Virus record (IMG/VR): IMGVR_UViG_2861295632_000001
Origin: a virus
Lineage: Duplodnaviria > Caudoviricetes
DNA length: 64,000 bases
Reading direction: 5' to 3' (one strand)
Shown here: positions 1-64,000 of the stretch, one piece after another
Numbering within the stretch: the first letter of the stretch is position 1
Layout: every line of letters starts with the position of its first letter
Translations under genes and position numbers: made by a program
Notes under the pieces: generated by a model
Seen by the model: only the letters and a program-made list of their open reading frames with translations
Databases searched by the model: none
What the model was told of the DNA's origin: nothing

Positions 1-1
1 C

Positions 2-244
2 GGCGAGCTGCTGGCCGAGGACCCCGACCGCGCCGCCTGGGGCGACCTGACCACGGAGCGCGTCGGCGAGCTGCGCCGCGCCGCGAAGGCCGAGGCCAAG
101 GAAAAGAACCTCGACGCCTGGCGCACCCCCTTCATCCGGCTGCTGGACCACGAGATCGTCCGCGCCCCCGAATCCCCCTCCACCCCCACGAAGGCCAGCG
201 TGTCTGACCTCGTGCGTGCCCGCCTGCAAGGAGCGAAACCGTGA
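2..244 (+). CDS. 3' end of a hypothetical protein (truncated by window start)
   Basis: Open frame GELLAEDPDR...RLQGAKP* ending in a GTGA that overlaps the next start at 241; high-GC3 codon usage. Confidence 0.6.
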   Translation, partial: GELLAEDPDRAAWGDLTTERVGELRRAAKAEAKEKNLDAWRTPFIRLLDHEIVRAPESPSTPTKASVSDLVRARLQGAKP

Positions 245-768
245 GTACCCAGACCCCGACCGACCTGGCGCAGATCGACGCTAAGACCCTCGGCATGGCC
301 CGGCTGCTGGCCGCCCACCCCAACGCCCAGCGCGGCCTCCAGCGCAGCATCGAGCGGCAGCAGGAGCAGCGCGAAGCGCAGCGGACCCCCCGCCGGTTCG
401 CGGCGCCGATGGACTGCCCCCACTGCGGCGCTCCCGGCATCACCTACCTGACGCTGCCCACCAAGGACGGCCCGCGCGAGTTCAAGCGGAGGCCCATGGA
501 CTGCTGCCAGCCTGCTCTGCGCGACGCCGCCGAGAACGCGTTGCACTACGCGCTGAACCCCAACAACTGCGCGGAGGAGCGCGTGGAGGCCGCCGACCGT
601 TACGCGGCCCTGAAGGGGAGCATCACCGCCCCGGCGCTGCTGCGCGAGCTGGACACGCACGAGGCGCTGCTGGCGGATATCGAGGCCCGCGTCTCCGGCC
701 TGACCCGCGCCCAGGGTGGCGTGGAGTACGGGAACGGTGCCCAGAACCTGCGGCTGGTGCAGCCGTGA
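241..768 (+). CDS. hypothetical phage protein with possible Zn-binding CPHC...CC motif
   Basis: GGAG SD before the GTG; GTGA coupling at both ends. Confidence 0.7.
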   Translation: MSTQTPTDLAQIDAKTLGMARLLAAHPNAQRGLQRSIERQQEQREAQRTPRRFAAPMDCPHCGAPGITYLTLPTKDGPREFKRRPMDCCQPALRDAAENALHYALNPNNCAEERVEAADRYAALKGSITAPALLRELDTHEALLADIEARVSGLTRAQGGVEYGNGAQNLRLVQP

Positions 769-3700
769 GCCGCGCCCTCTCGCCCGAGGTGCAAGCCACG
801 CTGCGCGCCGCCACGATCAGCGAGGACGGCCTGACGCTGACCCTGGCCGGGGAACTCGACCGCAAGCTTTATCAGGCCACCGCCAAGGCTATCGAGGCGC
901 TGGGCGGCAAGTGGAACCGCAGAGCTCAGGCCCACCTGTTCACCAGCGACGTGCGCGACCTGCTGGCCGGGGTGCTCGACGGCGACGCGCTGCCCAAGAA
1001 GAACCCCCTGGCCTTCTTCGCGACGCCGGAGCCGCTGGTCGTCCTGATGCTGAACCTCCTGGGCGACGTGCGCGGCCAGCGCGTGCTGGAGCCGAGCGCC
1101 GGGGACGGCCACATCGCGGACGCGCTGCTGGAGGCGGGCGCCCTGGTGGACGTGATCGAACTCGACGACACCCGGCACGGCCACCTCATCGGGGCCGGGT
1201 ACCAACCGGTCGCCCGCGACTTTCTGGCCTTCACGCCGAGCGAGCGCTACCCCGTGATCGTCATGAACCCACCCTTCACTGCCGAGGGCGACGCCCAGGC
1301 CTACATCACCCACATTGAGCACGCCTGGGCGAACTGCCTCGCGCCGGGCGGGACCCTCGTCGCCATCGCGCCCAGCGGCTTCACCTTCCGCGAGGACCGG
1401 CGGGCGCAGGCCTTCCGCGCCCTGGTCGAGGAGCACGGCGAGTACAGCCCCAACGCCCAGAACGCCTTTGTCGAGAGCGGCACGGGCGTCCAGACCGTCA
1501 CCCTCTACATCCGCAAGCCCGCTCCCCCGCAGGAGGTTGCTATGCTCGTCCCCACCGAACAGGCCGCCAAGAACGCCCGTAAGAGCAGCAAGCAGGCCGC
1601 TGTCGCAGAGTCCAAGAAGCAACCCCAGGTCTTCACCGAGTACATGCCCGGCGACTTCGTGATCTGCGAGATCGGCGGGCAACCGATCAACAGCGGCATC
1701 ACGGGCCTCCACGTCGGCACCCCCCTGCGGTTAGACGTGGTGAACCGCAACGGCCCCAGCACCATCCCGCAGAACGCCATCACCTGCCGCGACGACTACT
1801 CGCCCGTCGCGCCCGTGCGGGTGGGGGACCTCGTGACCCTGCGGTTCCGCCAGGGGGAGCTGTTCAAAGTCGTCGAGCCTGCCGGGGCAGACGGGGTAGT
1901 GGAGCTGGAGAACATCGCCGCCCCCCAGGACCGGCCCTCCAGTCCACTCTCTGGCCTGCGCGTGACGCGGCGGGTGAACATCGCCGACCTCTACGCCGAC
2001 CTCAGCCTTCCCCTGCCCAGCTACCTGCAAGAGGCGGCCTCCAATGGTGTTGTCGTCGAGCCTGAGGTTGCCCCCGACCAGCCCGTCCCTGCGGAGTGGC
2101 TGGCCCAGCTGGAGGAGTGGCGCACTCGCTTCCACATCGGCGCCCGCGTCCGCTTCCCGGCGGCGAGCAGCACCGAGCCGGGCGCCGTGGAGGAGTTCGT
2201 GGGCGTCGTTGTCAGCCACGAGCCTGGGATCAGCGAGCACTGCACCGTGGACGAGGACGGACATAGCACCGTGGTGAAGTTCCGGAACCTTGCGCTCGAA
2301 GCTGCCCCCACTGAGGAACCTGCACTCGCCAGCGACCCGGCCCCAGCGTCAGCCACCCCCGACCTTCAGGCCCCCCGCCTCACCCCCGGCGCCATCGGCC
2401 TGCTGCTGGTGCCGCTGAGTCAAACCGTCCGCAGCAGTTGCAATGTCCGCAACCACTACGACCCGCAGGCCGTCGAGGAACTGGCGGCCAGCCTCGCGGC
2501 CGAGGGCCAGATCGAGAACTGCACCGGCCGCTGGAACGCCGAGGGCCAGGTCGAGATCGTGGCGGGTGAGACGCGCCGCCGCGCACAACTGCTGCGCGTT
2601 GAGCGAGGCGAGATCGGTGATGCCTACCCGCTGATGGTCCACATCCGCGAGATGACGGACGCCGAGGCGCTGGCTGTCAGCGCGACCGAGAACATGCGCC
2701 GCCGCTCCATGACCGCGCTGGAGGAGTGCGAGGCGATGCAGCGCCTCAACGACGCCGGGCGCAGTGTGGAGGAGATCGCCTCGATGTTCGGGTTCAAGAG
2801 CCTCCAGCCGGTGCATGACCGCATCCTCGTTGCGCGGAATTTGCACACCGCCGCCCGGGAGGCCCTTGACAAGGGCAACATCAGCTTCGCGCAGGCTGCC
2901 GTCATCGCCCGCGCCCCCGGCCAGCACCTTCAAGAGAGTTTGCTTCAGGCGGCCACCAGCTGGAACCCCACGAGCGCCAAGGGCTTGGCCGAAATGCTCA
3001 CACGCGGGCAGTTTCTGGTTGCCAATGCGAAGTTCGACGTGGAAGCCAGCGGGCTGGAAATCCGGCGCGACCTGTTCGACGCTTTTGCCCCCTACTTCGA
3101 GGACAAGGCAAAGGCGCTCGACGCACAGATCGCGTGGGCGCACGCCCGTGCGCAGGAGATTGAGAAAGACGGTGGGCAGGCGTTCGTCCATGTCGTGACT
3201 GGCGAGAACGGCAACTTCTACACGTCTGATCATCGCGCCTACGAGTACGTTGGCCCCAACGATCCAGCTGCGGGCACCATCGTTTACGTCAGCACCCTCT
3301 TCGGCACGAGCAGGGAGGAGCGGGCGAAGCTCCGCAGTAACGCTCAGGCCACAACAACAGAGGACGGTGGCACGAAGGTCGAGACGGTACGCCCCATGCG
3401 AGACAGTGCCTACCTGGAAGCGCACAAGCTCCGGGCCACCGCTGCCCGCGCCGCCGTCCTGGGTGACCAGCACCTTACCCTCGCCCTGACGGTGTGGGGC
3501 CTGATCATCGGCTCCACGAACGACGTGGTGCGGGTGAATCTCCAGCCGGTGAGCGCCGCGCACGAGATCCCCGAGCTGAAGGTCCGGGCAGAGGCGCTGG
3601 CGAACCTCCTGGCGCCCGACACCGACAGCGGGAGTGTGTACATCTCGGCGCTCGGCGCATCCGGCGTTCGCCCTGACCCCGAGCGGGTGCTGCGCCGGTT

Positions 3701-4091
3701 GGTGGCGATGAGCGACGACGAGCTGCTCGGGCACCTCAACACCCTGGCCTCGCTGACTGCCTACGACTGGTTCCAGTACGGCAACAAGACCCCGGCCAAG
3801 CCCGAGTACGCCTACCTCGCTTCCTTGACGGACGCACCGCAGCGCCTGGCCGCCAGCTTCCGCCTCACCGACGAGTGGCTCAAGCGCTACCCGCGCCACG
3901 AGCTGCTGGCCCTCGCGGACGAGGCGGGGCTAGGGCGAGCGCTGATTGAGGACTGCGGGACCTTGAAGGAGATGCGCGCCCGCCTGCTGGAGCACGCCGA
4001 CCGCCTGCACGCCGAGGGATTCGTGCCCGCGCTGGTGCGCTTCCCAGAGCCGCCTGCGACCGCTGACGCCACCGCGACTGCCGCCGACTGA
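765..4091 (+). CDS. SAM-dependent amino (N6-adenine-type) DNA methyltransferase fused to a ParB/Spo0J-family domain
   Basis: Motif I VLEPSAGDG and motif IV MNPPF in the first ~260 aa; later ParB signature NVR...VEELAASL...EIVAGETRRRA...ENMRRRSMTALEE followed by an HTH. Confidence 0.85.
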   Translation: MSRALSPEVQATLRAATISEDGLTLTLAGELDRKLYQATAKAIEALGGKWNRRAQAHLFTSDVRDLLAGVLDGDALPKKNPLAFFATPEPLVVLMLNLLGDVRGQRVLEPSAGDGHIADALLEAGALVDVIELDDTRHGHLIGAGYQPVARDFLAFTPSERYPVIVMNPPFTAEGDAQAYITHIEHAWANCLAPGGTLVAIAPSGFTFREDRRAQAFRALVEEHGEYSPNAQNAFVESGTGVQTVTLYIRKPAPPQEVAMLVPTEQAAKNARKSSKQAAVAESKKQPQVFTEYMPGDFVICEIGGQPINSGITGLHVGTPLRLDVVNRNGPSTIPQNAITCRDDYSPVAPVRVGDLVTLRFRQGELFKVVEPAGADGVVELENIAAPQDRPSSPLSGLRVTRRVNIADLYADLSLPLPSYLQEAASNGVVVEPEVAPDQPVPAEWLAQLEEWRTRFHIGARVRFPAASSTEPGAVEEFVGVVVSHEPGISEHCTVDEDGHSTVVKFRNLALEAAPTEEPALASDPAPASATPDLQAPRLTPGAIGLLLVPLSQTVRSSCNVRNHYDPQAVEELAASLAAEGQIENCTGRWNAEGQVEIVAGETRRRAQLLRVERGEIGDAYPLMVHIREMTDAEALAVSATENMRRRSMTALEECEAMQRLNDAGRSVEEIASMFGFKSLQPVHDRILVARNLHTAAREALDKGNISFAQAAVIARAPGQHLQESLLQAATSWNPTSAKGLAEMLTRGQFLVANAKFDVEASGLEIRRDLFDAFAPYFEDKAKALDAQIAWAHARAQEIEKDGGQAFVHVVTGENGNFYTSDHRAYEYVGPNDPAAGTIVYVSTLFGTSREERAKLRSNAQATTTEDGGTKVETVRPMRDSAYLEAHKLRATAARAAVLGDQHLTLALTVWGLIIGSTNDVVRVNLQPVSAAHEIPELKVRAEALANLLAPDTDSGSVYISALGASGVRPDPERVLRRLVAMSDDELLGHLNTLASLTAYDWFQYGNKTPAKPEYAYLASLTDAPQRLAASFRLTDEWLKRYPRHELLALADEAGLGRALIEDCGTLKEMRARLLEHADRLHAEGFVPALVRFPEPPATADATATAAD

Positions 4092-4144
4092 TCCGCCTTG
4101 GGGGCTGCCTCGCGCGGCCCCCTCCCTGCCCTGGAGGGCCCGTC

Positions 4145-4447
4145 ATGACCAGCACACTGACACCGTCCACCCGCCACCACCTCACCATCGCGCCCGCCCC
4201 GATTCCCTCCTCCCCGGACGAGCACCAGCTGGCGCTCCCCAACGGCGAGGTCGTCGGGCGGGGCCGCACGCTTTTCCATGCGCGCTGCTGGCGGGAAGGC
4301 TGGGACGCCCGCATGGACCTCCGCAGCCAGCGCAGCGGCCCCCGGCCCCACCACGACGGCTACGCCCACTGGCGGCGCGGGTGGGAGCGGGCCAACGCCC
4401 ACGAGCGCCAGCGGGAAAAGCGCGAGCGGCGCGAGAGGAGCGCATGA
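4145..4447 (+). CDS. hypothetical protein
   Basis: GGAGG SD; ATGA coupling to the next gene. Confidence 0.6.
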   Translation: MTSTLTPSTRHHLTIAPAPIPSSPDEHQLALPNGEVVGRGRTLFHARCWREGWDARMDLRSQRSGPRPHHDGYAHWRRGWERANAHERQREKRERRERSA

Positions 4448-4866
4448 AACGGACCCTGAAAGTCGCGGTGGACGCGATCAAGCACGAGCGCGACCAGGGA
4501 GGTCAGCCCTTCACGACCCTGCACCTGGAGCTGCCCGACAACACCGAGCTGCGGCTTCTCCAGCGCGCCCACCGCATCACCCGGAAAAAGGACACTCGCG
4601 AGGTGGCCACCTTCACCCTCCGCATCTATGGCGGCGGCGACCGGCGCACCTGGACCGTGACCAGCCGGGGCAGCAAGACCAAGGACTTCAAGGTCGTGGC
4701 CGTGGTGGAGGTGTACTTCAACGCGCAGGCCCGCTTCGAGAAGTACCTCGACCCGGCAGACCGGACCGCCTACGACGTCGAACTCACGGTGGAGATCGAA
4801 GAACCCACCACGCCGCTGTTCCCGAAGAAGGACGACGACAGCGAGAGCGAAGGAATGAGCGCGTGA
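4444..4866 (+). CDS. hypothetical protein
   Basis: AGGAG SD and ATG at 4444 (start moved from 4381); typical codon bias. Confidence 0.7.
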   Translation: MKRTLKVAVDAIKHERDQGGQPFTTLHLELPDNTELRLLQRAHRITRKKDTREVATFTLRIYGGGDRRTWTVTSRGSKTKDFKVVAVVEVYFNAQARFEKYLDPADRTAYDVELTVEIEEPTTPLFPKKDDDSESEGMSA

Positions 4867-4899
4867 CGGCGCGAGTCCCCTCCCGCACCGAGGACTGCC

Positions 4900-5550
4900 A
4901 TGCCTGAGACGATGACCTCACATCCGCTCGACACCTTCCTCGACTGGGCCACCGACCCGCAGCTCGCCGTGCTCGACACCGAGACCACCGGGCTGCAGGG
5001 CGAGGTGATCGAACTGGCCCTGGTGGACGCCTGGGGCCGCACGCTGTTCGACGAGCGCATTCGCCCCAGTTGTCCGGTAGAGCCGGGCGCGCAGGCTGTG
5101 CACGGCATCTCCGACGCCGACGTGCAGGACTGTCCGAGCATCGCCGAGTTCTGGCCGCGCCTGCGCGACCTGCTGACCAGCCACCACGTCGTGATCTACA
5201 ACAAGGCCTTCGACCTCCCGCGCCTGGTGCAGTCGCTCGACGCGGCCATGCCCGGCTGGCACACGGCGCCGGAAGGGGGACCCAGCACGGACCTGAAGGC
5301 GTTCTGGGCCTTGAGCGACAGGGCGCGGTGCGTGATGCTCGCCTACGCCCCGGTTCATGGTCAGCGCGGTTCCTGGGACAGCTGGCGCTGGGCACGCCTG
5401 CGGGATGCCTGCGTGCGGCGCGGTGTGCGCGAGGACGATCTGCCCGGCGCGCATAACGCCCTGGGCGACTGCCTGCGGACCCTGCGGCTGATCCAGGCGA
5501 CGGCCGCGCTGACCCCTGCCGATGTGCCGTGGCTGGAGGGCGAGGAGTGA
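4900..5550 (+). CDS. DEDDh 3'-5' exonuclease (DnaQ/Pol III epsilon-like)
   Basis: ExoI LDTETTG, ExoII YNKAFD, ExoIII HNALGDC. Confidence 0.9.
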   Translation: MPETMTSHPLDTFLDWATDPQLAVLDTETTGLQGEVIELALVDAWGRTLFDERIRPSCPVEPGAQAVHGISDADVQDCPSIAEFWPRLRDLLTSHHVVIYNKAFDLPRLVQSLDAAMPGWHTAPEGGPSTDLKAFWALSDRARCVMLAYAPVHGQRGSWDSWRWARLRDACVRRGVREDDLPGAHNALGDCLRTLRLIQATAALTPADVPWLEGEE

Positions 5551-6326
5551 CGGCAGCCGAACTCGCAGTCTTCCAATTGCTCACTCCCGAGGAGCGTGCC
5601 CGACGCGCTGAACTGGAGGAACAGGTCGTGATCGGCGTGCGCGCGGGCATCATGGCAGGCCGCGCGCTGCGCACCCTTCAGGCCGAGCGCCTCTACCGCA
5701 GCACCCACCCCACCTTCGAAGCCTACGGGCTGGAGGTCTTCGGCCTCTCCCGCGCCCGGCTCTACCAGCTGATCGATTTCGCGGATGTGGCGGAGGAGGC
5801 CGCGGAACGCGGCATCGAGATCACCAACGAGCGGGTGGCCCGGGCGCTGGGCGTGGTGCCCCCGGGCGACTACGGCCTGGTGCTCGACGTGACCCGCGCC
5901 GTGACCGGCAAGCAGCAACCCAGCAGCGCGGACGTGCAGGGCGTGGCCGACACCGTGCGGAACATGGCCTCCGGAATGCAGGTCGAACACCCCGACACCC
6001 AGCAGCCGGTCCCGCTGAGCGAGATCCCGCCCGAGCGCCGCGTGGAAGCCGTCACCATGGCGGTGCAGCGCGGTGCTCAGGACCGGCGCGACTTCCAGGG
6101 CACCGACGATCAGAAGCCGATGGACTACGTGGCCGGATTCCAGAGCATGGGCCTGCGCGGCGGGCTGATGTTCGGCCCGGACGGGTACTGGCTGGAGGTC
6201 ATGGACCCCACGACCGGCGACCTGCGCCCCGGCCCGGTCGTGAAGAGCATCTGGGACGCCCCCCGTGCGTGGCGCAAACAGCACGAGGCCGAAATTCAGG
6301 AGGAAGTGGCATGGCCGAGCGAGTGA
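5547..6326 (+). CDS. conserved phage protein with helical, probably DNA-binding N-terminus
   Basis: GTGA coupling; motif GRALRTLQAERLYR..H.TFEAY....FGLSRARLYQLI resembles a widespread phage domain. Confidence 0.7.
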   Translation: MTAAELAVFQLLTPEERARRAELEEQVVIGVRAGIMAGRALRTLQAERLYRSTHPTFEAYGLEVFGLSRARLYQLIDFADVAEEAAERGIEITNERVARALGVVPPGDYGLVLDVTRAVTGKQQPSSADVQGVADTVRNMASGMQVEHPDTQQPVPLSEIPPERRVEAVTMAVQRGAQDRRDFQGTDDQKPMDYVAGFQSMGLRGGLMFGPDGYWLEVMDPTTGDLRPGPVVKSIWDAPRAWRKQHEAEIQEEVAWPSE

Positions 6327-6712
6327 TCACCCGCAGGTGTGGTTGTGACGGAGACCATCACGAGGGCTGCCCGGCCCATCCTCAGCAACGGGTGCGGGCG
6401 CTCTCCGCCATCAGCAGCCTCGGCGCCGTGGTAAGCCTGCGCGAGCTGGAGGTGGACTTCGGCAACGCCGAGGAGGCCGCCAACATCGCCGCCGTGACCC
6501 TCGTCTACGACGAGGCGAGCGGCCAGGTGCTGCGCGGCATGTACCGGGGGATGGCGATGCGGGACGCTGTCGCCATGGAAGTCGCCCACCTGCTCCGAAC
6601 CTTCCGGTTCGTGCGCGCGAGGTACGGCACCTGCCGCCCCTGGTGGCGCTGGTGGCGCCCGACATCTGCGGTCACCCTCACGCCAGCGCGCTTCCGCGAG
6701 GTGCTCCTCTGA
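6311..6712 (+). CDS. hypothetical protein (Cys/His-rich N-terminus)
   Basis: GGAGG SD then ATG at 6311; CGC...HH..C..H. Confidence 0.55.
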   Translation: MAERVITRRCGCDGDHHEGCPAHPQQRVRALSAISSLGAVVSLRELEVDFGNAEEAANIAAVTLVYDEASGQVLRGMYRGMAMRDAVAMEVAHLLRTFRFVRARYGTCRPWWRWWRPTSAVTLTPARFREVLL

Positions 6713-7152
6713 CCCCCTTCGACGAGACGTTTCTGCGCAAGTACAAGCGCAGACACCCGCACCTCTTCCCCCAGGACGCGGCCCCCGCACCGGCAGATCA
6801 GCCCGGTGCGGGGCTTCCACGTTCCGCCAGCAACGGCTACGCCACCGAGGCCGAGTTCCAGACCGCCGCGAAGTCGGCGCTGGAAGGGCGCGGCTGGGAC
6901 GTGCAGGAGAGCCTGAAGGGCAGCCACGGCGGCGGGACCGTCTGGTATACGCCCGGCTGGCCGGACCTCGCCATCTACCTGCAAGACGGGACGCGCCGCC
7001 TCTGGTTCGCCGAACTCAAACAGCCGGGCAGGACGCCCACGGACGAGCAGCTCGCCTGCCACGCCCGCCTGCGAAACGCCGGGTTCCGCGTGGTCGTGGC
7101 CTGGACGCTCGAAGGCCTGCTCGCCATCGAGGAAGAAGAAAGGACTGCATGA
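6709..7152 (+). CDS. VRR-NUC domain nuclease (Holliday-junction resolvase-like)
   Basis: EAEFQ...PGWPDL...FAELK.PG..PTDEQ. Start uncertain: CTG at 6709 after GAGGTG, or 6643. Confidence 0.85.
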   Translation: MTPFDETFLRKYKRRHPHLFPQDAAPAPADQPGAGLPRSASNGYATEAEFQTAAKSALEGRGWDVQESLKGSHGGGTVWYTPGWPDLAIYLQDGTRRLWFAELKQPGRTPTDEQLACHARLRNAGFRVVVAWTLEGLLAIEEEERTA

Positions 7153-7556
7153 CCCAATCCGCTGAACGCCCTCAGGAGACCCTGACCGCCAAACCCGGCC
7201 TGCCCGACCTGTACCGTCTCCTCGCCGTGTTCAGCGGCATTCCCAAGCCCACGCTGCCCGCCCTGAGGGATTCCGGCCTGTGGACCCAGGACGAACATGC
7301 TGCCATCAGCGACTACCAGCGCGGCCTGCTGCGGATTCTCGCCACAGACGGCCGCATCCGCTGGGTCACCTGGGGACCGGACGGCCCGGGCTACGTCCTG
7401 ACCGGGTACGGGGACGCGGCGCTCGACGTCTACCGGCAACGCTACGGCCCGGCCCACACCCCGCGGCGTGGCCCGTCCCTCGGCGAGATCTCGAAGCGCA
7501 ACCGCCAGCGCGATGAGCTGGTGCAGCTGCTCAACCAAAGAAAGGCCTGCTTGTGA
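7149..7556 (+). CDS. hypothetical protein
   Basis: ATGA/GTGA coupling on both sides. Confidence 0.65.
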   Translation: MTQSAERPQETLTAKPGLPDLYRLLAVFSGIPKPTLPALRDSGLWTQDEHAAISDYQRGLLRILATDGRIRWVTWGPDGPGYVLTGYGDAALDVYRQRYGPAHTPRRGPSLGEISKRNRQRDELVQLLNQRKACL

Positions 7557-9004
7557 AGTGGAGAGACCGGCTCGACGAAGAACGACGCGTGAGTGACCTC
7601 CAGACGGGCCGCAGGCCCAGGAAGGTCACGCCCCTCTCTCTCGCAGCCCTGAAGCCTGGCGATCAGGTGTACTACCGTCCTCCTTCCGCCACGCGGCCCT
7701 ACGCCGGGCAGCGCGCCCAGGTGGTGCGCGCGCCCCGACTGGACGTGAAATCTCCCAGCTTACGGCTGAAGTTTCAGGACGGGGCCGAGAAGACGGTGCC
7801 CGTGAGGCAGGTGGGCCGGGAGGGTCAGCCAGAGGTGGCCCCCTACCTGGTCGACGCTCGCAGCCGCCCGAGCTGGAAACGTCTGGTCGCGCAACTGGTG
7901 GAGGCGGGGAAACTGGAAGCCGCAGAGGCTCCCGGCGGCGCCGATCTCCGGCAAGCGGCCGAGCAGCGCGCCCGGCAACTCGCGGGCATGGTGGTCCCGA
8001 AGGGCAGCGAGGCGTCGAAAAAGGTGGACGTGGCCCGCGTGCTGCTCGAAGCGGCCCAGGTGGAGGCGACGGCCGCCGCTGCCCGGCAGGGTGGGCGAGC
8101 TGGGCGCGGCCCGGTGCGGCCCGTGTTCCTGCCTGATCCAACCCAGGACGTGGACACGGCCCGGCTCAATCAGGACCAGCGGGCCATGATCAACAACATC
8201 GCCCGCTGCATCCACCTCCGGTATTTCCTCTCGGACGCCGAGGGCCGCGCCGGGGCGCGGGTGCCGGGCGTCCTCCAGCAGATCGTCCGCGAGGCCGCCC
8301 GCCCGCTCGGCGGCACCGACCTCTCCACGCCGAGCGGCGGCAAGAAGAACGCGGTGGCCGGGATCATGGAGGACAGCCTGCGCTCGGCCTATCAGCTCGC
8401 GCTGGAGGCCTGCCAGCAACTTGACGCGGGCCAGACCGACCACGCCCGCGCCCTGGCTCGCCAGGTGCAGGAGCACCGGCTGACCTACCTCACCGCGAAC
8501 GCCGAGCTGGAAAAGTACCGGGTCAAGCACCACACGGGCCGGTACTTCCACGGCGACGTGCTGAGCGTGCGTCTGGAGCACGACGGCGGCGGGATGACCC
8601 AGTTCTATGCCCGCGTGACCTTCGTGTACGCCGAGGACGGGCACACGCTGATCGTCGCTAATGCGGCCGAGATCGAGTCTCTGACGGCCACCCGAGTCGG
8701 GGCGCAGGGCTGGGCCAGCCTGTGCCGCTGGGTTGAGGACACCAGCGAGCGCGCCGGGGGCCGCAAGCAGGGGCGCCGCCAGGACGACGACGAGCACCTG
8801 ATCTACCGGGACCACGACGGTTATCTGGAGCTGCGGCCCACGCTGGCAAAGTACCCGGACCTGCTGCGAGCGCTCGAAGCCGTCCGGCGGTCGCTGATGA
8901 TCGACGAGCGACAAAAGGACATCGACCTGAGCGAGATTCCTGAGCATCACCCGGCGCCGGGTTACCACCCACCCGTCCCCACGGGTTCGCAAAGCAGCCC
9001 GTAA
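7553..9004 (+). CDS. hypothetical protein with N-terminal KOW/SH3-like motif; candidate late-gene regulator
   Basis: LKPGDQVYY...PYAGQRAQVV resembles KOW; last backbone gene before the late leader. Confidence 0.7.
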   Translation: MKWRDRLDEERRVSDLQTGRRPRKVTPLSLAALKPGDQVYYRPPSATRPYAGQRAQVVRAPRLDVKSPSLRLKFQDGAEKTVPVRQVGREGQPEVAPYLVDARSRPSWKRLVAQLVEAGKLEAAEAPGGADLRQAAEQRARQLAGMVVPKGSEASKKVDVARVLLEAAQVEATAAAARQGGRAGRGPVRPVFLPDPTQDVDTARLNQDQRAMINNIARCIHLRYFLSDAEGRAGARVPGVLQQIVREAARPLGGTDLSTPSGGKKNAVAGIMEDSLRSAYQLALEACQQLDAGQTDHARALARQVQEHRLTYLTANAELEKYRVKHHTGRYFHGDVLSVRLEHDGGGMTQFYARVTFVYAEDGHTLIVANAAEIESLTATRVGAQGWASLCRWVEDTSERAGGRKQGRRQDDDEHLIYRDHDGYLELRPTLAKYPDLLRALEAVRRSLMIDERQKDIDLSEIPEHHPAPGYHPPVPTGSQSSP

Positions 9005-9013
9005 ACTCTCCAT

Positions 9014-9688
9014 ATGTCCAGGAGCCACATAGACCACGGCGCGCACGGCTTCACTGTTCTGGCGCTCATGGAGGAGATGACCCGCTCTGGTCAGGACATG
9101 ATCACAGCGCAGGATCTGCTGCAATACCGGACTCTTCCCAGGCTCTCCGTTGAGGACGTCGAATATCTGATGAAATTCTTGCTGGGCTTCGGCTGGCTCT
9201 CCGACCGGGACAGCGACTATGAAACGAGCATCTATCGCGTCACGCCAAGCGGAAAGCAAATGGTCTGGTACTGCAATTCAAACGGGCGAATAGCCCTTGA
9301 ATTTCCAAGCCCCAACCTGCCTGCTACGCAGGTTAATGTCGGGCAAGGTGCGCAGGCTCCGTTTCAGATGGCTATGAACACGGGCTCTGGAACGATTTAC
9401 GCCACGCAGACCAATCACATAGGCCCAGAACAACAGGCGCGTGTGCTGGAGTTGCTAGATAAGCTGTCGGCGATCCTCGAACGCATGGAGCCGAACACAG
9501 ACCGGGATGTAGCTTCTACAGTGCTGAGTACGCTCCAAAACGCTGCCAAGGCGGGCGCGTGGGAACAGGTCAAAGCGCGCGCCAACGCCCTTATGACAAC
9601 CGTGGCTCTGGTTTCGAGCATCGGCGCCGATGGGCCAGAAGCCTACGCCTTGGCACAAAGCATCTTCCAGGCAGTCACTGGGGCTTGA
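9014..9688 (+). CDS. moron: lower-GC hypothetical protein, possibly with a winged-helix N-terminus
   Basis: Visible GC drop; TAAACT 6 nt before the ATG and no SD; YRVTPSGK wing-like motif. Confidence 0.65.
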   Translation: MSRSHIDHGAHGFTVLALMEEMTRSGQDMITAQDLLQYRTLPRLSVEDVEYLMKFLLGFGWLSDRDSDYETSIYRVTPSGKQMVWYCNSNGRIALEFPSPNLPATQVNVGQGAQAPFQMAMNTGSGTIYATQTNHIGPEQQARVLELLDKLSAILERMEPNTDRDVASTVLSTLQNAAKAGAWEQVKARANALMTTVALVSSIGADGPEAYALAQSIFQAVTGA

Positions 9689-9750
9689 CAAAACGCCCCC
9701 CAAATTCGCCTAATTCTGCTCAGACTGCACGCCGTCTACCCTGAACCCAA

Positions 9751-9778
9751 CGCCTCCGCCTACGCGGGGGCGCTTTTC
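9751..9778 (+). terminator. intrinsic terminator-like hairpin
   Basis: CGCCTCCGC-ctac-GCGGGGGCG then CTTTTC. Confidence 0.55.
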
Positions 9779-9886
9779 GTTCCGGGCCACCGTGCCGTCT
9801 GCCGCCCACCGCCGGAGGTGCCCGCCATGAAGCGCTGAACCTCTTCCCTCTTCTCGCCACACACAACCTGAGAGCAGCACCCGAAA

Positions 9887-9919
9887 CCGCGCACGCCTGA
9901 GGGCTGGGCGGCTTTTCTT
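9887..9919 (+). terminator. second terminator-like hairpin in the late leader
   Basis: Imperfect CCGC..GCC/GGC..GCGG stem then CTTTTCTT. Confidence 0.4.
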
Positions 9920-10068
9920 GGCCCTCAGAACGAGGAGCGGCCCGGACGCGGCGCACTCACCTCACAGGACGTGACCGCGGCCTTCAGGGCGGATCCATCC
10001 GGGAGTATCGCTGCCTTCTCCGGGCAGGCATCAGCGGCTGGCCCAGGGCCGAAAACCTGGGCACCCCT

Positions 10069-10160
10069 GCGCCCCGCCGAGCAGGCACGCCGCCGCGCCG
10101 CCCAACCTCCAGGGCACAGCGGACCGGCTCACCCGGTGACAACTCCGGGAGGGCGCACCA
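10069..10160 (+). ncRNA. tRNA-like structured element (non-canonical)
   Basis: GCGCCC...GGGCGC acceptor-like stem ending in ACCA; adjacent 5-bp arm CCCGG-TGACAACT-CCGGG; 92 nt; no canonical TTC loop or D-arm. Confidence 0.3.
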
Positions 10161-10274
10161 CCGGGCCGCAGGACTCCCCTGCCCCACGACCACCTCAAGA
10201 CGCCGCTGCCCCCTTGGGCAAATCCTTGCGCGTCGCCCCGCTGTCTACCCTGGTGGACACGGGCTGGAGCATGT

Positions 10275-11069
10275 ATGGCACCACGTAAGAACCCCGCCCC
10301 GGCCGACACCGCCCTGCGGATCGAGTACCTCCCGCTCGACCAGCTCGCCCGCTGGCCCGGCAACCCCAAGGAGCACGCCGACGGTGCCATCGCCGCCAGC
10401 ATCGCCCGCTTCGGCTTCCGCGACCCCCTCGCCATCGACGAGACGACCGGTCGCCTGATCGCCGGGCACGGCCGCCTCTCGGTGCTGGAGCGCGCCCACG
10501 CCGCAGGCAGCCCGCCTCCCCAGTTCGTGCAGGTCCGCGAGGACGGCATGTGGCTGGTGCCGGTCACGCGCGGCGGCAGTTTCGGCAGCGAGGACGAGGC
10601 CGCCGCCTACCTGGTCGCCCACAACCGCACCGGCGAACTCGGCGGCTGGAACGACGAACTGCTCAGGGGGATGCTGGGCAACCTCGACGACGACCTGCGC
10701 GCCGTGGCAGGCTTCGACCTCGCCGCCTTCGTGCAGGAGACGGACGCAGCAGCCGCGAGTGCCCCCGCCCTTCCGGAACCGCCTTCGGAGTTCCTGAACG
10801 ACCTGATCGGCGGAGCGGCAGCGCCGCAGGCGCAGGCCTCCCCCACCCCGGCGGCGGGAGGTGACGCGGCCCCTGCCGAGCCTGCGCCTCCCGCATCTGG
10901 AGGGCCAGGCGGCCCCGAGTACGTGCAGGTCGTGTACGTGGTGCCTGCGCCGGACCGTGACCTCGCGCAGAAGGCCGTGAAGCAGGCCCGCGAGCAGTTC
11001 GGCGTGGCGACCGCGCCCGAGGCCTTCATGGCGATCATCCGCGCCTATCTGAACGAGGTGACCGCGTGA
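10275..11069 (+). CDS. ParB/Sulfiredoxin-like N-terminal domain protein
   Basis: NPKEH...IAASIARFGFRDPL..D..GRLIAGHGRL...AHNR..ELGGWN; Pro/Ala linker; small C-terminal domain. Confidence 0.85.
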   Translation: MAPRKNPAPADTALRIEYLPLDQLARWPGNPKEHADGAIAASIARFGFRDPLAIDETTGRLIAGHGRLSVLERAHAAGSPPPQFVQVREDGMWLVPVTRGGSFGSEDEAAAYLVAHNRTGELGGWNDELLRGMLGNLDDDLRAVAGFDLAAFVQETDAAAASAPALPEPPSEFLNDLIGGAAAPQAQASPTPAAGGDAAPAEPAPPASGGPGGPEYVQVVYVVPAPDRDLAQKAVKQAREQFGVATAPEAFMAIIRAYLNEVTA

Positions 11070-11806
11070 GCCCCGATCCGATGAAGGCCCACCCCGACGA
11101 CGAGAACGAGATCCACGACATCGCCGCGTTCGTGGACCCAGCGCGGAACGTCGTCACGCCGGTCATGCAGCTGAGCGAGGAGCTGGCCGGGCAGCTCGTG
11201 TGGGCCTTCGCCCGCATCGTGCGCGCCGCCCACGGCAGCCGCGCCGCCCGCACCCCCGACGAGGACGGCATCACCCGCGCCCAGGAGTTCGAGGAAGGGG
11301 ACGTGTACATGCTGGAGAGGCCCTTCGACGGGTACTTCGCCAGTCGCTACCTGATGGACTTCTACAACGTCGAGGAGCGCGGCATCTGCTCGCGGATGCA
11401 CCTGCACACTGGGCTGAGGTTCGTGCGGATGATGACCGGCCCCGGCACCACGATCCGGGTGGGCAGCCTCAGCCCCTTCCTCGTCACCAACGTGCCCGGC
11501 GTGACGCCCTTCATCCCCTTCCAGTTCGAGGACGAGCTGCCCGACCTGCCCCAGGGCGTGGAGCGCACCCGCTACAACCTGCTGGTGCCGCCGAACAGCT
11601 TCGTGGACATGCAGATCCCGCGCGGCGTGTCGCACCAGTTCAACGCCATCGGCCCGAACGCGGTGATCGACTCCGTACACCCGGAAGAGTCCATCGAGAC
11701 GTTCCGCGAGCGCATGTCCGGGTTCAAGATGCTGGCCCAGACGATCTTCCTGACAGAAGACCGTCCCGACGCCAGCAATTGCTCGGACCTCAGGGAAGAG
11801 GAATGA
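11066..11806 (+). CDS. cupin-fold putative metalloprotein
   Basis: Cupin motif 1 SRMHLHTG and motif 2 IPRGVSHQF; GTGA/ATGA coupled. Confidence 0.7.
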   Translation: MSPDPMKAHPDDENEIHDIAAFVDPARNVVTPVMQLSEELAGQLVWAFARIVRAAHGSRAARTPDEDGITRAQEFEEGDVYMLERPFDGYFASRYLMDFYNVEERGICSRMHLHTGLRFVRMMTGPGTTIRVGSLSPFLVTNVPGVTPFIPFQFEDELPDLPQGVERTRYNLLVPPNSFVDMQIPRGVSHQFNAIGPNAVIDSVHPEESIETFRERMSGFKMLAQTIFLTEDRPDASNCSDLREEE

Positions 11807-12594
11807 CGGCGCCCACCATCCCCCGCAAACAGGTGTCCAGTCAGCAGGCCTGGCTCGACACCTGGGCACGGGTGGAAGACCTCTGCCCACCCGCCCAACT
11901 GGACGCCCTGATCGAGCACACCCTGGCCGAGATGCGCGCGCAGTTCAGCGGGCGGCAGGTGGCGTTCGCCTGGAGCGGCGGCAAGGACTCGCTGGTCGTG
12001 GAGTGGCTGTGCGACCAGCTCGGCACCGAGGCCTGCGTGTTCGGCATGACCAACCTCGAGTACCCGGAGTTCCTCGCCTGGGTCACCGACCACATGCCGC
12101 CCGGCGTGCAGGTGATCAACACCGGCCAGGACCTCGCGTGGCTGGCGAGGAACCCGCAAATGCTCTTCCCGCAGCGCGCGCAGGACAACGCCCGCTGGTT
12201 CCGGGTGGTGCAGCACACGGCGCAGCGGCGGTACTTCCAGGAGCACCAGCTCGACGTGCTGGTGCTGGGCCGCCGACACGCGGAAGGCAACTTCTGCGGC
12301 GCGGGCGGCCTCTACCGCAACCGCGAGGGCATCACACGCTACAGCCCGATTCGGGACTGGTCCCACGAGGCCGTGCTCGCCCTGATCAAGCGCGAGGGGT
12401 ACAGCCTCCCGCCGATCTACGGGTACCCACGCGGCTGGCAGGTCGGCACCGGCTGCTGGCCGCAGCGCCTGTACACCAAGAGCCAGCAGCAGGGCTGGGA
12501 CGAGACCTGGGAGATCGACCCGGACATCGTTCGTCAGGCAGCCACGGTGCTGCCCCAGGCCCGCGACTACCTGCACGCCCGGGGGCTGACGTGA
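11803..12594 (+). CDS. PAPS-reductase-family (PP-loop) protein
   Basis: AWSGGKDS, LGRRHAE, SPIRDWS, GTGCWP; ATG at 11803 overlaps the upstream stop. Confidence 0.88.
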   Translation: MTAPTIPRKQVSSQQAWLDTWARVEDLCPPAQLDALIEHTLAEMRAQFSGRQVAFAWSGGKDSLVVEWLCDQLGTEACVFGMTNLEYPEFLAWVTDHMPPGVQVINTGQDLAWLARNPQMLFPQRAQDNARWFRVVQHTAQRRYFQEHQLDVLVLGRRHAEGNFCGAGGLYRNREGITRYSPIRDWSHEAVLALIKREGYSLPPIYGYPRGWQVGTGCWPQRLYTKSQQQGWDETWEIDPDIVRQAATVLPQARDYLHARGLT

Positions 12595-13253
12595 TGTGCG
12601 GCCTGTACGGCTTCTGGCGCAGCGGCGGCCCGCCGGAGGCGGACAGGTTGCGCGGCCTGGCCCTGCGCGCGGGCACACGCGGCCCCCACGCCCATGGACA
12701 CGCCACGCAGGGAGGACGCCACGTGGCGCTGGGGCCGGTGGCGCTCTCGCCCTTGTCCACCGTGGTGGAGAGCGTGATCGGCCACGCAAGGCTGGCGACC
12801 GCTGGAGCACACGACGACCTCGCCTGCGCGCAGCCCTTCCAGGTGGGTCCGCTGTTCGTGGCCCACAACGGCACCGTGCCGGGAGCCTCCGCGCTGGCCG
12901 CCCGGCACGGCCTGAACCCGGCGACCGCCAGCGACAGCGAGGTCCTGGCGCTGCTGCTGACCCGCACCGACCTGCGTGCAGGCGTGGCCACCCTGCTCGA
13001 CACACTGGCGCCGGGCGTGCCGCTCGCGCTGCTGGTGCTGACCGAGGACGGTCAGGTGGTCGCTGCCCGGCGAGGTCACCCCCTGCACGCGCTGACCCGA
13101 GAAGAAGGCACCTACCTGTGCAGCCTGCCCTTTCCGGGGAGCATGCCGCTGCCCGACGCCACGGTGACGGTGTACGGCTCGGGCGAGCAGTACCCGCTGG
13201 CCACCACGGCGCATCTGCGCCGCCATCAGGGAGGCCCGCAGTGGACCCCCTGA
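12594..13253 (+). CDS. class II (Ntn) glutamine amidotransferase, stand-alone
   Basis: Starts MCGLYG (catalytic Cys2) at a TGATG overlap; RGPH, GHARLAT, QPF, HNG, SDSE. Confidence 0.88.
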   Translation: MCGLYGFWRSGGPPEADRLRGLALRAGTRGPHAHGHATQGGRHVALGPVALSPLSTVVESVIGHARLATAGAHDDLACAQPFQVGPLFVAHNGTVPGASALAARHGLNPATASDSEVLALLLTRTDLRAGVATLLDTLAPGVPLALLVLTEDGQVVAARRGHPLHALTREEGTYLCSLPFPGSMPLPDATVTVYGSGEQYPLATTAHLRRHQGGPQWTP

Positions 13254-14581
13254 TGCGCGAGGACGTCGCCGGGGACGTGTCCGCGCCCCACCCGGGCCTG
13301 AAGCCCTTCAAGTACAACCCGAAGAACAGCCGCCTGAAGGCCGAGGACAGCGACCAGGACGTGCTGACCCTGGCCCGCGAGCGGATGCGCGCCCTGTTCG
13401 AACGCTTCGACCACGTGTCGGTGAGCTTCAGCGGCGGCAAGGACTCCACCGTCGTCCTCAACCTGGCGCTGGAGGCCGCCCGCGAACTCGGGCGCACCCC
13501 GCTCGACGTGGTGTTTTACGACGAGGAGTGCATCTACACCGAGAACATCGACTACGTGCGCCGGGTGGCCGCCGACCCGGACGTGGCCCTGCGCTGGGTG
13601 TGCGTGCCGGTCAAGCACCGCAACGCCTGCTCCAGCGAGTCGCCCGTGTGGTACCCCTGGGCGCCGGAGGACCGTCACCTGTGGGTGCGGGAGCTGCCGC
13701 AAGAGGCGATCACCGAGATCCCGGGGTACGACCACGCGGACCCGGCCACCCGCCTGAGCATTCCCGAGGTGAGCGGCCTGCTGTTTCCGCCCACCCTCGG
13801 CAACGTGGTGCAGCTGCTGGGCATCCGGGCCGACGAGAGCCTGATCCGCCGGGCCGCCGTGAGCCGCCGGGTGGTCGACAACTACATCATCAAAGACCGG
13901 GGCGGCTACGGCGGAGCCAACGACGTGCAGCACGCCGGGAATGTCTGGAAGGCCTACCCGATCTACGACTGGCGCACCGAAGACGTGTGGTTGGCGCCCA
14001 AGCTGCTGGGCTGGGATTACTGCCGGGTGTACGACCTGCTCGACCAGATCGGGTTCACGCCGGGCAAGCAACGGCTGGCGCCCCCGTTCGGCGAGGAGCC
14101 GATGCAGCGCCTCGACCAGTACCACCAGTGCGAGCCTGCGCTGTGGGACCGGATGCTGGCCCGGGTGCCCGGCGCGCAGACGGCCAAGCGCTATTCCCGG
14201 ACGGAGCTGTACGCCTTCGGGGAGATTCCGGACAAGCCGCACGGCATCACCTACGAGGCCTGGTTGCGGGACCTGGTGACCTCCAACTTCCCCGAGAAGG
14301 AAGCCCAGGCCGTCAGCAAGAAGATCCGCGCGCACTTGCGGATGCACTACCGCAAGACGGCGGACGCGCTGGCCCCGCACGTGGACCATCCGCTCACTGG
14401 CTACTCGTGGACCTTCTTCGTGAAGATGGCCATGCGGGGGAACTTCAAGGACCGTCGTCAGCCAGCCTTGGGCCGCCGCACTCCTGAGCAGTTCCAGAAA
14501 GACCTCGCGAAGTACCGCGCCGACCTCCAGCGCTATCAGGGCGAGCTGGCGGAGGCCCGCGCCCTCCTAGGAGACCAATGA
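13241..14581 (+). CDS. IbrA/YbdN-like PAPS-reductase-family protein (DUF3440 type)
   Basis: SFSGGKDS, FYDEE, GIRADES..R, YPIYDW..EDVW, EP.LWDRM..RVPG; GTG 13241 after GGAGG (alternative ATG 13253). Confidence 0.88.
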   Translation: MDPLMREDVAGDVSAPHPGLKPFKYNPKNSRLKAEDSDQDVLTLARERMRALFERFDHVSVSFSGGKDSTVVLNLALEAARELGRTPLDVVFYDEECIYTENIDYVRRVAADPDVALRWVCVPVKHRNACSSESPVWYPWAPEDRHLWVRELPQEAITEIPGYDHADPATRLSIPEVSGLLFPPTLGNVVQLLGIRADESLIRRAAVSRRVVDNYIIKDRGGYGGANDVQHAGNVWKAYPIYDWRTEDVWLAPKLLGWDYCRVYDLLDQIGFTPGKQRLAPPFGEEPMQRLDQYHQCEPALWDRMLARVPGAQTAKRYSRTELYAFGEIPDKPHGITYEAWLRDLVTSNFPEKEAQAVSKKIRAHLRMHYRKTADALAPHVDHPLTGYSWTFFVKMAMRGNFKDRRQPALGRRTPEQFQKDLAKYRADLQRYQGELAEARALLGDQ

Positions 14582-15096
14582 ATCACGGCCGCGATGCCCA
14601 ACCCCTGTCACGGATCGAGTGGGTCCACCGCGACGACCTGCACGCCAACGGGTACAACCCCAACCACGTCGCCAAGCCGGAGATGGACCTGCTCAAGACC
14701 AGCCTGTTCGAAGACGGCTGGACACAGCCCATCGTGGCGAGGCCCGACGGTGAGATCGTGGACGGCTTCCACCGCTGGACCTGCAGCGGCGACCCGCGCA
14801 TCTACGCGATGACTGATGGGTACGTGCCGGTGGTGCGCCTGCTGCCGCCCGCGACCGGCGACCAGATGCTCAGCACCATCCGGCACAACCGGGCCAGGGG
14901 CGAGCACGGCGTGCTGCCGATGGCGGACATCGTGCGCCGCCTGATTGACGAGGAGGGGCTGACCCCTGAGCAGGTGATGGTGCGCTGCGGCATGGAGAAA
15001 GAAGAAGTCACCCGCCTGTATGACCGAGGCGGGATGACGGTAAGGGGAACGCAGGGGCGAACTCAGTTCAGCAACGGGTGGAAGCCTAGTAGCTAA
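14578..15096 (+). CDS. IbrB/YbdM-like ParB-family protein
   Basis: ANGYNPNHVA.PEM.LL..S...DGWTQPIV, EIVDGFHR, STIRHNRARGEH. Confidence 0.9.
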   Translation: MNHGRDAQPLSRIEWVHRDDLHANGYNPNHVAKPEMDLLKTSLFEDGWTQPIVARPDGEIVDGFHRWTCSGDPRIYAMTDGYVPVVRLLPPATGDQMLSTIRHNRARGEHGVLPMADIVRRLIDEEGLTPEQVMVRCGMEKEEVTRLYDRGGMTVRGTQGRTQFSNGWKPSS

Positions 15097-15626
15097 CGAT
15101 GGTTTTCCGGGTGAACTGCGGCCTGCCTCAGTGCCTCCAGATCATCAGCCGACAGCGCCTCACCCGTTGTTCGGCGCTGCCCGTACTCATCCAGCATGCG
15201 CTGATAGCGAGCGCGCGTTGGGCCATGACTGTTCGGGAACCGGCCGTTTCGGAGGAACATGGCGTAAATGCTGTCCTCTTCACGGGCAGCAAATCCCGCG
15301 AAGCTAAGAAGGCGGCTCTCGTTATTGCCATCAAATCCAATGAACCGAAGGGCGAAGTTCTCTTGGGCGGCGAGATCGATGCTGTGCGCCTCGACCGCAT
15401 CGTGAATGGCCACGTACATGTCCAGCACGTCGTATACAAACTCCGATTCTTCGGCGGGAATGGCGTCTGGATCAATGCTCGTGAACAGTTCGTCGTATAG
15501 GGCCTCGTAGCCCCGGGTGACGATTTGTTCCATGCGCTCGTAGTGCTCCTTTTCCTCGGGTTCCAAGGCTGCAAGGATTCGGAAATTCTGCATCAGCATC
15601 AGCCGTTCCAGCTTCGTCAACTCCAT
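15093..15626 (-). CDS. YfbU-family protein (moron)
   Basis: ELTKLERLML.QNFRIL...GYEALY, V.DVLDMY, F.GFDGNNE, NSH.P....Y.RML; GGAGGTG SD; lower GC. Confidence 0.85.
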   Translation of the reverse strand: MELTKLERLMLMQNFRILAALEPEEKEHYERMEQIVTRGYEALYDELFTSIDPDAIPAEESEFVYDVLDMYVAIHDAVEAHSIDLAAQENFALRFIGFDGNNESRLLSFAGFAAREEDSIYAMFLRNGRFPNSHGPTRARYQRMLDEYGQRRTTGEALSADDLEALRQAAVHPENHR

Positions 15627-15697
15627 AACGCACCTCCACCCTGACTATGCCAGGGGGAGGCACTAAAAACTCACGCAAAAGAGGAGGTGACCTACCC

Positions 15698-16267
15698 ATG
15701 ACCAAACGTGCCCCCGCCAAGCCCGAGACAAATCCGAAAAAGAAGAGCAGCAGCGGGGCGCGCAGCGCCGAAGACAAGCGCGTCAAGCACGACTGGAGCG
15801 CCATCCGCCGCGAGTACATCCGGGGGGACGACACCGTCACGCTGGCCAGCCTCGCCGCCACACCGGGCTACCCGAGTGAGAGGCAGCTCGAACGCCGATC
15901 CAGCGCGGAAGATTGGCCCGACCTGCGCCTCCAGATGCGTCGGGAGGTTGACGGGAAGCTGCGCGCCCTCGACCTCGACATGAAGACCGAGGTGCGTCGG
16001 CGGCAGCTGAAGGTCGGAACGGCCCTGATCACGCTGGGGGTCCGCGCCATGGCGCACCAGGACCCGGAGAAGATGGATACGCTCGACATGTCCCGTGTCA
16101 TCAAGATCGGCGGGGAGCTGGAGCGCAAGGCCCTGGGCATGGACGAGCTGAACATCAACTTCGGCCGCATCAAGTCCCCGGACGACCTCGACAAGTTCAG
16201 CGAGGAAGAGCTGTGGCGCATCGCGGGGATGCTGCCACCCGACGAAGATGACGACGAGGAGTTCTAG
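15698..16267 (+). CDS. terminase small subunit (putative)
   Basis: AGGAGGTG SD; DWSAIRREYI.G HTH-like start; directly upstream of the large terminase. Confidence 0.75.
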   Translation: MTKRAPAKPETNPKKKSSSGARSAEDKRVKHDWSAIRREYIRGDDTVTLASLAATPGYPSERQLERRSSAEDWPDLRLQMRREVDGKLRALDLDMKTEVRRRQLKVGTALITLGVRAMAHQDPEKMDTLDMSRVIKIGGELERKALGMDELNINFGRIKSPDDLDKFSEEELWRIAGMLPPDEDDDEEF

Positions 16268-18116
16268 CCGCCCGCCCGGCTGGATGACGCGGCAGCACGC
16301 CCTGCAAGCCATCGCCCGCAAACGCCTGCGCGACAGCGGCAAGCTTCCCGAGCAGCAGCCCCAGCGCGACGAGCAGAGCCGCTGGACCGAGCGCTACGGC
16401 ACCGACCTGATCGGCTTTTGCGAGCGCGTCCTCGGCATAAAGCCCTGGAAAGGCATGAACGGCAAGCCGGGCCAGTACGAGATCCTGGAGGCGATTCAGG
16501 ACAGCGTGCGGCGGCAGCTCGCGGGCGAGCAGAACGTCCCGTTCATCTTAGTGATCGAGGCGGCCCACGGCGTCGGCAAGACGTACGGGATCGGCGCCCC
16601 CCTGATCGCCTGGTTCTACCGCTGCTTCGCGCCGTCGGTGATCCAGTCCACCGCGAACACCAACGACCAGGTGCGCGACACCCTCTGGAAGAACATCCGC
16701 ATGCACGTCGCCAACGCCAAAGCGCGGCGGCGTAACGTCATGCCCGGCCTGCTGCCCCGCGACATGCGCGCCGAGCAGAGCGCCGACCACTTCGCCATGG
16801 GCTTCGTCACGAACGACGCGGGCGGGACGGGCACGGAGCGCGTGCAGGGCCAGCACAACGACTTCCACCTGTGGGTCTTCGAGGAAGCCGAGGGTATCGC
16901 GGAGTTCATGTACGACGCGGTCAAGCGCCAGTTCACCGGCAACACCGTCCGCATCTGGCTGCTCTACGCCAACCCGAAGACCAGCGCCAGCACCTTCCAG
17001 GAGATGAAGCTGCACCCGCTGGCCCTGGTCTTCCGCCTCTCGCTGCTCGATTTCCCGAACGTCTGGGGCGGGACCAACGAGGTCCCGGGCGGCACCGACC
17101 GGACCACCTTCAACAACTGGATCGAGGACCAGCGGACCTTCGGGTGCGAGGTGGTGCCCGAGCTGGACGAGACGCGCCACACCTTCCAGGTTCCCTGGGA
17201 CGTGCCGAAGGCGGGGGGCGGTGTCCACCCGGCGGGCACGATCTTCGCCCCGAAGCGTGGCTTCCTCTACGGCGCCCTGGGCGTCCCGCCGAGCGGAGGC
17301 GGCGGGGACACTTTCATCAGCGCGGGCCGCTTCGACGCCTGCCTGACCCGCGAGGTGGTGCCCGCGCCCCTGCTGGAACCGGCAGACCCGGTCGGCGATC
17401 AGGTGCAGCGCCAGATCTGGGCTGGACAGATCGGGGTGGACTGCTCACGCTTCGGGGACGACGCCGGGACGATCTACTCCCTGGCCCGGCGGGTGCTGCG
17501 CTTCGAAGAAGCCATCCAGGGCGCGCAGGAGCTGGACGAGATCGGCCGCACCGACCGCTACGTGCAGGCGGTCGCCAAGGCCGCCCGGCGCCTGGCTGCC
17601 CAGGGCATCACACGCCTGAGCATCCGCGTGGACGCCGGATACGGCGGCGGCATCGTGGACGGCCTGCGCAAGCTCACAGACCTCGCCGCCCTCTTCCCGG
17701 ACGGCTTCGTGGTGCACGAGGTCGCCTTCGGCAGCGTGCCGAGCGACCCCGACCAGTACGCCGACCTGGTGACCGAGATGTACGCGCTGACCGACGAGGT
17801 GCTCAGCGCTGTCCGCATCGACAAGGCCACGCTGCCGCTGCTGCTCAAGCGGGATCTGGTCGAGCGCAAGTACGGCTACGTCACGCGCCGTGACCGAGAT
17901 GTCCGAAAGCTGGAGAAGAAAAGCGACTTCAAGAAACGCACCAAGGGGCAAAGCCCCGACGACGGCGACGGCGCAGTCCTGGCCCTCGCCCCCGAGCGGC
18001 TGTTCCAGAGGCCCGGCCGCCACGATCCCGCTGCCGAGGCAGCAGCATCCCTGACCGTGCAGTCCGGGCAGGACACCGAAGGAGGTGAGTACAACGACGT
18101 TTATTCTTGGTCCTGA
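16248..18116 (+). CDS. terminase large subunit
   Basis: Walker A AAHGVGKT, Walker B LWVFEEAEG, coupling motif YANP, RNase H-like GVDCSRFGDD and SPDDGDG. Confidence 0.92.
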   Translation: MTTRSSSRPPGWMTRQHALQAIARKRLRDSGKLPEQQPQRDEQSRWTERYGTDLIGFCERVLGIKPWKGMNGKPGQYEILEAIQDSVRRQLAGEQNVPFILVIEAAHGVGKTYGIGAPLIAWFYRCFAPSVIQSTANTNDQVRDTLWKNIRMHVANAKARRRNVMPGLLPRDMRAEQSADHFAMGFVTNDAGGTGTERVQGQHNDFHLWVFEEAEGIAEFMYDAVKRQFTGNTVRIWLLYANPKTSASTFQEMKLHPLALVFRLSLLDFPNVWGGTNEVPGGTDRTTFNNWIEDQRTFGCEVVPELDETRHTFQVPWDVPKAGGGVHPAGTIFAPKRGFLYGALGVPPSGGGGDTFISAGRFDACLTREVVPAPLLEPADPVGDQVQRQIWAGQIGVDCSRFGDDAGTIYSLARRVLRFEEAIQGAQELDEIGRTDRYVQAVAKAARRLAAQGITRLSIRVDAGYGGGIVDGLRKLTDLAALFPDGFVVHEVAFGSVPSDPDQYADLVTEMYALTDEVLSAVRIDKATLPLLLKRDLVERKYGYVTRRDRDVRKLEKKSDFKKRTKGQSPDDGDGAVLALAPERLFQRPGRHDPAAEAAASLTVQSGQDTEGGEYNDVYSWS

Positions 18117-19635
18117 CGGACAACCGGTCAGCAGCGCCCGCGAGGCCAGCGACGGGCCGACCGCCCAGCTGCGCGGCGCCAGCATCCCCGCGAACCCGAC
18201 CATCCTGGATACCGCCGCCGGGATGGACCCCGGCCTGCGCGGTGGCTGGACCTACGCGGACGGCGGCGGCCGCCCGGCCCTGCGCGCCGGGCGCTACGGG
18301 GTCAACCGCGAGGCCGAACGCCTGCGCTGCCGCAGCGTGTACTTCCTCAACCCCCTCTTCCAGGCCGCGATGCGAATCGCCACCTCCTTCCTGATCGGCG
18401 ATGCCTTCACCTACGGCGAGGTGCAGGACAAGACCGCCCGCCTGGGCCTGGAGGAGTTCTGGCAGGCCAACAACCTCGGCACCCTGATGAGCGAGCGCTG
18501 GCTCACCGAGTTCTTCCTCGACGGCGAGAACGCCACGGTGTTCCCGACCGGGGACGCCGACCCTGGAGCAGACGCCCCTGCCCGCATCGGCTTCCTCGAC
18601 CTGGAGGCCGGGGTGCGCGTCGAGAGCGACACGGCCGTCGGCACCACGGCGTCGGACATGGTCACCGCCCTGCACCTGCGGCAGAACCTGCGCGAGCGCA
18701 CCTGGGACCGGGGCCAGTTCGTCTGGACGGCCAACGACGCGCTCTGGAACGACCCGCGCGGCTTCCCGCTCGTCTCCGGCGCTGTGGACGCGGCCATGGC
18801 GTACATCGCGCTCGCCAACCACCGCCTCAACATCCACGAGGTGCAGCAGCGCGTTGTCGGCATCTACACCGCGATGCTCAACCCCAGCGAGCCCGACGGC
18901 GGGGAAGCGAAGTGGCGCATGAAGGCCGCCGCGTTCCGGCACATGCCGCCCAAGGGCGCCATCGTCCCCCTGATCACCAAGCCGGGGCACGTGGACAAGG
19001 AGGGCAACCGCTACGACGGCGTGACCGAGAAGCTGGAATTCCCCAGGCCCGCGAGCGGGGCGAGCGACGCCGCGTCCGACATGGGCGTGTTCCTCCGGCT
19101 GGTCGGCCTGTGCCTGGGCGGTCTCCCCGAGCACTGGTTGGGAGAGGGCGGCACCGTCACACGGACCACCGCCAACAACATGAGTCTCCCAGCAGTGCGC
19201 CTCGGGCAGATGCGGCAGGCCACCGTGCGGGGCTACCTCGACCGCCTGGTGCGAACGGAACTGCTGCGCCGCTGGCCGGGCCGCCTCTACACCGTGTACA
19301 CCACCAGGACCAGCGCAGACGGCCTCACCCGCGTCCGGTCCCGCCAGCGGCTCCCGGCTGAGCGGCTGGAGTTCCCCTGGGTGCTGCCCTCGATCACTGA
19401 GGAGAGCCTGGAGACGACGCTGCGCGTGGTCACCGCGATGGCCGATCGTGGCTGGATCAGCGACCAGACCGGCGCGGGACGCCTGGGTGCCGACGTGCCC
19501 ACCGAGGTCGAGCTGATGGCCGCCGCCGGACGAACGTTCGGCCAGGCCCGTACTCCTATCCCACCGCCAGGAGGTGAACCAAATGCACGACCAGAACCAG
19601 AACCCACCGACCCCACTGCGGGAACCAGCGCCTGA
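18085..19635 (+). CDS. portal protein
   Basis: ~516 aa between terminase and protease; NPLFQAA, FFLDGE, GLPEHWLG..G...R.TA; exact start uncertain. Confidence 0.8.
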   Translation: MSTTTFILGPDGQPVSSAREASDGPTAQLRGASIPANPTILDTAAGMDPGLRGGWTYADGGGRPALRAGRYGVNREAERLRCRSVYFLNPLFQAAMRIATSFLIGDAFTYGEVQDKTARLGLEEFWQANNLGTLMSERWLTEFFLDGENATVFPTGDADPGADAPARIGFLDLEAGVRVESDTAVGTTASDMVTALHLRQNLRERTWDRGQFVWTANDALWNDPRGFPLVSGAVDAAMAYIALANHRLNIHEVQQRVVGIYTAMLNPSEPDGGEAKWRMKAAAFRHMPPKGAIVPLITKPGHVDKEGNRYDGVTEKLEFPRPASGASDAASDMGVFLRLVGLCLGGLPEHWLGEGGTVTRTTANNMSLPAVRLGQMRQATVRGYLDRLVRTELLRRWPGRLYTVYTTRTSADGLTRVRSRQRLPAERLEFPWVLPSITEESLETTLRVVTAMADRGWISDQTGAGRLGADVPTEVELMAAAGRTFGQARTPIPPPGGEPNARPEPEPTDPTAGTSA

Positions 19636-19738
19636 CCAGCAGGACCGCCCCACGAAAGAGGTAGGCGGGAAGCCCCGTCAGCCCAAGCGCGTGAAGCGCG
19701 AGCAGGTCACGGAGCGGGAGGTGCTACGCGAAGCGTAA
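19583..19738 (+). CDS. small hypothetical protein (51 aa), missing from the ORF track
   Basis: AGGAGGTG SD, ATG 19583, MHDQNQNP...EVLREA*. Confidence 0.45.
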   Translation: MHDQNQNPPTPLREPAPDQQDRPTKEVGGKPRQPKRVKREQVTEREVLREA

Positions 19739-19782
19739 GGGTTCCCGGCCGCCACGCCCCAACTTCCCCTGAAAGGATCCCT

Positions 19783-21117
19783 ATGCCCGAGCACCTTAAC
19801 CGTTCGCCTTGCACCTCGGCCGTGTCCGTCCGCCTGCTGGAGAGCGCCCAGCCCCAGCCCGAGCAGGGAGCGTCTCTGCGCGAGAGCCGCGCTCCCGACC
19901 GCGCCCACGTCACCATCCGCGAGGAGACCCGCAACGGCAAGACCGTCACGCTGGTCGACGTCACGGTGGCGACCGCCGGGAAGATCAACCGCAACGGCCG
20001 CCTCTACACCCGCGAGGTCTGGCAGGCCGCCATCACGGCTGCCCAGGAGGACATGCAGGCCGGGAAGCTGTGGGCGCTGCTGGAACACCCCGAAGACAGC
20101 TGGGACCGCTGGGACCCCCTCAAGGGCCGCCTGGAGAACATCTGCATCCGCTACGAGTCCTTGACCCTCGACGGGAACGCGGTCAAGGCCACCGGTCTGC
20201 TGATCGAGACCGTGGCCGGACAGGACCTCAAGGCGCTGCTGGGCGGCGGCATCGCGGTAGGCGTCAGCAGCAACGGCACCGGCAGTGTGAAGTACATCCC
20301 CGCCAAGGAGGTCGCCCCGGATCATCCCGACCCCGAGGTTTACATCGGCGTCATCCAGGACGACTTCCGCCTCCTGACCATCGACATGGTCAGCGACCCC
20401 AGCGACACCAGCGGTCAGGCGCGGCAGCGGGAAGCCGCCCGGCGCCAGAAGGAGAACACCATGCACCCCAAGATCCGCGCCCTGATGGAGAAGCACGGCG
20501 TCAGCACCCTCGAGGAGCTGAAGGCCAAGGCCATGAGCGAGTACGTCGCTGCGATGGAAAGCATCGTCAGCGAGGCGACCCAGGCGCCCAGCCCCTCGCC
20601 CACGCCCGCCCCGGCACCGGCTCCTACCCCTGCCCCCGCGCCCACTCCGGCCCCCGCGCCTGCGCCTTCTCCCGCCCCGGCGCCCACGACGAACGCCGAG
20701 GGCACGCTGGAGCGCAACGTCCTGGCGCTGAACGCCCGCCTCGAAGCCAGCGAGCGCCAGGCCTTTACCGAGAAGCGCACCAACATCGCGATCACTGCGC
20801 TGGAGGCCGCGCAGCTCCCGCGCGCGCCCAAGGTCGGGGACCTGGACCTCGACGCCCGCTTCCGCGAGCAGGTCACCCAGGTCGCCATCAGCGCTCAGAG
20901 CGACGAGGAGGCGCGGCAGCTGGTGGACCAGATGATCCAGGAACGCCGGGTGCTGATGGGCGCCGCCAGCCTGCCGCAGCGCGGCCGCGCGCAGGAGAGC
21001 GCCGGACAGCGCGCGGGGGGTGTCTCCCTCCCGGGCGGCAACAACAGCGCCCCCGCCCGGCAGCTTGAGGGACACAACCCGGTCGCCAGCGTCCGCAGCA
21101 GCCTCGGCCTGAGATAA
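19783..21117 (+). CDS. prohead protease (T4 gp21/U9-like) fused to scaffold
   Basis: NRNGRLY, LEHP, GVSSNG.G, DMVSDPS; helical C-terminal scaffold after a PA/PT linker. Confidence 0.85.
   Translation: MPEHLNRSPCTSAVSVRLLESAQPQPEQGASLRESRAPDRAHVTIREETRNGKTVTLVDVTVATAGKINRNGRLYTREVWQAAITAAQEDMQAGKLWALLEHPEDSWDRWDPLKGRLENICIRYESLTLDGNAVKATGLLIETVAGQDLKALLGGGIAVGVSSNGTGSVKYIPAKEVAPDHPDPEVYIGVIQDDFRLLTIDMVSDPSDTSGQARQREAARRQKENTMHPKIRALMEKHGVSTLEELKAKAMSEYVAAMESIVSEATQAPSPSPTPAPAPAPTPAPAPTPAPAPAPSPAPAPTTNAEGTLERNVLALNARLEASERQAFTEKRTNIAITALEAAQLPRAPKVGDLDLDARFREQVTQVAISAQSDEEARQLVDQMIQERRVLMGAASLPQRGRAQESAGQRAGGVSLPGGNNSAPARQLEGHNPVASVRSSLGLR
20585..20690 (+). repeat. Pro-Ala/Pro-Thr coding repeat (linker)
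   Basis: APSPSPTPAPAPAPTPAPAPTPAPAPAPSPAPAP. Confidence 0.8.
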
Positions 21118-21134
21118 GCCGCGCCGCCCCCGTC

Positions 21135-21169
21135 GCCCCTGCCGCCCTGCGGCCAGGGGCTTTCTTCTT
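21135..21169 (+). terminator. intrinsic terminator-like hairpin
   Basis: GCCCCTG...CAGGGGC then TTTCTTCTT. Confidence 0.55.
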
Positions 21170-21190
21170 GTCCCCACCGAGGTCACCAGC

Positions 21191-21559
21191 ATGGATACCC
21201 GCGCCCACGGCAGCCCCCAGGACGGCATCACCCTTCCTCTCGCGGTCCCCGCCAACGCCCGCAAGGGCCACCCCATCGCCATCGGCACCGGCGGCCTGAT
21301 CGGCGTGCTGATCACCGACCGCATCACCGCCGACGACCTGAAGAACCCCGCCAAGGCCAACCCCCAGGGCCTCGTCGCCGGGCAGGCCAGCGTGTTCCTG
21401 CCCGGCATCAGCATCACCCTGCGCGTGAACCTGCCCGCCGCGCTGGCGCAGGGCGCCAAGGTCTACCTCCAGCCCGACGGCTCCTACAGCGACCTGAACA
21501 CGGGCGTGAACGTGGGCTGGAAGGTCAACGGCCTCCTCGCCGTCCGCGCCAACAGCTGA
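21191..21559 (+). CDS. head decoration/cement protein (DUF2190-like)
   Basis: 122 aa between scaffold and capsid; G..IGV and GAKVY motifs. Confidence 0.65.
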   Translation: MDTRAHGSPQDGITLPLAVPANARKGHPIAIGTGGLIGVLITDRITADDLKNPAKANPQGLVAGQASVFLPGISITLRVNLPAALAQGAKVYLQPDGSYSDLNTGVNVGWKVNGLLAVRANS

Positions 21560-21614
21560 GCGCGGCCCGCCCCGGCCCTCCGCCCCCTTTCCCCACGCAC
21601 CACCAGGAGACCGC

Positions 21615-22835
21615 ATGACCGTCCAGAAACTCCGCATGGGCTACCGCGAGGCGGCCCTGCGCGGCCACATCCCCGAGGCCAGCGTCGACAAGCTCACCAT
21701 GATGACCATTCTCGAAGCGGGCATCCAGGCCTTCTACAAGGGCTACTACGGCGCCCTGCTCGACGAGCACCTCCAGAAGAGCCAGGACCTGCGGATCAGC
21801 AACCGCGAGGGCTGGGACATGGCCCTCAGTGCCCAGGACAGCGTCCTGGAAGACCTCACGGGCATTCGCTGGGCGCACCGGCAGCTCGAGACGCTGAGCA
21901 CCAGCGACTTCCTGCTGGCCCTGGCCTACACCCGCGACGCGGCGCGCAAGCCCGGGTACGCGCCTTTCGAGAGCGAGCTGCTCAAGGTCGCCCGCACCCG
22001 GACGACCAACAACTTCAAGCCGATCAAGGCGCGCGGCGCGACCAACCTGCTGCACCGCTTCCTGGCCCGGCGTCCCGAGGCGACCAACGTCCAGTACACC
22101 GGCTTCATCGGCCAGGGCGAGTTCTACAGCGGGGTCAACTATGAGTTGGCCATCGGCTACACCTGGGAGATGTACACCAACGACGAGATCGGCGAGTTCG
22201 TCGAGGCCATGGAGGAGCTGGGCGAGGCGGCGGCGCGCACCCGGGCGTGGTCCGTCATCGACGCGATTGCCCGTATGGCGCCGCGCGTGCCGCTGCTCAA
22301 CGGCGAGCAGGGGCCGACCATCCAGAACATCCAGGCCATCAAGAGCTTCATGGCGAGCCAGACCGTGGACGGGCGTTTCGTGGCCCGCACCATGACGGAC
22401 ATGTACCTGCCTCCGGCCTGGGACAGCCTGGCGTACGTCAGCCTCAACAGCCAGGCGCTGGCGGGCAGCACGACGGACGGCCTCCAGCCCAACATCAACC
22501 CGGTCTACCGGGCCGCCGCGCCTCACAACGAGCCGCTGATGGCCGAGATCTTCACGCAGGGGCCTGAGGGCAACCCCAGCTACAACGACCCGGCCGCCGG
22601 GTACGCCAACCTGAGCGACAAGGACTGGGTGGCGCTCGACCGCAACGCTCGCCCCATCGAGATCAGCTACCTCGAGGGCTTCCAGGCCGGGCCGCGCACC
22701 TACACCAAGATCCCGGACACCGTGGAACTCAACCACGGTTCGTTCGAGAACCACACGTACGCCGTGAAAGTGGGCGACGTGCACGGCGCGACGGTGTCCG
22801 AGCGCACGGCCGTCGTCATCGCCCAGGGCACCTGA
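21615..22835 (+). CDS. major capsid protein (Mu gpT-like)
   Basis: STSDF, NNFKP, TWEM..NDEIG.F, G..AART, IE.SYLEG; position and strong codon bias. Confidence 0.88.
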   Translation: MTVQKLRMGYREAALRGHIPEASVDKLTMMTILEAGIQAFYKGYYGALLDEHLQKSQDLRISNREGWDMALSAQDSVLEDLTGIRWAHRQLETLSTSDFLLALAYTRDAARKPGYAPFESELLKVARTRTTNNFKPIKARGATNLLHRFLARRPEATNVQYTGFIGQGEFYSGVNYELAIGYTWEMYTNDEIGEFVEAMEELGEAAARTRAWSVIDAIARMAPRVPLLNGEQGPTIQNIQAIKSFMASQTVDGRFVARTMTDMYLPPAWDSLAYVSLNSQALAGSTTDGLQPNINPVYRAAAPHNEPLMAEIFTQGPEGNPSYNDPAAGYANLSDKDWVALDRNARPIEISYLEGFQAGPRTYTKIPDTVELNHGSFENHTYAVKVGDVHGATVSERTAVVIAQGT

Positions 22836-22903
22836 GCCGGGCCTGAAGCCCACCTGTTGATTGAACGGGCCGGAAGCGACGCTTCCGGCCCGGGAGGACC
22901 TCT

Positions 22904-23521
22904 ATGACGAAACTCCTCACTCTCGTGCTGGCGCTGCCGTACTTCGACGGCGTCACCTGGCACCGCGACGTCGGCCAGTCGTTCGACACCTCGAAGCTCG
23001 ACGCCAAGGTGGTCGAGAAGCTGCAAACCAAGGGCTTCCTGATGACGGCGGCAGCGTACAAGGCCCGCACCAACCCGGAGGCCGCTGAGGTCCAGGCCAC
23101 CGCCGACGCGACCGCCGAGCAGTTGGTGGCCGCGCGGGAGCGCGTGACCGAGCTGGAAGGCCAGCTTCAGACGGCCAACAGCAGTCTCACTACCCGGACC
23201 AGCGAGCTGACCGAGGCGCAGCGCAAGGTGACCTCGCTGGGCGAGCAGGTCGGCAGCCTGACGACGCAACTGGGCGAGGCCACCCGCAAGGCCCAGGCAG
23301 TCGAAGAGGATGTCCAGGCGCTGGCCCAGTACCGCGAGGTGGTCGGCCCGCTGCTGCCCACCACCGAACTCCAGCCGCGCGCCCATAAGAGTCTGCTGAC
23401 TCACGGGTACTACACCGTGAAGCTGGTGCAGGCCGCCACCGACGAGAAACTCAAGGCCCTGCCCGAAGTCGGCGACACCACGGTGGAGACCCTGCGGCGC
23501 CTGTACCCGGCGCAGGGGTAA
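22904..23521 (+). CDS. coiled-coil protein with C-terminal helix-hairpin-helix motif
   Basis: Heptad stretch; ATDEKLKALPEVGDTTVETL. Confidence 0.7.
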   Translation: MTKLLTLVLALPYFDGVTWHRDVGQSFDTSKLDAKVVEKLQTKGFLMTAAAYKARTNPEAAEVQATADATAEQLVAARERVTELEGQLQTANSSLTTRTSELTEAQRKVTSLGEQVGSLTTQLGEATRKAQAVEEDVQALAQYREVVGPLLPTTELQPRAHKSLLTHGYYTVKLVQAATDEKLKALPEVGDTTVETLRRLYPAQG

Positions 23522-23524
23522 GCC

Positions 23525-23938
23525 GTGACCGCGCCTGCTCCGCTGTCCATCTCCGAGCGCCTGGAAGCGGAGATCGCCCTGACAGCCGCTGACCTGAAGA
23601 TGAGCGAGGAGGTCTACAAGCGGCGGCTCAAGCTTTGGGACCGGCTGGCCAGCCAGCGGACAGGTCTGGACAAAACGTCCGAGCAGCACTTCCAATTCGT
23701 TCTCTCCCTGGCGGCAGCAGCCTGGATCGCCGAGCTGCTGCGGGACGCTGAAAAGTTCCGCGTTGAGGGACAGGTCGAAGAGGCTCGCGACCTGCGGATC
23801 CGGATCGCCCGACTGGAGAAGATTGAGGCGGCGGCGCGAGTGGCCACGCTCCCCGCTGCCGAACCGATGGCCACGCCGGGCTCAGCCAACCCCACTCCAC
23901 TCCTGATGGCCTGGGGCGTAGACGGCGGCGAGCCGTGA
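23525..23938 (+). CDS. putative head-tail adaptor
   Basis: Position and helical 137 aa; function from synteny only. Confidence 0.55.
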   Translation: MTAPAPLSISERLEAEIALTAADLKMSEEVYKRRLKLWDRLASQRTGLDKTSEQHFQFVLSLAAAAWIAELLRDAEKFRVEGQVEEARDLRIRIARLEKIEAAARVATLPAAEPMATPGSANPTPLLMAWGVDGGEP

Positions 23939-24666
23939 CGGGGCAAGTCGACCGCATCCGCGCCCGGACGCAGGCGCTGCTGGCGAGCAAGGCCGACCTG
24001 CTCTACACGGCCAGCAGCACGTTCTCGCAGGCAGGCCTCGTGCAATACGGTCTGCGGGACCTGAACAGCGAGAACGCGGGAAGAAATGCGGTGCGGCTGG
24101 CGACCGACCCCATTCCGGCGAGCCTGCGGGTGCTGAACATCCTTCCAGGCAGCCCGCGCCCGGAGACCGGCGAATCTGCCCGCCACGGGCAGGCCAGGCT
24201 CTACGTGGGCGACTGGACGGACACGCATCCGGTCACCGGGATTGCGTTCGCTGTCTGCCGCCTGGTGGACGAGCGGGCCTACCCGCTGGTCGCCACCATC
24301 GGGACCGTGGGCTTCCGCCTGCGGATCTCGGCTCTGGGTGCTCCGGCCCTCAGCGTGAACGGGGGGAACGACCTCCAGGCGACCGCGAACGACAGCCACC
24401 GCGGCCACCTCCCGCCCGGCGTGCAGCTCCAGCCGGGCGAGGTGATCACCACGGTGGGTGGCGACCGCTACCAGGTGGTGCCGCCCGTCCAGCGCGACGC
24501 CCTGGGGGACACGGTGGGGCTGAGCTGGCAGGGCAGTGGTGCGGGTGCCCCCCGCCCCCCGCTCTCCCCGCCTGGCAGCCCCGATCCGACCCCCGGACCA
24601 GCGCCCACCCCGACTCCCAGGCCGGACGGCAGCTATGACCCCTGGTGGGACGAGGAAACGCCATGA
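23935..24666 (+). CDS. putative head completion protein
   Basis: GTGA coupling; function from synteny only. Confidence 0.55.
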   Translation: MTGQVDRIRARTQALLASKADLLYTASSTFSQAGLVQYGLRDLNSENAGRNAVRLATDPIPASLRVLNILPGSPRPETGESARHGQARLYVGDWTDTHPVTGIAFAVCRLVDERAYPLVATIGTVGFRLRISALGAPALSVNGGNDLQATANDSHRGHLPPGVQLQPGEVITTVGGDRYQVVPPVQRDALGDTVGLSWQGSGAGAPRPPLSPPGSPDPTPGPAPTPTPRPDGSYDPWWDEETP

Positions 24667-24815
24667 ACCAGCCTGATCCTCCTGATCTGCGGCGGCTCCA
24701 GCAGCTGGCCGATCGATTGGCGGCTGCGGCCGCCGACCAGCTGAGAGCCGCCCACCTCCAGCTGGACGCCGCCCGGCAGTTCGCGGCGGCTGTGGCTCAG
24801 CTTCCGAAACTATGA
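24663..24815 (+). CDS. small hypothetical protein (50 aa), missing from the ORF track
   Basis: ATGA overlaps at both ends fill the gap exactly; GAGG SD. Confidence 0.6.
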   Translation: MNQPDPPDLRRLQQLADRLAAAAADQLRAAHLQLDAARQFAAAVAQLPKL

Positions 24816-25273
24816 GCTTCGAGGTCGAGGGCGACCTGCGCGCCCTGATTCAGGACGTGCAGACGCTTCCCGAACAGCTGACCACCGGACTCAACCACGC
24901 CTGGGCCGACGAGGCCAGCAGGCGCCTGCGCGAGTACGTGGGCGGTGGCCCGGTCACCAGCTACCTGCGCATGCGCTCCGGCGCGGCCCGGGACAGCGTG
25001 CAAGCGACCTGGAATGCCCAGGGCGCCAGCCTCTCCGTTAGCGGCCCCGGCATGAACTTCCTGGAAGAGGGCGGCACCATCCGCCCCAGGAAGGGCAAGT
25101 ACCTGACCTTCCGCATCCGCGAACCCTGGGACGGCGAGCAGGCCACCGGCCCCTGGATTCGTGCGCGCCAGGTCAAGATCCCTGCCCGCCACATGGTCCG
25201 GGACGCTGCCGTGCAGGCCCTGGACACGCTGGGTGATCACCTCGACTTCATTCTGGGAGGTCTGACCGCATGA
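24812..25273 (+). CDS. neck/tail completion protein (HK97 gp10 / virion morphogenesis-like)
   Basis: RSG.ARDS, E.GGTIRP..GKYL.F, VKIPAR. Confidence 0.7.
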   Translation: MSFEVEGDLRALIQDVQTLPEQLTTGLNHAWADEASRRLREYVGGGPVTSYLRMRSGAARDSVQATWNAQGASLSVSGPGMNFLEEGGTIRPRKGKYLTFRIREPWDGEQATGPWIRARQVKIPARHMVRDAAVQALDTLGDHLDFILGGLTA

Positions 25274-25773
25274 CCGCGCCGGATGCCCTCTGGCCGCAGA
25301 ACGCTGCCCTGCTGCTGCGCCTGATCTACAAGCGGGCCAAAGCACTGGGGCCACTGCCCGAGCTGCTTCCCCGCGCCCTGCAGGACGTCGAGATCGAGGC
25401 GGGCCGCTCCGAGTTCGCGGTGGTGGACAGCCGGGAACTCGACGGCGCGGGCTGGGACGGGACCTTCCTGGTCCTGCCCCGCACCTACACCGGCTACATC
25501 GCCGTGCACTACGCCGCCGACGTCGATCAGCGCGAGACGCTCCCCGACGAGGCCCGCCTGACCACCGCGCTCGCCACCTTCACCGAGGACCCCCGGGCGC
25601 AGGCCATCCCTGGTCTGCGGCAGTTCGGGACCGTCCCCGCCCGCTGGTTCCTCAACGACCGGCCCGTCAAGTTGGAACGCCCGCTCGTGCTGACGCTGGA
25701 GCTGGAGTGGTCGCTCGACGTCGACCTGCTGATCCCCCGTGAATTCCTCACCCCCGGAGGCTCCCCCCCATGA
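25270..25773 (+). CDS. putative tail terminator
   Basis: Synteny; ATGA coupling. Confidence 0.55.
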   Translation: MTAPDALWPQNAALLLRLIYKRAKALGPLPELLPRALQDVEIEAGRSEFAVVDSRELDGAGWDGTFLVLPRTYTGYIAVHYAADVDQRETLPDEARLTTALATFTEDPRAQAIPGLRQFGTVPARWFLNDRPVKLERPLVLTLELEWSLDVDLLIPREFLTPGGSPP

Positions 25774-26057
25774 CCGAGAAGAAATCCACCGGAGACCGCT
25801 TCGAGTACACGGGCGGCACCGCCGGTCACGTCGTGATCGACGGTCAGCACGTCGCGGACGTGAAGCCCGGCGACGTGATCGAGGCCCGCGACACGGCGCA
25901 CGCCCGGCTGATCAAGAAGTCCGGCCAGTTCGAACCCACCACCAAGCGCGCCACCGCCACCCCCGGTCCCGAGCGCCTGCCCGAGATCCCGGACGCCACC
26001 GACGCCCCTGCCCCCGCTCCCACGCCTGAGGCGCCCGCCTCCACGGAGACCGCATGA
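25770..26057 (+). CDS. hypothetical structural-region protein
   Basis: GGAGG SD; ATGA coupling on both sides. Confidence 0.65.
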   Translation: MTEKKSTGDRFEYTGGTAGHVVIDGQHVADVKPGDVIEARDTAHARLIKKSGQFEPTTKRATATPGPERLPEIPDATDAPAPAPTPEAPASTETA

Positions 26058-27034
26058 CCTTCGTCGCCAACACGGCGTCCCGCAACCAGGGCCGCCGCGG
26101 ACACCTGGGACTGGCCCTCCAGGCCTCGCCCGGGACCTTCCTGCCCCCCACCCACTACCTGCGCCTGACCGGCGGCAGCGGCTTTCTTCCCGACGACCTG
26201 GAACGTATGAGCCAGGCCTTCCGCGGCACGGCCTTCGAGGCGCCCGCCGAACGCGCCGGGACCGACTACCAGGGCCGTAGCGTGAACTTCGAGGCCAGCG
26301 CCGCCGACCTGGTCATGATGCTGAAGGCCAACATGGGGATGCCGGACGCGCAGGGCGTGATCACGCCCGTGGACAGCACCCAGTGGGACAACTTCTTTCC
26401 GCTGCCCGCGATCAGCGGCCAGTGGTTCGTGCCCGGCGCGGGCCACGTCCAGTTCACCGACGGCCAGTTGCACGAGCTGACCCTGACCGTGCCCGAGCAG
26501 CGCACCGAGATGGTGACCGGCACGGCGAACTTCCACGCCGGGCGGGCGGTGCTGCACCCGGAGGGCGAGGCGGGGTTCACGCCTGCGGCCGCCGTCATCC
26601 CCAGCTACACCGGAGCCTTCGGGCGCCTGCACCACAGCGTCAAGATCGCGGGCGTGACCTACAGCCCGGACGGTGCCAGCACTGCGCGCTTCTACAACCC
26701 GGTCGAGCCGCTGCCAGCCACGGGCGAGTACGTGGACGGCTTCGCGCCCAGCGAGCAGCCCATCGGCGTGGAGTTCGGCATGGCCTGGGGCCGCCCAATT
26801 CCCTCAATTCTGGAGGCGTCCCGCACCAAAGCCTTCCTCAGCTACGTCTGGCGGCTCGCCAGCGGCGGCACCGAGGCGGCGCCCGCCAACCTGATCGAGG
26901 TGACCGCCTCGGTGCAGGTGACGGCCCGCGAGGTTCCGGTCAGCCCTGGCCGCGTACGGACCACGGCTACGTTCCGGGCGCGGACGCAGACGCCGGGCGT
27001 CAGCCCGTTCAGCATCACCGTCAAAGCCGCCTGA
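26054..27034 (+). CDS. major tail (tube) protein
   Basis: 326 aa, beta-rich, directly upstream of the chaperone/tape-measure region. Confidence 0.75.
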   Translation: MTFVANTASRNQGRRGHLGLALQASPGTFLPPTHYLRLTGGSGFLPDDLERMSQAFRGTAFEAPAERAGTDYQGRSVNFEASAADLVMMLKANMGMPDAQGVITPVDSTQWDNFFPLPAISGQWFVPGAGHVQFTDGQLHELTLTVPEQRTEMVTGTANFHAGRAVLHPEGEAGFTPAAAVIPSYTGAFGRLHHSVKIAGVTYSPDGASTARFYNPVEPLPATGEYVDGFAPSEQPIGVEFGMAWGRPIPSILEASRTKAFLSYVWRLASGGTEAAPANLIEVTASVQVTAREVPVSPGRVRTTATFRARTQTPGVSPFSITVKAA

Positions 27035-27145
27035 CCCTGACCCCTCACCCGCACCTTCCGCCACGCCACCCGCGACTCCCGGGGCGTGGCGGTCGATCAC
27101 CAGCAGCCCCGTGCGGGTGGCTGCTGACCAACGACAGGCAGGGAC

Positions 27146-27703
27146 ATGACAGATACGCTTGCACTTCTCCAGCAGCAGAACAGCCGGGAAGTCTGGCTCC
27201 TCCTAGACGCGGCCACCCAGGACGTGACGGTGGTGCGCCCCGGAACACCGGGAGCCGGACGCTTCGTGATCACGCGGGTCCCGGCCCGCGACATTCGCTC
27301 CAACCTGCTCTATGCCGCCCTGGGGCGGGACGGGTACCTGGCCTACGCGAACTGGTACAACAGCCAGGCGCAGCAGGCCCGGGCGGCCGCCGAGGGAAAC
27401 ACCCGCAAGGCGGATGACCCCGAGCCGTTCGACGATTCCTTGCCGGACGACGCCCGCTGGCGGGCACACACGGTCGCGCTGGAGGAGGCGGTCGAGGACG
27501 CGGTGCTAGCAGTCGGCCTGACCTCCCCGGAGTACGGGGCGGCGCGTAGCGTGCTGGGGGCCTACCGCTCGGTTCTGGTGCGCGAGATCGTGCAGTGGGG
27601 CCGGGAGCCTCCAGCGTGGGACCCCCCAGTGCCCCCGCCAGAGGAGGCCACGCCTGAACAGCTGGCGGCGGCTGAGGAGAACGACCTCCAGGGAAACTTC
27701 TAG
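27146..27703 (+). CDS. tail assembly chaperone (lambda gpG analogue)
   Basis: Follows tail tube; ends ...LQGNF* with a slippery heptamer. Confidence 0.78.
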   Translation: MTDTLALLQQQNSREVWLLLDAATQDVTVVRPGTPGAGRFVITRVPARDIRSNLLYAALGRDGYLAYANWYNSQAQQARAAAEGNTRKADDPEPFDDSLPDDARWRAHTVALEEAVEDAVLAVGLTSPEYGAARSVLGAYRSVLVREIVQWGREPPAWDPPVPPPEEATPEQLAAAEENDLQGNF

Positions 27704-27900
27704 AGCGCGAACTCCGTGCCGCCCTGACCCTGCATGCCATGAGCAGCGGGGGCATGGGCGGCGGGTACGGCAGCCCAGCCCTCCAGGTGGCCCTGTGCTA
27801 CCTCGACGAGCTGGCGTGGCAGGCGGCTGTCTGGACGTTCGCGCAGGGAAGATCGGCCTACCGGGAGGCCTGGGACCTGGAGCACCGGAAACGAGAATGA
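27691..27900 (+). CDS. -1 frameshift extension of the tail chaperone (gpGT analogue)
   Basis: G GGA AAC at 27691-27697; -1 frame open for 69 codons to TGA at 27898-27900 (..LLERELRAAL...LEHRKRE*). Confidence 0.75.
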   Translation, partial: GKLLERELRAALTLHAMSSGGMGGGYGSPALQVALCYLDELAWQAAVWTFAQGRSAYREAWDLEHRKRE

Positions 27901-27944
27901 CACCGCCTGGCGCCCCAGGCGGTGTCGGGTCTCCAGCAGTCGGT

Positions 27945-28355
27945 TCAGCTGTGGGGCAGCTCGGCCACGTACGCGGGGCCGCCGTCGAGCGGCTCCAACA
28001 GCAGCTTGGCGCGGTAGCCCATGCGGTGGGCAGTGTCCCCGACCGTGCTCATGTACAGGTTGGCGTCCTCGGCCTCGATCTGCGAGACCCGGCCCGAGGT
28101 CATCCCCCAGGCTTCCCCCGCCTTGCGGACCGTCAGCCCCTGGGCCGTGCGGATGGCCTTGAAGGCGGCCCCGGCGCTGCCCAGGACCACGGCGGCCGCG
28201 ATCTCGCCCGGGGTCATCTCCACGAAGCGGTCCGGCGGGAGCGTGCCGCCGGAAGCCTCCTGGCCCTCGGCCTCGTTCAGCAGCGCCAGGTAGTCGGCAT
28301 CCGGCAGTTCGTCCAGGCCGAGCGTGTCTTTCCATTGCTGTGCGGTCTTGGGCAT
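27945..28355 (-). CDS. HTH (XRE/HigA-like) antitoxin
   Basis: AFKAIRTAQGLTVRKAG...MTSGRVSQIE; downstream of the toxin. Confidence 0.82.
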   Translation of the reverse strand: MPKTAQQWKDTLGLDELPDADYLALLNEAEGQEASGGTLPPDRFVEMTPGEIAAAVVLGSAGAAFKAIRTAQGLTVRKAGEAWGMTSGRVSQIEAEDANLYMSTVGDTAHRMGYRAKLLLEPLDGGPAYVAELPHS

Positions 28356-28367
28356 ACGGTTCCCCCT

Positions 28368-28718
28368 TCAGGAATCGGCCTTCCAGGCCTGGAGCGCGGT
28401 CTTGAGGGCGGGGCCGGGCGCGTCGCCTTCTTTGGTCTCGGCGCTGGCGATCACGATCTCACCCGTGGGGCGGAAGAAGAAGTACACGCGGGTTCCGCCC
28501 TTGATGCCGCCGCGTGCGTGGGTCTTGAGTTCCCAGATGGGCAGCGCCTTGAGCTTCTTGGCGTAGCTGCTGCCCGCGCCGTGGGCGTGCAGGTCGGTCA
28601 GCATCACGATGGCCGCGTCCACTGCTGCCTGCTGGCCCGCCGCCACCATGTCCAGCAGGTCGTCGATCACGGCGGGCCGCTGGGCCTGAGGGCGGAGGTA
28701 GAGGACCAGGGCGGGCAT
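28368..28718 (-). CDS. RelE/ParE-superfamily (HigB/Gp49-like) toxin
   Basis: KKLKALPIWELK...RVYFF...IVIASA..K; toxin-first order. Confidence 0.8.
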   Translation of the reverse strand: MPALVLYLRPQAQRPAVIDDLLDMVAAGQQAAVDAAIVMLTDLHAHGAGSSYAKKLKALPIWELKTHARGGIKGGTRVYFFFRPTGEIVIASAETKEGDAPGPALKTALQAWKADS

Positions 28719-28753
28719 GTGCTTACTATAGGCTAAGCAAAAGGCTTTGTCAA
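28719..28753 (-). promoter_or_regulatory. sigma70-type leaderless promoter of the TA operon, with overlapping inverted repeat
   Basis: Minus strand TTGACA-N17-TATAGT-N6-ATG; TGCTTA...TAAGCA inverted repeat (28720-28739) spans the -10. Confidence 0.8.
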
Positions 28754-28818
28754 GCCAATGCTAAGCAGATGACTTAAATGTGTTATGCCCAACAGGGACA
28801 GGAGCTTAAGCTGGCGGC

Positions 28819-29403
28819 ATGAGCCTGGACCCCGAGACAAAGGCCCGGATTGAAGCCGAAGAAGCGTATCGAGCAGAGGTGCGTGCTCGGCCTCAGGGCA
28901 AACCGCCGACACATAAGGGACGCCAGAACGGCATCTTGCTGCTTGTATTGGGCATCATCGCCGCTCTGTACTTCCTGGGATCAGGGCTGCCTCGGGGCCT
29001 GACTTCGGCCCTCCCTGCCCCACAGGGTGACCCGGTGGGAATTGAGGTGCAGGCTCAGGCCACACCAGACAATTATGGAGTAGACCTCTTTGTCACCTTG
29101 AAAGACGCTGGGGGGCAAGAAGTTGCTGCCGCGGGGAACGCTGTCATTGCGGTGTACTCGCGCGATTACACCGAGCCGGAGCAAGTTCTATGGAGCAAGA
29201 GCGTCGGCGTCCGCACCGACCAGTTTTCTCGGGGAACGCGCGGCCAAGGTGCTTTCGAGCGGGACGCCGTTTTTGCCGAACTGGCCTCGGTAACGACCGC
29301 GGAACTGCGGCGGGAATCCGGTAAGGCGATCGATATTCGTGTGCGCTACATCCTGCTGGACGACACCGTGCTCGAAGCCAAAGAGATTGCTTTTCTTCCA
29401 TAA
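28819..29403 (+). CDS. single-pass membrane protein (moron)
   Basis: KARIEAEEAYRAEVR N-terminus; TM ILLLVLGIIAALYFL; TAAGCT-N6-ATG; lower GC. Confidence 0.75.
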   Translation: MSLDPETKARIEAEEAYRAEVRARPQGKPPTHKGRQNGILLLVLGIIAALYFLGSGLPRGLTSALPAPQGDPVGIEVQAQATPDNYGVDLFVTLKDAGGQEVAAAGNAVIAVYSRDYTEPEQVLWSKSVGVRTDQFSRGTRGQGAFERDAVFAELASVTTAELRRESGKAIDIRVRYILLDDTVLEAKEIAFLP

Positions 29404-29427
29404 CATCTGATTACCCACACTCCACTA

Positions 29428-29451
29428 CCGCCCTTCGGGGCGGCTTTTTCT
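29428..29451 (+). terminator. intrinsic terminator
   Basis: CCGCCC-TTCG-GGGCGG-CTTTTTCT. Confidence 0.75.
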
Positions 29452-29471
29452 TGCCCCCGAGGAGGTGGCTC

Positions 29472-32400
29472 TTGACGCAGTCCTCAAAGCGCACCGTGGT
29501 CTATAACTTGCGCCCCAACGTCACTGGAATTCCCGGGCTCAAGCGCTTTGAGGAGAGCCTGGAGAGAATCCTGGGCGTCCAGACCAAGCTCCAGCAGCAA
29601 GGGGACGTGGTGCGGGGACTGCGGGACCAGACGGCCGCCGTGGTCGCCGCTGCCCAGCAGGAGGCGCAGGCCAACCGCGCTGTCGACCAGCAGGCCCGGC
29701 AATCGCGCCAGCAGCGCCGGGCTGAGGAACGCGCGGCCATCGCCCAGAAAAAGGCTGACGACAACAGCTACCAGCAGTGGTGGAAGCAGCAACTGCGCGA
29801 GCAGGAGCAGAGCGAGCGCCGGGCACACCAGGAAGGGGTTCAAAGGCTCCGCGACCGGGCAGCGACGGCGGCCCTCAACGCGCGCCTCTCCTCACAGGCC
29901 GAGAAGCTCGCGCAGCAGGAACTCCGCGCCACCATCCGCGAGCTGGACAACGAGCAAAAGAGCCTGCGGGCGGTGTGGCAGATCGGCAAGCTGGTCGGCC
30001 CTGACCTAGTGCAGATGCAGCGGGACGTTCAGCGCCGCGCGCTGGAGGCGGCCAGCGCCCTCGACAAGCAGTCCGACGCCTACCGGCGCCTGATGGGCGT
30101 GGCCGCCGCCTCTCAGCGCACCCAGGACCAGGCCACCGGACGCATCACCCCCGGCAGCCTGAGCCACGGCGTCGTGAACGGGATTCAGCAGAGCGGCCTG
30201 TTCACCCAGCTGGCCGCGGCGTCCGGTGTGGGTGCAGCGGCACAGAACCTGGGGTTGGTCGCCAGCAACTTCGCGCTGGCGAAGAACAACGCCCTGCAAT
30301 TTGCGGGGGCGAGTAACACGGCCGCCACGGCTGCCGGGTTCATGAGCGCGGCTGGCGCTGGCCTCGCCGTCGGGCTGGGTGCGGTCGGCGTGGGCTTCGT
30401 TTCTCTCGGGAAGGTCGGTCTGGAGCAGACCAAGATTCTGGAGCGGGGCCTGAACACGCTCCAGGCGAGCGGCGTGCAGGACCTGGAGGGCTTCCAGACC
30501 CAGGTCAAGGCGCTGAAAGAGGATCTGGGCACCGTGGGCAAAAGCCTGAGCCTGGCGACCCTCACGGCCTCAGCCGCTGAGCTGGTGAAGGCCAACCTCA
30601 GCGCGGGCGATTCGCTGACCGTGCTCGCGGCCAGTTCCAAGCTCGCGGCCGCCGAGAACACCAACCTGAACGACACCAGCGCCCAGCTGCTGATGAACAC
30701 CCGCCAGTACGGGCTGGAAGTCAGCGAGTCCGCGCGGGTGGCCGACATGTTCGCCAAGGCGGGCAATCTGGCCGCCGGGACCGCGAACGACCTGAGCCTG
30801 GGCTTCGGCAAGGTGGGCGGCACGGGCCTGCAGGCAGGCATCGAGATGAACGACCTGCTGGGCATGCTGGTCGAGCTGGACCTCAAGGGGATGCGCGCGG
30901 CCGACGTGGGCGCCGACGCGCTGCGCACGGCGCTGTCCAGCCTGAGCGACGTGACCGAGAAGGGGCAGGGCATCCTGAGGGAACTCGGCGTCGAGATCGA
31001 CGACGCCTCTGGCAAGGCGCGTCCGGCGGGCGACGTCATGGCCGACCTGGGCGAAAAGATGCGCGGCATGGGCATCACGGTGAACAAGAACACCGGTGAG
31101 CTGGAAGGAAACGGCGAGGCCCTGCGCACCGTGGCGGGGCTGATGGACACCCGAGCAGCGGCGGCCGTCATCAACCTGACTGGCGAATGGCGCACGCACG
31201 GCCAGACCATCAAGGACAGCGAGGAATACGCCACCGAGTACGCCAACACGATGAGCCAGGGTGTCGAACCCGCGCAGAAACGGCTGAAGACCGCCTTCGA
31301 GGACACCGGGCTGGCCCTCGCCAAGAGCTTCGCGGGTCCGCTGGCAGATTTCCTCGATCAGGTCCTCTCTCCGGCGGTGACGCGCCTGGGTGAGTTCTTC
31401 ACCAAGCTGACCGACATCAAGAACCTGGGCGAGATCCTCGTGAAGGTGCGGCTGGAGGCGGGCGACGACGGCACGACGCAGGTGCTCAAGCTGCTTACTG
31501 CTCCCGTCACCATCCCCCTGGGGCTGGGTGCTCAGGCCGGGCAGCTGCTGAACGTCGACCAGCTGCAGCAGGCCCTGATCAAGGGCGGCATTCTGGAACA
31601 GCAGCGGACGCCCTGGGCGATCCTGGCTCAGTTCAAGGAGGTCGCCAACAACTACGAGAAGTACCTGAAGATGGCTTACGAGGCGGACGCCCGCTGGAAG
31701 GATGCGCAGTCCAGCAACCCCCTGGTCACGGGTCCATCCGTCACGCTCAACCGCATTCCGGAAAACACCCTCACCGGGGCCGGGCCGCTGTCGCCCGGGC
31801 AGACGCGCGCCCTCGACGGAGCGGTGTCTGGCCTGGTGGGTGCCCTGGGCCTGGCGGGGCGGGAAATCCTCAACGAATTCGGGGTCAGCGGGAAGGATTA
31901 TCACCACGACGGCGCTGTGCGCGCCGATGCGGTGCACAACGGGATCGACCTCGGTGCTCCGCGCGGCACGGCCATCCTCAGCCCCTTCGCCGGGGCCTTG
32001 AGCGTCCGCGAGGACACCAAGAACGGCAAGGTGTTCGAGCTGCTCGACGCGGCCGGGAACAAGCTGGTCGGTATTCACCTGGACCAGTTCGACGCCGAGG
32101 TTCTCAAGGCCCTCCGAGCGGGCGGCGGCAAGGCGCTGATCCTCAAGGGCCAGCGCATCGGCACGGTGGGGAATACGGGCACGACGGCGGGAAGTGCCCC
32201 CCATTTGCATCTGATGGGGTACGCCGCGGGCAGCAGCACGCCCATCGACCCCCGCACCATCCCCTTTGTCGGCGGCGCTCCGGCCAGTGCCGCGAGACCC
32301 ACCTCCCCCGCTCCCACGCCTGCCGCTACCCCATCCCCCGAGGATGTCCGCAAAAGCGTACAGGCCAGGATCGACGACATCCTCGCGCGGGTCGATCTCA

Positions 32401-35400
32401 AGCTGATCACCGCGCCCGCAGCCATCAAACAGATCGCCCAGATCCGGGACGAGGCTGAACAGACGGCCCGGTCGATGCAGCAGAAGGGCACCAAGGGCTG
32501 GCAAGACTACGCGGCCAGCATGAAGGCCGCGCAGGGGGTCATCGACGGGCTGAAAAAGGGCACCGGTGGAGCGAAAGACGTGCTGGGCGCACTCTCGACC
32601 CAGTTCGAATACGCCGGGAAGACCGGCCTCCCCGCCTATATCAACGGGCTGCGAGCTTACATCGCCCAGCAGGACAAGGCCGCCCAGAGCACGAAAAACA
32701 CACAGGACCGCCTCGACGCGATGGCGAACGTCAACCGTGCCCGGCAGATGCTGGAAGACGCGACCAAGCCCCGCAAGGGTCCAGTCAGCGTCAGTGACGC
32801 CGACATGGCGAAGTTTCGCAAGGGGGCCGAAGAGGTCATCCGGCTGGAAAAAGGTCTGGAGACCAGCACGAACGTCGACTGGCGACGCCGGGCCGCCAAC
32901 CGCATCGCGGCCTACAACGCCCAGGGAGAGGCGGCTCAAGGCGTGCTGGCCGTGCTTCAGGGCACGGCGAAGACGGAAGCCCAGCTCGCGGACGAGTCCA
33001 CCCGCCGCGAGCAGGCGCGGGCCTCCGCGCTGCGCACCATCAGTCAGGGGGTCCAGAAAGGAAAAGAGGACGACTTCAAGCGTGCCCTGGCGAGCCTCAA
33101 AGCCTCTCAGGCCGAGGAACTCGCCCAGGAGGGTCTGACCGCTGCCCAGCGCGAGCAGATCGTCCGGCGCACGGGACCGGCCATCCTGCGGGCCACCTAC
33201 GCGCTGAACGCCTCGATCAAAAAAGGCAAGGAGGACGAGGCCGAAGCCTGGCGCACCAGCGAGCAGGCCAAGGCGCTGACCGCCAGCGAGGTCAACGCCG
33301 AGGTCAAGCGGCTGCGGGACGCTGCCCGCACCGAGGAGAGGACCAACAACCAGACCGCCCAGCGCGAGCAGGCCTCGGCTGCCCGCCTGGCCGGTCGCAC
33401 ACGCGTGCAGGAGGAAAGGCAGCTGGCCGCCGAGCTGGCAGGCCTGAGGACCAAGGCCGCCCAGGCCACGGCCGACCGTCTGAAAAGCATCGAGGATGGG
33501 CAGATCGCCCGTGCCCAGGGCAATGCCCAGCGCCAGCTGGACTTGACCCGCGAGTTCAGCCAGGCGCAGTTCAACCGCCAGCAGGCCATCCTGCTCGCCG
33601 AGAAGAAACAGGCCTACGCCAACGCTGCTGGTAAGCCCAACCAGGGGGCGCTGGAGGCGGCCGCCGATGCCGATTTCCTGCGCGACCTCGAAACGGCCCG
33701 CCAGGCCCGCTTGAGCGCCGTCCGGAGCGCCCAGAAGGCGGTGGAACAGGAGGAGGAAGGTGCCCGCCAGAGGCGGCTGGCACGCGAGAAGATCGTCAAT
33801 CAGCGCTTGGCTGAAGGGGCGGAGGCCGCCCGTCAGGCCAATATCGAGGACGCGCGGCTCGCCCAGAGCGAGATCGAGGCCCTGCGCGATCAGGATCTCC
33901 TGAACGCCAAGGGCAACGTGACCGAGCAGGTGCGGCTCCAGCGCTACTACGCCGAGCAGGTCCGCCTGGCCCGGCGCGCGGTGGCCGACGCGATTTATGC
34001 CGACCGGGCACGCGACCTCGACAACGAGTACGCGAACAGGCCCGACGACCCCATGAAAGCCCGCCTGCTGGGGCAGGCCGGGGCCGCCCGCCAGCAGGCC
34101 TACGATGCGGCCGACCGCGACGCTGGCAACCAGGTCAACGCAGCTCTGGATACCCAGACCGAGAAGGTCCGCGAGTTGCGCAGCCAGTACAGCCAGCTGG
34201 CCGACTCGATCCGCGACAAGGTCAAGGCTGGAAGCTTCGATGAGGAGGCGCAGGAAGCGGCGGCGACGGCCTTCGATCAGCTGGCCGTCTCCGCTGGAGC
34301 GGCTGGTGTCGCGGGCAACAGCTACCTCGCCGTGGCCCGTCAGAGCGTGCAGGCGGCGCTCGACGCGGGCCGGGCGGCCGAGACCCAGCGCCTGGCCCTG
34401 GCCGATCTGGACCGCGAGCAGGAAGACTTCATCGCCCGGCAGGATGCGGCTGCTGACAGTGCTATCGAACTCGCCGACAGCCTGGTTGAGGCTGGGAGCA
34501 CCACCGATGGCCTGATGCTGCTCACTACCACCCTCGACGAGCTGATGGCCGCCGCGGGGGAAGGCCCGATCAGCGGGGAGGCCGTGAGCAAGCTGGCCGC
34601 CGCGATGGAACGGCTCAACCTCGCCGCCAGCAAGACCAACCTGAACGACGCGGCCGCCTGGCTCGCCGCCTTCAAGGGCGTGGGCGACACGGTGGCGGCG
34701 GCCGAGTCCAGCTTCACCCAGGGGGGTGCGGAGGCCACCGCCCAGCAGGGGCAGAACGATCAGATCGGGTCCCTCTTCCAGGGGGGAGCGGGGAACGTCG
34801 CGCGCTTCCTCCTGGGGACGGACGGGCAGGGCTTCGCCGAGGCCTTCTGGTTCGACTTCTCCGAGGCGAGCCAGGGGGCGTTCATGCAGGGTCTCGGGCA
34901 GCTGGACACCGAGGCGCTCGCCGGACTGGGCACCGACATGCTCCAGCGGTTGCTCGACGGCATGGGCGACGACGCGGCCTGGGACAGCTGGCGGGCACAG
35001 GTGCAGGGGGCCATGACCCGCGCGCTGGAGCTGAAGAGCACCGACGCCGGGTACGCGGACCTAGGGGCGGTGCTCGATCAGTTCGAGGCGCTCGACAGCC
35101 GGGCCGAGGGCTACAGCGCCACCTTGAGCGACCGGCTCCTCCCCGAGCTGGAGCGCATCCGGGACGCCGCCACCGACCCGGCCCTGAAGGACATGGCCGA
35201 GAAGGCCATCGGTTACCTGAACGGTGAGGTCGAGGCGGCCCGCGAGCTGGTCAGCGTGCTGGGGCAGGTCAAACTCTCCCAGCTCGACCGATTGAAAGCC
35301 AGCGGCGGCATCGGCGAGCAGGCCTACATCGACCAGCGCCACGTCCTGCTGGTCGAGCAGGAAAACGCCCGCTACCGACTGGACATTCAGGGCAAGACCG

Positions 35401-37250
35401 GCAAGGCCTTGGAGCTGGCGGAGGCCCAGCATCAGATCAACCTGGGCAACATCGTCGCGGACGGCATGCAGGCCACCCAGCAGCTCACGTGGAGAATCCA
35501 GGACGAGACGCGCCAGGTGATCCGCGAGAGCGAGCAGGCCGATCTCGAATACCGCCGCAGCACCGGGCTGATCGGTGAGCGGGCCTACATCGACGCCCGC
35601 CACCAGCAGCAGGTGCAGGCGGCCCGGGACGAGTTCAACGTCCGGGTCCGGACCCTGCAAGCGGGTGAACCCGCCTATGTGGCGGCGGAACTGGCCTTGC
35701 AGGTCAAGCTCGGGCAGATCACCCGTCAGGGCATGACCGACCAGCAGGCGCTGACGGATCGCCTGGAGGCGCAGGCCCGCCAGCGGCGCCAGCAGGAGGC
35801 GGTGGCCGATCTCGATCACCGCCGTTCCCTGGGCCTGGTGGGCGAGCGGGCCTACCTCGAGGAGCGTCAGCGCCTGGCCGAGGCGGCGGCCCGCGAGGAG
35901 TTCGCGGCCCGGGTCGCCAAGATGGAGGAGGGAGGCGACGAGTACCGCGATGCGGAGGCCCAGCTACAGGCCGACCTGACGGCGATCACCCGCCAGGGGG
36001 TGCTGGACCGGATCGCGCTGGAGCAGCAGCAACTTCAGGCGTTTATCGGCGGCCTGGACCAGCTGGGCGGCGCGCTGGAATCGGCTGGAGCGGGCTGGGG
36101 GGTGTTCCTGAAGTTTGCTGGGCAGGGGATAGACCTGTTCGGCAAGTTCCAGGCGAACCTAAAAGACCTCCGCAGCGCCTTCAACGGTGGCAGTCTCTTC
36201 GACAAGCTGGGCGCCGTGGGCGGCACGCTGGGGCTGGTGGCGACCGGCATCAACCTGGTAGGCCAGCTGGGCGACGCGATTCTGAACCTGTCCCCTGGGT
36301 TCAGGGCCTGGAAGACCAACCTGCTGGAGGTGGCGGAAGCCCAGAAAAAAGCGCTGAGCATCGACGCCGGGGGCTTCAATAGCCCCTGGGCCAAAGCACT
36401 CGAGCAAGACGCGGCCAACCGCGAGAAGCTGGCGAACGCGGGCTTCTGGAAGCGCGTCTGGTGGGGCCTGACCGGCAGCGCCCCGCAGGTCATGAAGACC
36501 GAGAGCGCCAAGCTGATGGCCGAGCTTCAGACCATCTTCGCCAACCTCGGTTCCGGCCTCAGCAACATCTTTCAGTCCAGCATGTCCGACGCCTTCCTGA
36601 AGGGCGACATGACGAGCTGGGCGCAGAATTGGAGCAAGACGTTTGACCAGCAAGTCGGGCAACTGATCCTCAAGACGATGGTGGACGCGGCCCTGAAGGA
36701 GGGGGCGGTGGCCGCCGACCTCGCCGAGCTGACCAAGGCGATCCAGGAACAGCGTTACAACGACATCCCCGCCATCATCGAGCGCATCCGGGCGAACGCT
36801 GGCGCAGCGATGTCACCCATTGTGTCGGTAGCCCCAAGCCTGCCCGGTTTCGGCAGCGGGAAAGACACCTCCTCGGGAACCGGCACCAGCGACCCCGCCA
36901 GCAACCGACAGCAGGACGAACTCTGGTACCAGTACGAGCACGAGACGGACCCGGTCAAGAAGGCCGCACTCCGCAAGCAGCTGCAAGGGGGAAGCAGCGG
37001 AACTTCTGGTGGCAGCACCGTCACGATCACCCGCGAGGCGGTCCAGCCCGACTGGGCTGCCCTCACGGTCAGCATCACCCGGCTGGCGGATCGTGCGGAT
37101 CTCGAAATCCAGGCAGCCAACCTTCAGATGGAGGCCGCCCGCCTCCAGCGCGAAGCGGCGGGCATCAACGCCCAGGCTGCCGGAATGATCCTGATCGCCG
37201 CCGAGCGCCTGAGCGGGGGCACCAGCAGCCCCACACGCGCCGTGTTCTAG
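29472..37250 (+). CDS. tail tape measure protein (TP901-like core) with internal M23 peptidase domain
   Basis: ~2590 aa, Ala/Gln-rich helical; GGAGGTG SD then TTG 29472; M23 motifs HNGIDL and GNTG...PHLHL at ~31930-32215. Confidence 0.93.
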   Translation: MTQSSKRTVVYNLRPNVTGIPGLKRFEESLERILGVQTKLQQQGDVVRGLRDQTAAVVAAAQQEAQANRAVDQQARQSRQQRRAEERAAIAQKKADDNSYQQWWKQQLREQEQSERRAHQEGVQRLRDRAATAALNARLSSQAEKLAQQELRATIRELDNEQKSLRAVWQIGKLVGPDLVQMQRDVQRRALEAASALDKQSDAYRRLMGVAAASQRTQDQATGRITPGSLSHGVVNGIQQSGLFTQLAAASGVGAAAQNLGLVASNFALAKNNALQFAGASNTAATAAGFMSAAGAGLAVGLGAVGVGFVSLGKVGLEQTKILERGLNTLQASGVQDLEGFQTQVKALKEDLGTVGKSLSLATLTASAAELVKANLSAGDSLTVLAASSKLAAAENTNLNDTSAQLLMNTRQYGLEVSESARVADMFAKAGNLAAGTANDLSLGFGKVGGTGLQAGIEMNDLLGMLVELDLKGMRAADVGADALRTALSSLSDVTEKGQGILRELGVEIDDASGKARPAGDVMADLGEKMRGMGITVNKNTGELEGNGEALRTVAGLMDTRAAAAVINLTGEWRTHGQTIKDSEEYATEYANTMSQGVEPAQKRLKTAFEDTGLALAKSFAGPLADFLDQVLSPAVTRLGEFFTKLTDIKNLGEILVKVRLEAGDDGTTQVLKLLTAPVTIPLGLGAQAGQLLNVDQLQQALIKGGILEQQRTPWAILAQFKEVANNYEKYLKMAYEADARWKDAQSSNPLVTGPSVTLNRIPENTLTGAGPLSPGQTRALDGAVSGLVGALGLAGREILNEFGVSGKDYHHDGAVRADAVHNGIDLGAPRGTAILSPFAGALSVREDTKNGKVFELLDAAGNKLVGIHLDQFDAEVLKALRAGGGKALILKGQRIGTVGNTGTTAGSAPHLHLMGYAAGSSTPIDPRTIPFVGGAPASAARPTSPAPTPAATPSPEDVRKSVQARIDDILARVDLKLITAPAAIKQIAQIRDEAEQTARSMQQKGTKGWQDYAASMKAAQGVIDGLKKGTGGAKDVLGALSTQFEYAGKTGLPAYINGLRAYIAQQDKAAQSTKNTQDRLDAMANVNRARQMLEDATKPRKGPVSVSDADMAKFRKGAEEVIRLEKGLETSTNVDWRRRAANRIAAYNAQGEAAQGVLAVLQGTAKTEAQLADESTRREQARASALRTISQGVQKGKEDDFKRALASLKASQAEELAQEGLTAAQREQIVRRTGPAILRATYALNASIKKGKEDEAEAWRTSEQAKALTASEVNAEVKRLRDAARTEERTNNQTAQREQASAARLAGRTRVQEERQLAAELAGLRTKAAQATADRLKSIEDGQIARAQGNAQRQLDLTREFSQAQFNRQQAILLAEKKQAYANAAGKPNQGALEAAADADFLRDLETARQARLSAVRSAQKAVEQEEEGARQRRLAREKIVNQRLAEGAEAARQANIEDARLAQSEIEALRDQDLLNAKGNVTEQVRLQRYYAEQVRLARRAVADAIYADRARDLDNEYANRPDDPMKARLLGQAGAARQQAYDAADRDAGNQVNAALDTQTEKVRELRSQYSQLADSIRDKVKAGSFDEEAQEAAATAFDQLAVSAGAAGVAGNSYLAVARQSVQAALDAGRAAETQRLALADLDREQEDFIARQDAAADSAIELADSLVEAGSTTDGLMLLTTTLDELMAAAGEGPISGEAVSKLAAAMERLNLAASKTNLNDAAAWLAAFKGVGDTVAAAESSFTQGGAEATAQQGQNDQIGSLFQGGAGNVARFLLGTDGQGFAEAFWFDFSEASQGAFMQGLGQLDTEALAGLGTDMLQRLLDGMGDDAAWDSWRAQVQGAMTRALELKSTDAGYADLGAVLDQFEALDSRAEGYSATLSDRLLPELERIRDAATDPALKDMAEKAIGYLNGEVEAARELVSVLGQVKLSQLDRLKASGGIGEQAYIDQRHVLLVEQENARYRLDIQGKTGKALELAEAQHQINLGNIVADGMQATQQLTWRIQDETRQVIRESEQADLEYRRSTGLIGERAYIDARHQQQVQAARDEFNVRVRTLQAGEPAYVAAELALQVKLGQITRQGMTDQQALTDRLEAQARQRRQQEAVADLDHRRSLGLVGERAYLEERQRLAEAAAREEFAARVAKMEEGGDEYRDAEAQLQADLTAITRQGVLDRIALEQQQLQAFIGGLDQLGGALESAGAGWGVFLKFAGQGIDLFGKFQANLKDLRSAFNGGSLFDKLGAVGGTLGLVATGINLVGQLGDAILNLSPGFRAWKTNLLEVAEAQKKALSIDAGGFNSPWAKALEQDAANREKLANAGFWKRVWWGLTGSAPQVMKTESAKLMAELQTIFANLGSGLSNIFQSSMSDAFLKGDMTSWAQNWSKTFDQQVGQLILKTMVDAALKEGAVAADLAELTKAIQEQRYNDIPAIIERIRANAGAAMSPIVSVAPSLPGFGSGKDTSSGTGTSDPASNRQQDELWYQYEHETDPVKKAALRKQLQGGSSGTSGGSTVTITREAVQPDWAALTVSITRLADRADLEIQAANLQMEAARLQREAAGINAQAAGMILIAAERLSGGTSSPTRAVF

Positions 37251-37272
37251 CCCAGCAATCTCCAACTCCCAC

Positions 37273-37299
37273 AAGCCCCTGCCTCGCCGCAGGGGCTTT
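37273..37299 (+). terminator. terminator-like hairpin
   Basis: AAGCCCCTGC...GCAGGGGCTTT. Confidence 0.5.
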
Positions 37300-37354
37300 G
37301 CCGTGGCTGACCCCCAGCGGGCCAGCCGCCTCGGAAATTCCACTTTGAAAGGAG

Positions 37355-39166
37355 GTGAGGCCCCTGACCCTCATCGGCAGCCACCACCCGGCCCGCGAGG
37401 CCTGGGTGGTCTATGTCTACCGGGCCGTCACCGAGACGGCCTACGTCGCCGAGCATGTCTGGACGCCCGAGAACCCCGGCCCGCTGGCCGAGACCTGGGC
37501 GTTTACCCACGGCCCCCTCCACGAGTGCCGCTACGGCGAACTGGGCCTGCACACCGATCCCGGCTGGCCGCCCGATACCCGGGTGGTGGTGGTCTGGGAA
37601 CAGCCCAACACCGACCTCAAGCCCGACTTCATCGGCGCGGCGGGCCTCATCCGGGGCGCGCGCTCCCCCGAGGGCGGCCGGTACACCCTGCCGCTCACCG
37701 GGCTGGGCGACGTGGACGCCCGGGGCGTCGCGGGCCGGTACACGGCCGTCGGCCCCTGGGTCCAGAACGGCCTGAGCGTGCACGGCGTCGTCCTGCTGCC
37801 TCCCAAGAAGGGGGAAACGGTCGAGGCCCATCACGCGCGCCTCCTCGAACCCTTCCCGGACGGGGGCTGGGGGGTGCGGCCCGACGGCGTGCGGGTGCTG
37901 GGGCGCCCGCTGTTCGGCCTCCCGGTCGCCATCCCGGCCGCCGAGGTCCTGGACCTCCAGGGCAGCGGGTACGAGCGCCAGGAGTACGTCACCGAGGCGC
38001 TGGCCGACCCCGGCGAGCGCTGGGCGGCCCTGACCGAGGAGAGAGCGCGCCCCACCAGCATCACGCCCCGGGTGATGGCGGCGGCGGGGACGGACAACCT
38101 GATCCTGCCGGACGTGGAGCAGGGACCCACCGTCAACTTCATCCGCATGACCCGGGGGCCGCTGGGAGGGGCGCCGGACGAGCAGTTCACCTACACCGCC
38201 GCGGACCTGGCGGCGATGGAGGCGCAGCCCTTCGGCTTCCGGTACTGGAACCTGACCCAGGACCTGCCGGACCAGGCCGCCGAGTACAGCGGGAACGATC
38301 CGCCTCCGGCCCCGGTGGCGGTCTGGGTCACCAGCGTGATCAGCCTGCCGCTGAGCGCCCTGGTGCGGCAGAGCGCGTCCAGCCGGTTCGCCGAGAACGC
38401 GGTGCGGGCGCTGCGGCGTCTGTCGTTCCCCTTCCAGGCCTACACCTTCGGGACCGGGAACAACGACCTGGCCTATCCGCCCCCCGCGCGCTACACGGTG
38501 ATCGAGGACACGGCGAGGGCCACGCAGGCCACCGCGTATTTCCGCGACTGGCTGAGCGCCACCCCGGACGGCCCGTTCGAGACCGCGGTCGAGCCGCTCA
38601 CCACCGGCACCCGCCCGCTGACCGGGGACCTGGTCAACGACGTGCGGGAGTTCCGGCTCGCGGTGCCCGAGGACCTGACCACCGAGGTTTACCTGAGCCG
38701 CAACGGGGGCCAGTACCACTACCTGCTGCAGGTGTGGATCGAGTTGCGTGCCCGGCGGCTGGTGGCGAAGAAGAACCCGGCGAGCACCGTCACGACCGAC
38801 CCGCTGTACCTGGCGCGCTACGACCCGTCCGGCCGCGCCACGCTGTCGGTGGGCCTGCCCAGGATGCTGATCGACACCCTGCGGGACACCATTCCGGAGG
38901 ACAACCTGCCCGCCGGATGGGACGCGCCGACCTACTCGCCCCCGACCTTCCAGGGCAAGGTGCCGGGGCGGCTGATCGCCCCGGCGAAGGTGACGGGTCT
39001 GCGCTTTCCGGACGGCAGCCTGAACGACCAGTTCGTGAGTGAGCTGCGGCGGGAGCGGACGGCGGACAGCTACCACACGGTCGTGCAGATCGGGGCGCGG
39101 CAGACCCGCAGCCTGACCCCGGCGGAGAAGAAGCTGAAGGTCGCGCAGGAAGGTGAGGCCTGGTGA
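37355..39166 (+). CDS. minor tail/hub protein (putative)
   Basis: First ORF after the tape measure; synteny; start may be CTG 37364. Confidence 0.65.
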   Translation: MRPLTLIGSHHPAREAWVVYVYRAVTETAYVAEHVWTPENPGPLAETWAFTHGPLHECRYGELGLHTDPGWPPDTRVVVVWEQPNTDLKPDFIGAAGLIRGARSPEGGRYTLPLTGLGDVDARGVAGRYTAVGPWVQNGLSVHGVVLLPPKKGETVEAHHARLLEPFPDGGWGVRPDGVRVLGRPLFGLPVAIPAAEVLDLQGSGYERQEYVTEALADPGERWAALTEERARPTSITPRVMAAAGTDNLILPDVEQGPTVNFIRMTRGPLGGAPDEQFTYTAADLAAMEAQPFGFRYWNLTQDLPDQAAEYSGNDPPPAPVAVWVTSVISLPLSALVRQSASSRFAENAVRALRRLSFPFQAYTFGTGNNDLAYPPPARYTVIEDTARATQATAYFRDWLSATPDGPFETAVEPLTTGTRPLTGDLVNDVREFRLAVPEDLTTEVYLSRNGGQYHYLLQVWIELRARRLVAKKNPASTVTTDPLYLARYDPSGRATLSVGLPRMLIDTLRDTIPEDNLPAGWDAPTYSPPTFQGKVPGRLIAPAKVTGLRFPDGSLNDQFVSELRRERTADSYHTVVQIGARQTRSLTPAEKKLKVAQEGEAW

Positions 39167-39594
39167 GCCTGGTCCGCATTCATTTCCGTCAGGCAGGCCT
39201 GCTGGCGGGTGAGACCAAACCCTGGCTGGGAGACGACCTGCGGGACTACGACGCCCCGTTTGACCTGGAGTCACCTCCGGTCGGCGGGGCGCGTGCGGCC
39301 GACTCCCGGATCGTGGCGCACACGGGTGACAACCTGCCCACCGTCTACGCCTACACCGCGACCGGGCACCTGCACGCCACCAGCCCCGAGGCATTGCAGA
39401 CCCTCTACTTCAAGGTCAAACGCCAGCTGCGGCATGCCGACGAGATCTGGCGGGGCGACCGCTACCTCAAGATCGCGGGCGCTACCCTCGGCGGCCGTGA
39501 GCCTCTACGCGGGCAGTGCGTGGTCCCCGCGCCCATCGTGTGCCGGGTCGTGGACCTGCGCTGGTACGACAAACTACGGAGGCCGCTGGAATGA
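39163..39594 (+). CDS. minor tail protein (distal-tail-like, putative)
   Basis: Coupled on both sides; synteny. Confidence 0.55.
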   Translation: MSLVRIHFRQAGLLAGETKPWLGDDLRDYDAPFDLESPPVGGARAADSRIVAHTGDNLPTVYAYTATGHLHATSPEALQTLYFKVKRQLRHADEIWRGDRYLKIAGATLGGREPLRGQCVVPAPIVCRVVDLRWYDKLRRPLE

Positions 39595-41321
39595 GCCTGT
39601 TGAAACTGGACCCGGCCTTCCGCGTGTTGCTCCCCGAGGGGGCGAACGGCGGGACCGGCGAGATCGAGTACGACCGCCCCTACCGGCTGCCCGCCATGAT
39701 CGCCGGGGCCAGTAGCGCCTTCAAGATCAGCATTCTCGACCCCAACAACCCCCGACTGGGCAAGATCGTCTCGCTGGCGGGCGGCGACGTCTCCCTGCTG
39801 GGAGCGAAAAACGGGGAGGCCGAACCGCCCTACGTCACGGTGCGAATCTACCCGGAGTTTCCGGTGGCCGCCGGGCAGCCGGTGGCGCAGGGGGAGCCCA
39901 TCGAGTTCCGGGGCAGGCCGCACGAGTTCCCGGCAGGCAGCGGCCTGTGGGATCTGGCCGATCTGGGGAGCGATAACCGCCCGGTGCTCACCACGCCGGA
40001 GCAGAAGGCGTCCCTCGTCGAGGCCCTGGCGGCGAGCGAGACCATCATCGAGCGCTATGACGCCTCCACCGTGGAACTGGCGGCAGAACGCGGCAGGATC
40101 AACGCCCTCAAGCTCGACCTTCAGATCAGTGCCGCCGGTCTCCAGGGCCTGAAGGTCCGCACCCTCCAGAACGCCACCCCGGCCGCCACGGCCGTCCGGC
40201 GGCTGGTCTGGGGCCTGCGCAGCCGCAACTTCAAGCTCCCCCTCTGGGTGGACGACCTCGGCCACACCCACATCACCGTCGCCCGCATCAAGGACCTGAT
40301 CCTTTCCGGCGCACTGAGCATCCCCTCGCTGCTCACCGGACGGGTCCAGGCCACCGAGCTGGAGGCCAGCCGCCTGGAATTGCCCAGCCTGACCGTCAAG
40401 CCCGCGCCCGCCTCCTCGGGCATCGTGCAGGGCTGGACCAGCAAGAACGGCAAGAAGATCGCCTGGATCGACCCCTCGGGCGTCTTTCACATCCGCAAGC
40501 TCGGCCCGGGCGTCACCGGCTACGCGGTCTGGGGCGGCACCCTCGCCTCCCAGCTCGCCCCGGCCCTGCCCCTGGCCGGAGTGGTCAACCTGGGCATCGC
40601 CGGGCAGACCTCCGCCGACGTGGCCGCGAGGTGGGGCGCGCTGGACCGCGCCGCCACCTTCAAGGCCACCGGTCTCTCCAGCGGCGTCTACACCCTCACC
40701 CTGCTCGACAGCGACCGCAGTCCGCTCTACAGCGCCATGCCGCAGACCCAGACCGGACGGCTGGGCGGCGTGCGGGGAACGCTCCGGCGCGGCAGCAGCG
40801 GCCAGACGGGGCTGAACGTCAACCGCGCGGCCTACTACGGCTTCGTGCCCGACGCAGGTGCGGCGCTGGAACTCAACCTTGCCCACGCCTGGGTCCCTGA
40901 CAACCCCCACCGGCCCCGGAACACCATCCTCGCCGTCGGGCGCAGCGACCTCACCGGCACCGGGGACCGCCGGGTGCTCGACGGCCGCATGGTCGCGCAG
41001 AACGTCCGGACCATCCTGGTCAGCCTCAGCGGACGGCACGAGCGGTTTCTGGTTCTGGGCCTCTACAACACCAGCACCGAGACCTACGGCGCCGGACTGG
41101 AGGAGATCACGCAGGTCAACGCGGGGATCGCCTCGGTCGCGGGACCGGGGTATGTGGACGCCCGGGCGGCCCTGTGCCGCAACGCCGACGGGAGCTGGCG
41201 CACCGACGGCACTCCCGACCCCGCCTATCTGGAGGCGGACGGCCTCACCCTCAACGCGGCCGGGCTTGCGCGCCTCGCCGCCCACGTCGCTGCCGCCGCG
41301 CAGGAAAGAGGTATGAGCTGA
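39591..41321 (+). CDS. tail protein with degenerate SGNH/GDSL-hydrolase-like C-terminal domain
   Basis: ATG 39591 (ATGA overlap); VVNLGIAGQTS block II; blocks I/III/V read WGGTL, GRSD, DGLTLN. Confidence 0.7.
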   Translation: MSLLKLDPAFRVLLPEGANGGTGEIEYDRPYRLPAMIAGASSAFKISILDPNNPRLGKIVSLAGGDVSLLGAKNGEAEPPYVTVRIYPEFPVAAGQPVAQGEPIEFRGRPHEFPAGSGLWDLADLGSDNRPVLTTPEQKASLVEALAASETIIERYDASTVELAAERGRINALKLDLQISAAGLQGLKVRTLQNATPAATAVRRLVWGLRSRNFKLPLWVDDLGHTHITVARIKDLILSGALSIPSLLTGRVQATELEASRLELPSLTVKPAPASSGIVQGWTSKNGKKIAWIDPSGVFHIRKLGPGVTGYAVWGGTLASQLAPALPLAGVVNLGIAGQTSADVAARWGALDRAATFKATGLSSGVYTLTLLDSDRSPLYSAMPQTQTGRLGGVRGTLRRGSSGQTGLNVNRAAYYGFVPDAGAALELNLAHAWVPDNPHRPRNTILAVGRSDLTGTGDRRVLDGRMVAQNVRTILVSLSGRHERFLVLGLYNTSTETYGAGLEEITQVNAGIASVAGPGYVDARAALCRNADGSWRTDGTPDPAYLEADGLTLNAAGLARLAAHVAAAAQERGMS

Positions 41322-42193
41322 TGACGCTGTTTCAACTGGACGACCTGATCCTGGACGATTCGTTCGAGACCCTGCTGCTCGACCCGCTGGACGCGCCGGG
41401 GATGGTGCTGCTGCTGGACGCGCCCAACCTGGACTCTTTCCCGGCGCAGCGGATCGGCTGGATCGGCGGCCCCAGCCCCACGCGCACGCACAACCTCTCG
41501 CTCCAGACGGGCGCGGTGCCGCGCGAGGACCCCAACTGGGACGGCATGTTCTGGGGCAACGACACCGCGAACGGCATGGTCTACGAGAACCGGGGGTGGA
41601 AGTTCCAACGGCCCAGCGGCAACACCGTCACCAATTACCTCGCCGCCACGGGAAACGGGAGCATCACGCCCCAAATCGCTACGACCCACTTTCTGCTGAT
41701 CGCGTGGGCCAGAATCGGCGCCACGGGCCTCTCGGTGCCGCTGCTAGGGTCTGCCGGAGACGACCTCACTACGGACGTTCGCAACAGCTTTGCCCTGTAC
41801 CTCCACCACAAGGCCAGCAGCGCCACCAGCCCCGGGTTTTTCCGCATCTGGGATCAGAACGGGGCGCGCGTGGACTCCGGCTTCAGCGGCAACCTGGGGC
41901 TGGAGATCGGCCAGCTCGTGCAACTCGGGGTCCACGTCGTCTACGGCACGCCGGGCAACGCCACCAAGCTGCACATGTACGTCAACGGGGCGTTCACCCG
42001 GACGGGTGAGGTGGGCGGCATGACGGCCATGCGGAGCAACAACGCGCCGCTGTGGGTCGGCGCGTCGGGCGCCAACAACCAGGGCGCCGTGACCGCTCAC
42101 CGCCTGCTGGTCCAGCGCGGCTTTTCCTCCACCGCCCAGGCGGCCGGGATCGTCTCGCGCGATTACCAGCTCAACCTCGCGCGGTACCAGTAA
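41321..42193 (+). CDS. LamG/concanavalin-like tail protein
   Basis: TGATG coupling; IAWAR, LHMYVNG, PLWVGA. Confidence 0.65.
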   Translation: MTLFQLDDLILDDSFETLLLDPLDAPGMVLLLDAPNLDSFPAQRIGWIGGPSPTRTHNLSLQTGAVPREDPNWDGMFWGNDTANGMVYENRGWKFQRPSGNTVTNYLAATGNGSITPQIATTHFLLIAWARIGATGLSVPLLGSAGDDLTTDVRNSFALYLHHKASSATSPGFFRIWDQNGARVDSGFSGNLGLEIGQLVQLGVHVVYGTPGNATKLHMYVNGAFTRTGEVGGMTAMRSNNAPLWVGASGANNQGAVTAHRLLVQRGFSSTAQAAGIVSRDYQLNLARYQ

Positions 42194-42202
42194 GGGGGCA
42201 GC

Positions 42203-43435
42203 ATGAGCAACATCGAAGTCATCGGGGGCAAGCTGCTGGTGCGGCTGCCCAACGGCCAGCACGCCCGGGTGTCCATCATCCCCCAGGACTCCTCGCCGGA
42301 ACTGGCCGCCGACGCCGCCGCGACGGGCGCCACGGCCTCCTCGGAGCCGCGCGGCACCGGGGGCACCAAGGGCCGGGTGACCAGCCGCACGCCCCTGACC
42401 GGCACCCGGACGGACCTGCTGCCCTCCTCCCCGCTGGAAATGTGGGACCGCGACCGCCTGGCCGTCATCGACCTCGACAACCGGGTGTGCGGTCCCGGCG
42501 ACACCGCGCGGATGACCGGGTTGATCCCGGCGGGGCGCCAGTTCTACGTGGACATTCCGGCCAGCGCCACCGCCCCCAATCTCACGGCCATCCCGATTCC
42601 CGCGCCCGCAGGCTTCCCCGGCTCGACCATCCACAACAAAGACCGCCCCTTCCTGATCGTGGGCGAGAGTTTCGAGTTCGCGGGCGAGGTGTTCCTCAAG
42701 GTCTACGACGACCTCACCGTCCAGGTCAGCACCGTGGAGGGCGTCTACACCTGGACGCTGGACCTGCTGACCCCCCCGCTCGGGGAGGACCTCAGCGTGC
42801 CTGGCCCGAACCAGAAGTTCGAGCGCCTCTGGAACTTCGCGGACGCCGCCAACGCCAACGCGGGCGCGCGCGTGTTCGCCCGCACCACCGGCATCGTGAA
42901 CCGCCCGGGCACCGGCCTGGTGGCGATGACCCTGGTGGACTACTCCACGGGACGCTTCGTGTACGGCCCCATGAACCTGCCCGACGCCCCGAAAAGCCAG
43001 GGCCTGGTGGTGATCGAGGCCAGCGACTACGCGCGCGGGCCCGGCCTGGCCCACCGTGCCAAGCTCGCGGGCGCCAACCTGCCTGACCGCAACGGCTACG
43101 TCGCCCGCGCGCTGGCGACCGCAGACGGCATCTTGCAGTCGGTCGGGGGCACCATCACTTTTCCCCTCAACCAGTCGGGCAAGAGCTATTCGGGCACCAT
43201 GATCCTCAAGACCGACATCGAAGGAAGCACATTCCGGTACAAGGTCTGGCCCTACGACCGCACGAAGGCGTTGGCCGACCAGGGGCAGAACGAACCCCTC
43301 GGCTGGACCGGGACGTATGTGGACGCGAGCGCGCTCACGACCGGTCGGTTCGGCTTCTACTCGGGCGGCAACCTGAGCTACCACGTCCTCTGGGCGCGCT
43401 ACTCGACCGGCAACGTGACCTTCGAGGGGGCTTGA
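42203..43435 (+). CDS. tail-associated protein, lectin-like C-terminus
   Basis: Synteny; FRYKVW...W....D..LTTGRFG. Confidence 0.6.
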   Translation: MSNIEVIGGKLLVRLPNGQHARVSIIPQDSSPELAADAAATGATASSEPRGTGGTKGRVTSRTPLTGTRTDLLPSSPLEMWDRDRLAVIDLDNRVCGPGDTARMTGLIPAGRQFYVDIPASATAPNLTAIPIPAPAGFPGSTIHNKDRPFLIVGESFEFAGEVFLKVYDDLTVQVSTVEGVYTWTLDLLTPPLGEDLSVPGPNQKFERLWNFADAANANAGARVFARTTGIVNRPGTGLVAMTLVDYSTGRFVYGPMNLPDAPKSQGLVVIEASDYARGPGLAHRAKLAGANLPDRNGYVARALATADGILQSVGGTITFPLNQSGKSYSGTMILKTDIEGSTFRYKVWPYDRTKALADQGQNEPLGWTGTYVDASALTTGRFGFYSGGNLSYHVLWARYSTGNVTFEGA

Positions 43436-43438
43436 GCC

Positions 43439-45025
43439 GTGGCGGACGAACTGCTATTCCTCACGCTGCACCCCACGCTGGGCATCAAGGTCAAGCGTCC
43501 GGCGGCCGACATCGTGGCGCTGGGACTGGGCTACTACCGGCTGACCGGGGACCCCGCCACCTTCACGTACGAGCGCGAATGGGTGCCTCCAGCGGGCACC
43601 CCGGCGGCAAACCCCGCCGATGACGCGGCGGCCGAGAAGTACCGCCCTCGGGGTGGCCGCCTGCCGCTGGGGACCAGGCCCGCGCCGATTGTGGTGGTGC
43701 CGCCGGCTCCGACCGAGCGCGCCGTGCGCGAGCGCGACCCGAGCAAGATTCCGTGGGGCGTGGCGGTGGATGTTCCCGATCAGCCGTTCTCCGGCATGGA
43801 CCCGCGCATCAAGTTCCTCACGGATGGGTCCGTGGAACTCATCGGGAACTTCCGTCAGCCCAACGCAGACCGTCCCGCCGTCCGAGTGAACACGGGCCGC
43901 AAAGTCCGCATCCGCCGCAGCAACCTCCTTGGGTACGGCAGGGAAGGCGGCGGCGCTCACGTCATCCGTCACGGGGCACGTCTCGATCTGGAGAACGTGA
44001 TTCTCTTTTCCGGCAACCCCAATGTGGACGGGCATTATCCAGGCCGCTCGGTCGCGGTCGAGGGCTTCATTGACTACCGCGAGCTGCATTGTGAGCACTA
44101 CGGGACGGGTGGCGTCTACCTGCAAGGTTGGAGAGGGAGCAACGCCGCTGGGGAGGGCTTTTACCAGGGCTACTCGTACTTCCACAACATTGACGGTCGC
44201 AAGTCGGCAGGCCCCGGACTCTGGCGCAGCTCTGCCGTGGTGGATACCGGGTTCAAGGTCGCCAACCAATTCCAGCTCGCCCAGTGTTACGGGATGAAGC
44301 ACAGTCTGGCTGAGTACACCGAACTGTGGGTGGATGTGAACGGGGGGTACGTCGAGGACGCGGGCAGCTACTACCAAAGCTCGGGCTTTGAGGTCGGCGG
44401 CATTGGACATGGGCACGTCTGGCGAGAGTTCATGGTGCGCGGTTGCTGGGCTTACGACCCGTTCTATGACGGGACTCAGTACACCTTCTGCGGCGTGCCC
44501 TACTCGGGTGGTGGCGGCCTCGCGGGTGACGCGCTGTTCGCTTCTCCCACCGGGACAGCGCTCCCCAGCTTCATCACCTTCGAGGATTACCTCGTCACGG
44601 CAGGCGCGAACTACGCGACGGGCATCGGCGCAGGACACGACAACACTCTGCGTCGGGGCAAGGTCATCCGCAGTGGCTACGTCGCCGCACCGCTGAGGGC
44701 AGACGGCAAATCGCGCATCGGGCGCAACCACCTCGCGCTCCAGATCAGCGACTACACGAACTGGGTGGGCAACCCCTCGTATTGGTACAACAACCACGCT
44801 GAGGACATGTATTTGCAGTACACCGCCATCACGTCGGACGGTAAAACCGTCATGGGCAACGGCTATGACGTGGCGACAGGTGAGCGGGAGCCAGGCAAGA
44901 AGCACACTGAACTGCGGGTGACGCGCGTGAACACCCCCGCCACGCTGGAGGACGAGGCTGCTGCCGAGGCCGAGATGCGCGAGCGCTGGAAGGCGGCGGG
45001 CGTGGTCATCGGTTGCGTGAAGTAA
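43439..45025 (+). CDS. putative right-handed beta-helix tailspike/depolymerase
   Basis: Gly/Asn/aromatic-rich repeating beta pattern (e.g. NYATGIGAGHDNTLR); GC lower after ~43740. Confidence 0.6.
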   Translation: MADELLFLTLHPTLGIKVKRPAADIVALGLGYYRLTGDPATFTYEREWVPPAGTPAANPADDAAAEKYRPRGGRLPLGTRPAPIVVVPPAPTERAVRERDPSKIPWGVAVDVPDQPFSGMDPRIKFLTDGSVELIGNFRQPNADRPAVRVNTGRKVRIRRSNLLGYGREGGGAHVIRHGARLDLENVILFSGNPNVDGHYPGRSVAVEGFIDYRELHCEHYGTGGVYLQGWRGSNAAGEGFYQGYSYFHNIDGRKSAGPGLWRSSAVVDTGFKVANQFQLAQCYGMKHSLAEYTELWVDVNGGYVEDAGSYYQSSGFEVGGIGHGHVWREFMVRGCWAYDPFYDGTQYTFCGVPYSGGGGLAGDALFASPTGTALPSFITFEDYLVTAGANYATGIGAGHDNTLRRGKVIRSGYVAAPLRADGKSRIGRNHLALQISDYTNWVGNPSYWYNNHAEDMYLQYTAITSDGKTVMGNGYDVATGEREPGKKHTELRVTRVNTPATLEDEAAAEAEMRERWKAAGVVIGCVK

Positions 45026-45187
45026 ACCTGCTCCACCCCCCAGCCCGCCCAGGCCCCGGCCCTGAGGCGGGACACTTTCATTCCTGCCGGGAGAGGAGGC
45101 CCATGCGCCCAACTCGTCTTCTCCGGGCCGCCCCATCCACCGGGGCGGCCCCCCTGCCCAGTACGGCGCGCCCCCGGGCGCACGGCT

Positions 45188-45523
45188 GTGGCTAACCTCG
45201 CCTTGCTGCTCGGCGCCCTGCTGCTCGCGGCGCCCCCAACCGTCTCTCCCCCCGCTCCGGTCTGCCGGGCGCAGGTCACCGCCCGCCCCAGCACCTTCCC
45301 CTGGCTGGGCCGCATCGTCGTCGTCACCCCCCGGGCCGACTGCCCCAAGAGCGGCGTCCTCAAATTCCGCTTCCGTTCCCCCACCGGGACCCAGCCCGAC
45401 GCCCCTCCCGGCTTCTTCACCCTGAAACGCGGGCAGAAACTCACCCGCCGGGTCCCCGCCAGGTGGTGGGTCGAAGAGCTTGACCGCGGCCGCTGGCAGC
45501 GCGTGCCGGAAAGGAGACCGTGA
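45188..45523 (+). CDS. small secreted protein
   Basis: Hydrophobic N-terminal signal-like segment; two Cys. Confidence 0.55.
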   Translation: MANLALLLGALLLAAPPTVSPPAPVCRAQVTARPSTFPWLGRIVVVTPRADCPKSGVLKFRFRSPTGTQPDAPPGFFTLKRGQKLTRRVPARWWVEELDRGRWQRVPERRP

Positions 45524-45999
45524 TGGAAAAAGCCCTGGTCATCATGGTCGCCACGGCGCTCACGGCCAGCGAGGCCAGCAGCAGCGGCCTCCCGCTCTCA
45601 CAGGCCGAGGCCTGGCAGCTGCTGTTCGTGTTCCTTGCCGCGCTCGCCACCTCCCTCAGCAACGAGGCCGCCAAGCGCCGCGAGGGGGACGGCTTCGTGC
45701 TGATGCGCTTCTGGGGTGACGTGGGCCTGGGCGTCATGGCGGGCATCTGCGTGCCCCTGCTGATCACGGCGGTATTCGAGCATTTCAGCTCCAGCACCGC
45801 CGACTGGCGGGCCAGCATCGGCCTGAGCATCCTGGGCGCCTACATCGGCCGGGACGCGCTGGGCGCGCTCTGGAACGGTCTGCTGAGCCTGGGGCAGCTG
45901 GCAGCCAAGCTCAAGGGGATCAACGTCTCGTTCACGCCGCCCAAGCCGCCGGACGATGAAGCCCCGAAAGAAGGGGGTGGACCGGATGCGAAGCCTTGA
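45520..45999 (+). CDS. holin-like membrane protein
   Basis: 3-4 hydrophobic segments, charged C-terminus, upstream of the endolysin. Confidence 0.65.
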   Translation: MMEKALVIMVATALTASEASSSGLPLSQAEAWQLLFVFLAALATSLSNEAAKRREGDGFVLMRFWGDVGLGVMAGICVPLLITAVFEHFSSSTADWRASIGLSILGAYIGRDALGALWNGLLSLGQLAAKLKGINVSFTPPKPPDDEAPKEGGGPDAKP

Positions 46000-46510
46000 C
46001 CGCCTGGCCCGCTGGCTGCGCTGGTGCGACCGGGTCCTGGGCCGCCTGGTGACCGTGGGGGCGCTGTACGCGCTGATCGTCTTCGCCTACACCTACAGCG
46101 CGGTGCTGGCCGACGTGGGGGACACCGTGATCGGGCCGCCCATCGTGCAGGAGGCGCTGCGGGCCATCATCGTCATCCACGTCGCGCGGGCTTTTGCCAA
46201 GCGCTGGCGGGAATTCACGCTACCGCAGCGGCTGTGCTGGGCGCTGCTGGGGGTCGGGATGGCGCTCAACCTGGCCCGCAGCCATTTCGGGGGCGTGCCC
46301 CTCACGCTGTCCTACGCCCTGGTGCACCTCGCGCTGGTCGGCATCACCTGGCGGCTGATGGCCGCCACCCGCCGCGAGGTGGTGCTCGCCCGCGACAACG
46401 CCCGCCTGCGTCAGGAGGCCCAGGCGGCGGACGCCCGCGCCCGGGTGGCCGAGGCGCGGACAGCCGAGTTAGAGGCCGCGCTCACCACCCGTTCCCGGAG
46501 GACCTCATGA
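45986..46510 (+). CDS. multi-pass membrane protein with C-terminal coiled coil (lysis cassette)
   Basis: GGGGTG SD then ATG 45986; ~4 TM segments; ATGA-coupled to the endolysin. Confidence 0.65.
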   Translation: MRSLDRLARWLRWCDRVLGRLVTVGALYALIVFAYTYSAVLADVGDTVIGPPIVQEALRAIIVIHVARAFAKRWREFTLPQRLCWALLGVGMALNLARSHFGGVPLTLSYALVHLALVGITWRLMAATRREVVLARDNARLRQEAQAADARARVAEARTAELEAALTTRSRRTS

Positions 46511-47250
46511 GTTTTGATTTTGCCCAAGCCATCAAGACCCGCCCCAGGGGGGACCTGACCGCCCAGCTGATCGAGGCCTACGGCAACCCCAAGGGACCCG
46601 GCTGCATCGAGCGGGGTGGCGGGGTGTTCGAGCCGTCGCCCGCCTGGATACGCGACCACATCGTCGACATTCAGGTCAAAGACCTGCCGGGCTTCCCGCC
46701 CTACCCGGGCAAGACGGTCACGCGCATCCGGGTTCACCGCCGCATCGAGGGGGTCGTGCGCGCGACTTTCGACGAGCTGGAACGCCGGGGCCTGAGCGGC
46801 AAGCTCCGTACCTTCGACGGCGCGCTGCACGGCCGCCACATGGGCCACGACGTGCGCCGCCCGCTGAGCACCCACGCCTTCGGCATCGCGCTGGACTTCG
46901 ACGCCCAGTGGAACGGGTACGGCGTGCCGCTCTCCCGGATGGAGATCAACCGCGAGGTGGTCCGCTGTTTCGAGGAGTGTGGCTGGCACTGGGGCGGCCG
47001 CTGGACGGACCCCTACGAGGACGGGATGCACGTCCAGTGGACTGATCCGCTGGAGCGGGTGGCCGTGCCCGAGTGGCAGGACGCGCTGGCGGGGGGTAGG
47101 CCCGCGCCGGTGGTGCCCCCGCCTCCCAAGCCCGTGTTCCTGATCCCAGACGGGAAGGGCCACTGGATGGACATCGCAGGCCAGAAGACTGAAGGCCTGC
47201 ACCTGCGGGTGGTCAACGCCACAGACCCCTACCGGATCTGGGGACGCTGA
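46507..47250 (+). CDS. endolysin, M15-family Zn peptidase
   Basis: LSTHAFGIALD, WGGRW, DGMHVQ; GGAGG SD then ATG 46507. Confidence 0.9.
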   Translation: MSFDFAQAIKTRPRGDLTAQLIEAYGNPKGPGCIERGGGVFEPSPAWIRDHIVDIQVKDLPGFPPYPGKTVTRIRVHRRIEGVVRATFDELERRGLSGKLRTFDGALHGRHMGHDVRRPLSTHAFGIALDFDAQWNGYGVPLSRMEINREVVRCFEECGWHWGGRWTDPYEDGMHVQWTDPLERVAVPEWQDALAGGRPAPVVPPPPKPVFLIPDGKGHWMDIAGQKTEGLHLRVVNATDPYRIWGR

Positions 47251-47269
47251 CTCCCCACCCCTGACCCCA

Positions 47270-47307
47270 GGCGGCCACCTCCAGCGCGAGGTGGCCGCCA
47301 CCTTTTT
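47270..47307 (+). terminator. intrinsic terminator
   Basis: 12-bp stem GGCGGCCACCTC/GAGGTGGCCGCC then T-tract. Confidence 0.7.
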
Positions 47308-47322
47308 CGCCGGGAGGAAACG

Positions 47323-48288
47323 ATGAACCGATTCTGGAGTTGGACAGCCGCCGCGCTGCTGTTCGTGCGGGACACCCTGTTGATGGCCTGGGGCGCGATG
47401 ATCGGTCCCCTGCACTTCCTGCTTCCCCTGCTGATGCTGGCAACCGGCGGCAGGGCGCTGGCGCAGGGCGCGGGACTGCCCACGTTCGACCCCGTGTCCT
47501 GGGGCAGCAACCCCTTCGAACTCGGCGCGGTGCTGCTGTTCCTGATCGCGGCCATCAAGCGGGCGGTCGAGCAGAGCGCCCTGAAAGACAAGCGGGAGGT
47601 TCACAACCCCTGGCTGTGGCGTGGCGTCGCAGTGGTGATGGGCCAGGCCGGAGCCTTCGGGTTGCATTACGGCCGGTTCGGGGCCGAGTTGAACCTGTAC
47701 GGCATGCTGCCGCCCCTCTCGGTCGCGGCCTTCGGCCTGGTCGCGGCGGGCGTGGCGATGGGCTTCCGGGATCTGCTAAAGACCGCGCTCGGCTGGCTGG
47801 CCCAGGCCTGGGCGACGAAACCCAGCAGCCCTGCCACGGCACAGAAGACGGTTCCTGCCTCCACGCAGCCCGGCCAGGGGACCATCGTCGCCACCACGGT
47901 GGCCACCACGGCCCCGCCGAGCGGTCTGGAGAACCTGGGACCGCGCGAGGCCCCCGCTGCGCCTCCAGCGGCCAGCGAGCCGCTTCCCTCGGGCCTGGAG
48001 GACGGCCCGCCCCCCGAGGCCTTCGACACCGCGCCCCGCGCCCTGCTCGGCCTGCCGTCGCTCGGGGGCCTGACCTCGCTGCCGCCCGCCGTGCAGGCCA
48101 CGCTCACCGGACTGCTGGCGCAGGCCTTCGGGGGCAGCGTTCCCGCGCAGGTGGCGGTGGAGTACGCCCTGCGCCTGGCGCCACTGGTGCCGGACCTGGC
48201 GGACGGCAGCCCGTACCTGAGCGCCGACAACCGCAATCGCGTGCTCGACATCGTCCTCGACCTCAAGAAGAAAGCAGGCCTGACATGA
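47323..48288 (+). CDS. membrane protein with Pro/Thr-rich linker
   Basis: GGAGG SD; several hydrophobic segments. Confidence 0.7.
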   Translation: MNRFWSWTAAALLFVRDTLLMAWGAMIGPLHFLLPLLMLATGGRALAQGAGLPTFDPVSWGSNPFELGAVLLFLIAAIKRAVEQSALKDKREVHNPWLWRGVAVVMGQAGAFGLHYGRFGAELNLYGMLPPLSVAAFGLVAAGVAMGFRDLLKTALGWLAQAWATKPSSPATAQKTVPASTQPGQGTIVATTVATTAPPSGLENLGPREAPAAPPAASEPLPSGLEDGPPPEAFDTAPRALLGLPSLGGLTSLPPAVQATLTGLLAQAFGGSVPAQVAVEYALRLAPLVPDLADGSPYLSADNRNRVLDIVLDLKKKAGLT

Positions 48289-48683
48289 AAAAGCACCTGA
48301 TGCTGCTGGTCGCCGCCCTGTCGTTCGCCTCCTGCGCCCCGGTCGCCCAGCTCGCCCAGCCGGGCGAGGCGGCCACCCTCACCCGTGACGGCGCGAGCCT
48401 ACTGCTGAGCAACCCTGGCCCTGACGCCCTGACCGGTGACCCGGGCCGCGCGGGAGACGGCCCGGCGCTGACCGTGGAGGGCAGCGGCCTGGTGCCCGAC
48501 GACCAGGCGGCGCTGTGGTGCAAGTCCAACGGCATGAAGACCCGCCTGAGCTGCAACCTGCCGAACGTGCCCGCCGGATCTCGCCTGCGGGTGACCTTGA
48601 TGGCCGGGCAGGTGGGTGACGCCCTGCTGCTGGCCTACCGCGCGAGCAAGGGCGCTGTGCCCGTGTTCGTGGCGCTGAAGTAG
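48285..48683 (+). CDS. lipoprotein
   Basis: MKKHLMLLVAALSFASC lipobox; ATGA-coupled. Confidence 0.8.
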   Translation: MKKHLMLLVAALSFASCAPVAQLAQPGEAATLTRDGASLLLSNPGPDALTGDPGRAGDGPALTVEGSGLVPDDQAALWCKSNGMKTRLSCNLPNVPAGSRLRVTLMAGQVGDALLLAYRASKGAVPVFVALK

Positions 48684-48688
48684 GGAGC

Positions 48689-49078
48689 GTGCAGCTTTCC
48701 CCCTTCCCGCCCGATCCGGGCGCCGACCGCTACGTCTACGACCGTCTCCAGGTGCTGCGGGTGGTGGACGGGGACACCGTCGTGCTGCGCTTTCCGCTGC
48801 CGTTCAACGTGCTGGCCGACCTCGACGTGAGGCTGCTGGGCATCGACGCCCCCGAACGGGTGGGCGCCAGCCGGGCGGCGGGTGAGGCGGCGAAAACCTA
48901 CCTCGCCGCGCTGCTCGACTCCGGGGACGCGCTGCGGGCGCGCTCGCACAAAACCGACCGCTACGGCCGCTACCTCGCCGAGCTGTGGCTGCGGCGGGGC
49001 GGCGAGTGGCACAACGTCAGCCTGTTGCTGCTGGAGGCGGGCCACGCCTCGCCCTATGACGGCGGCGCTCGTCGCTAA
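48689..49078 (+). CDS. thermonuclease (staphylococcal nuclease family)
   Basis: RVVDGDT, VRLLGIDAPE, DRYGRYLA, NVSLLLLEAGHA. Confidence 0.92.
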   Translation: MQLSPFPPDPGADRYVYDRLQVLRVVDGDTVVLRFPLPFNVLADLDVRLLGIDAPERVGASRAAGEAAKTYLAALLDSGDALRARSHKTDRYGRYLAELWLRRGGEWHNVSLLLLEAGHASPYDGGARR

Positions 49079-49108
49079 GCCCCTCCCCGGCCGCCTGAGG
49101 AGGCTCCC

Positions 49109-49516
49109 ATGATCACTTCCCGCGTTGACCTGACCGCCACCCGCGGGGACACCTGGAGCAGGCTCATCCCCATCGAGGTGCAGACCGGCCCGAACACCCG
49201 TCGCCGCGCCACAGCCGAGGAGCTGACCGCCCTGGCCGCGCGCTTCACCCGCATCCGCCTGCACGTCCGCGAGGAACCCGGCGCCCCGGACCCTCCTCTG
49301 CTGGCGTTGAGCAGCTCGACCGGGGCGCTGCGGATCGACCCGGCGGCAGGCGGCCTCGCCATCGAGGGACCGGCAACCCAGATGCGCGGATTTGACGGCG
49401 GCGAGTACGACGTCGAACTGACCGAACCCCGTCCCGGCAACCCCCAGGGCGACCGGGTCTGGACGCTCTGCACCGGGCGGGTCCAGGTGACGCCGGATGT
49501 GAGCGATGGCGCCTGA
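49109..49516 (+). CDS. BppU-N-like structural protein (putative)
   Basis: RGDTW...YDVEL...GRVQVTPDV pattern. Confidence 0.6.
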   Translation: MITSRVDLTATRGDTWSRLIPIEVQTGPNTRRRATAEELTALAARFTRIRLHVREEPGAPDPPLLALSSSTGALRIDPAAGGLAIEGPATQMRGFDGGEYDVELTEPRPGNPQGDRVWTLCTGRVQVTPDVSDGA

Positions 49517-49874
49517 GCTGCCCTTTCTGGCCGGGGCCGAGATCATCCCCACCCTGCCGGGCCTGCCCCTGTTCATCGCGGGCGAGCTGCCCCCACCCCC
49601 GCCGCCCGCCTCGGCGCCAGCTCCCGTCGAGGGCGTGGCAGTCATTCCGCTGCCGGGGCGGGACGGGGCAGCCGGTCCCGTCTTCATCCACCAGCAGGCC
49701 CAGGCCGCCGCCGTGTGGATCGTCAACCACAACCTCGGCCTGCGCCCGGTCCATATCGCCGTGCAGGACCCCACCGGGCAGGGCCTGGAGGGCTACGGCG
49801 TGGAGCACGTCAGCAACTTCCAGACCCGCCTGTCCTTCTCGCCGCCCGCCGTGGGCGAGGCACGAATCACCTAG
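49506..49874 (+). CDS. small structural protein
   Basis: FIHQQ..AAAVWIVNHNLG.RP, a motif typical of fiber-associated proteins. Confidence 0.65.
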   Translation: MAPELPFLAGAEIIPTLPGLPLFIAGELPPPPPPASAPAPVEGVAVIPLPGRDGAAGPVFIHQQAQAAAVWIVNHNLGLRPVHIAVQDPTGQGLEGYGVEHVSNFQTRLSFSPPAVGEARIT

Positions 49875-49883
49875 GGAGGCCCC

Positions 49884-50678
49884 ATGAGCATCAAACGCTG
49901 GAAAGACCTCGACATGCAGGCCGCCAACCGCATTCTCAACCTGCCTGCCGCCGTCGCCGCCGGGCAGCCCGTCACCTTCGAGCAACTCCAGAGCCTGCTC
50001 GAAGGCCTGGCCTTTAAGGACAACGTGCGGGTGGCGACCCAGGCGAACCTGAACCTCGCCTCTCCGGGCGCGAACATCGACGGCGTGGCGATGGCCGCCA
50101 ACGACCGCGTGCTGGTCAAGGCGCAGACCGTCCAGACCGAGAACGGCGTCTACCTGTGGACGGGCGCGGCGAGCGCGATGGTGCGCGCCGCCGACGCCAG
50201 CACCTTCGACGAGCTGGAAAGCGCCATCGTGACCGTGGACGAGGGGACCGACGCGGGCAAGACGTTCCGGCAGACGCAGGTGAACGGCGCCATCGGCACG
50301 AACAACGTCGTCTGGGCCAGCTTCGGCACCGGCGCCTCCCAGGCCACCGAGACCCTCAGCGGCATCGCGGAGATCGCCACCCAGGCCGAGACGGACGGCG
50401 GCGCCGACGACCTGCGGTTCATCACGGCCCTCAAGCTCAAGACCTCGGTCTGGGCGGCCCGGGGCTTTACCGTGCTGTTCGGCGACGGCAGCGCGACCCA
50501 GTACGACCTCTCGCACCTGCTGGGCGGCGAGGTGCAGGTGTCGGTCTACGAGGTGGCGACCGGCGAGTACGCCGACGTGCGCAAGCGGCGGGTGGACGCC
50601 AACACCATCCGCATCAACGCCACCCCGGCGCCCGCCACCAACTCCATGCGGGCCGTCGTCAGCCGAATCGGCGGCTGA
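49884..50678 (+). CDS. fiber/decoration protein
   Basis: KDNVRVAT.AN...IDGV....DRVLVKAQT..TENGVY; ATETLSGIAEIATQAE fiber repeat. Confidence 0.75.
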   Translation: MSIKRWKDLDMQAANRILNLPAAVAAGQPVTFEQLQSLLEGLAFKDNVRVATQANLNLASPGANIDGVAMAANDRVLVKAQTVQTENGVYLWTGAASAMVRAADASTFDELESAIVTVDEGTDAGKTFRQTQVNGAIGTNNVVWASFGTGASQATETLSGIAEIATQAETDGGADDLRFITALKLKTSVWAARGFTVLFGDGSATQYDLSHLLGGEVQVSVYEVATGEYADVRKRRVDANTIRINATPAPATNSMRAVVSRIGG

Positions 50679-50680
50679 GC

Positions 50681-51208
50681 GTGAGCCGGGACCGCTTTCC
50701 CCGCGTCCCGGTGCGCGTGACCGAGGCGCAGCTTCCCGGCGTGGCGGCGCTGCTGGGCGCGGACGACGGCGGGGCCTGGGTCGAGGTCACCGACGGCCCG
50801 TCGCCCGGCTGGCGCCGCTGGACCGGGACGGCGTTCGTCGCCGTCGCCGGGGGCACCAGCGCGCCCGCCCCCACCCTGATCACGGCGGCCGAGGCGCTCT
50901 CGGCCGGGGACCTGGTCGCCGTGCTCCCCGAGGGCGCGCGGCGGGCGAGCGCGGCGCAACTCGGGCGGGAGGCGGCGGGCTTCGTGCTCCAGGCGGCCGC
51001 CTCCGGCGCGCAGGCCGCCGTCTTTTTCCAGGGCGTCAACACGGCGGTGACCGGCCAGACGCCGGGACCGGCGTTCCTCGACCCTTACGCGCCCGGGCGG
51101 ACCACATCCACGCCGCCCACGGCCGCCGGGCACCTCCTCCAGCCGGTCGGGTGGGCCTCCAGCGCCACCTCGCTGGTGTTTCAGCCCGGCCGCAGCACGA
51201 TGCTGTGA
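50681..51208 (+). CDS. fiber-associated structural protein
   Basis: GTG 50681; AAEALSAGDLV...A.A....REAAGFV...Q.VG.A.SATSL. Confidence 0.65.
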   Translation: MSRDRFPRVPVRVTEAQLPGVAALLGADDGGAWVEVTDGPSPGWRRWTGTAFVAVAGGTSAPAPTLITAAEALSAGDLVAVLPEGARRASAAQLGREAAGFVLQAAASGAQAAVFFQGVNTAVTGQTPGPAFLDPYAPGRTTSTPPTAAGHLLQPVGWASSATSLVFQPGRSTML

Positions 51209-51231
51209 GCTGACCCTCTCCGGGAGGCCTT

Positions 51232-53886
51232 TTGAACGTCGTCCAGCAGAAACACACCAACCTGATCTCCACGACCGCCTACACCTCGCACGCCGTCACG
51301 CTGGCCGCGCCCGCCACCGCAGGCAACCTGCTGTTCGCACTGATCAGCGTGGACAAGGGGCCGACGGCCATCGCCACCCCGAGCGGCTGGACCCTGCTGG
51401 AGGCCTACACCACGGCGAGCACCTCCGCCGCCCTGTGCTACCGGGTCGCGGCGGGCGGCGAGACCGGGCTGATTGTCACCTGGGACGTGGGCCGCCTCTC
51501 CTCGTCCCTGTTCCTGCTGGAGGCGAGCGGCCTGACCGCCACGCCCACCTTCACCAGCCTGAACAGCGGCGAGAACAACGTCAACGCCATCGACTTTCCC
51601 CCGATGAATCTCCCCGGCGCGGGCACGGCGCTCGTCGCCTACGTGAACGACAGTCACGGCGCGGTCATCCCCACCTCCACGGGCGGCATCACCCGGCTGT
51701 CCTCGACCGGGTCGGCGGAGGGGGACCGGACCGCCTCCATTCCCGAGTGTTTCGTGGGCTACCACGACGCCGCGGCAGCCGAGACGTTCGACGCGGCGGT
51801 GGGCTTCCCCAGCGCGGCCACAGATCAGTCCTACGGGGCCATCGTGTTCTTCCCCGCCTCGGCGGGCACCCCGGCCGCGACCCTGCGCTGGGCCTGGAGC
51901 GGCGTCGGCACCCAGACCGGGGGCACGGTCGTCGCCAAGACCTCGGCGGCGGCCAGCGTGCGGCTGCGCTACAGCACGGCCGCCGACCTCAGCGGGGCGC
52001 AGGACACGCCCGCGGTGACGACCGCCGCGCCGGACCTCACGGCGCGCTTCACCCCTGGCGGCCTGACGCCCGGCACCGTCTATCACTACGGGGTGGTCAT
52101 CGACGGGGTGCTGCAAGCGGCCCGGGGCAAGTTCAAGACCGCGCCCGCCGCGCCCGCCAGCTTCACCCTGGTCGCCTCCAGCTGCGCGGCGACCGGCAGC
52201 ACATCCACCGTGTTCGCCCGCATCGCCGCCCGCAACCCGGACGTCATGTTGCAGATGGGGGACCTGCACTACAGCGACATCTCCGGCAACGATCCTCCCC
52301 AGTACCGGGCGGCCTATGACAACTCCGTGGGGGTCAGTCAACAGCAGGCGCTGTACCGCCAGGTCGGGACCAGCTATGTCTGGTCCGACCACGATTTCGG
52401 CCCCAACAACTCCGACTCAACCTCGCCGGGCAAGCCAGCGGCGATGGCCGTCTACCGGACGCATGTGCCGTCGCTGCCCCTGCCCGCAGAGGGCGTGTAT
52501 CACACGTTTACCTGGGGGCGCGTGCAGGTCATCGCCACCGACCAGCGGTATTTCGCCACGCCCGCCACAGCCACCGACAACGCCAGCAAGACCAAGCTGG
52601 GCGCAACTCAGAAGCAGTGGTTCAAGGACACTTGCCTCGCGGCCAAAGCCGCAGGGCGCGCCATCGTCTGGGTGAATCCCGAACCCTGGATCGGCGCGGC
52701 GGGCACGGGCGAGGACCACTGGGGTATGTATGCCACCGAGCGGGCCGAGCTGGCGACGTTCTTCCAGCAAAACGGCCTGAATGATCGCCTGGTGATCGTC
52801 TCGGGCGACATGCACGGCCTGGCGCTCGACGACGGCACCAACTCCAACTACGCCGCCGCGCCTGCCGGGAAAGGCCCGCCCGTCTATCAGGCGGGCAGCC
52901 TCGATCAGTCCGGCTCGGTCAAGGGTGGCCCGTATACGGGCGGCTCCCTGGCGGGACCCGGGCAGTACGGCCTGCTGATCGTCACCGACACGGGCGGGGC
53001 GACGCTGACCGTGCAGTTCCAGGGCATCAAGCCCGACGAGACGGTCTGGAACAGCCACACGGCGACCCTCAGCGTGCCGCCCGTGCAGGCGCCGTATATG
53101 ACGGTCGAGAACGGGCAGCAGCGCCTGGTGCCGTTTCCCGCCCTGGGCGGAACACCCAGCCCTCACGCGGCCAGCCACGCCGAGGGAGGCACCGACCCGA
53201 TCACCCCGGCGAGCATCGGGGCGGCGACTACCGGGCACGTCCATAATGCCGCGACCACCACCGTCCCCGGCTTCCTGTCGGCGGCAGACAAAAGCAAGCT
53301 CGACGGCCTGAGCAGCTACACCGACGAGCAGGCCCAGGACGCGGCGGCTTCCCTGCTGACGACCGGCACGCACAGCGGCATCACCTTCGCCTACGACGAC
53401 GTGGCGGGCAAGCTGAACGCCAGCGTCTCCGTCAGCGGCGGCGTCACGACCAAGGCGATCACGGCGAATACGGCGGCCAACACCACCGTCACGCCCGCGA
53501 CGATCACCGGCCTGGATTTTCCCCTGCTCGCCAGCACCACCTACGGGTTCGAGTTCATGATCCTGTTCCAGTCGGCCGCCCCGGCCACCGGCATCGCGCT
53601 GAACCTGCTCACCACCAACACGGCGCAGCTCGCGGCCAACGCGGATATCCCGGCAGCGGCAGACGGCACCGCAGGGACCTTCCACGGCTGGATCACCGCG
53701 AGTGCCGACAAGGTGATCGGCACGGGCGTCCAGGCGGCGACCACCACCTATGTCGCCTTGATCTACGGCGTCGTGCGGACCACGGCTTCGGCCGGGACCA
53801 TCGTGCCGCAGTTCAGCTCGGAGGTCGCGGGGTCAGGCATCACGGTCATGGCCGAGAGCCACGGGCGACTGTGGGCCGTGCGCTAA
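51232..53886 (+). CDS. fiber-like protein with PhoD-family metallophosphatase domain
   Basis: SSC, GDLHYSD, WSDHDFG, SGDMH; fiber repeats HAASHAEGGTDPITPASIGAA and GFLSAADKSKLDG; no Tat signal. Confidence 0.85.
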   Translation: MNVVQQKHTNLISTTAYTSHAVTLAAPATAGNLLFALISVDKGPTAIATPSGWTLLEAYTTASTSAALCYRVAAGGETGLIVTWDVGRLSSSLFLLEASGLTATPTFTSLNSGENNVNAIDFPPMNLPGAGTALVAYVNDSHGAVIPTSTGGITRLSSTGSAEGDRTASIPECFVGYHDAAAAETFDAAVGFPSAATDQSYGAIVFFPASAGTPAATLRWAWSGVGTQTGGTVVAKTSAAASVRLRYSTAADLSGAQDTPAVTTAAPDLTARFTPGGLTPGTVYHYGVVIDGVLQAARGKFKTAPAAPASFTLVASSCAATGSTSTVFARIAARNPDVMLQMGDLHYSDISGNDPPQYRAAYDNSVGVSQQQALYRQVGTSYVWSDHDFGPNNSDSTSPGKPAAMAVYRTHVPSLPLPAEGVYHTFTWGRVQVIATDQRYFATPATATDNASKTKLGATQKQWFKDTCLAAKAAGRAIVWVNPEPWIGAAGTGEDHWGMYATERAELATFFQQNGLNDRLVIVSGDMHGLALDDGTNSNYAAAPAGKGPPVYQAGSLDQSGSVKGGPYTGGSLAGPGQYGLLIVTDTGGATLTVQFQGIKPDETVWNSHTATLSVPPVQAPYMTVENGQQRLVPFPALGGTPSPHAASHAEGGTDPITPASIGAATTGHVHNAATTTVPGFLSAADKSKLDGLSSYTDEQAQDAAASLLTTGTHSGITFAYDDVAGKLNASVSVSGGVTTKAITANTAANTTVTPATITGLDFPLLASTTYGFEFMILFQSAAPATGIALNLLTTNTAQLAANADIPAAADGTAGTFHGWITASADKVIGTGVQAATTTYVALIYGVVRTTASAGTIVPQFSSEVAGSGITVMAESHGRLWAVR

Positions 53887-53942
53887 CACGCCTCGACGAC
53901 TGGCGTACCCGGCAACGGGCGCGGCGCAGACGCTGACTTCAG

Positions 53943-53993
53943 GCCCCCTCCTGCTCTGGCTGCGCGCCGGGGCGGGAGGGGGCTTTTTTCTTT
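53943..53993 (+). terminator. strong intrinsic terminator ending the late operon
   Basis: GCCCCCTCC...GGAGGGGGC-TTTTTTCTTT. Confidence 0.8.
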
Positions 53994-54054
53994 GGGATCA
54001 GAGGAGAGGACGCTGTTCAGGAAACGCTGTGCCGGAGGGCGCTACCATCCCGCA

Positions 54055-54264
54055 GTGACCGACTTCCGCCCCGGCCAGCCCCTCCCCGCCGATGACCGCA
54101 GCACGCAGGAGCGCCAGCTGTACCACGCCCAACTCAAGAGTGGAGAGTGGGCGACCATGACGCGCGAAGAGTCCACCTGGCAGTGGCGACGGCTGCGGGG
54201 TGAGGACGCGGACGGCTACGGGCGCGGGGGCTGGCGCGAGATGCAGAAGTGGTTGCTGGAATGA
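54055..54264 (+). CDS. small hypothetical protein (69 aa), leaderless
   Basis: TACCAT-N6-GTG; paralogue at 59907 supports both coding status and start. Confidence 0.7.
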   Translation: MTDFRPGQPLPADDRSTQERQLYHAQLKSGEWATMTREESTWQWRRLRGEDADGYGRGGWREMQKWLLE

Positions 54265-54474
54265 AGGAAGGCGACCCGGAGGCCGCCTTGATTTCTCCCC
54301 CAGCGCCCGATCCTCAGCCCTTGACGAGCTGCTTAGCGGGGACCTGGAACACCAGCGGGTCCCCTTCCCGGCCTGCCAGCTCTCGGGGCCTCGCGCCCAG
54401 GTCAGGGGCTGCCCGGCGGTCGTGCACGCCGCCAGGGGCGAGGTGACGCGCCGCCTTAATCTTTCGGGCTGACT

Positions 54475-54495
54475 TGTGGAAAACCCTGTGGATAA
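54475..54495. promoter_or_regulatory. two tandem DnaA-box-like 9-mers
   Basis: TGTGGAAAA (54475-83) and TGTGGATAA (54487-95), reverse complement of TTWTNCACA. Confidence 0.5.
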
Positions 54496-54570
54496 CCCGT
54501 AATCTGCCGACACAGACGCAACCCCTGGTGGACGTGGGCGCCGCCTTGCAGGGTCAGAAAGTCAAGACCT

Positions 54571-54592
54571 GCCGCGAAAGCGGCGCTTTTTC
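54571..54592 (+). terminator. GAAA-loop hairpin with T-tract just upstream of the R-M gene
   Basis: GCCGC-GAAA-GCGGC-GC-TTTTT. Confidence 0.5.
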
Positions 54593-54622
54593 GTTCTGAA
54601 TCCACTGCCTGGAGTGTTCCCT

Positions 54623-57397
54623 ATGTCCCGTGCGTCCCTGTCCCACCAAGACTTCGCCCAGCGCTGGCATGAGCGCGCCGCCAAGGGCAAAGAGTCTGCC
54701 GACTATCCGCTCCACTGGACCGACCTCTGCCGCCTGGTCGATCACCCGACGCCCCAGGAGGCTCCCCCGGAGTGGGACTACGGCTTCCAGCGGAGCGTGC
54801 GGAAGGTGGGGACCCGGGACCAGGGCTTCGCGGACGTGTTCAAGGCGGGGCACTTCATCGCGGAGTACAAGGGCTTCGGCAAGGACCTGGGCGCCGCGCT
54901 CCAGCAGGCCACGCTGTATGCCCGCGAGCTGGGCAGCCCGCCCCTGATCATCACCTCGGACATGAGCCGCATCGAGGTCAACACCGCCTTTACCGGCACC
55001 AGCCCCAAGACGTACCGGGTGACGCTCGACGACGTCGCCTCGAACCGCGTGATCGCCGGAAGTGATTTCCACGCGCTGGACGTGCTGCATTCGGCCCTCT
55101 GGAAACCCGAGACGCTCGACCCCAGGCTTCTGCGCGAGCGTGTCACGACGGACGCCACCCGGCGCATCGGGGCTGTGGCCCGCGCCCTGACGGCCCGGAC
55201 GAACGACCGGACGCGGTCCGCCCACCTGATGATGCGGCTGGTGTTCGCCATGTTCGCCGAGGACGTGGGCCTGCTCGAACGGGGGCTGCTGAGTCAGATC
55301 CTGGAACGCGCCCGGCAGTACCCCGAGCGCAGCCTGACCTACTTCCAGGAACTGTTCACGGCGATGCAGCACGGCGGCGAGTTCTGGGGCAAGGACGTCC
55401 GGCACTTCAACGGCGGGCTGTTCGACAGTGGGGACGCGCTCGCCATCACGGCGCAGGACGCGGAGGCGCTGCTGGCCGCCGCTCAGCTGGACTGGGCCGA
55501 GGTGGAACCCAGCATCTTCGGCGCGCTCTTCGAGGACAGCCTGGACACGGCGGTGCGCAGCAAGCGCGGCGCGCATTACACCAGCGTCACCGACATCGAG
55601 CGCATTGTGGACCGGGTCGTCCTGGAGCCGCTGTGGCGCGAGTGGCACGAGGTCAAGACGGAGATCGCCGTCCTGAAAAGGCCGCACAAGCGCGTGGAGC
55701 GCCTGCTGACGTTCCAGCAGCGCCTGGCGCAGGTGCGGGTGCTCGACCCGGCATGTGGCAGCGGGAATTTCCTGTTCGTCGCCCTGAAGAAACTGCTCGA
55801 TCTGGAGCACGAGGTCCGGGCAGCGGCGTTCGTGAACGAGGCGGGGCCGTTCGACATCCCGCCCCTGGTGCACCCCCGGCAGATGCTGGGGATCGAGATC
55901 GAGCCGTTCGCGCATGAGCTGGCGAGCATCACCCTCTGGATCGGGTACTTTCAGTGGAAGCGGGCGCACGGGGGAAACTGGGAGACGCCGGTCCTGCAAC
56001 GCCTGGACGGCCTTCAACGGCGGGACGCCCTGCTCACGCCAGAAGGGACGGAAGCCGCCTGGCCCGCGGCGGAGTTCATCGTGGGGAATCCACCGTTTCT
56101 GGGGGACAAGTTCATGCGCCAGCGCCTGGGCGGGGAGTACACCTTGGCCCTGCGCGGCGTGTACGGTGACCGGCTCCCGGCCCAGAGCGACCTGGCCTGC
56201 TACTGGCCGGAGAAGGCCCGGGCGGCCATCGCCGCAGGCAGCAGCCAGCGCGCGGGCTTCGTGGCGACCAACAGCATCCGGGGCGGCAAGAACCGGACGG
56301 TGCTGGAGCGCATCAAGGCGACGGGGGACCTGTTCATGGCCTGGCCGGACGAGCCGTGGGCACAGGACGGGGCGGCCGTGCGGGTCAGTCTCTTCGCTTT
56401 CGATGGCGGCCAGGAGCAGCTCAGGACCCTCAACGGTCAGGCGACCCCGGACATCAATGCGGACCTGAGTGCGCGGGCCGATGTGAACCGGGCCGAGCCG
56501 CTCGTGGAGAACCGGGGCACCGCGTTCGTCGGCGCCATGAAAAAGGGCAAGTTCGATATCCCTGGCGCCTTGGCCCGGCAGTGGCTGCAGCTGCCCAATC
56601 CAGACGGCGCCTGCAATGGGGACGTGCTCAAGCCGTGGGTGAACGGCATGGACCTTACGCGCACGCCCAGTGATCGGTGGATCGTCGATTTCAACCTGAT
56701 GACCCAGGCGGAAGCGGCGCGCTATCTGGCGCCCTACGAGTATGTCCGGACACAGGTCAAACCGGACCGTGACCGCGTCGCCAACCGGCTGGAGCGTGAG
56801 CGGTGGTGGCAGCACGCCCGGACCGCGCCGGATCTGCGGCAGGCGATTCAACCCCTGCCACGGTTCATCGGCATCCCACGGGTTGCCAAGCATCTGCTGC
56901 CCGTCTGGCTCACGCCTCCCCGGGTGGTCGACGGGCAGGTGGTCGTGGTGGCCCGCGACGACGACTTCACTTTCGGCGTGCTGGCGTCCAGCATCCACCG
57001 GACCTGGGCCAGGGCGCAGGGCACGTATATGGGGGTGGGCAACGACCTGCGCTACACTCCCTCCACCTGCTTCGAGACGTTCCCCTTCCCTCGCCCGGCT
57101 GGGGACCAGCGTGCGGAGGTCGAGAAGTGGGCACGCTACGTCGTGCAGCTGCGCGAACACCTGCTGGCTCAGGACGAGGGAGCGACCCTGACCGGCCTGT
57201 ACAACGCCGTCGCCCAGCTGCGCGCCGAGCCGGACGCCTCGCATCCCGCCGCCGCCCTGGCGACCGCCCACGACCGCCTGGACGCTTCGGTTGCCGCCGC
57301 GTATGGCTGGGAGTGGTCCCTGAGCGAGGACGAGGTGCTGGCCCGGCTGCTGGCGCTCAACCTGGAGCGCGCATCTGCGGTCACGGCTCCCGCCTGA
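54623..57397 (+). CDS. MmeI-like (type IIL/IIG) restriction-modification enzyme / DNA methyltransferase
   Basis: N-terminal FADVF...IAEYK nuclease-like motif; FNGGLF, GAHYT, LDPACGSGNFL, GNPPF, RYTPSTCFETFPFP. Confidence 0.9.
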   Translation: MSRASLSHQDFAQRWHERAAKGKESADYPLHWTDLCRLVDHPTPQEAPPEWDYGFQRSVRKVGTRDQGFADVFKAGHFIAEYKGFGKDLGAALQQATLYARELGSPPLIITSDMSRIEVNTAFTGTSPKTYRVTLDDVASNRVIAGSDFHALDVLHSALWKPETLDPRLLRERVTTDATRRIGAVARALTARTNDRTRSAHLMMRLVFAMFAEDVGLLERGLLSQILERARQYPERSLTYFQELFTAMQHGGEFWGKDVRHFNGGLFDSGDALAITAQDAEALLAAAQLDWAEVEPSIFGALFEDSLDTAVRSKRGAHYTSVTDIERIVDRVVLEPLWREWHEVKTEIAVLKRPHKRVERLLTFQQRLAQVRVLDPACGSGNFLFVALKKLLDLEHEVRAAAFVNEAGPFDIPPLVHPRQMLGIEIEPFAHELASITLWIGYFQWKRAHGGNWETPVLQRLDGLQRRDALLTPEGTEAAWPAAEFIVGNPPFLGDKFMRQRLGGEYTLALRGVYGDRLPAQSDLACYWPEKARAAIAAGSSQRAGFVATNSIRGGKNRTVLERIKATGDLFMAWPDEPWAQDGAAVRVSLFAFDGGQEQLRTLNGQATPDINADLSARADVNRAEPLVENRGTAFVGAMKKGKFDIPGALARQWLQLPNPDGACNGDVLKPWVNGMDLTRTPSDRWIVDFNLMTQAEAARYLAPYEYVRTQVKPDRDRVANRLERERWWQHARTAPDLRQAIQPLPRFIGIPRVAKHLLPVWLTPPRVVDGQVVVVARDDDFTFGVLASSIHRTWARAQGTYMGVGNDLRYTPSTCFETFPFPRPAGDQRAEVEKWARYVVQLREHLLAQDEGATLTGLYNAVAQLRAEPDASHPAAALATAHDRLDASVAAAYGWEWSLSEDEVLARLLALNLERASAVTAPA

Positions 57398-57416
57398 GCC
57401 GGGTACCCTGCTCCGC

Positions 57417-57665
57417 ATGACGGACCGCGAGCGTCACGACGCTGCCAACGCCGAGCAGGTCCGGCTGCTGCGCGAAGCTCTCGCTGAAGCTCCGGCCGAA
57501 CCGAGGCCAGAGGACACAGAGCGGCCACCTCCTCTGGTCGCCGTCTTCGCCTGCTTGTTTGCAGCCCTCGGGCTAGGCCTGAACCTGCTGGGATATGGCG
57601 GTGAGGTCGAGGCGTTGGTGCCTGCGCTATGGCTGGGCGGGATGGTCGTGCTGGGGCTGGCTTAG
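57417..57665 (+). CDS. small two-TM membrane protein
   Basis: TACCCT-N7-ATG; two hydrophobic segments. Confidence 0.6.
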   Translation: MTDRERHDAANAEQVRLLREALAEAPAEPRPEDTERPPPLVAVFACLFAALGLGLNLLGYGGEVEALVPALWLGGMVVLGLA

Positions 57666-57831
57666 GCGGTGTAGGGGCGGCAAGCCTCGGACAACACGAG
57701 CCGTTTTGGCCCCCTCTCGCCCCAGCCGAAACCGAGAGGGTCGGTCGTTTTTTGCGCTTGAGACGATGTTTTACCATACGGTGGGCAAATATGTAAACTC
57801 ACATTACGAACTGCGTTACTGTAGGAACATA

Positions 57832-58572
57832 ATGGCTAGCCCACAGACAGGAATTGAATGGACAGACCGGACGTGGAACCCCACCACCGGCTGTAACAAG
57901 GTCAGCCCTGGCTGCCAGTTCTGTTACGCTGAGAGCGTAGCGCATCGGTTTACCAACCATTTTCCAACTGGCTTCGAGTTCAAAGTTCGCCGGGAACGCC
58001 TCAACCAGCCCAAGAGTTGGCGGGCCCCCAGCAGAATTTTTGTGGATTCTATGAGTGATCTATTTCATGAGTCCATGCCATTGGACTACCTTCAAGAGAT
58101 TTTCGAGGTCATGAGGGAATGCCCACGACACGTCTTCCAAATTTTGACCAAGCGTGAAAAGAGACTGGCAGAGTTGGCTCCACGACTGACCTGGCCTGAG
58201 AACGTCTGGCTCGGGGTCTCCGTAGAGAACCAGAAGTACACCAGACGAATCGACGTTTTGCGGGAGGTCCCGGCCCACGTCCGCTTCCTTTCCTGCGAAC
58301 CACTTCTTGGGCCGTTGGATCTCGATCTCACAGGCATCCAGTGGGTCATCACAGGGGGCGAGTCAGGTCGAAAGCATCGTCCTATCGAGGAGCAGTGGGT
58401 GCTGGATATTCGGGAGCAGTGTCGAGAGGCAGGGGTGGCCTTTTTCCACAAGCAATGGGGAGGCATCACCCCCAAGTCTCGTGGCCGACTGGTCGAAGGT
58501 CAGACCTACGACGAAATGCCGCTTGCATGGGCAGAACACCAAGCGCGGTTCATGCCTACCGCTTCAATCTGA
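57832..58572 (+). CDS. DUF5131 (phage Gp37/Gp68) three-Cys radical-SAM-like protein
   Basis: IEWTD.TWNP.TGC.KVSPGC.FCYA, IFVDSMSDLFH, QILTKR, FLSCEPLLG, WVITGGESG; start ATG 57832. Confidence 0.92.
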   Translation: MASPQTGIEWTDRTWNPTTGCNKVSPGCQFCYAESVAHRFTNHFPTGFEFKVRRERLNQPKSWRAPSRIFVDSMSDLFHESMPLDYLQEIFEVMRECPRHVFQILTKREKRLAELAPRLTWPENVWLGVSVENQKYTRRIDVLREVPAHVRFLSCEPLLGPLDLDLTGIQWVITGGESGRKHRPIEEQWVLDIREQCREAGVAFFHKQWGGITPKSRGRLVEGQTYDEMPLAWAEHQARFMPTASI

Positions 58573-59677
58573 TCCTATCTTTCTCCTCGATCACGAGGCC
58601 GAGCTTCCGAATTCTGCCGGGCCTCGTGATCTCAATTCTGCCCTCTCGCTCCAGGTCTTGAAACACGCGTCGGATTTCTCCATCCCACGTCAGATTGTCC
58701 TCCCAACGTCGTTGCCAGATCTCTCCAGCAACAGTCAGAGCGTCCATCTCTCCACGGGATTGCAGTAGATCCAGAACTAGGTCAGATGTCGGGTCCTGCT
58801 GTGTCATCATAAAAAACAGGGGTTCAATAGTCCCCAGATTAACGCCCTTCAAAACGGCAGTAGCTCTACGCTTAACTGCTGTCTCCATTTCGAATCTCGC
58901 CTTTGGGCTAGTCGAAAGGTGAACAAGATGATATATGCTTGAGCCATTTTGATCTCCCTTAATACCAATTGGGAAAACGATCAGATTGTGAATTCCCTGT
59001 TCCTTAGCAGCCTTAAGAAGGTTGGTACAATAGAGACGCACTACCTTCTCCTGCGTTTTTTCGTCCTTAACCTCTGAAATATCACGCCATTCCGGTCCGC
59101 CAAAAACCTTATCGTTCAGCGCTGCTTTGCCATCCACGCTGAGAAACCGATTGATCCATGAACTCATGAAGGTAGCAAATGACTCCGTACGGGGCCTCTT
59201 AAGGATGCTAATAACAGTATCTATGTCTACGCCATCATATCCAAATGGATCAATGAAAACGAATGTTGGCTCCCCTGATGGAATGGCTTGCAAGATTGGG
59301 TCAATTTGATCTGCGAAGGACTTATTATAGAGATTGATTCGAATGCTAGGGCATTGGGGGCGGGCTTTAGTCACCTCCTGGCTGAGGGAAAGGTAATTTT
59401 CCGGCTCCAGTTCGACAGCGTAGACACGCAACCTGGCGTTGCCATTCGTAAAGCCGTACAGCTCTTCGCCTGTCCGCATGGCGATGATCGGTGAGCCCGG
59501 TTCCCCACCCTGATAGACCCCCCGGCCAGCGAAGCCGTCTACAAAGTGAAAAGTGGTGGGCTGCCTCCGCCCCTGAACTGCCATATATGCCTTGAGGTAG
59601 TGCTCCAGAATCTGGTGTTTGACCTCGGTCTGCCGCTTCATCATCCAGCGCTTCGGGTCGGTATTGTCCTTTGTCAT
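58556..59677 (-). CDS. tcmP: three-Cys-motif partner protein (TcmP, methyltransferase-like fold)
   Basis: TEVKH.IL..YL, FVDGFAGRG, GSPIIA, FVFIDPFG; adjacent to DUF5131; low GC. Confidence 0.88.
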   Translation of the reverse strand: MTKDNTDPKRWMMKRQTEVKHQILEHYLKAYMAVQGRRQPTTFHFVDGFAGRGVYQGGEPGSPIIAMRTGEELYGFTNGNARLRVYAVELEPENYLSLSQEVTKARPQCPSIRINLYNKSFADQIDPILQAIPSGEPTFVFIDPFGYDGVDIDTVISILKRPRTESFATFMSSWINRFLSVDGKAALNDKVFGGPEWRDISEVKDEKTQEKVVRLYCTNLLKAAKEQGIHNLIVFPIGIKGDQNGSSIYHLVHLSTSPKARFEMETAVKRRATAVLKGVNLGTIEPLFFMMTQQDPTSDLVLDLLQSRGEMDALTVAGEIWQRRWEDNLTWDGEIRRVFQDLEREGRIEITRPGRIRKLGLVIEEKDRIRLKR

Positions 59678-59906
59678 GGCTTCTCCAGGAAGATAGAAAG
59701 CTCGCTAGGGCGGGAACAGATGGATTCGAAAACTGTACGGCACCCCAGGAAGATCTGCACACGAATGTGTGGTCTATACCCCCAACGCCTGCAAGAGCTA
59801 CACGCGGGGGCGAGAAATCTATTAACCCGAACTGCCAAATTGCGTCAAAATGTACAAGCGACTGACGCTAACAAGCATGCCAGCCAGTCAGGGCGAAGGC
59901 GGATTC

Positions 59907-60122
59907 ATGAGCGAATTTCTTCCTGGCAAGCCGCTACCCGACATTGACACTGTGAACCTGGAGGAACGGCGGCTCTACCACCATGTCACCCCCTCGGGGG
60001 TCGCCATCACCGTCTAACGGGAGGTGACGCTCTGGCGCTGGCGGCTTCTACGAGGTGTAGAAGCAGACGGTTACGGCGAGGGCAGTATGGAAGAGTTCAA
60101 GGCCTGGCTGGAGGGGCTTTAG
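59907..60122 (+). pseudogene. interrupted paralogue of the 54055-54264 protein
   Basis: MSEFLPGKPLP...EERRLYH...V*RE..LWRWRLLRG.EADGYGEG...F.AWL; in-frame TAA at 60015-60017. Confidence 0.75.
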
Positions 60123-60252
60123 CGACCACGTGAGTCGGAGGCTTGGCTGGCAAGGGGACAGGTTACCCACAGGGTTGCGACGCGCCCCCTGCATCCAGCT
60201 CGACTTCGCACCTCTCGTGTACAGCCCGCATGGCTCAGGGTACCCTTCCTCC

Positions 60253-60519
60253 ATGCGCCCCGCCGACCTGACCCCTATCGAGATCGCGGACCTGCTCGAC
60301 GCCGCCTACCGGCAGGACCTGGGCCTGCAGGACGGTGGCCCTGATCCCGAGAAGCGCGCTGCGCTGGCCGACTACCTCGGCTGCCACGAGGAGGCGCGCG
60401 ACGAGGCCTGGGCCGCGTGGACAGATCTGCTGGAGAACGACCTGGAGATGGACGTCGGCGAGGCCGCCTACTGGCTGGACGTCGAGTTTGTGGAGCCGTG
60501 CCCGGAAAATCAGCCCTAA
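60253..60519 (+). CDS. acidic hypothetical protein, leaderless
   Basis: TACCCT-N6-ATG 60253; codon bias. Confidence 0.7.
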   Translation: MRPADLTPIEIADLLDAAYRQDLGLQDGGPDPEKRAALADYLGCHEEARDEAWAAWTDLLENDLEMDVGEAAYWLDVEFVEPCPENQP

Positions 60520-60603
60520 ATCAAGGCCGGATCTGCTCTATCAACCCCGGGCTGACTGACGACTGTAGGAAGCAAGTCAGTGCGTATTCGCTAGCGTGCG
60601 GAA

Positions 60604-61215
60604 ATGGCAAGACGCAGGAGACGCTCGAAAAAGGCGAAGAAGGATGAAGCGGCTGGTGGCGCCCTCTTGGTAGCGGCAGTGGGAATCTTCTGGATCGGCA
60701 GCTGGATAGCTAGCCTCTCGCTCTGGGTTTCCATCCCACTGGGCGTACTTGTGATCACAGCCGCAGTGCTAATCATCAAAGCCGTCCATGACCGCAACCG
60801 TAAACGCACGCTGGCACTTCAGGACCTGCGCGCGCTCAGTCCGCGAGAACTGGAGTTACATGTCGCTCAGGTTATTTCTGCGCTTCCAGGGTGGCGGGCG
60901 GATGCCACACGGGGCAGCAGCGACCAGGGTGCCGACGTCATCGCGGTGAGCCCCCGGGGAGCGCGAGTGGCCATTCAGGTCAAGCACTACACGGGCAACG
61001 TCGGAAATGCAGCGGTGCAGGAGATCGTCGCCTCGAAGGCCCTGTACCGCTGCGTCCACGCGGCCGTGGTCACGAGTGGGCCAGGCTACACCCGCGCGGC
61101 GCAGGAGTTAGCCCGGGCAAACAGTGTCGTCCTCTGGGGACCGGAGGCGCTCTTTCAGCTTCAGGCAGCAGCGCAAGCAGGGACGGCCCCAAGCCCGGCG
61201 GTGCTGCCCGGATGA
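60604..61215 (+). CDS. Mrr-like restriction endonuclease domain with N-terminal TM segments
   Basis: LSPRELE, DQGADVIA, AIQVKHY, VGNAAVQE, YT.AA.ELA; TAGCGT-N6-ATG. Confidence 0.88.
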   Translation: MARRRRRSKKAKKDEAAGGALLVAAVGIFWIGSWIASLSLWVSIPLGVLVITAAVLIIKAVHDRNRKRTLALQDLRALSPRELELHVAQVISALPGWRADATRGSSDQGADVIAVSPRGARVAIQVKHYTGNVGNAAVQEIVASKALYRCVHAAVVTSGPGYTRAAQELARANSVVLWGPEALFQLQAAAQAGTAPSPAVLPG

Positions 61216-61458
61216 GCACTTCCTGGCTCCTTCATCGCCCCGCATAAGGGGGCACTGCCCAGAACACCAAAGTCAGGGCCCACTCTCCAGCTTGGAGCGG
61301 GCCTCTTGAGTTCGCCTCAGCACCTTGGGAGGCTGCTGCTCCGCGTCGGCGTGGTTTGAGCATAAACGGGCGTTAAACCCGCTGCTGCACGCCTTTACGG
61401 AGTGTGAAGCCATCGCCGCCAGTCCCGCCCGAGTTGCCGCTGTTCAGTCTGACCGAAC

Positions 61459-61562
61459 ACACCGTCTAGGACGGTGTTTTTCCAATTTCGGAGACTTTAC
61501 TTCCCGACCTCCGACCTTCAGACTGCAGACATCCAAGAAGGCGAAAACGCCGTCTAGAACGG
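61459..61562. promoter_or_regulatory. two copies of an operator-like dyad CCGTCTAGRACGG
   Basis: ACACCGTC-TAG-GACGGTGT (61459-77) and CCGTCTAGAACGG (61550-62, abutting the SD). Confidence 0.5.
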
Positions 61563-61573
61563 AGGAAACCACT

Positions 61574-62365
61574 ATGACCAAGCTCCCCGTGACCGCCGCC
61601 GACAAAGACGCCCTGATCGCCTCCGCTGCCGCAGTCGGCATCAAGGTCACCCGGACCAGCAAGGACTTCTTCCTCGAAGACGGCGACGACAAGGCGCGCG
61701 TCACACCCACTGAGATCAAGCGGCTGATCGCCGACGCCCAGCTCCAGGCCGCACACGAGGAAGACGAGCGGGCAGAGGCGCTGGCGCTAGCCGACGAGAT
61801 CCGCGAACAGGAAGCAAGCGGCGACGTAACGGATGAGGTCGAGGTGCTGCCCGGGGAGGCGCCCGCACTCCAGTCCGTGCCGGTCGAGGAGGCCGTCGAG
61901 GCACCCGCCGATCCCAAGACTTCCAACCACGCTCAGCGAGTGGGCGGCCTGCGTCCGATCAAGGAAGCCAAGCCGAAGACCGAGAAGGCTGCGAAGGTGG
62001 TCGTGAAGTGGGGTCCGCCCTGCGGCGGTGACCTGGGGGGCGTGCCCGCCGCGCTGCACGAGGAAGGACGCAACCCCATCGTGCACTTGAGCTTCACGCC
62101 CGCCTCGACGCACAAGAACAAGGAGGAAGCCGCGGCGGCCGCGCGGCGTGGCAGCACGGCGGGCTGGCTGGCCGCCCTTGCCCAGGACGTCGATGGCACG
62201 CAGTTCTGGATCGTAGCCACCACCAACGAGCGCGGCAACCTGGTGCTCGACGGCCAAGAGGTCCGGCTGGAGCTGCTGACCGGCAAGGAGGCCGAGACGT
62301 ACCGCGAGAAGGTCAAGAACGCTCGCTTTAAGACCAAGAGCCAGTGGGTCGCCCAGGCGATCTGA
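61574..62365 (+). CDS. hypothetical protein
   Basis: GGAGG SD then ATG 61574; strong codon bias. Confidence 0.75.
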   Translation: MTKLPVTAADKDALIASAAAVGIKVTRTSKDFFLEDGDDKARVTPTEIKRLIADAQLQAAHEEDERAEALALADEIREQEASGDVTDEVEVLPGEAPALQSVPVEEAVEAPADPKTSNHAQRVGGLRPIKEAKPKTEKAAKVVVKWGPPCGGDLGGVPAALHEEGRNPIVHLSFTPASTHKNKEEAAAAARRGSTAGWLAALAQDVDGTQFWIVATTNERGNLVLDGQEVRLELLTGKEAETYREKVKNARFKTKSQWVAQAI

Positions 62366-62412
62366 ACCCGCAGTAACGGCCCCGGCTGTAACCGGGGCCA
62401 GGAGGTTTCGAG

Positions 62413-62655
62413 ATGCCCGCCCAACTCACCCAGCCGCACGTCCAGGCCTTCGACCTCGTCAACTGGCACGTTGAGGACAGCTACCAGCGCGTCGAAGTCA
62501 CCGGTCCCCATAGCCTGACCAACCTCACCCTCAGAATCGCTGGGGAGCGCCTGACCTACGCCGAGGCCCACGCCCTGGCCACAAGCGCCTGGACGACCGG
62601 CAAATGGGGGGAGTGGGAGTGCAACGGGATCACCGTCGAACCCAGCTGGAGTTGA
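62413..62655 (+). CDS. hypothetical protein
   Basis: AGGAGGT SD. Confidence 0.65.
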   Translation: MPAQLTQPHVQAFDLVNWHVEDSYQRVEVTGPHSLTNLTLRIAGERLTYAEAHALATSAWTTGKWGEWECNGITVEPSWS

Positions 62656-62668
62656 GCCAGCACACAGG

Positions 62669-62704
62669 AAAGCCCCCGCCCAGCTTCGACTAGGGCGGGG
62701 GCTT
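62669..62704. terminator. bidirectional terminator-like hairpin between convergent genes
   Basis: AAGCCCCCGCCC...GGGCGGGGGCTT. Confidence 0.7.
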
Positions 62705-62741
62705 CAGCGTTGTTCACAGGAGCCTGTGGATGACCTCGCTG

Positions 62742-63635
62742 TCAACCGCTGGTGGACACGTCCTCGTCCGGGCGGCGCAGCTCGTTGGGCCTGGCCATCA
62801 TCTGCATCCCCCGGGCGCCGCCCTCCAGAATCTTCACGCGGACGTTCTTGGGGCCGACCCGCAGGACCTCGACCTTCCCGTACCGGCTGCTGAGCAGCAC
62901 GTCGCCCTTCTTGTAGCTGGAAGAGGGGGCGAAAGGCGCGGGTGCCAGCCCCTCCAACCGGGCACGCTCGAAGGCCAGCCGCAACTCCAGGTGCTCGGCC
63001 CAGCGGCGCCAGTGGGCCGCACTCCGGTCCCACGATGCCTGCCGATCCGGCGTGGGTGGACGCGCCTCCAGATCCGCGAGCGACCGCTGCACCCGCCGCA
63101 GCTCCGCCTCCAGCTTCTCGATCCGGCGCCGAACCACGCCAGGGTCCGACTTCTGCCGGGCACGTCGCTCGACACCTGCCGCCCGCTGCTGCCAGTACTC
63201 GGCCTTGCGGCCCTCCTCCACCGCCTTTCGCATGTTCTGTTCACTGCGTTCGATGGCCCGGCGGTGCCGCCCCTCCGAGTGGTGCCCGACCTTGATCGGC
63301 TCGCCCATCGGGGGCAGGCCTGCGGACGCGGCCTGGCGCCTCTCCCCTGCCCGCCCTTCGGCAGCAGCGGCGCGGCCCGCGAAGCGGGTGAGCCTGGCGT
63401 CCGGGTCGTCGGGGTCGGTCTCGTGCTCGATGGATTCCACGAACTCCAGCAGGAAGTCCTCGCGTTCGGGCGTCCAGGTGGCGACCCAGGCCTCCGACCC
63501 GCGCCACCACCGGAACCCGGCCTCACGGGTCCGGGCGTACTCGTTGGCGTCCAGGCGGGCGCCGGGCGTCCAGCGCAGGGTGTCATCCTCAACGTTGTAA
63601 ACCGCCGTGCCCAGCGGCTCGCGCTCGCCGGTCAT
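62742..63635 (-). CDS. DUF3560 domain protein
   Basis: YNVEDDTLR, GFRW, PMGEPIKVGHHSEGRHRR, RRIEKLEAE.R; ATG 63635 coupled to the upstream stop. Confidence 0.85.
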   Translation of the reverse strand: MTGEREPLGTAVYNVEDDTLRWTPGARLDANEYARTREAGFRWWRGSEAWVATWTPEREDFLLEFVESIEHETDPDDPDARLTRFAGRAAAAEGRAGERRQAASAGLPPMGEPIKVGHHSEGRHRRAIERSEQNMRKAVEEGRKAEYWQQRAAGVERRARQKSDPGVVRRRIEKLEAELRRVQRSLADLEARPPTPDRQASWDRSAAHWRRWAEHLELRLAFERARLEGLAPAPFAPSSSYKKGDVLLSSRYGKVEVLRVGPKNVRVKILEGGARGMQMMARPNELRRPDEDVSTSG

Positions 63636-64000
63636 GGCTCGACTGTCCACGCGCGCATGACCAGGCCCTCGGCCTCGTCGATCTCCACGTCCACGCGGTG
63701 ACCCATGATGCGGGCGAGGTGGACGGCCTCGCGGATGGCGGGCACCGCCGTCTTCAAGGCGTGGAGGTCTAGGACCTCGCTGCCCGCTTCGACGATCAGC
63801 GCGAACGGCTCGCGCCAGTCCTCAGGGATGATTACCTCGACGTCGCCCAGGGTGCGGCGACCGGCACTGGGGTCTGGTAGGTCCGAGCGCCGGACCACGA
63901 CCAGCCCGGCGGCCTCCAGCTTCTCCAGGGTGCGCTCGGCACCCCGGCCCAACGCCTCAAGGGCCGCCGCACGCGCGGCGGCCAAGTCAGGACGGGGCAT
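63632..64000 (-). CDS. hypothetical protein (start at the window edge)
   Basis: ATGA-coupled to the DUF3560 gene; may extend beyond the window. Confidence 0.55.
   Translation of the reverse strand: MPRPDLAAARAAALEALGRGAERTLEKLEAAGLVVVRRSDLPDPSAGRRTLGDVEVIIPEDWREPFALIVEAGSEVLDLHALKTAVPAIREAVHLARIMGHRVDVEIDEAEGLVMRAWTVEP

What the first reader, a model, noticed from the sequence alone, without database searches (positions are those of the whole stretch)
10275..15096. Six-gene ParB-cupin-PP-loop-amidotransferase-IbrA-IbrB operon before the terminase: candidate undescribed phage DNA-modification system
Seen: six genes with overlapping start/stop codons (GTGA 11066, ATGA 11803, TGATG 12594, 13241/13253, ATGA 14578), in backbone-like GC, heading the late region directly before terS/terL. 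They encode two ParB/Srx domains, two SGGKDS PAPS-reductase-family proteins, a metal-binding cupin and an Ntn amidotransferase with Cys2 intact. Known: IbrA/IbrB (YbdN/YbdM) occur as a biochemically uncharacterised pair. PAPS-reductase-family enzymes (DndC, SspD) act in DNA phosphorothioation. Phage ParB-like genes beside terminase often accompany DNA-modifying enzymes. Inference: the extra cupin, second PP-loop enzyme and ammonia donor suggest a multi-step pathway (ATP activation, then amination/amidation, possibly oxidation) that modifies a base or the backbone of packaged DNA as anti-restriction. I do not know of a described system with this gene set.
Basis: partly seen in the sequence, partly recalled or inferred. 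Interest (0 to 1): 0.88.

Follow-up and report, generated by a model that had tools for sequence, protein, structure and literature searches.

The report
Phage ParB/PP-loop operon with glutaminase, cupin
A Deinococcus prophage starts its packaging region with six overlapping genes, a common but functionally unstudied phage set of DNA-binding-type and ATP-activating enzymes plus an ammonia-releasing enzyme and a metal enzyme, which probably modifies a nucleic acid chemically, though nothing here proves that.

Summary
The six genes are real, overlap as described and carry the claimed domains. One correction: a minus-strand YfbU gene lies between gene 6 and terS.

The set is not a fixed six-gene system. 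A core of short PAPS-reductase-like PP-loop enzyme (g3), ParB-like protein, IbrA-like enzyme (g5) and IbrB-like ParB (g6) recurs upstream of terminase. Of 62 g3-selected viral loci with enough flank, 61 have g5 and g6. The glutaminase g4 (6 of 62) and cupin g2 (2 of 62) are add-ons.

In Deinococcaceae, g2, g3 and g5 lie contiguously in the same 13 of 125 species genomes, and 11 of those also have g4. g4 keeps Cys2 in 15 of 15 copies. It sits between g3 and g5 in 9 of 12 g4-selected viral loci.

The window's IbrA belongs to a Cys-poor clade in which every locus has g2 and/or g4. In 61 of 75 other (mostly actinobacterial) loci, g2 lies near an asparagine-synthase-like amidotransferase with no ParB or IbrA.

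Best reading (about 0.4): ParB-guided, ATP-dependent adenylation followed by amide-nitrogen transfer, probably on phage DNA. Membership of the phosphorothioation, 7-deazaguanine and CysH families was tested and not met. My paper searches found no functional study of this gene set. I rate it a new variant of a known, uncharacterised kind.

The parts
10158..10270 (+). Conserved non-coding stretch directly upstream of g1, with an imperfect palindrome at about 10235-10262. Possible regulatory site of the operon; function not tested.
   Evidence: 76-90% nucleotide identity to the same position in 7 of 8 other Deinococcus loci compared. No Rfam match in 9400-16400. Terminator-like hairpins further upstream at 9751-9772 and 9894-9910.
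10275..11069 (+). g1: ParB/Srx-like protein, 264 aa, of the kind also found as the N-terminal domain of phage DNA methyltransferases.
   Evidence: phrog_723 E 1.4e-26, phrog_620 2.8e-26, phrog_498 (DNA methyltransferase) 2.9e-22 over g1 residues 12-152. PADLOC MTase_II 1.8e-10 over residues 15-72. No Pfam hit.
11066..11806 (+). g2: divergent cupin, 246 aa, with three invariant His (H112, H114, H190). About 70% identical between Deinococcus, Actinomycetota and Bacteroidota.
   Evidence: phrog_28683 E 5.6e-141. 472 relatives at E<=0.001. Alignment A1. AF2 pLDDT 82.8. Foldseek PDB and BFVD top hits are cupins.
11803..12594 (+). g3: short (263 aa) PAPS-reductase-family PP-loop ATP pyrophosphatase (WSGGKDS).
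   Evidence: PF01507 40 bits. phrog_424 E 1.3e-26. 649 relatives. 779 cluster representatives at E<=0.001. 427 viral stretches.
12594..13253 (+). g4: stand-alone class-II (Ntn) glutamine amidotransferase/amidohydrolase, 219 aa, with Cys2.
   Evidence: GATase_6 39.6 bits. phrog_14519 E 2.2e-41. PDB sequence hits PurF and EgtC at E about 2e-5. M/V-C-G start in 15 of 15 copies. Invariant C2, R29, G30, R66, T69, N92, G93, D114.
13241..14581 (+). g5: IbrA-like protein, 446 aa (442 aa if it starts at ATG 13253), PAPS_reduct + DUF3440, of the Cys-poor clade.
   Evidence: PF01507 43.5 bits and PF11922 44.1 bits. phrog_2302 E 1e-100. AF2 pLDDT 79.1. Foldseek hits: FAD synthase/FMN adenylyltransferase, APS/PAPS reductases, CysD. 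Cysteine pattern. Clade.
14578..15096 (+). g6: IbrB-like ParB/Srx protein, 172 aa, with invariant D62-G63-x-H65-R66 and N104-R-A-R-G108-x-H110.
   Evidence: phrog_2159 E 3.4e-67. Pfam ParB_N 18.8 bits, under the cut-off. Invariants in 59 sequences.

Best explanation
The six genes are one transcription unit at the head of the packaging/late region of a Deinococcus prophage. They are a clade-specific elaboration of a widespread phage module made of a short PAPS-reductase-like PP-loop enzyme (g3), a ParB-like protein (g1 type), IbrA (g5) and IbrB (g6).

Proposed mechanism. Every step below is inferred unless marked shown.
1. The ParB/Srx-fold proteins g1 and g6 hold the enzymes on a nucleic acid, most likely replicated phage DNA about to be packaged.
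2. A PP-loop enzyme (g3 and/or g5) uses ATP to adenylate an oxygen of the target and releases PPi.
3. The glutaminase g4 hydrolyses glutamine with Cys2. The catalytic residue set is shown to be conserved. The ammonia displaces AMP and leaves an amide, amidine or phosphoramidate-type nitrogen.
4. The three-His cupin g2 makes or tailors the substrate or product by a metal-dependent step.

In the larger Cys-rich IbrA clade, which mostly lacks g4 and g2, the incoming atom may be a different one. The presumed benefit is protection of virion DNA from host nucleases.
For: Operon structure: overlapping stop/start codons at all five junctions.

Core synteny: of 76 non-duplicate viral loci chosen by g3, 62 have at least 3.2 kb downstream. 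61 of those 62 have both g5 and g6 and 1 has g5 only. terL is detectable downstream in 30.

Gene between g3 and g5: a roughly 200-aa gene fills the gap. A profile of 47 such proteins hits g1 (E 4.7e-7, against a set of ten proteins). 2 of 10 gap ORFs tested gave weak Pfam ParB_N hits (1 of the 10 was a g4-type GATase).

Isolated phages: FP_Taranis has ParB / IbrA / IbrB between a RinA-like activator and terS/terL.

Deinococcaceae: g2, g3 and g5 are contiguous in the same 13 of 125 genomes, and g4 is present in 11 of these.

g4 placement: it lies between g3 and g5 in 9 of 12 g4-selected viral loci, namely all those with E<=1e-15. It keeps Cys2 in 15 of 15 copies and the invariant R/N-G/D set.

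Independent recurrence of the same logic: g2 lies near an AsnB-like enzyme (GATase_7 + Asn_synthase, which is a glutaminase plus a PP-loop synthetase) in 61 of 75 other loci, and directly downstream of it on the same strand in 45.

Fold of g5: its PP-loop domain matches enzymes that put AMP on a phosphate or sulfate oxygen (FMN adenylyltransferase, CysD) and APS/PAPS reductases.

Precedent: PAPS-reductase-domain proteins with ATP pyrophosphatase activity modify the DNA backbone in Dnd, Ssp and BREX type 4 (PMC12914056, passages). DpdB is described as a ParB-like ATPase needed for base insertion into DNA (PMC12839542, passage).

g1-type ParB domains match the N-terminus of phage DNA methyltransferase families (phrog_498, PADLOC MTase_II).
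Against: - No call tested the substrate. DNA is inferred from the ParB partners and the gene position only.
- The other (mostly actinobacterial) g2 + AsnB-like loci have no ParB or IbrA within 10 kb, and conserved neighbours there look membrane-associated. So the cupin's substrate need not be DNA.
- In two Streptomyces loci g2 follows an IleRS-like gene, an AMP-binding enzyme, a carrier protein and a GNAT-like gene. That is a small-molecule context.
- g4's nearest solved relatives include EgtC, an amidohydrolase that releases glutamate from a substrate rather than feeding ammonia to a synthase.
- No fused g4 + PP-loop protein was found (weak evidence). No informative g3 fusion was found among 150 representatives.
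- 2 of 13 Deinococcus genomes, and viral loci L006-L009, have g2 without g4. The module therefore works without the glutaminase.
- The link between Cys-poor IbrA and g2/g4 rests on one clade (22 tips, support 1.0), which is one evolutionary event.
- E. coli carries ybdNM on the chromosome under a LysR repressor, with no phage context (PMC9068703, passages).
Confidence: 0.4

Rival explanations
1. Small-molecule or nucleotide chemistry. The enzymes g2, g3, g4 and perhaps g5 make or destroy a soluble metabolite, such as a modified nucleotide, an aminoacyl-adenylate-like compound or a signalling nucleotide used by host defence. The ParB-fold proteins act as NTP-binding/hydrolysing or regulatory subunits, not as DNA guides.
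For: g2's commonest partners outside phages are adenylate-forming enzymes without any ParB: AsnB-like in 61 of 75 loci, and IleRS-like + AMP-binding + carrier protein + GNAT-like in L033 and L041. The g5 fold matches FMN adenylyltransferase and CysD, which act on small molecules. g4 resembles EgtC and PurF, which act on small molecules.
Against: Two or three ParB-fold genes accompany the PP-loop enzymes in almost every phage locus. The module keeps its place just upstream of terminase across GC 0.39-0.71. No transporter or further biosynthetic genes lie in the operon.
Confidence: 0.2
2. Regulation or packaging accessory. IbrA/IbrB-type pairs act as co-activators of prophage late genes, or the ParB-like proteins act as nucleases or site-binding factors for terminase. 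The PP-loop domains would then sense or hydrolyse ATP without modifying DNA.
For: The module lies at the start of the late region, after a RinA-like activator in FP_Taranis and before terS/terL, and in the same position in the window. Database annotations call these genes 'co-activator of prophage gene expression IbrA/IbrB'. The original genetic report on E. coli ECOR-9 is recalled, not seen. A conserved palindromic element lies just upstream of g1.
Against: The catalytic signatures are strictly kept: SGGKDS in 71 of 71 IbrA sequences, the PP-loop in g3 and Cys2 in g4. A regulator does not explain a glutaminase and a metal cupin. Terminases of many unrelated families follow the module (terL was detectable with the window's terL in only 30 of 62 loci).
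Confidence: 0.15
3. RNA modification. The PP-loop enzymes adenylate a base carbonyl of tRNA or another RNA, as TilS, ThiI, TtcA and TtuA do, and nitrogen from g4 replaces the oxygen. The result retunes translation late in infection.
For: The profile of g3 has weak PDB sequence matches to TtuA (E 0.04-0.1) and GMP synthase (E 0.03) as well as PAPS reductases. g5 fold hits include NcsA, LarE and MesJ/TilS at E about 1e-3. A glutaminase with a PP-loop enzyme is the logic of GMP synthase (recalled).
Against: No RNA-binding domain (THUMP, PUA and the like) was found in any of the six proteins. ParB/Srx partners are known from DNA systems. The best fold matches are to the PAPS reductase/FMNAT/CysD branch, not to the tRNA enzymes.
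Confidence: 0.1
4. Phosphorothioation of phage DNA (Dnd/Ssp/BREX-4/Tdp-like), using host sulfur carriers.
For: A PAPS-reductase-family enzyme beside a ParB-fold (DndB-like) protein. g5 gives weak DndC/BrxP model hits. The larger IbrA clade has 4-5 conserved cysteines.
Against: Scores are far below cut-off (TIGR03183 26.5 vs 290.4; PADLOC DndC 24.8 and BrxP 21.8 bits). No P-loop ATPase, which PMC12914056 (passages) treats as required, and no cysteine desulfurase among the six genes. The window's g5 keeps only C121 of five Cys columns. g3 has no universally conserved Cys. A glutaminase points to nitrogen, not sulfur.
Confidence: 0.05
5. Auxiliary sulfur metabolism: the PAPS-reductase-like genes boost host sulfate assimilation (CysH-like), as virome papers usually annotate them.
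For: Pfam PAPS_reduct hits. Papers list such phage genes as host metabolism (PMC11318856 and PMC12323421, passages).
Against: The CysH equivalog NF002537 scores 17.6 bits against a cut-off of 154 for g5 and does not hit g3. No ECG(L/I)H-type C-terminal motif is visible in either translation (the motif is recalled). The constant ParB partners and the terminase-proximal position do not fit a metabolic gene.
Confidence: 0.03

Closest known systems
IbrA/IbrB (E. coli YbdN/YbdM-type pair; phage genes annotated 'co-activator of prophage gene expression')
   Same: g5 has PAPS_reduct + DUF3440 and is followed by a small ParB/Srx-fold protein (g6), as in this pair. IbrA-like genes occur in 223 of 50,697 phage records, many next to terminase.
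   Different: Here the pair sits in one operon with a second PP-loop enzyme, a second ParB, a glutaminase and a cupin. The window's IbrA belongs to a Cys-poor clade. The biochemical function of the pair is unknown in every paper I could search.
DndB-DndC, SspD, BrxP and TdpC DNA phosphorothioation enzymes
   Same: A PAPS-reductase-fold ATP pyrophosphatase acting with a ParB-fold protein. Activation of DNA by adenylation is reported for Tdp (An et al. 2025, seen only as a reference entry in PMC12914056).
   Different: No DndA, DndD/SspC/BrxC or DndE. Model scores are an order of magnitude under cut-off. There is no cysteine cluster. A glutaminase is present instead of a sulfur donor.
7-deazaguanine DNA modification (Dpd; phage DpdA with Gat-QueC)
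   Same: A class-II glutaminase domain + a PP-loop enzyme + a ParB-like ATPase is also the parts list there. DpdB is described as a ParB-like ATPase in a PMC12839542 passage. Gat-QueC is recalled, not seen.
   Different: No DpdA/TGT in the window: the only TGT of the genome is on another contig. The PP-loop proteins are PAPS_reduct, not QueC. I did not search for preQ0 synthesis genes (FolE, QueD, QueE); none appeared among the window ORFs I scanned.
Asparagine synthetase B-type amidotransferases
   Same: An Ntn glutaminase supplies ammonia to a PP-loop domain that has adenylated an oxygen. g2's partner in 61 of 75 other (mostly actinobacterial) loci is such a fused enzyme.
   Different: In the window the two activities are separate genes (g4, g3/g5), and the PP-loop domain is of the PAPS-reductase family, not Asn_synthase.
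Phage lambda NinC
   Same: A short phage PAPS-reductase-family protein listed as non-essential in the literature column, function not given there (PMC10695390, table passage).
   Different: Not shown here to be an orthologue of g3. tblastn of g3 against 50,697 phage records found only one metagenomic record. NinC lies in the nin region, not by the terminase.

Membership tests
IbrA/IbrB-type pair | One protein with PAPS_reduct (PF01507) followed by DUF3440 (PF11922) | tested here: met
   g5: 43.5 bits (cut-off 22.5) and 44.1 bits (cut-off 25); phrog_2302 E 1e-100.
IbrA/IbrB-type pair | Adjacent small ParB/Srx-fold partner | tested here: met
   g6 overlaps the g5 stop. phrog_2159 E 3.4e-67. Pfam ParB_N only 18.8 bits, under the 26.3 cut-off.
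IbrA/IbrB-type pair | Activates expression of prophage genes (the phenotype that named the pair) | not testable with these tools
   Needs genetics. The original report is recalled, not read.
DNA phosphorothioation (Dnd/Ssp/BREX-4) | DndC/SspD/BrxP-type enzyme above the model cut-off | tested here: not met
   TIGR03183 26.5 bits vs 290.4. PADLOC DndC 24.8 and 22.7 bits, BrxP 21.8 bits, each over short stretches.
DNA phosphorothioation (Dnd/Ssp/BREX-4) | P-loop NTPase partner (DndD/SspC/BrxC), required according to PMC12914056 (passages) | tested here: not met
   None of the six proteins matches such a family in Pfam, NCBIfam or PADLOC.
DNA phosphorothioation (Dnd/Ssp/BREX-4) | Sulfur-handling cysteines or a cysteine desulfurase | tested here: not met
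   The window's g5 has 1 of the 5 Cys columns found in the Cys-rich clade. g3 has no universally conserved Cys. No desulfurase in the operon.
7-deazaguanine DNA modification (Dpd / phage DpdA) | TGT-family transglycosylase DpdA | tested here: not met
   PF01702 finds one gene in the whole genome, on contig C19 and outside the window.
Class-II (Ntn) glutamine amidotransferase | Cys directly after the initiator Met, with the family domain above cut-off | tested here: met
   M/V-C-G start in 15 of 15 copies. GATase_6 39.6 bits vs 27. Invariant R66, N92-G93 and D114; their catalytic roles are recalled from PurF/GlmS.
Class-II (Ntn) glutamine amidotransferase | Physical coupling to a synthase that takes the ammonia | not testable with these tools
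Only the gene order g3-g4-g5 is shown.
Cupin superfamily | Double-stranded beta-barrel fold with the two His-containing motifs | tested here: met
   Foldseek top PDB and viral hits are cupins (prob 1.00, E 5e-5 to 1e-3; TM about 0.3). An HxH motif and a P-x-G-x-x-H-x-x-N motif are invariant. No Pfam cupin model hits.
Assimilatory PAPS reductase (CysH) | Equivalog-level score | tested here: not met
   NF002537 17.6 bits vs 154 for g5; no hit for g3.

The most novel reading that the evidence does not exclude
The operon installs a nitrogen-for-oxygen substitution directly on polymerised phage DNA. A PAPS-reductase-fold enzyme held on DNA by ParB proteins adenylates a backbone phosphate (as reported for phosphorothioation) or a base carbonyl. 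Glutamine-derived ammonia from g4 then displaces AMP, giving a phosphoramidate linkage or an aminated base, and the three-His cupin tailors it. That would be a DNA modification chemistry not yet described in any virus or cell. The Cys-rich and Cys-poor IbrA clades would then be sulfur and nitrogen versions of one machine.
Probability: 0.12. Interest if true: 0.92.

Novelty: new variant of a known kind. Interest (0 to 1): 0.62.

Why it matters
IbrA-like "PAPS reductase" genes sit next to the terminase in many cultured phages. I found them in 223 of 50,697 records, including Flavobacterium, Mycobacterium and Streptococcus phages. Related genes occur in hundreds of uncultured viral contigs (427 stretches for g3).

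The papers I could search list them as sulfur-metabolism helper genes or leave them open, and none tests a function. This work shows three things:
- They belong to a fixed module with ParB-fold partners.
- The module exists in a Cys-rich form and a Cys-poor form.
- The Cys-poor form recruits a glutaminase and a cupin.

This gives a chemical hypothesis (ATP activation, then nitrogen transfer) and a tractable model in a non-pathogenic, genetically workable genus.

If the target is DNA, this would be a new anti-restriction modification. If it is not, a common virome annotation still needs correcting.

Separately, the cupin family (about 70% identity across three phyla, always beside adenylating enzymes) is an unexplained, strongly constrained enzyme that deserves study on its own.

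Tried and rejected
1. DNA similarity of the whole operon to 50,697 phage records gave only short ParB/IbrB pieces.
2. tblastn against phage records: g4 gave no match and g3 gave one metagenomic record.
3. Search for fused forms of g4 (longer proteins): none at E<=0.001. The tool itself calls this weak evidence.
4. Profile search of g3 against 1.84 billion representatives gave 779 hits, and nearly all of the 150 listed are stand-alone proteins of about 260 aa. Five longer ones were scanned. None had a ParB, GATase or cupin domain, and one is a chimera with Phage_Mu_F. So there is no fusion evidence.
5. PDB sequence searches: the g2 profile gave 0 hits. g5 gave only LarE at E 0.028.
6. Lasso-peptide reading of g2's AsnB-like neighbour: rejected. 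The lasso cyclase model scores 110 bits against a cut-off of 525. The best matches are generic asparagine-synthase-type amidotransferases, all under cut-off.
7. Rfam on 9400-16400: nothing. The sigma-70 promoter scan found none.
8. tRNA scan of the window: none.
10. ESM Atlas for g2 gave only its own cluster and cupin leads.
11. I considered the correlation between Cys-poor IbrA and g2/g4 as evidence of a chemistry switch. I downgraded it because the Cys-poor proteins form one clade.

Rows dropped before counts:
- In one search, L092, L093, L094 and L096 (same contigs as L002-L005), L091 and L172 (GenBank records) were left out.
- In the same call, 14 loci with under 3.2 kb after g3 were set aside. 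All 12 of them that had room for it show g5.
- In some searches, hits covering under 60% of the query, or with stops or X, were dropped.

Supplementary files of papers were not asked for. Supplements of PMC12914056 and PMC13551039 may list phage PAPS-reductase neighbourhoods that bear on novelty.

Full report
OBSERVATION

The window is high-GC DNA (about 0.64-0.73). The nearest relatives of its genes are in Deinococcus.

Six + strand ORFs run from 10275 to 15096. I checked all five junctions and all overlap: GTGA at 11066; ATGA at 11803; TGATG at 12592-12596; the g4 stop at 13251-13253 against a g5 start at GTG 13241 or ATG 13253; ATGA at 14578.

Upstream lies a 586-bp non-coding stretch with two terminator-like hairpins (9751-9772 and 9894-9910). 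Its last 110 bp or so (10158-10270) are 76-90% identical in 7 of 8 other Deinococcus loci and hold an imperfect palindrome.

A YfbU-family gene on the minus strand (15093-15626; Pfam E 8e-32, NCBIfam 101 bits over the cut-off of 90) separates g6 from terS (15647), terL (16248) and portal (18085).

WHAT THE SIX PROTEINS ARE

- g1 (264 aa) is ParB-like by PHROG only (phrog_723 E 1.4e-26). It also matches the N-terminal part of a phage DNA methyltransferase family (phrog_498 E 2.9e-22; PADLOC MTase_II E 1.8e-10). Pfam finds nothing.
- g2 (246 aa) has no Pfam or NCBIfam family but matches phrog_28683 at E 5.6e-141. With a 31-sequence alignment AlphaFold gives pLDDT 82.8. Foldseek's significant PDB hits are all cupins: sugar isomerase, oxalate decarboxylase, quercetinase and thiol dioxygenases. 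The best is E 5e-5 at probability 1.00, though TM is only about 0.3. The viral library gives the same picture. An H-x-H motif (H112, H114) and a P-x-G-x-x-H-x-x-N motif (H190) are invariant. The Glu of the classical first cupin motif (recalled) is not evident, so I read the site as three-His. I could not inspect coordinates.
- g3 (263 aa) is a short PAPS-reductase-family PP-loop protein (PF01507 40 bits; WSGGKDS).
- g4 (219 aa) is a class-II glutaminase-type protein (GATase_6 39.6 bits; phrog_14519 E 2.2e-41). Its nearest solved relatives by sequence are PurF and the amidohydrolase EgtC (E about 2e-5).
- g5 (446 aa) is IbrA-like (PAPS_reduct + DUF3440; phrog_2302 E 1e-100). In its model (pLDDT 79.1), Foldseek aligned about 230-290 columns to FAD synthase/FMN adenylyltransferase, APS and PAPS reductases and CysD (E 4e-6 to 1e-4). 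I infer that these cover the N-terminal PP-loop domain. The DUF3440 part found no match.
- g6 (172 aa) is IbrB-like (phrog_2159 E 3.4e-67). D-G-x-H-R and N-R-A-R-G-x-H motifs are invariant in 59 sequences.

RECURRENCE

Among 125 species genomes of the family, g2 is found in 13, g3 in 13, g5 in 14 and g4 in 11. The same 13 genomes hold g2, g3 and g5 at contiguous coordinates. The two without g4 carry a g3 of only 54-55% identity. The fourteenth g5 is a distant 35% copy in another genus. These prophages are kin, so the count shows linkage, not independent events.

The wider picture comes from 80 viral contigs found with the g3 profile, out of 427 matching stretches. After removing 4 contigs already held, 76 remain and 62 of these have at least 3.2 kb after g3. 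Of those 62:
- 61 have both g5 and g6 downstream, and 1 has g5 only.
- The order is g5 then g6 in 51, and g6 then g5 in 10.
- g4 is present in 6 and g2 in 2.
- A terL detectable with the window's terL follows in 30.

These contigs span GC 0.39-0.71. Between g3 and g5 there is nearly always a gene of about 200 aa. A profile of 47 distinct copies hits g1 (E 4.7e-7 against a set of only ten proteins, with alignment over both conserved ParB blocks). 2 of 10 gap ORFs gave weak Pfam ParB_N hits (1 of the 10 was a g4-type GATase). I read this gene as a probable g1-type ParB.

Isolated phages show the same core without g3. Faecalibacterium phage FP_Taranis has ParB / IbrA / IbrB between a RinA-like activator and terS/terL. 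Phage vB_RanS_PJN03 has ParB / ParB / PAPS reductase before terL. IbrA-like genes occur in 223 of 50,697 phage records, all under 60% identity to g5.

THE TWO ADD-ONS

Glutaminase g4. A g4-first search gave 12 viral loci. The 9 with E<=1e-15 all have g4 between g3 and g5 (inverted in L177 and L181, as in L114). The 3 weakest (E 3e-14 to 6e-8) have no g3 or g5 nearby. All 15 copies start M/V-C-G. C2, R29, G30, R66, T69, N92-G93 and D114 are invariant in 9 aligned sequences.

Cupin g2. It is about 70% identical between Deinococcus, Nocardia/Streptomyces and Riemerella/Bergeyella. Of 90 g2-selected loci, the phage-type ones carry the PP-loop/ParB genes. The 75 loci L016-L090 are nearly all actinobacterial (L032 is Bergeyella). 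In those 75:
- None except L032 has any g1 or g3-g6 relative within 10 kb.
- 61 have a 575-aa asparagine-synthase-like protein (GATase_7 + Asn_synthase) within 5 kb.
- In 45 that protein is directly upstream on the same strand.

In Streptomyces loci L033 and L041, g2 follows an IleRS-like gene, an AMP-binding enzyme and a GNAT-like gene; a carrier-protein ORF was called only in L033.

So g2 has settled, in separate settings, beside enzymes that activate a substrate with ATP, and twice beside the pair "Ntn glutaminase + PP-loop". That is the strongest hint to the chemistry. It also warns that the cupin's substrate need not be DNA.

TWO IbrA CLADES

Five alignment columns are Cys in most IbrA sequences. 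The pattern CCCCC occurs in 33 of 71 sequences, and 48 have at least three of the five. The window and all other high-GC copies keep only C121. These 22 Cys-poor sequences form one clade with support 1.0.

Every Cys-poor locus has g2 and/or g4. Cys-rich loci have neither, except L129 (g4), and L001 and L032 (a distal g2). g3 has no universally conserved cysteine. Because this is one clade it counts as one event. It still argues against an Fe-S or persulfide sulfur-transfer mechanism in the window's version.

MECHANISM

What is shown:
- A tightly coupled operon.
- Intact PP-loop and Ntn-glutaminase signatures.
- Constant ParB-fold partners.
- Constant position ahead of the packaging genes.

What is inferred:
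1. The ParB proteins tether the enzymes to phage DNA.
2. g3 and/or g5 adenylate an oxygen.
3. Ammonia from g4 replaces AMP.
4. g2 tailors the substrate or product.

Precedents:
- PAPS-reductase-domain proteins with ATP pyrophosphatase activity in Dnd, Ssp and BREX type 4 (PMC12914056, passages read).
- The adenylated DNA intermediate of Tdp (An et al. 2025, seen only as a reference entry there).
- DpdB as a ParB-like ATPase for base insertion into DNA (PMC12839542, passage).

I give this reading about 0.4. Rivals are a small-molecule or nucleotide pathway (0.2), a regulatory or packaging accessory role (0.15), RNA modification (0.1), phosphorothioation (0.05) and sulfate assimilation (0.03).

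COMPARISON WITH KNOWN SYSTEMS

The g5/g6 pair meets the sequence definition of IbrA/IbrB. Three other memberships fail:
- Phosphorothioation systems: DndC models score 22-27 bits against cut-offs near 290; there is no P-loop ATPase, no desulfurase and no cysteine cluster.
- 7-deazaguanine systems: the only TGT-family gene of the genome lies on another contig.
- CysH: 17.6 bits against a cut-off of 154.

The system works like a split asparagine-synthetase-type amidotransferase but is not a member of that family.

LITERATURE

I ran eight searches. Where phage PAPS-reductase/ParB genes are mentioned they are either listed as host-metabolism genes or left open:
- PMC11318856 and PMC12323421 (passages) list them as host-metabolism genes.
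- PMC13551039 (passage) suggests anti-defence DNA modification. It cites a phage PAPS reductase that evades Dnd. I could not identify that reference. PMC12345140 (abstract read) concerns a kinase/shutoff protein instead.
- E. coli ybdNM is known only as a CitR-repressed operon (PMC9068703, passages).
- Lambda NinC is listed as a PAPS-reductase-family protein, non-essential in the literature column (PMC10695390, table passage).

I found no paper describing the gene set with a glutaminase and a cupin. Subscription journals and supplements were not searchable.

VERDICT

This is a new variant, carrying a glutaminase and a cupin, of a known but functionally uncharacterised phage module. Interest is 0.62.

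Noticed in passing
window 765-4091 (+): A 1108-aa protein with a methyltransferase-like N-terminal part (phrog_15406, phrog_6263 and phrog_799 DNA methyltransferase; Pfam MTS just under its cut-off) and a ParB_N domain at residues 550-644. This is a third ParB-fold protein in the same prophage, here fused to a putative DNA-modifying domain.
   Followed up: partly
window 15093-15626 (-): A YfbU-family gene on the opposite strand, wedged between g6 and terS. A 32% relative sits at the same place in one other Deinococcus viral contig (L003/L093/L175). The g6-terS gap varies from about 60 bp to 2 kb among relatives, so it looks like an insertion hotspot.
   Followed up: partly
window 10158-10270 (+): A conserved non-coding element with an imperfect palindrome just before the g1 start codon, 76-90% identical in 7 of 8 related loci. 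No Rfam family matches.
   Followed up: partly
L016-L090 (genome contigs, mostly actinobacterial), around position 10001 of each: A recurrent chromosomal cassette outside phages: an unknown protein with zinc-ribbon-like Cys pairs and hydrophobic stretches (52 of 75 loci), a roughly 160-aa protein with a hydrophobic segment and an acidic tail (39 of 75), an asparagine-synthase-like amidotransferase (61 of 75), and the g2 cupin. Flanking genes differ between loci. Its function is unknown.
   Followed up: partly
L033 3768-10732 and L041 (Streptomyces): Here g2 is the last gene after an IleRS-like synthetase paralogue, an AMP-binding enzyme and a GNAT-like protein (a carrier-protein ORF was called in L033 only). 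This looks like a small biosynthetic cluster.
   Followed up: no
L119/L180 9379-13561; L007, L009, L114: Tandem IbrA paralogues: three in a row in L119, two in L007, L009 and L114. All are of the Cys-poor clade and are about 45-51% identical to g5.
   Followed up: no
L114, L177, L181: The glutaminase gene lies between g3 and g5 but on the opposite strand in three mid-GC viral contigs.
   Followed up: no
window 57595-61215: A low-GC stretch (0.527 at 58-60 kb against about 0.7 elsewhere), flanked by a DUF5131 phage protein (57595-58572) and an Mrr_cat restriction endonuclease gene (60604-61215). This may be a prophage end or a defence islet.
   Followed up: no
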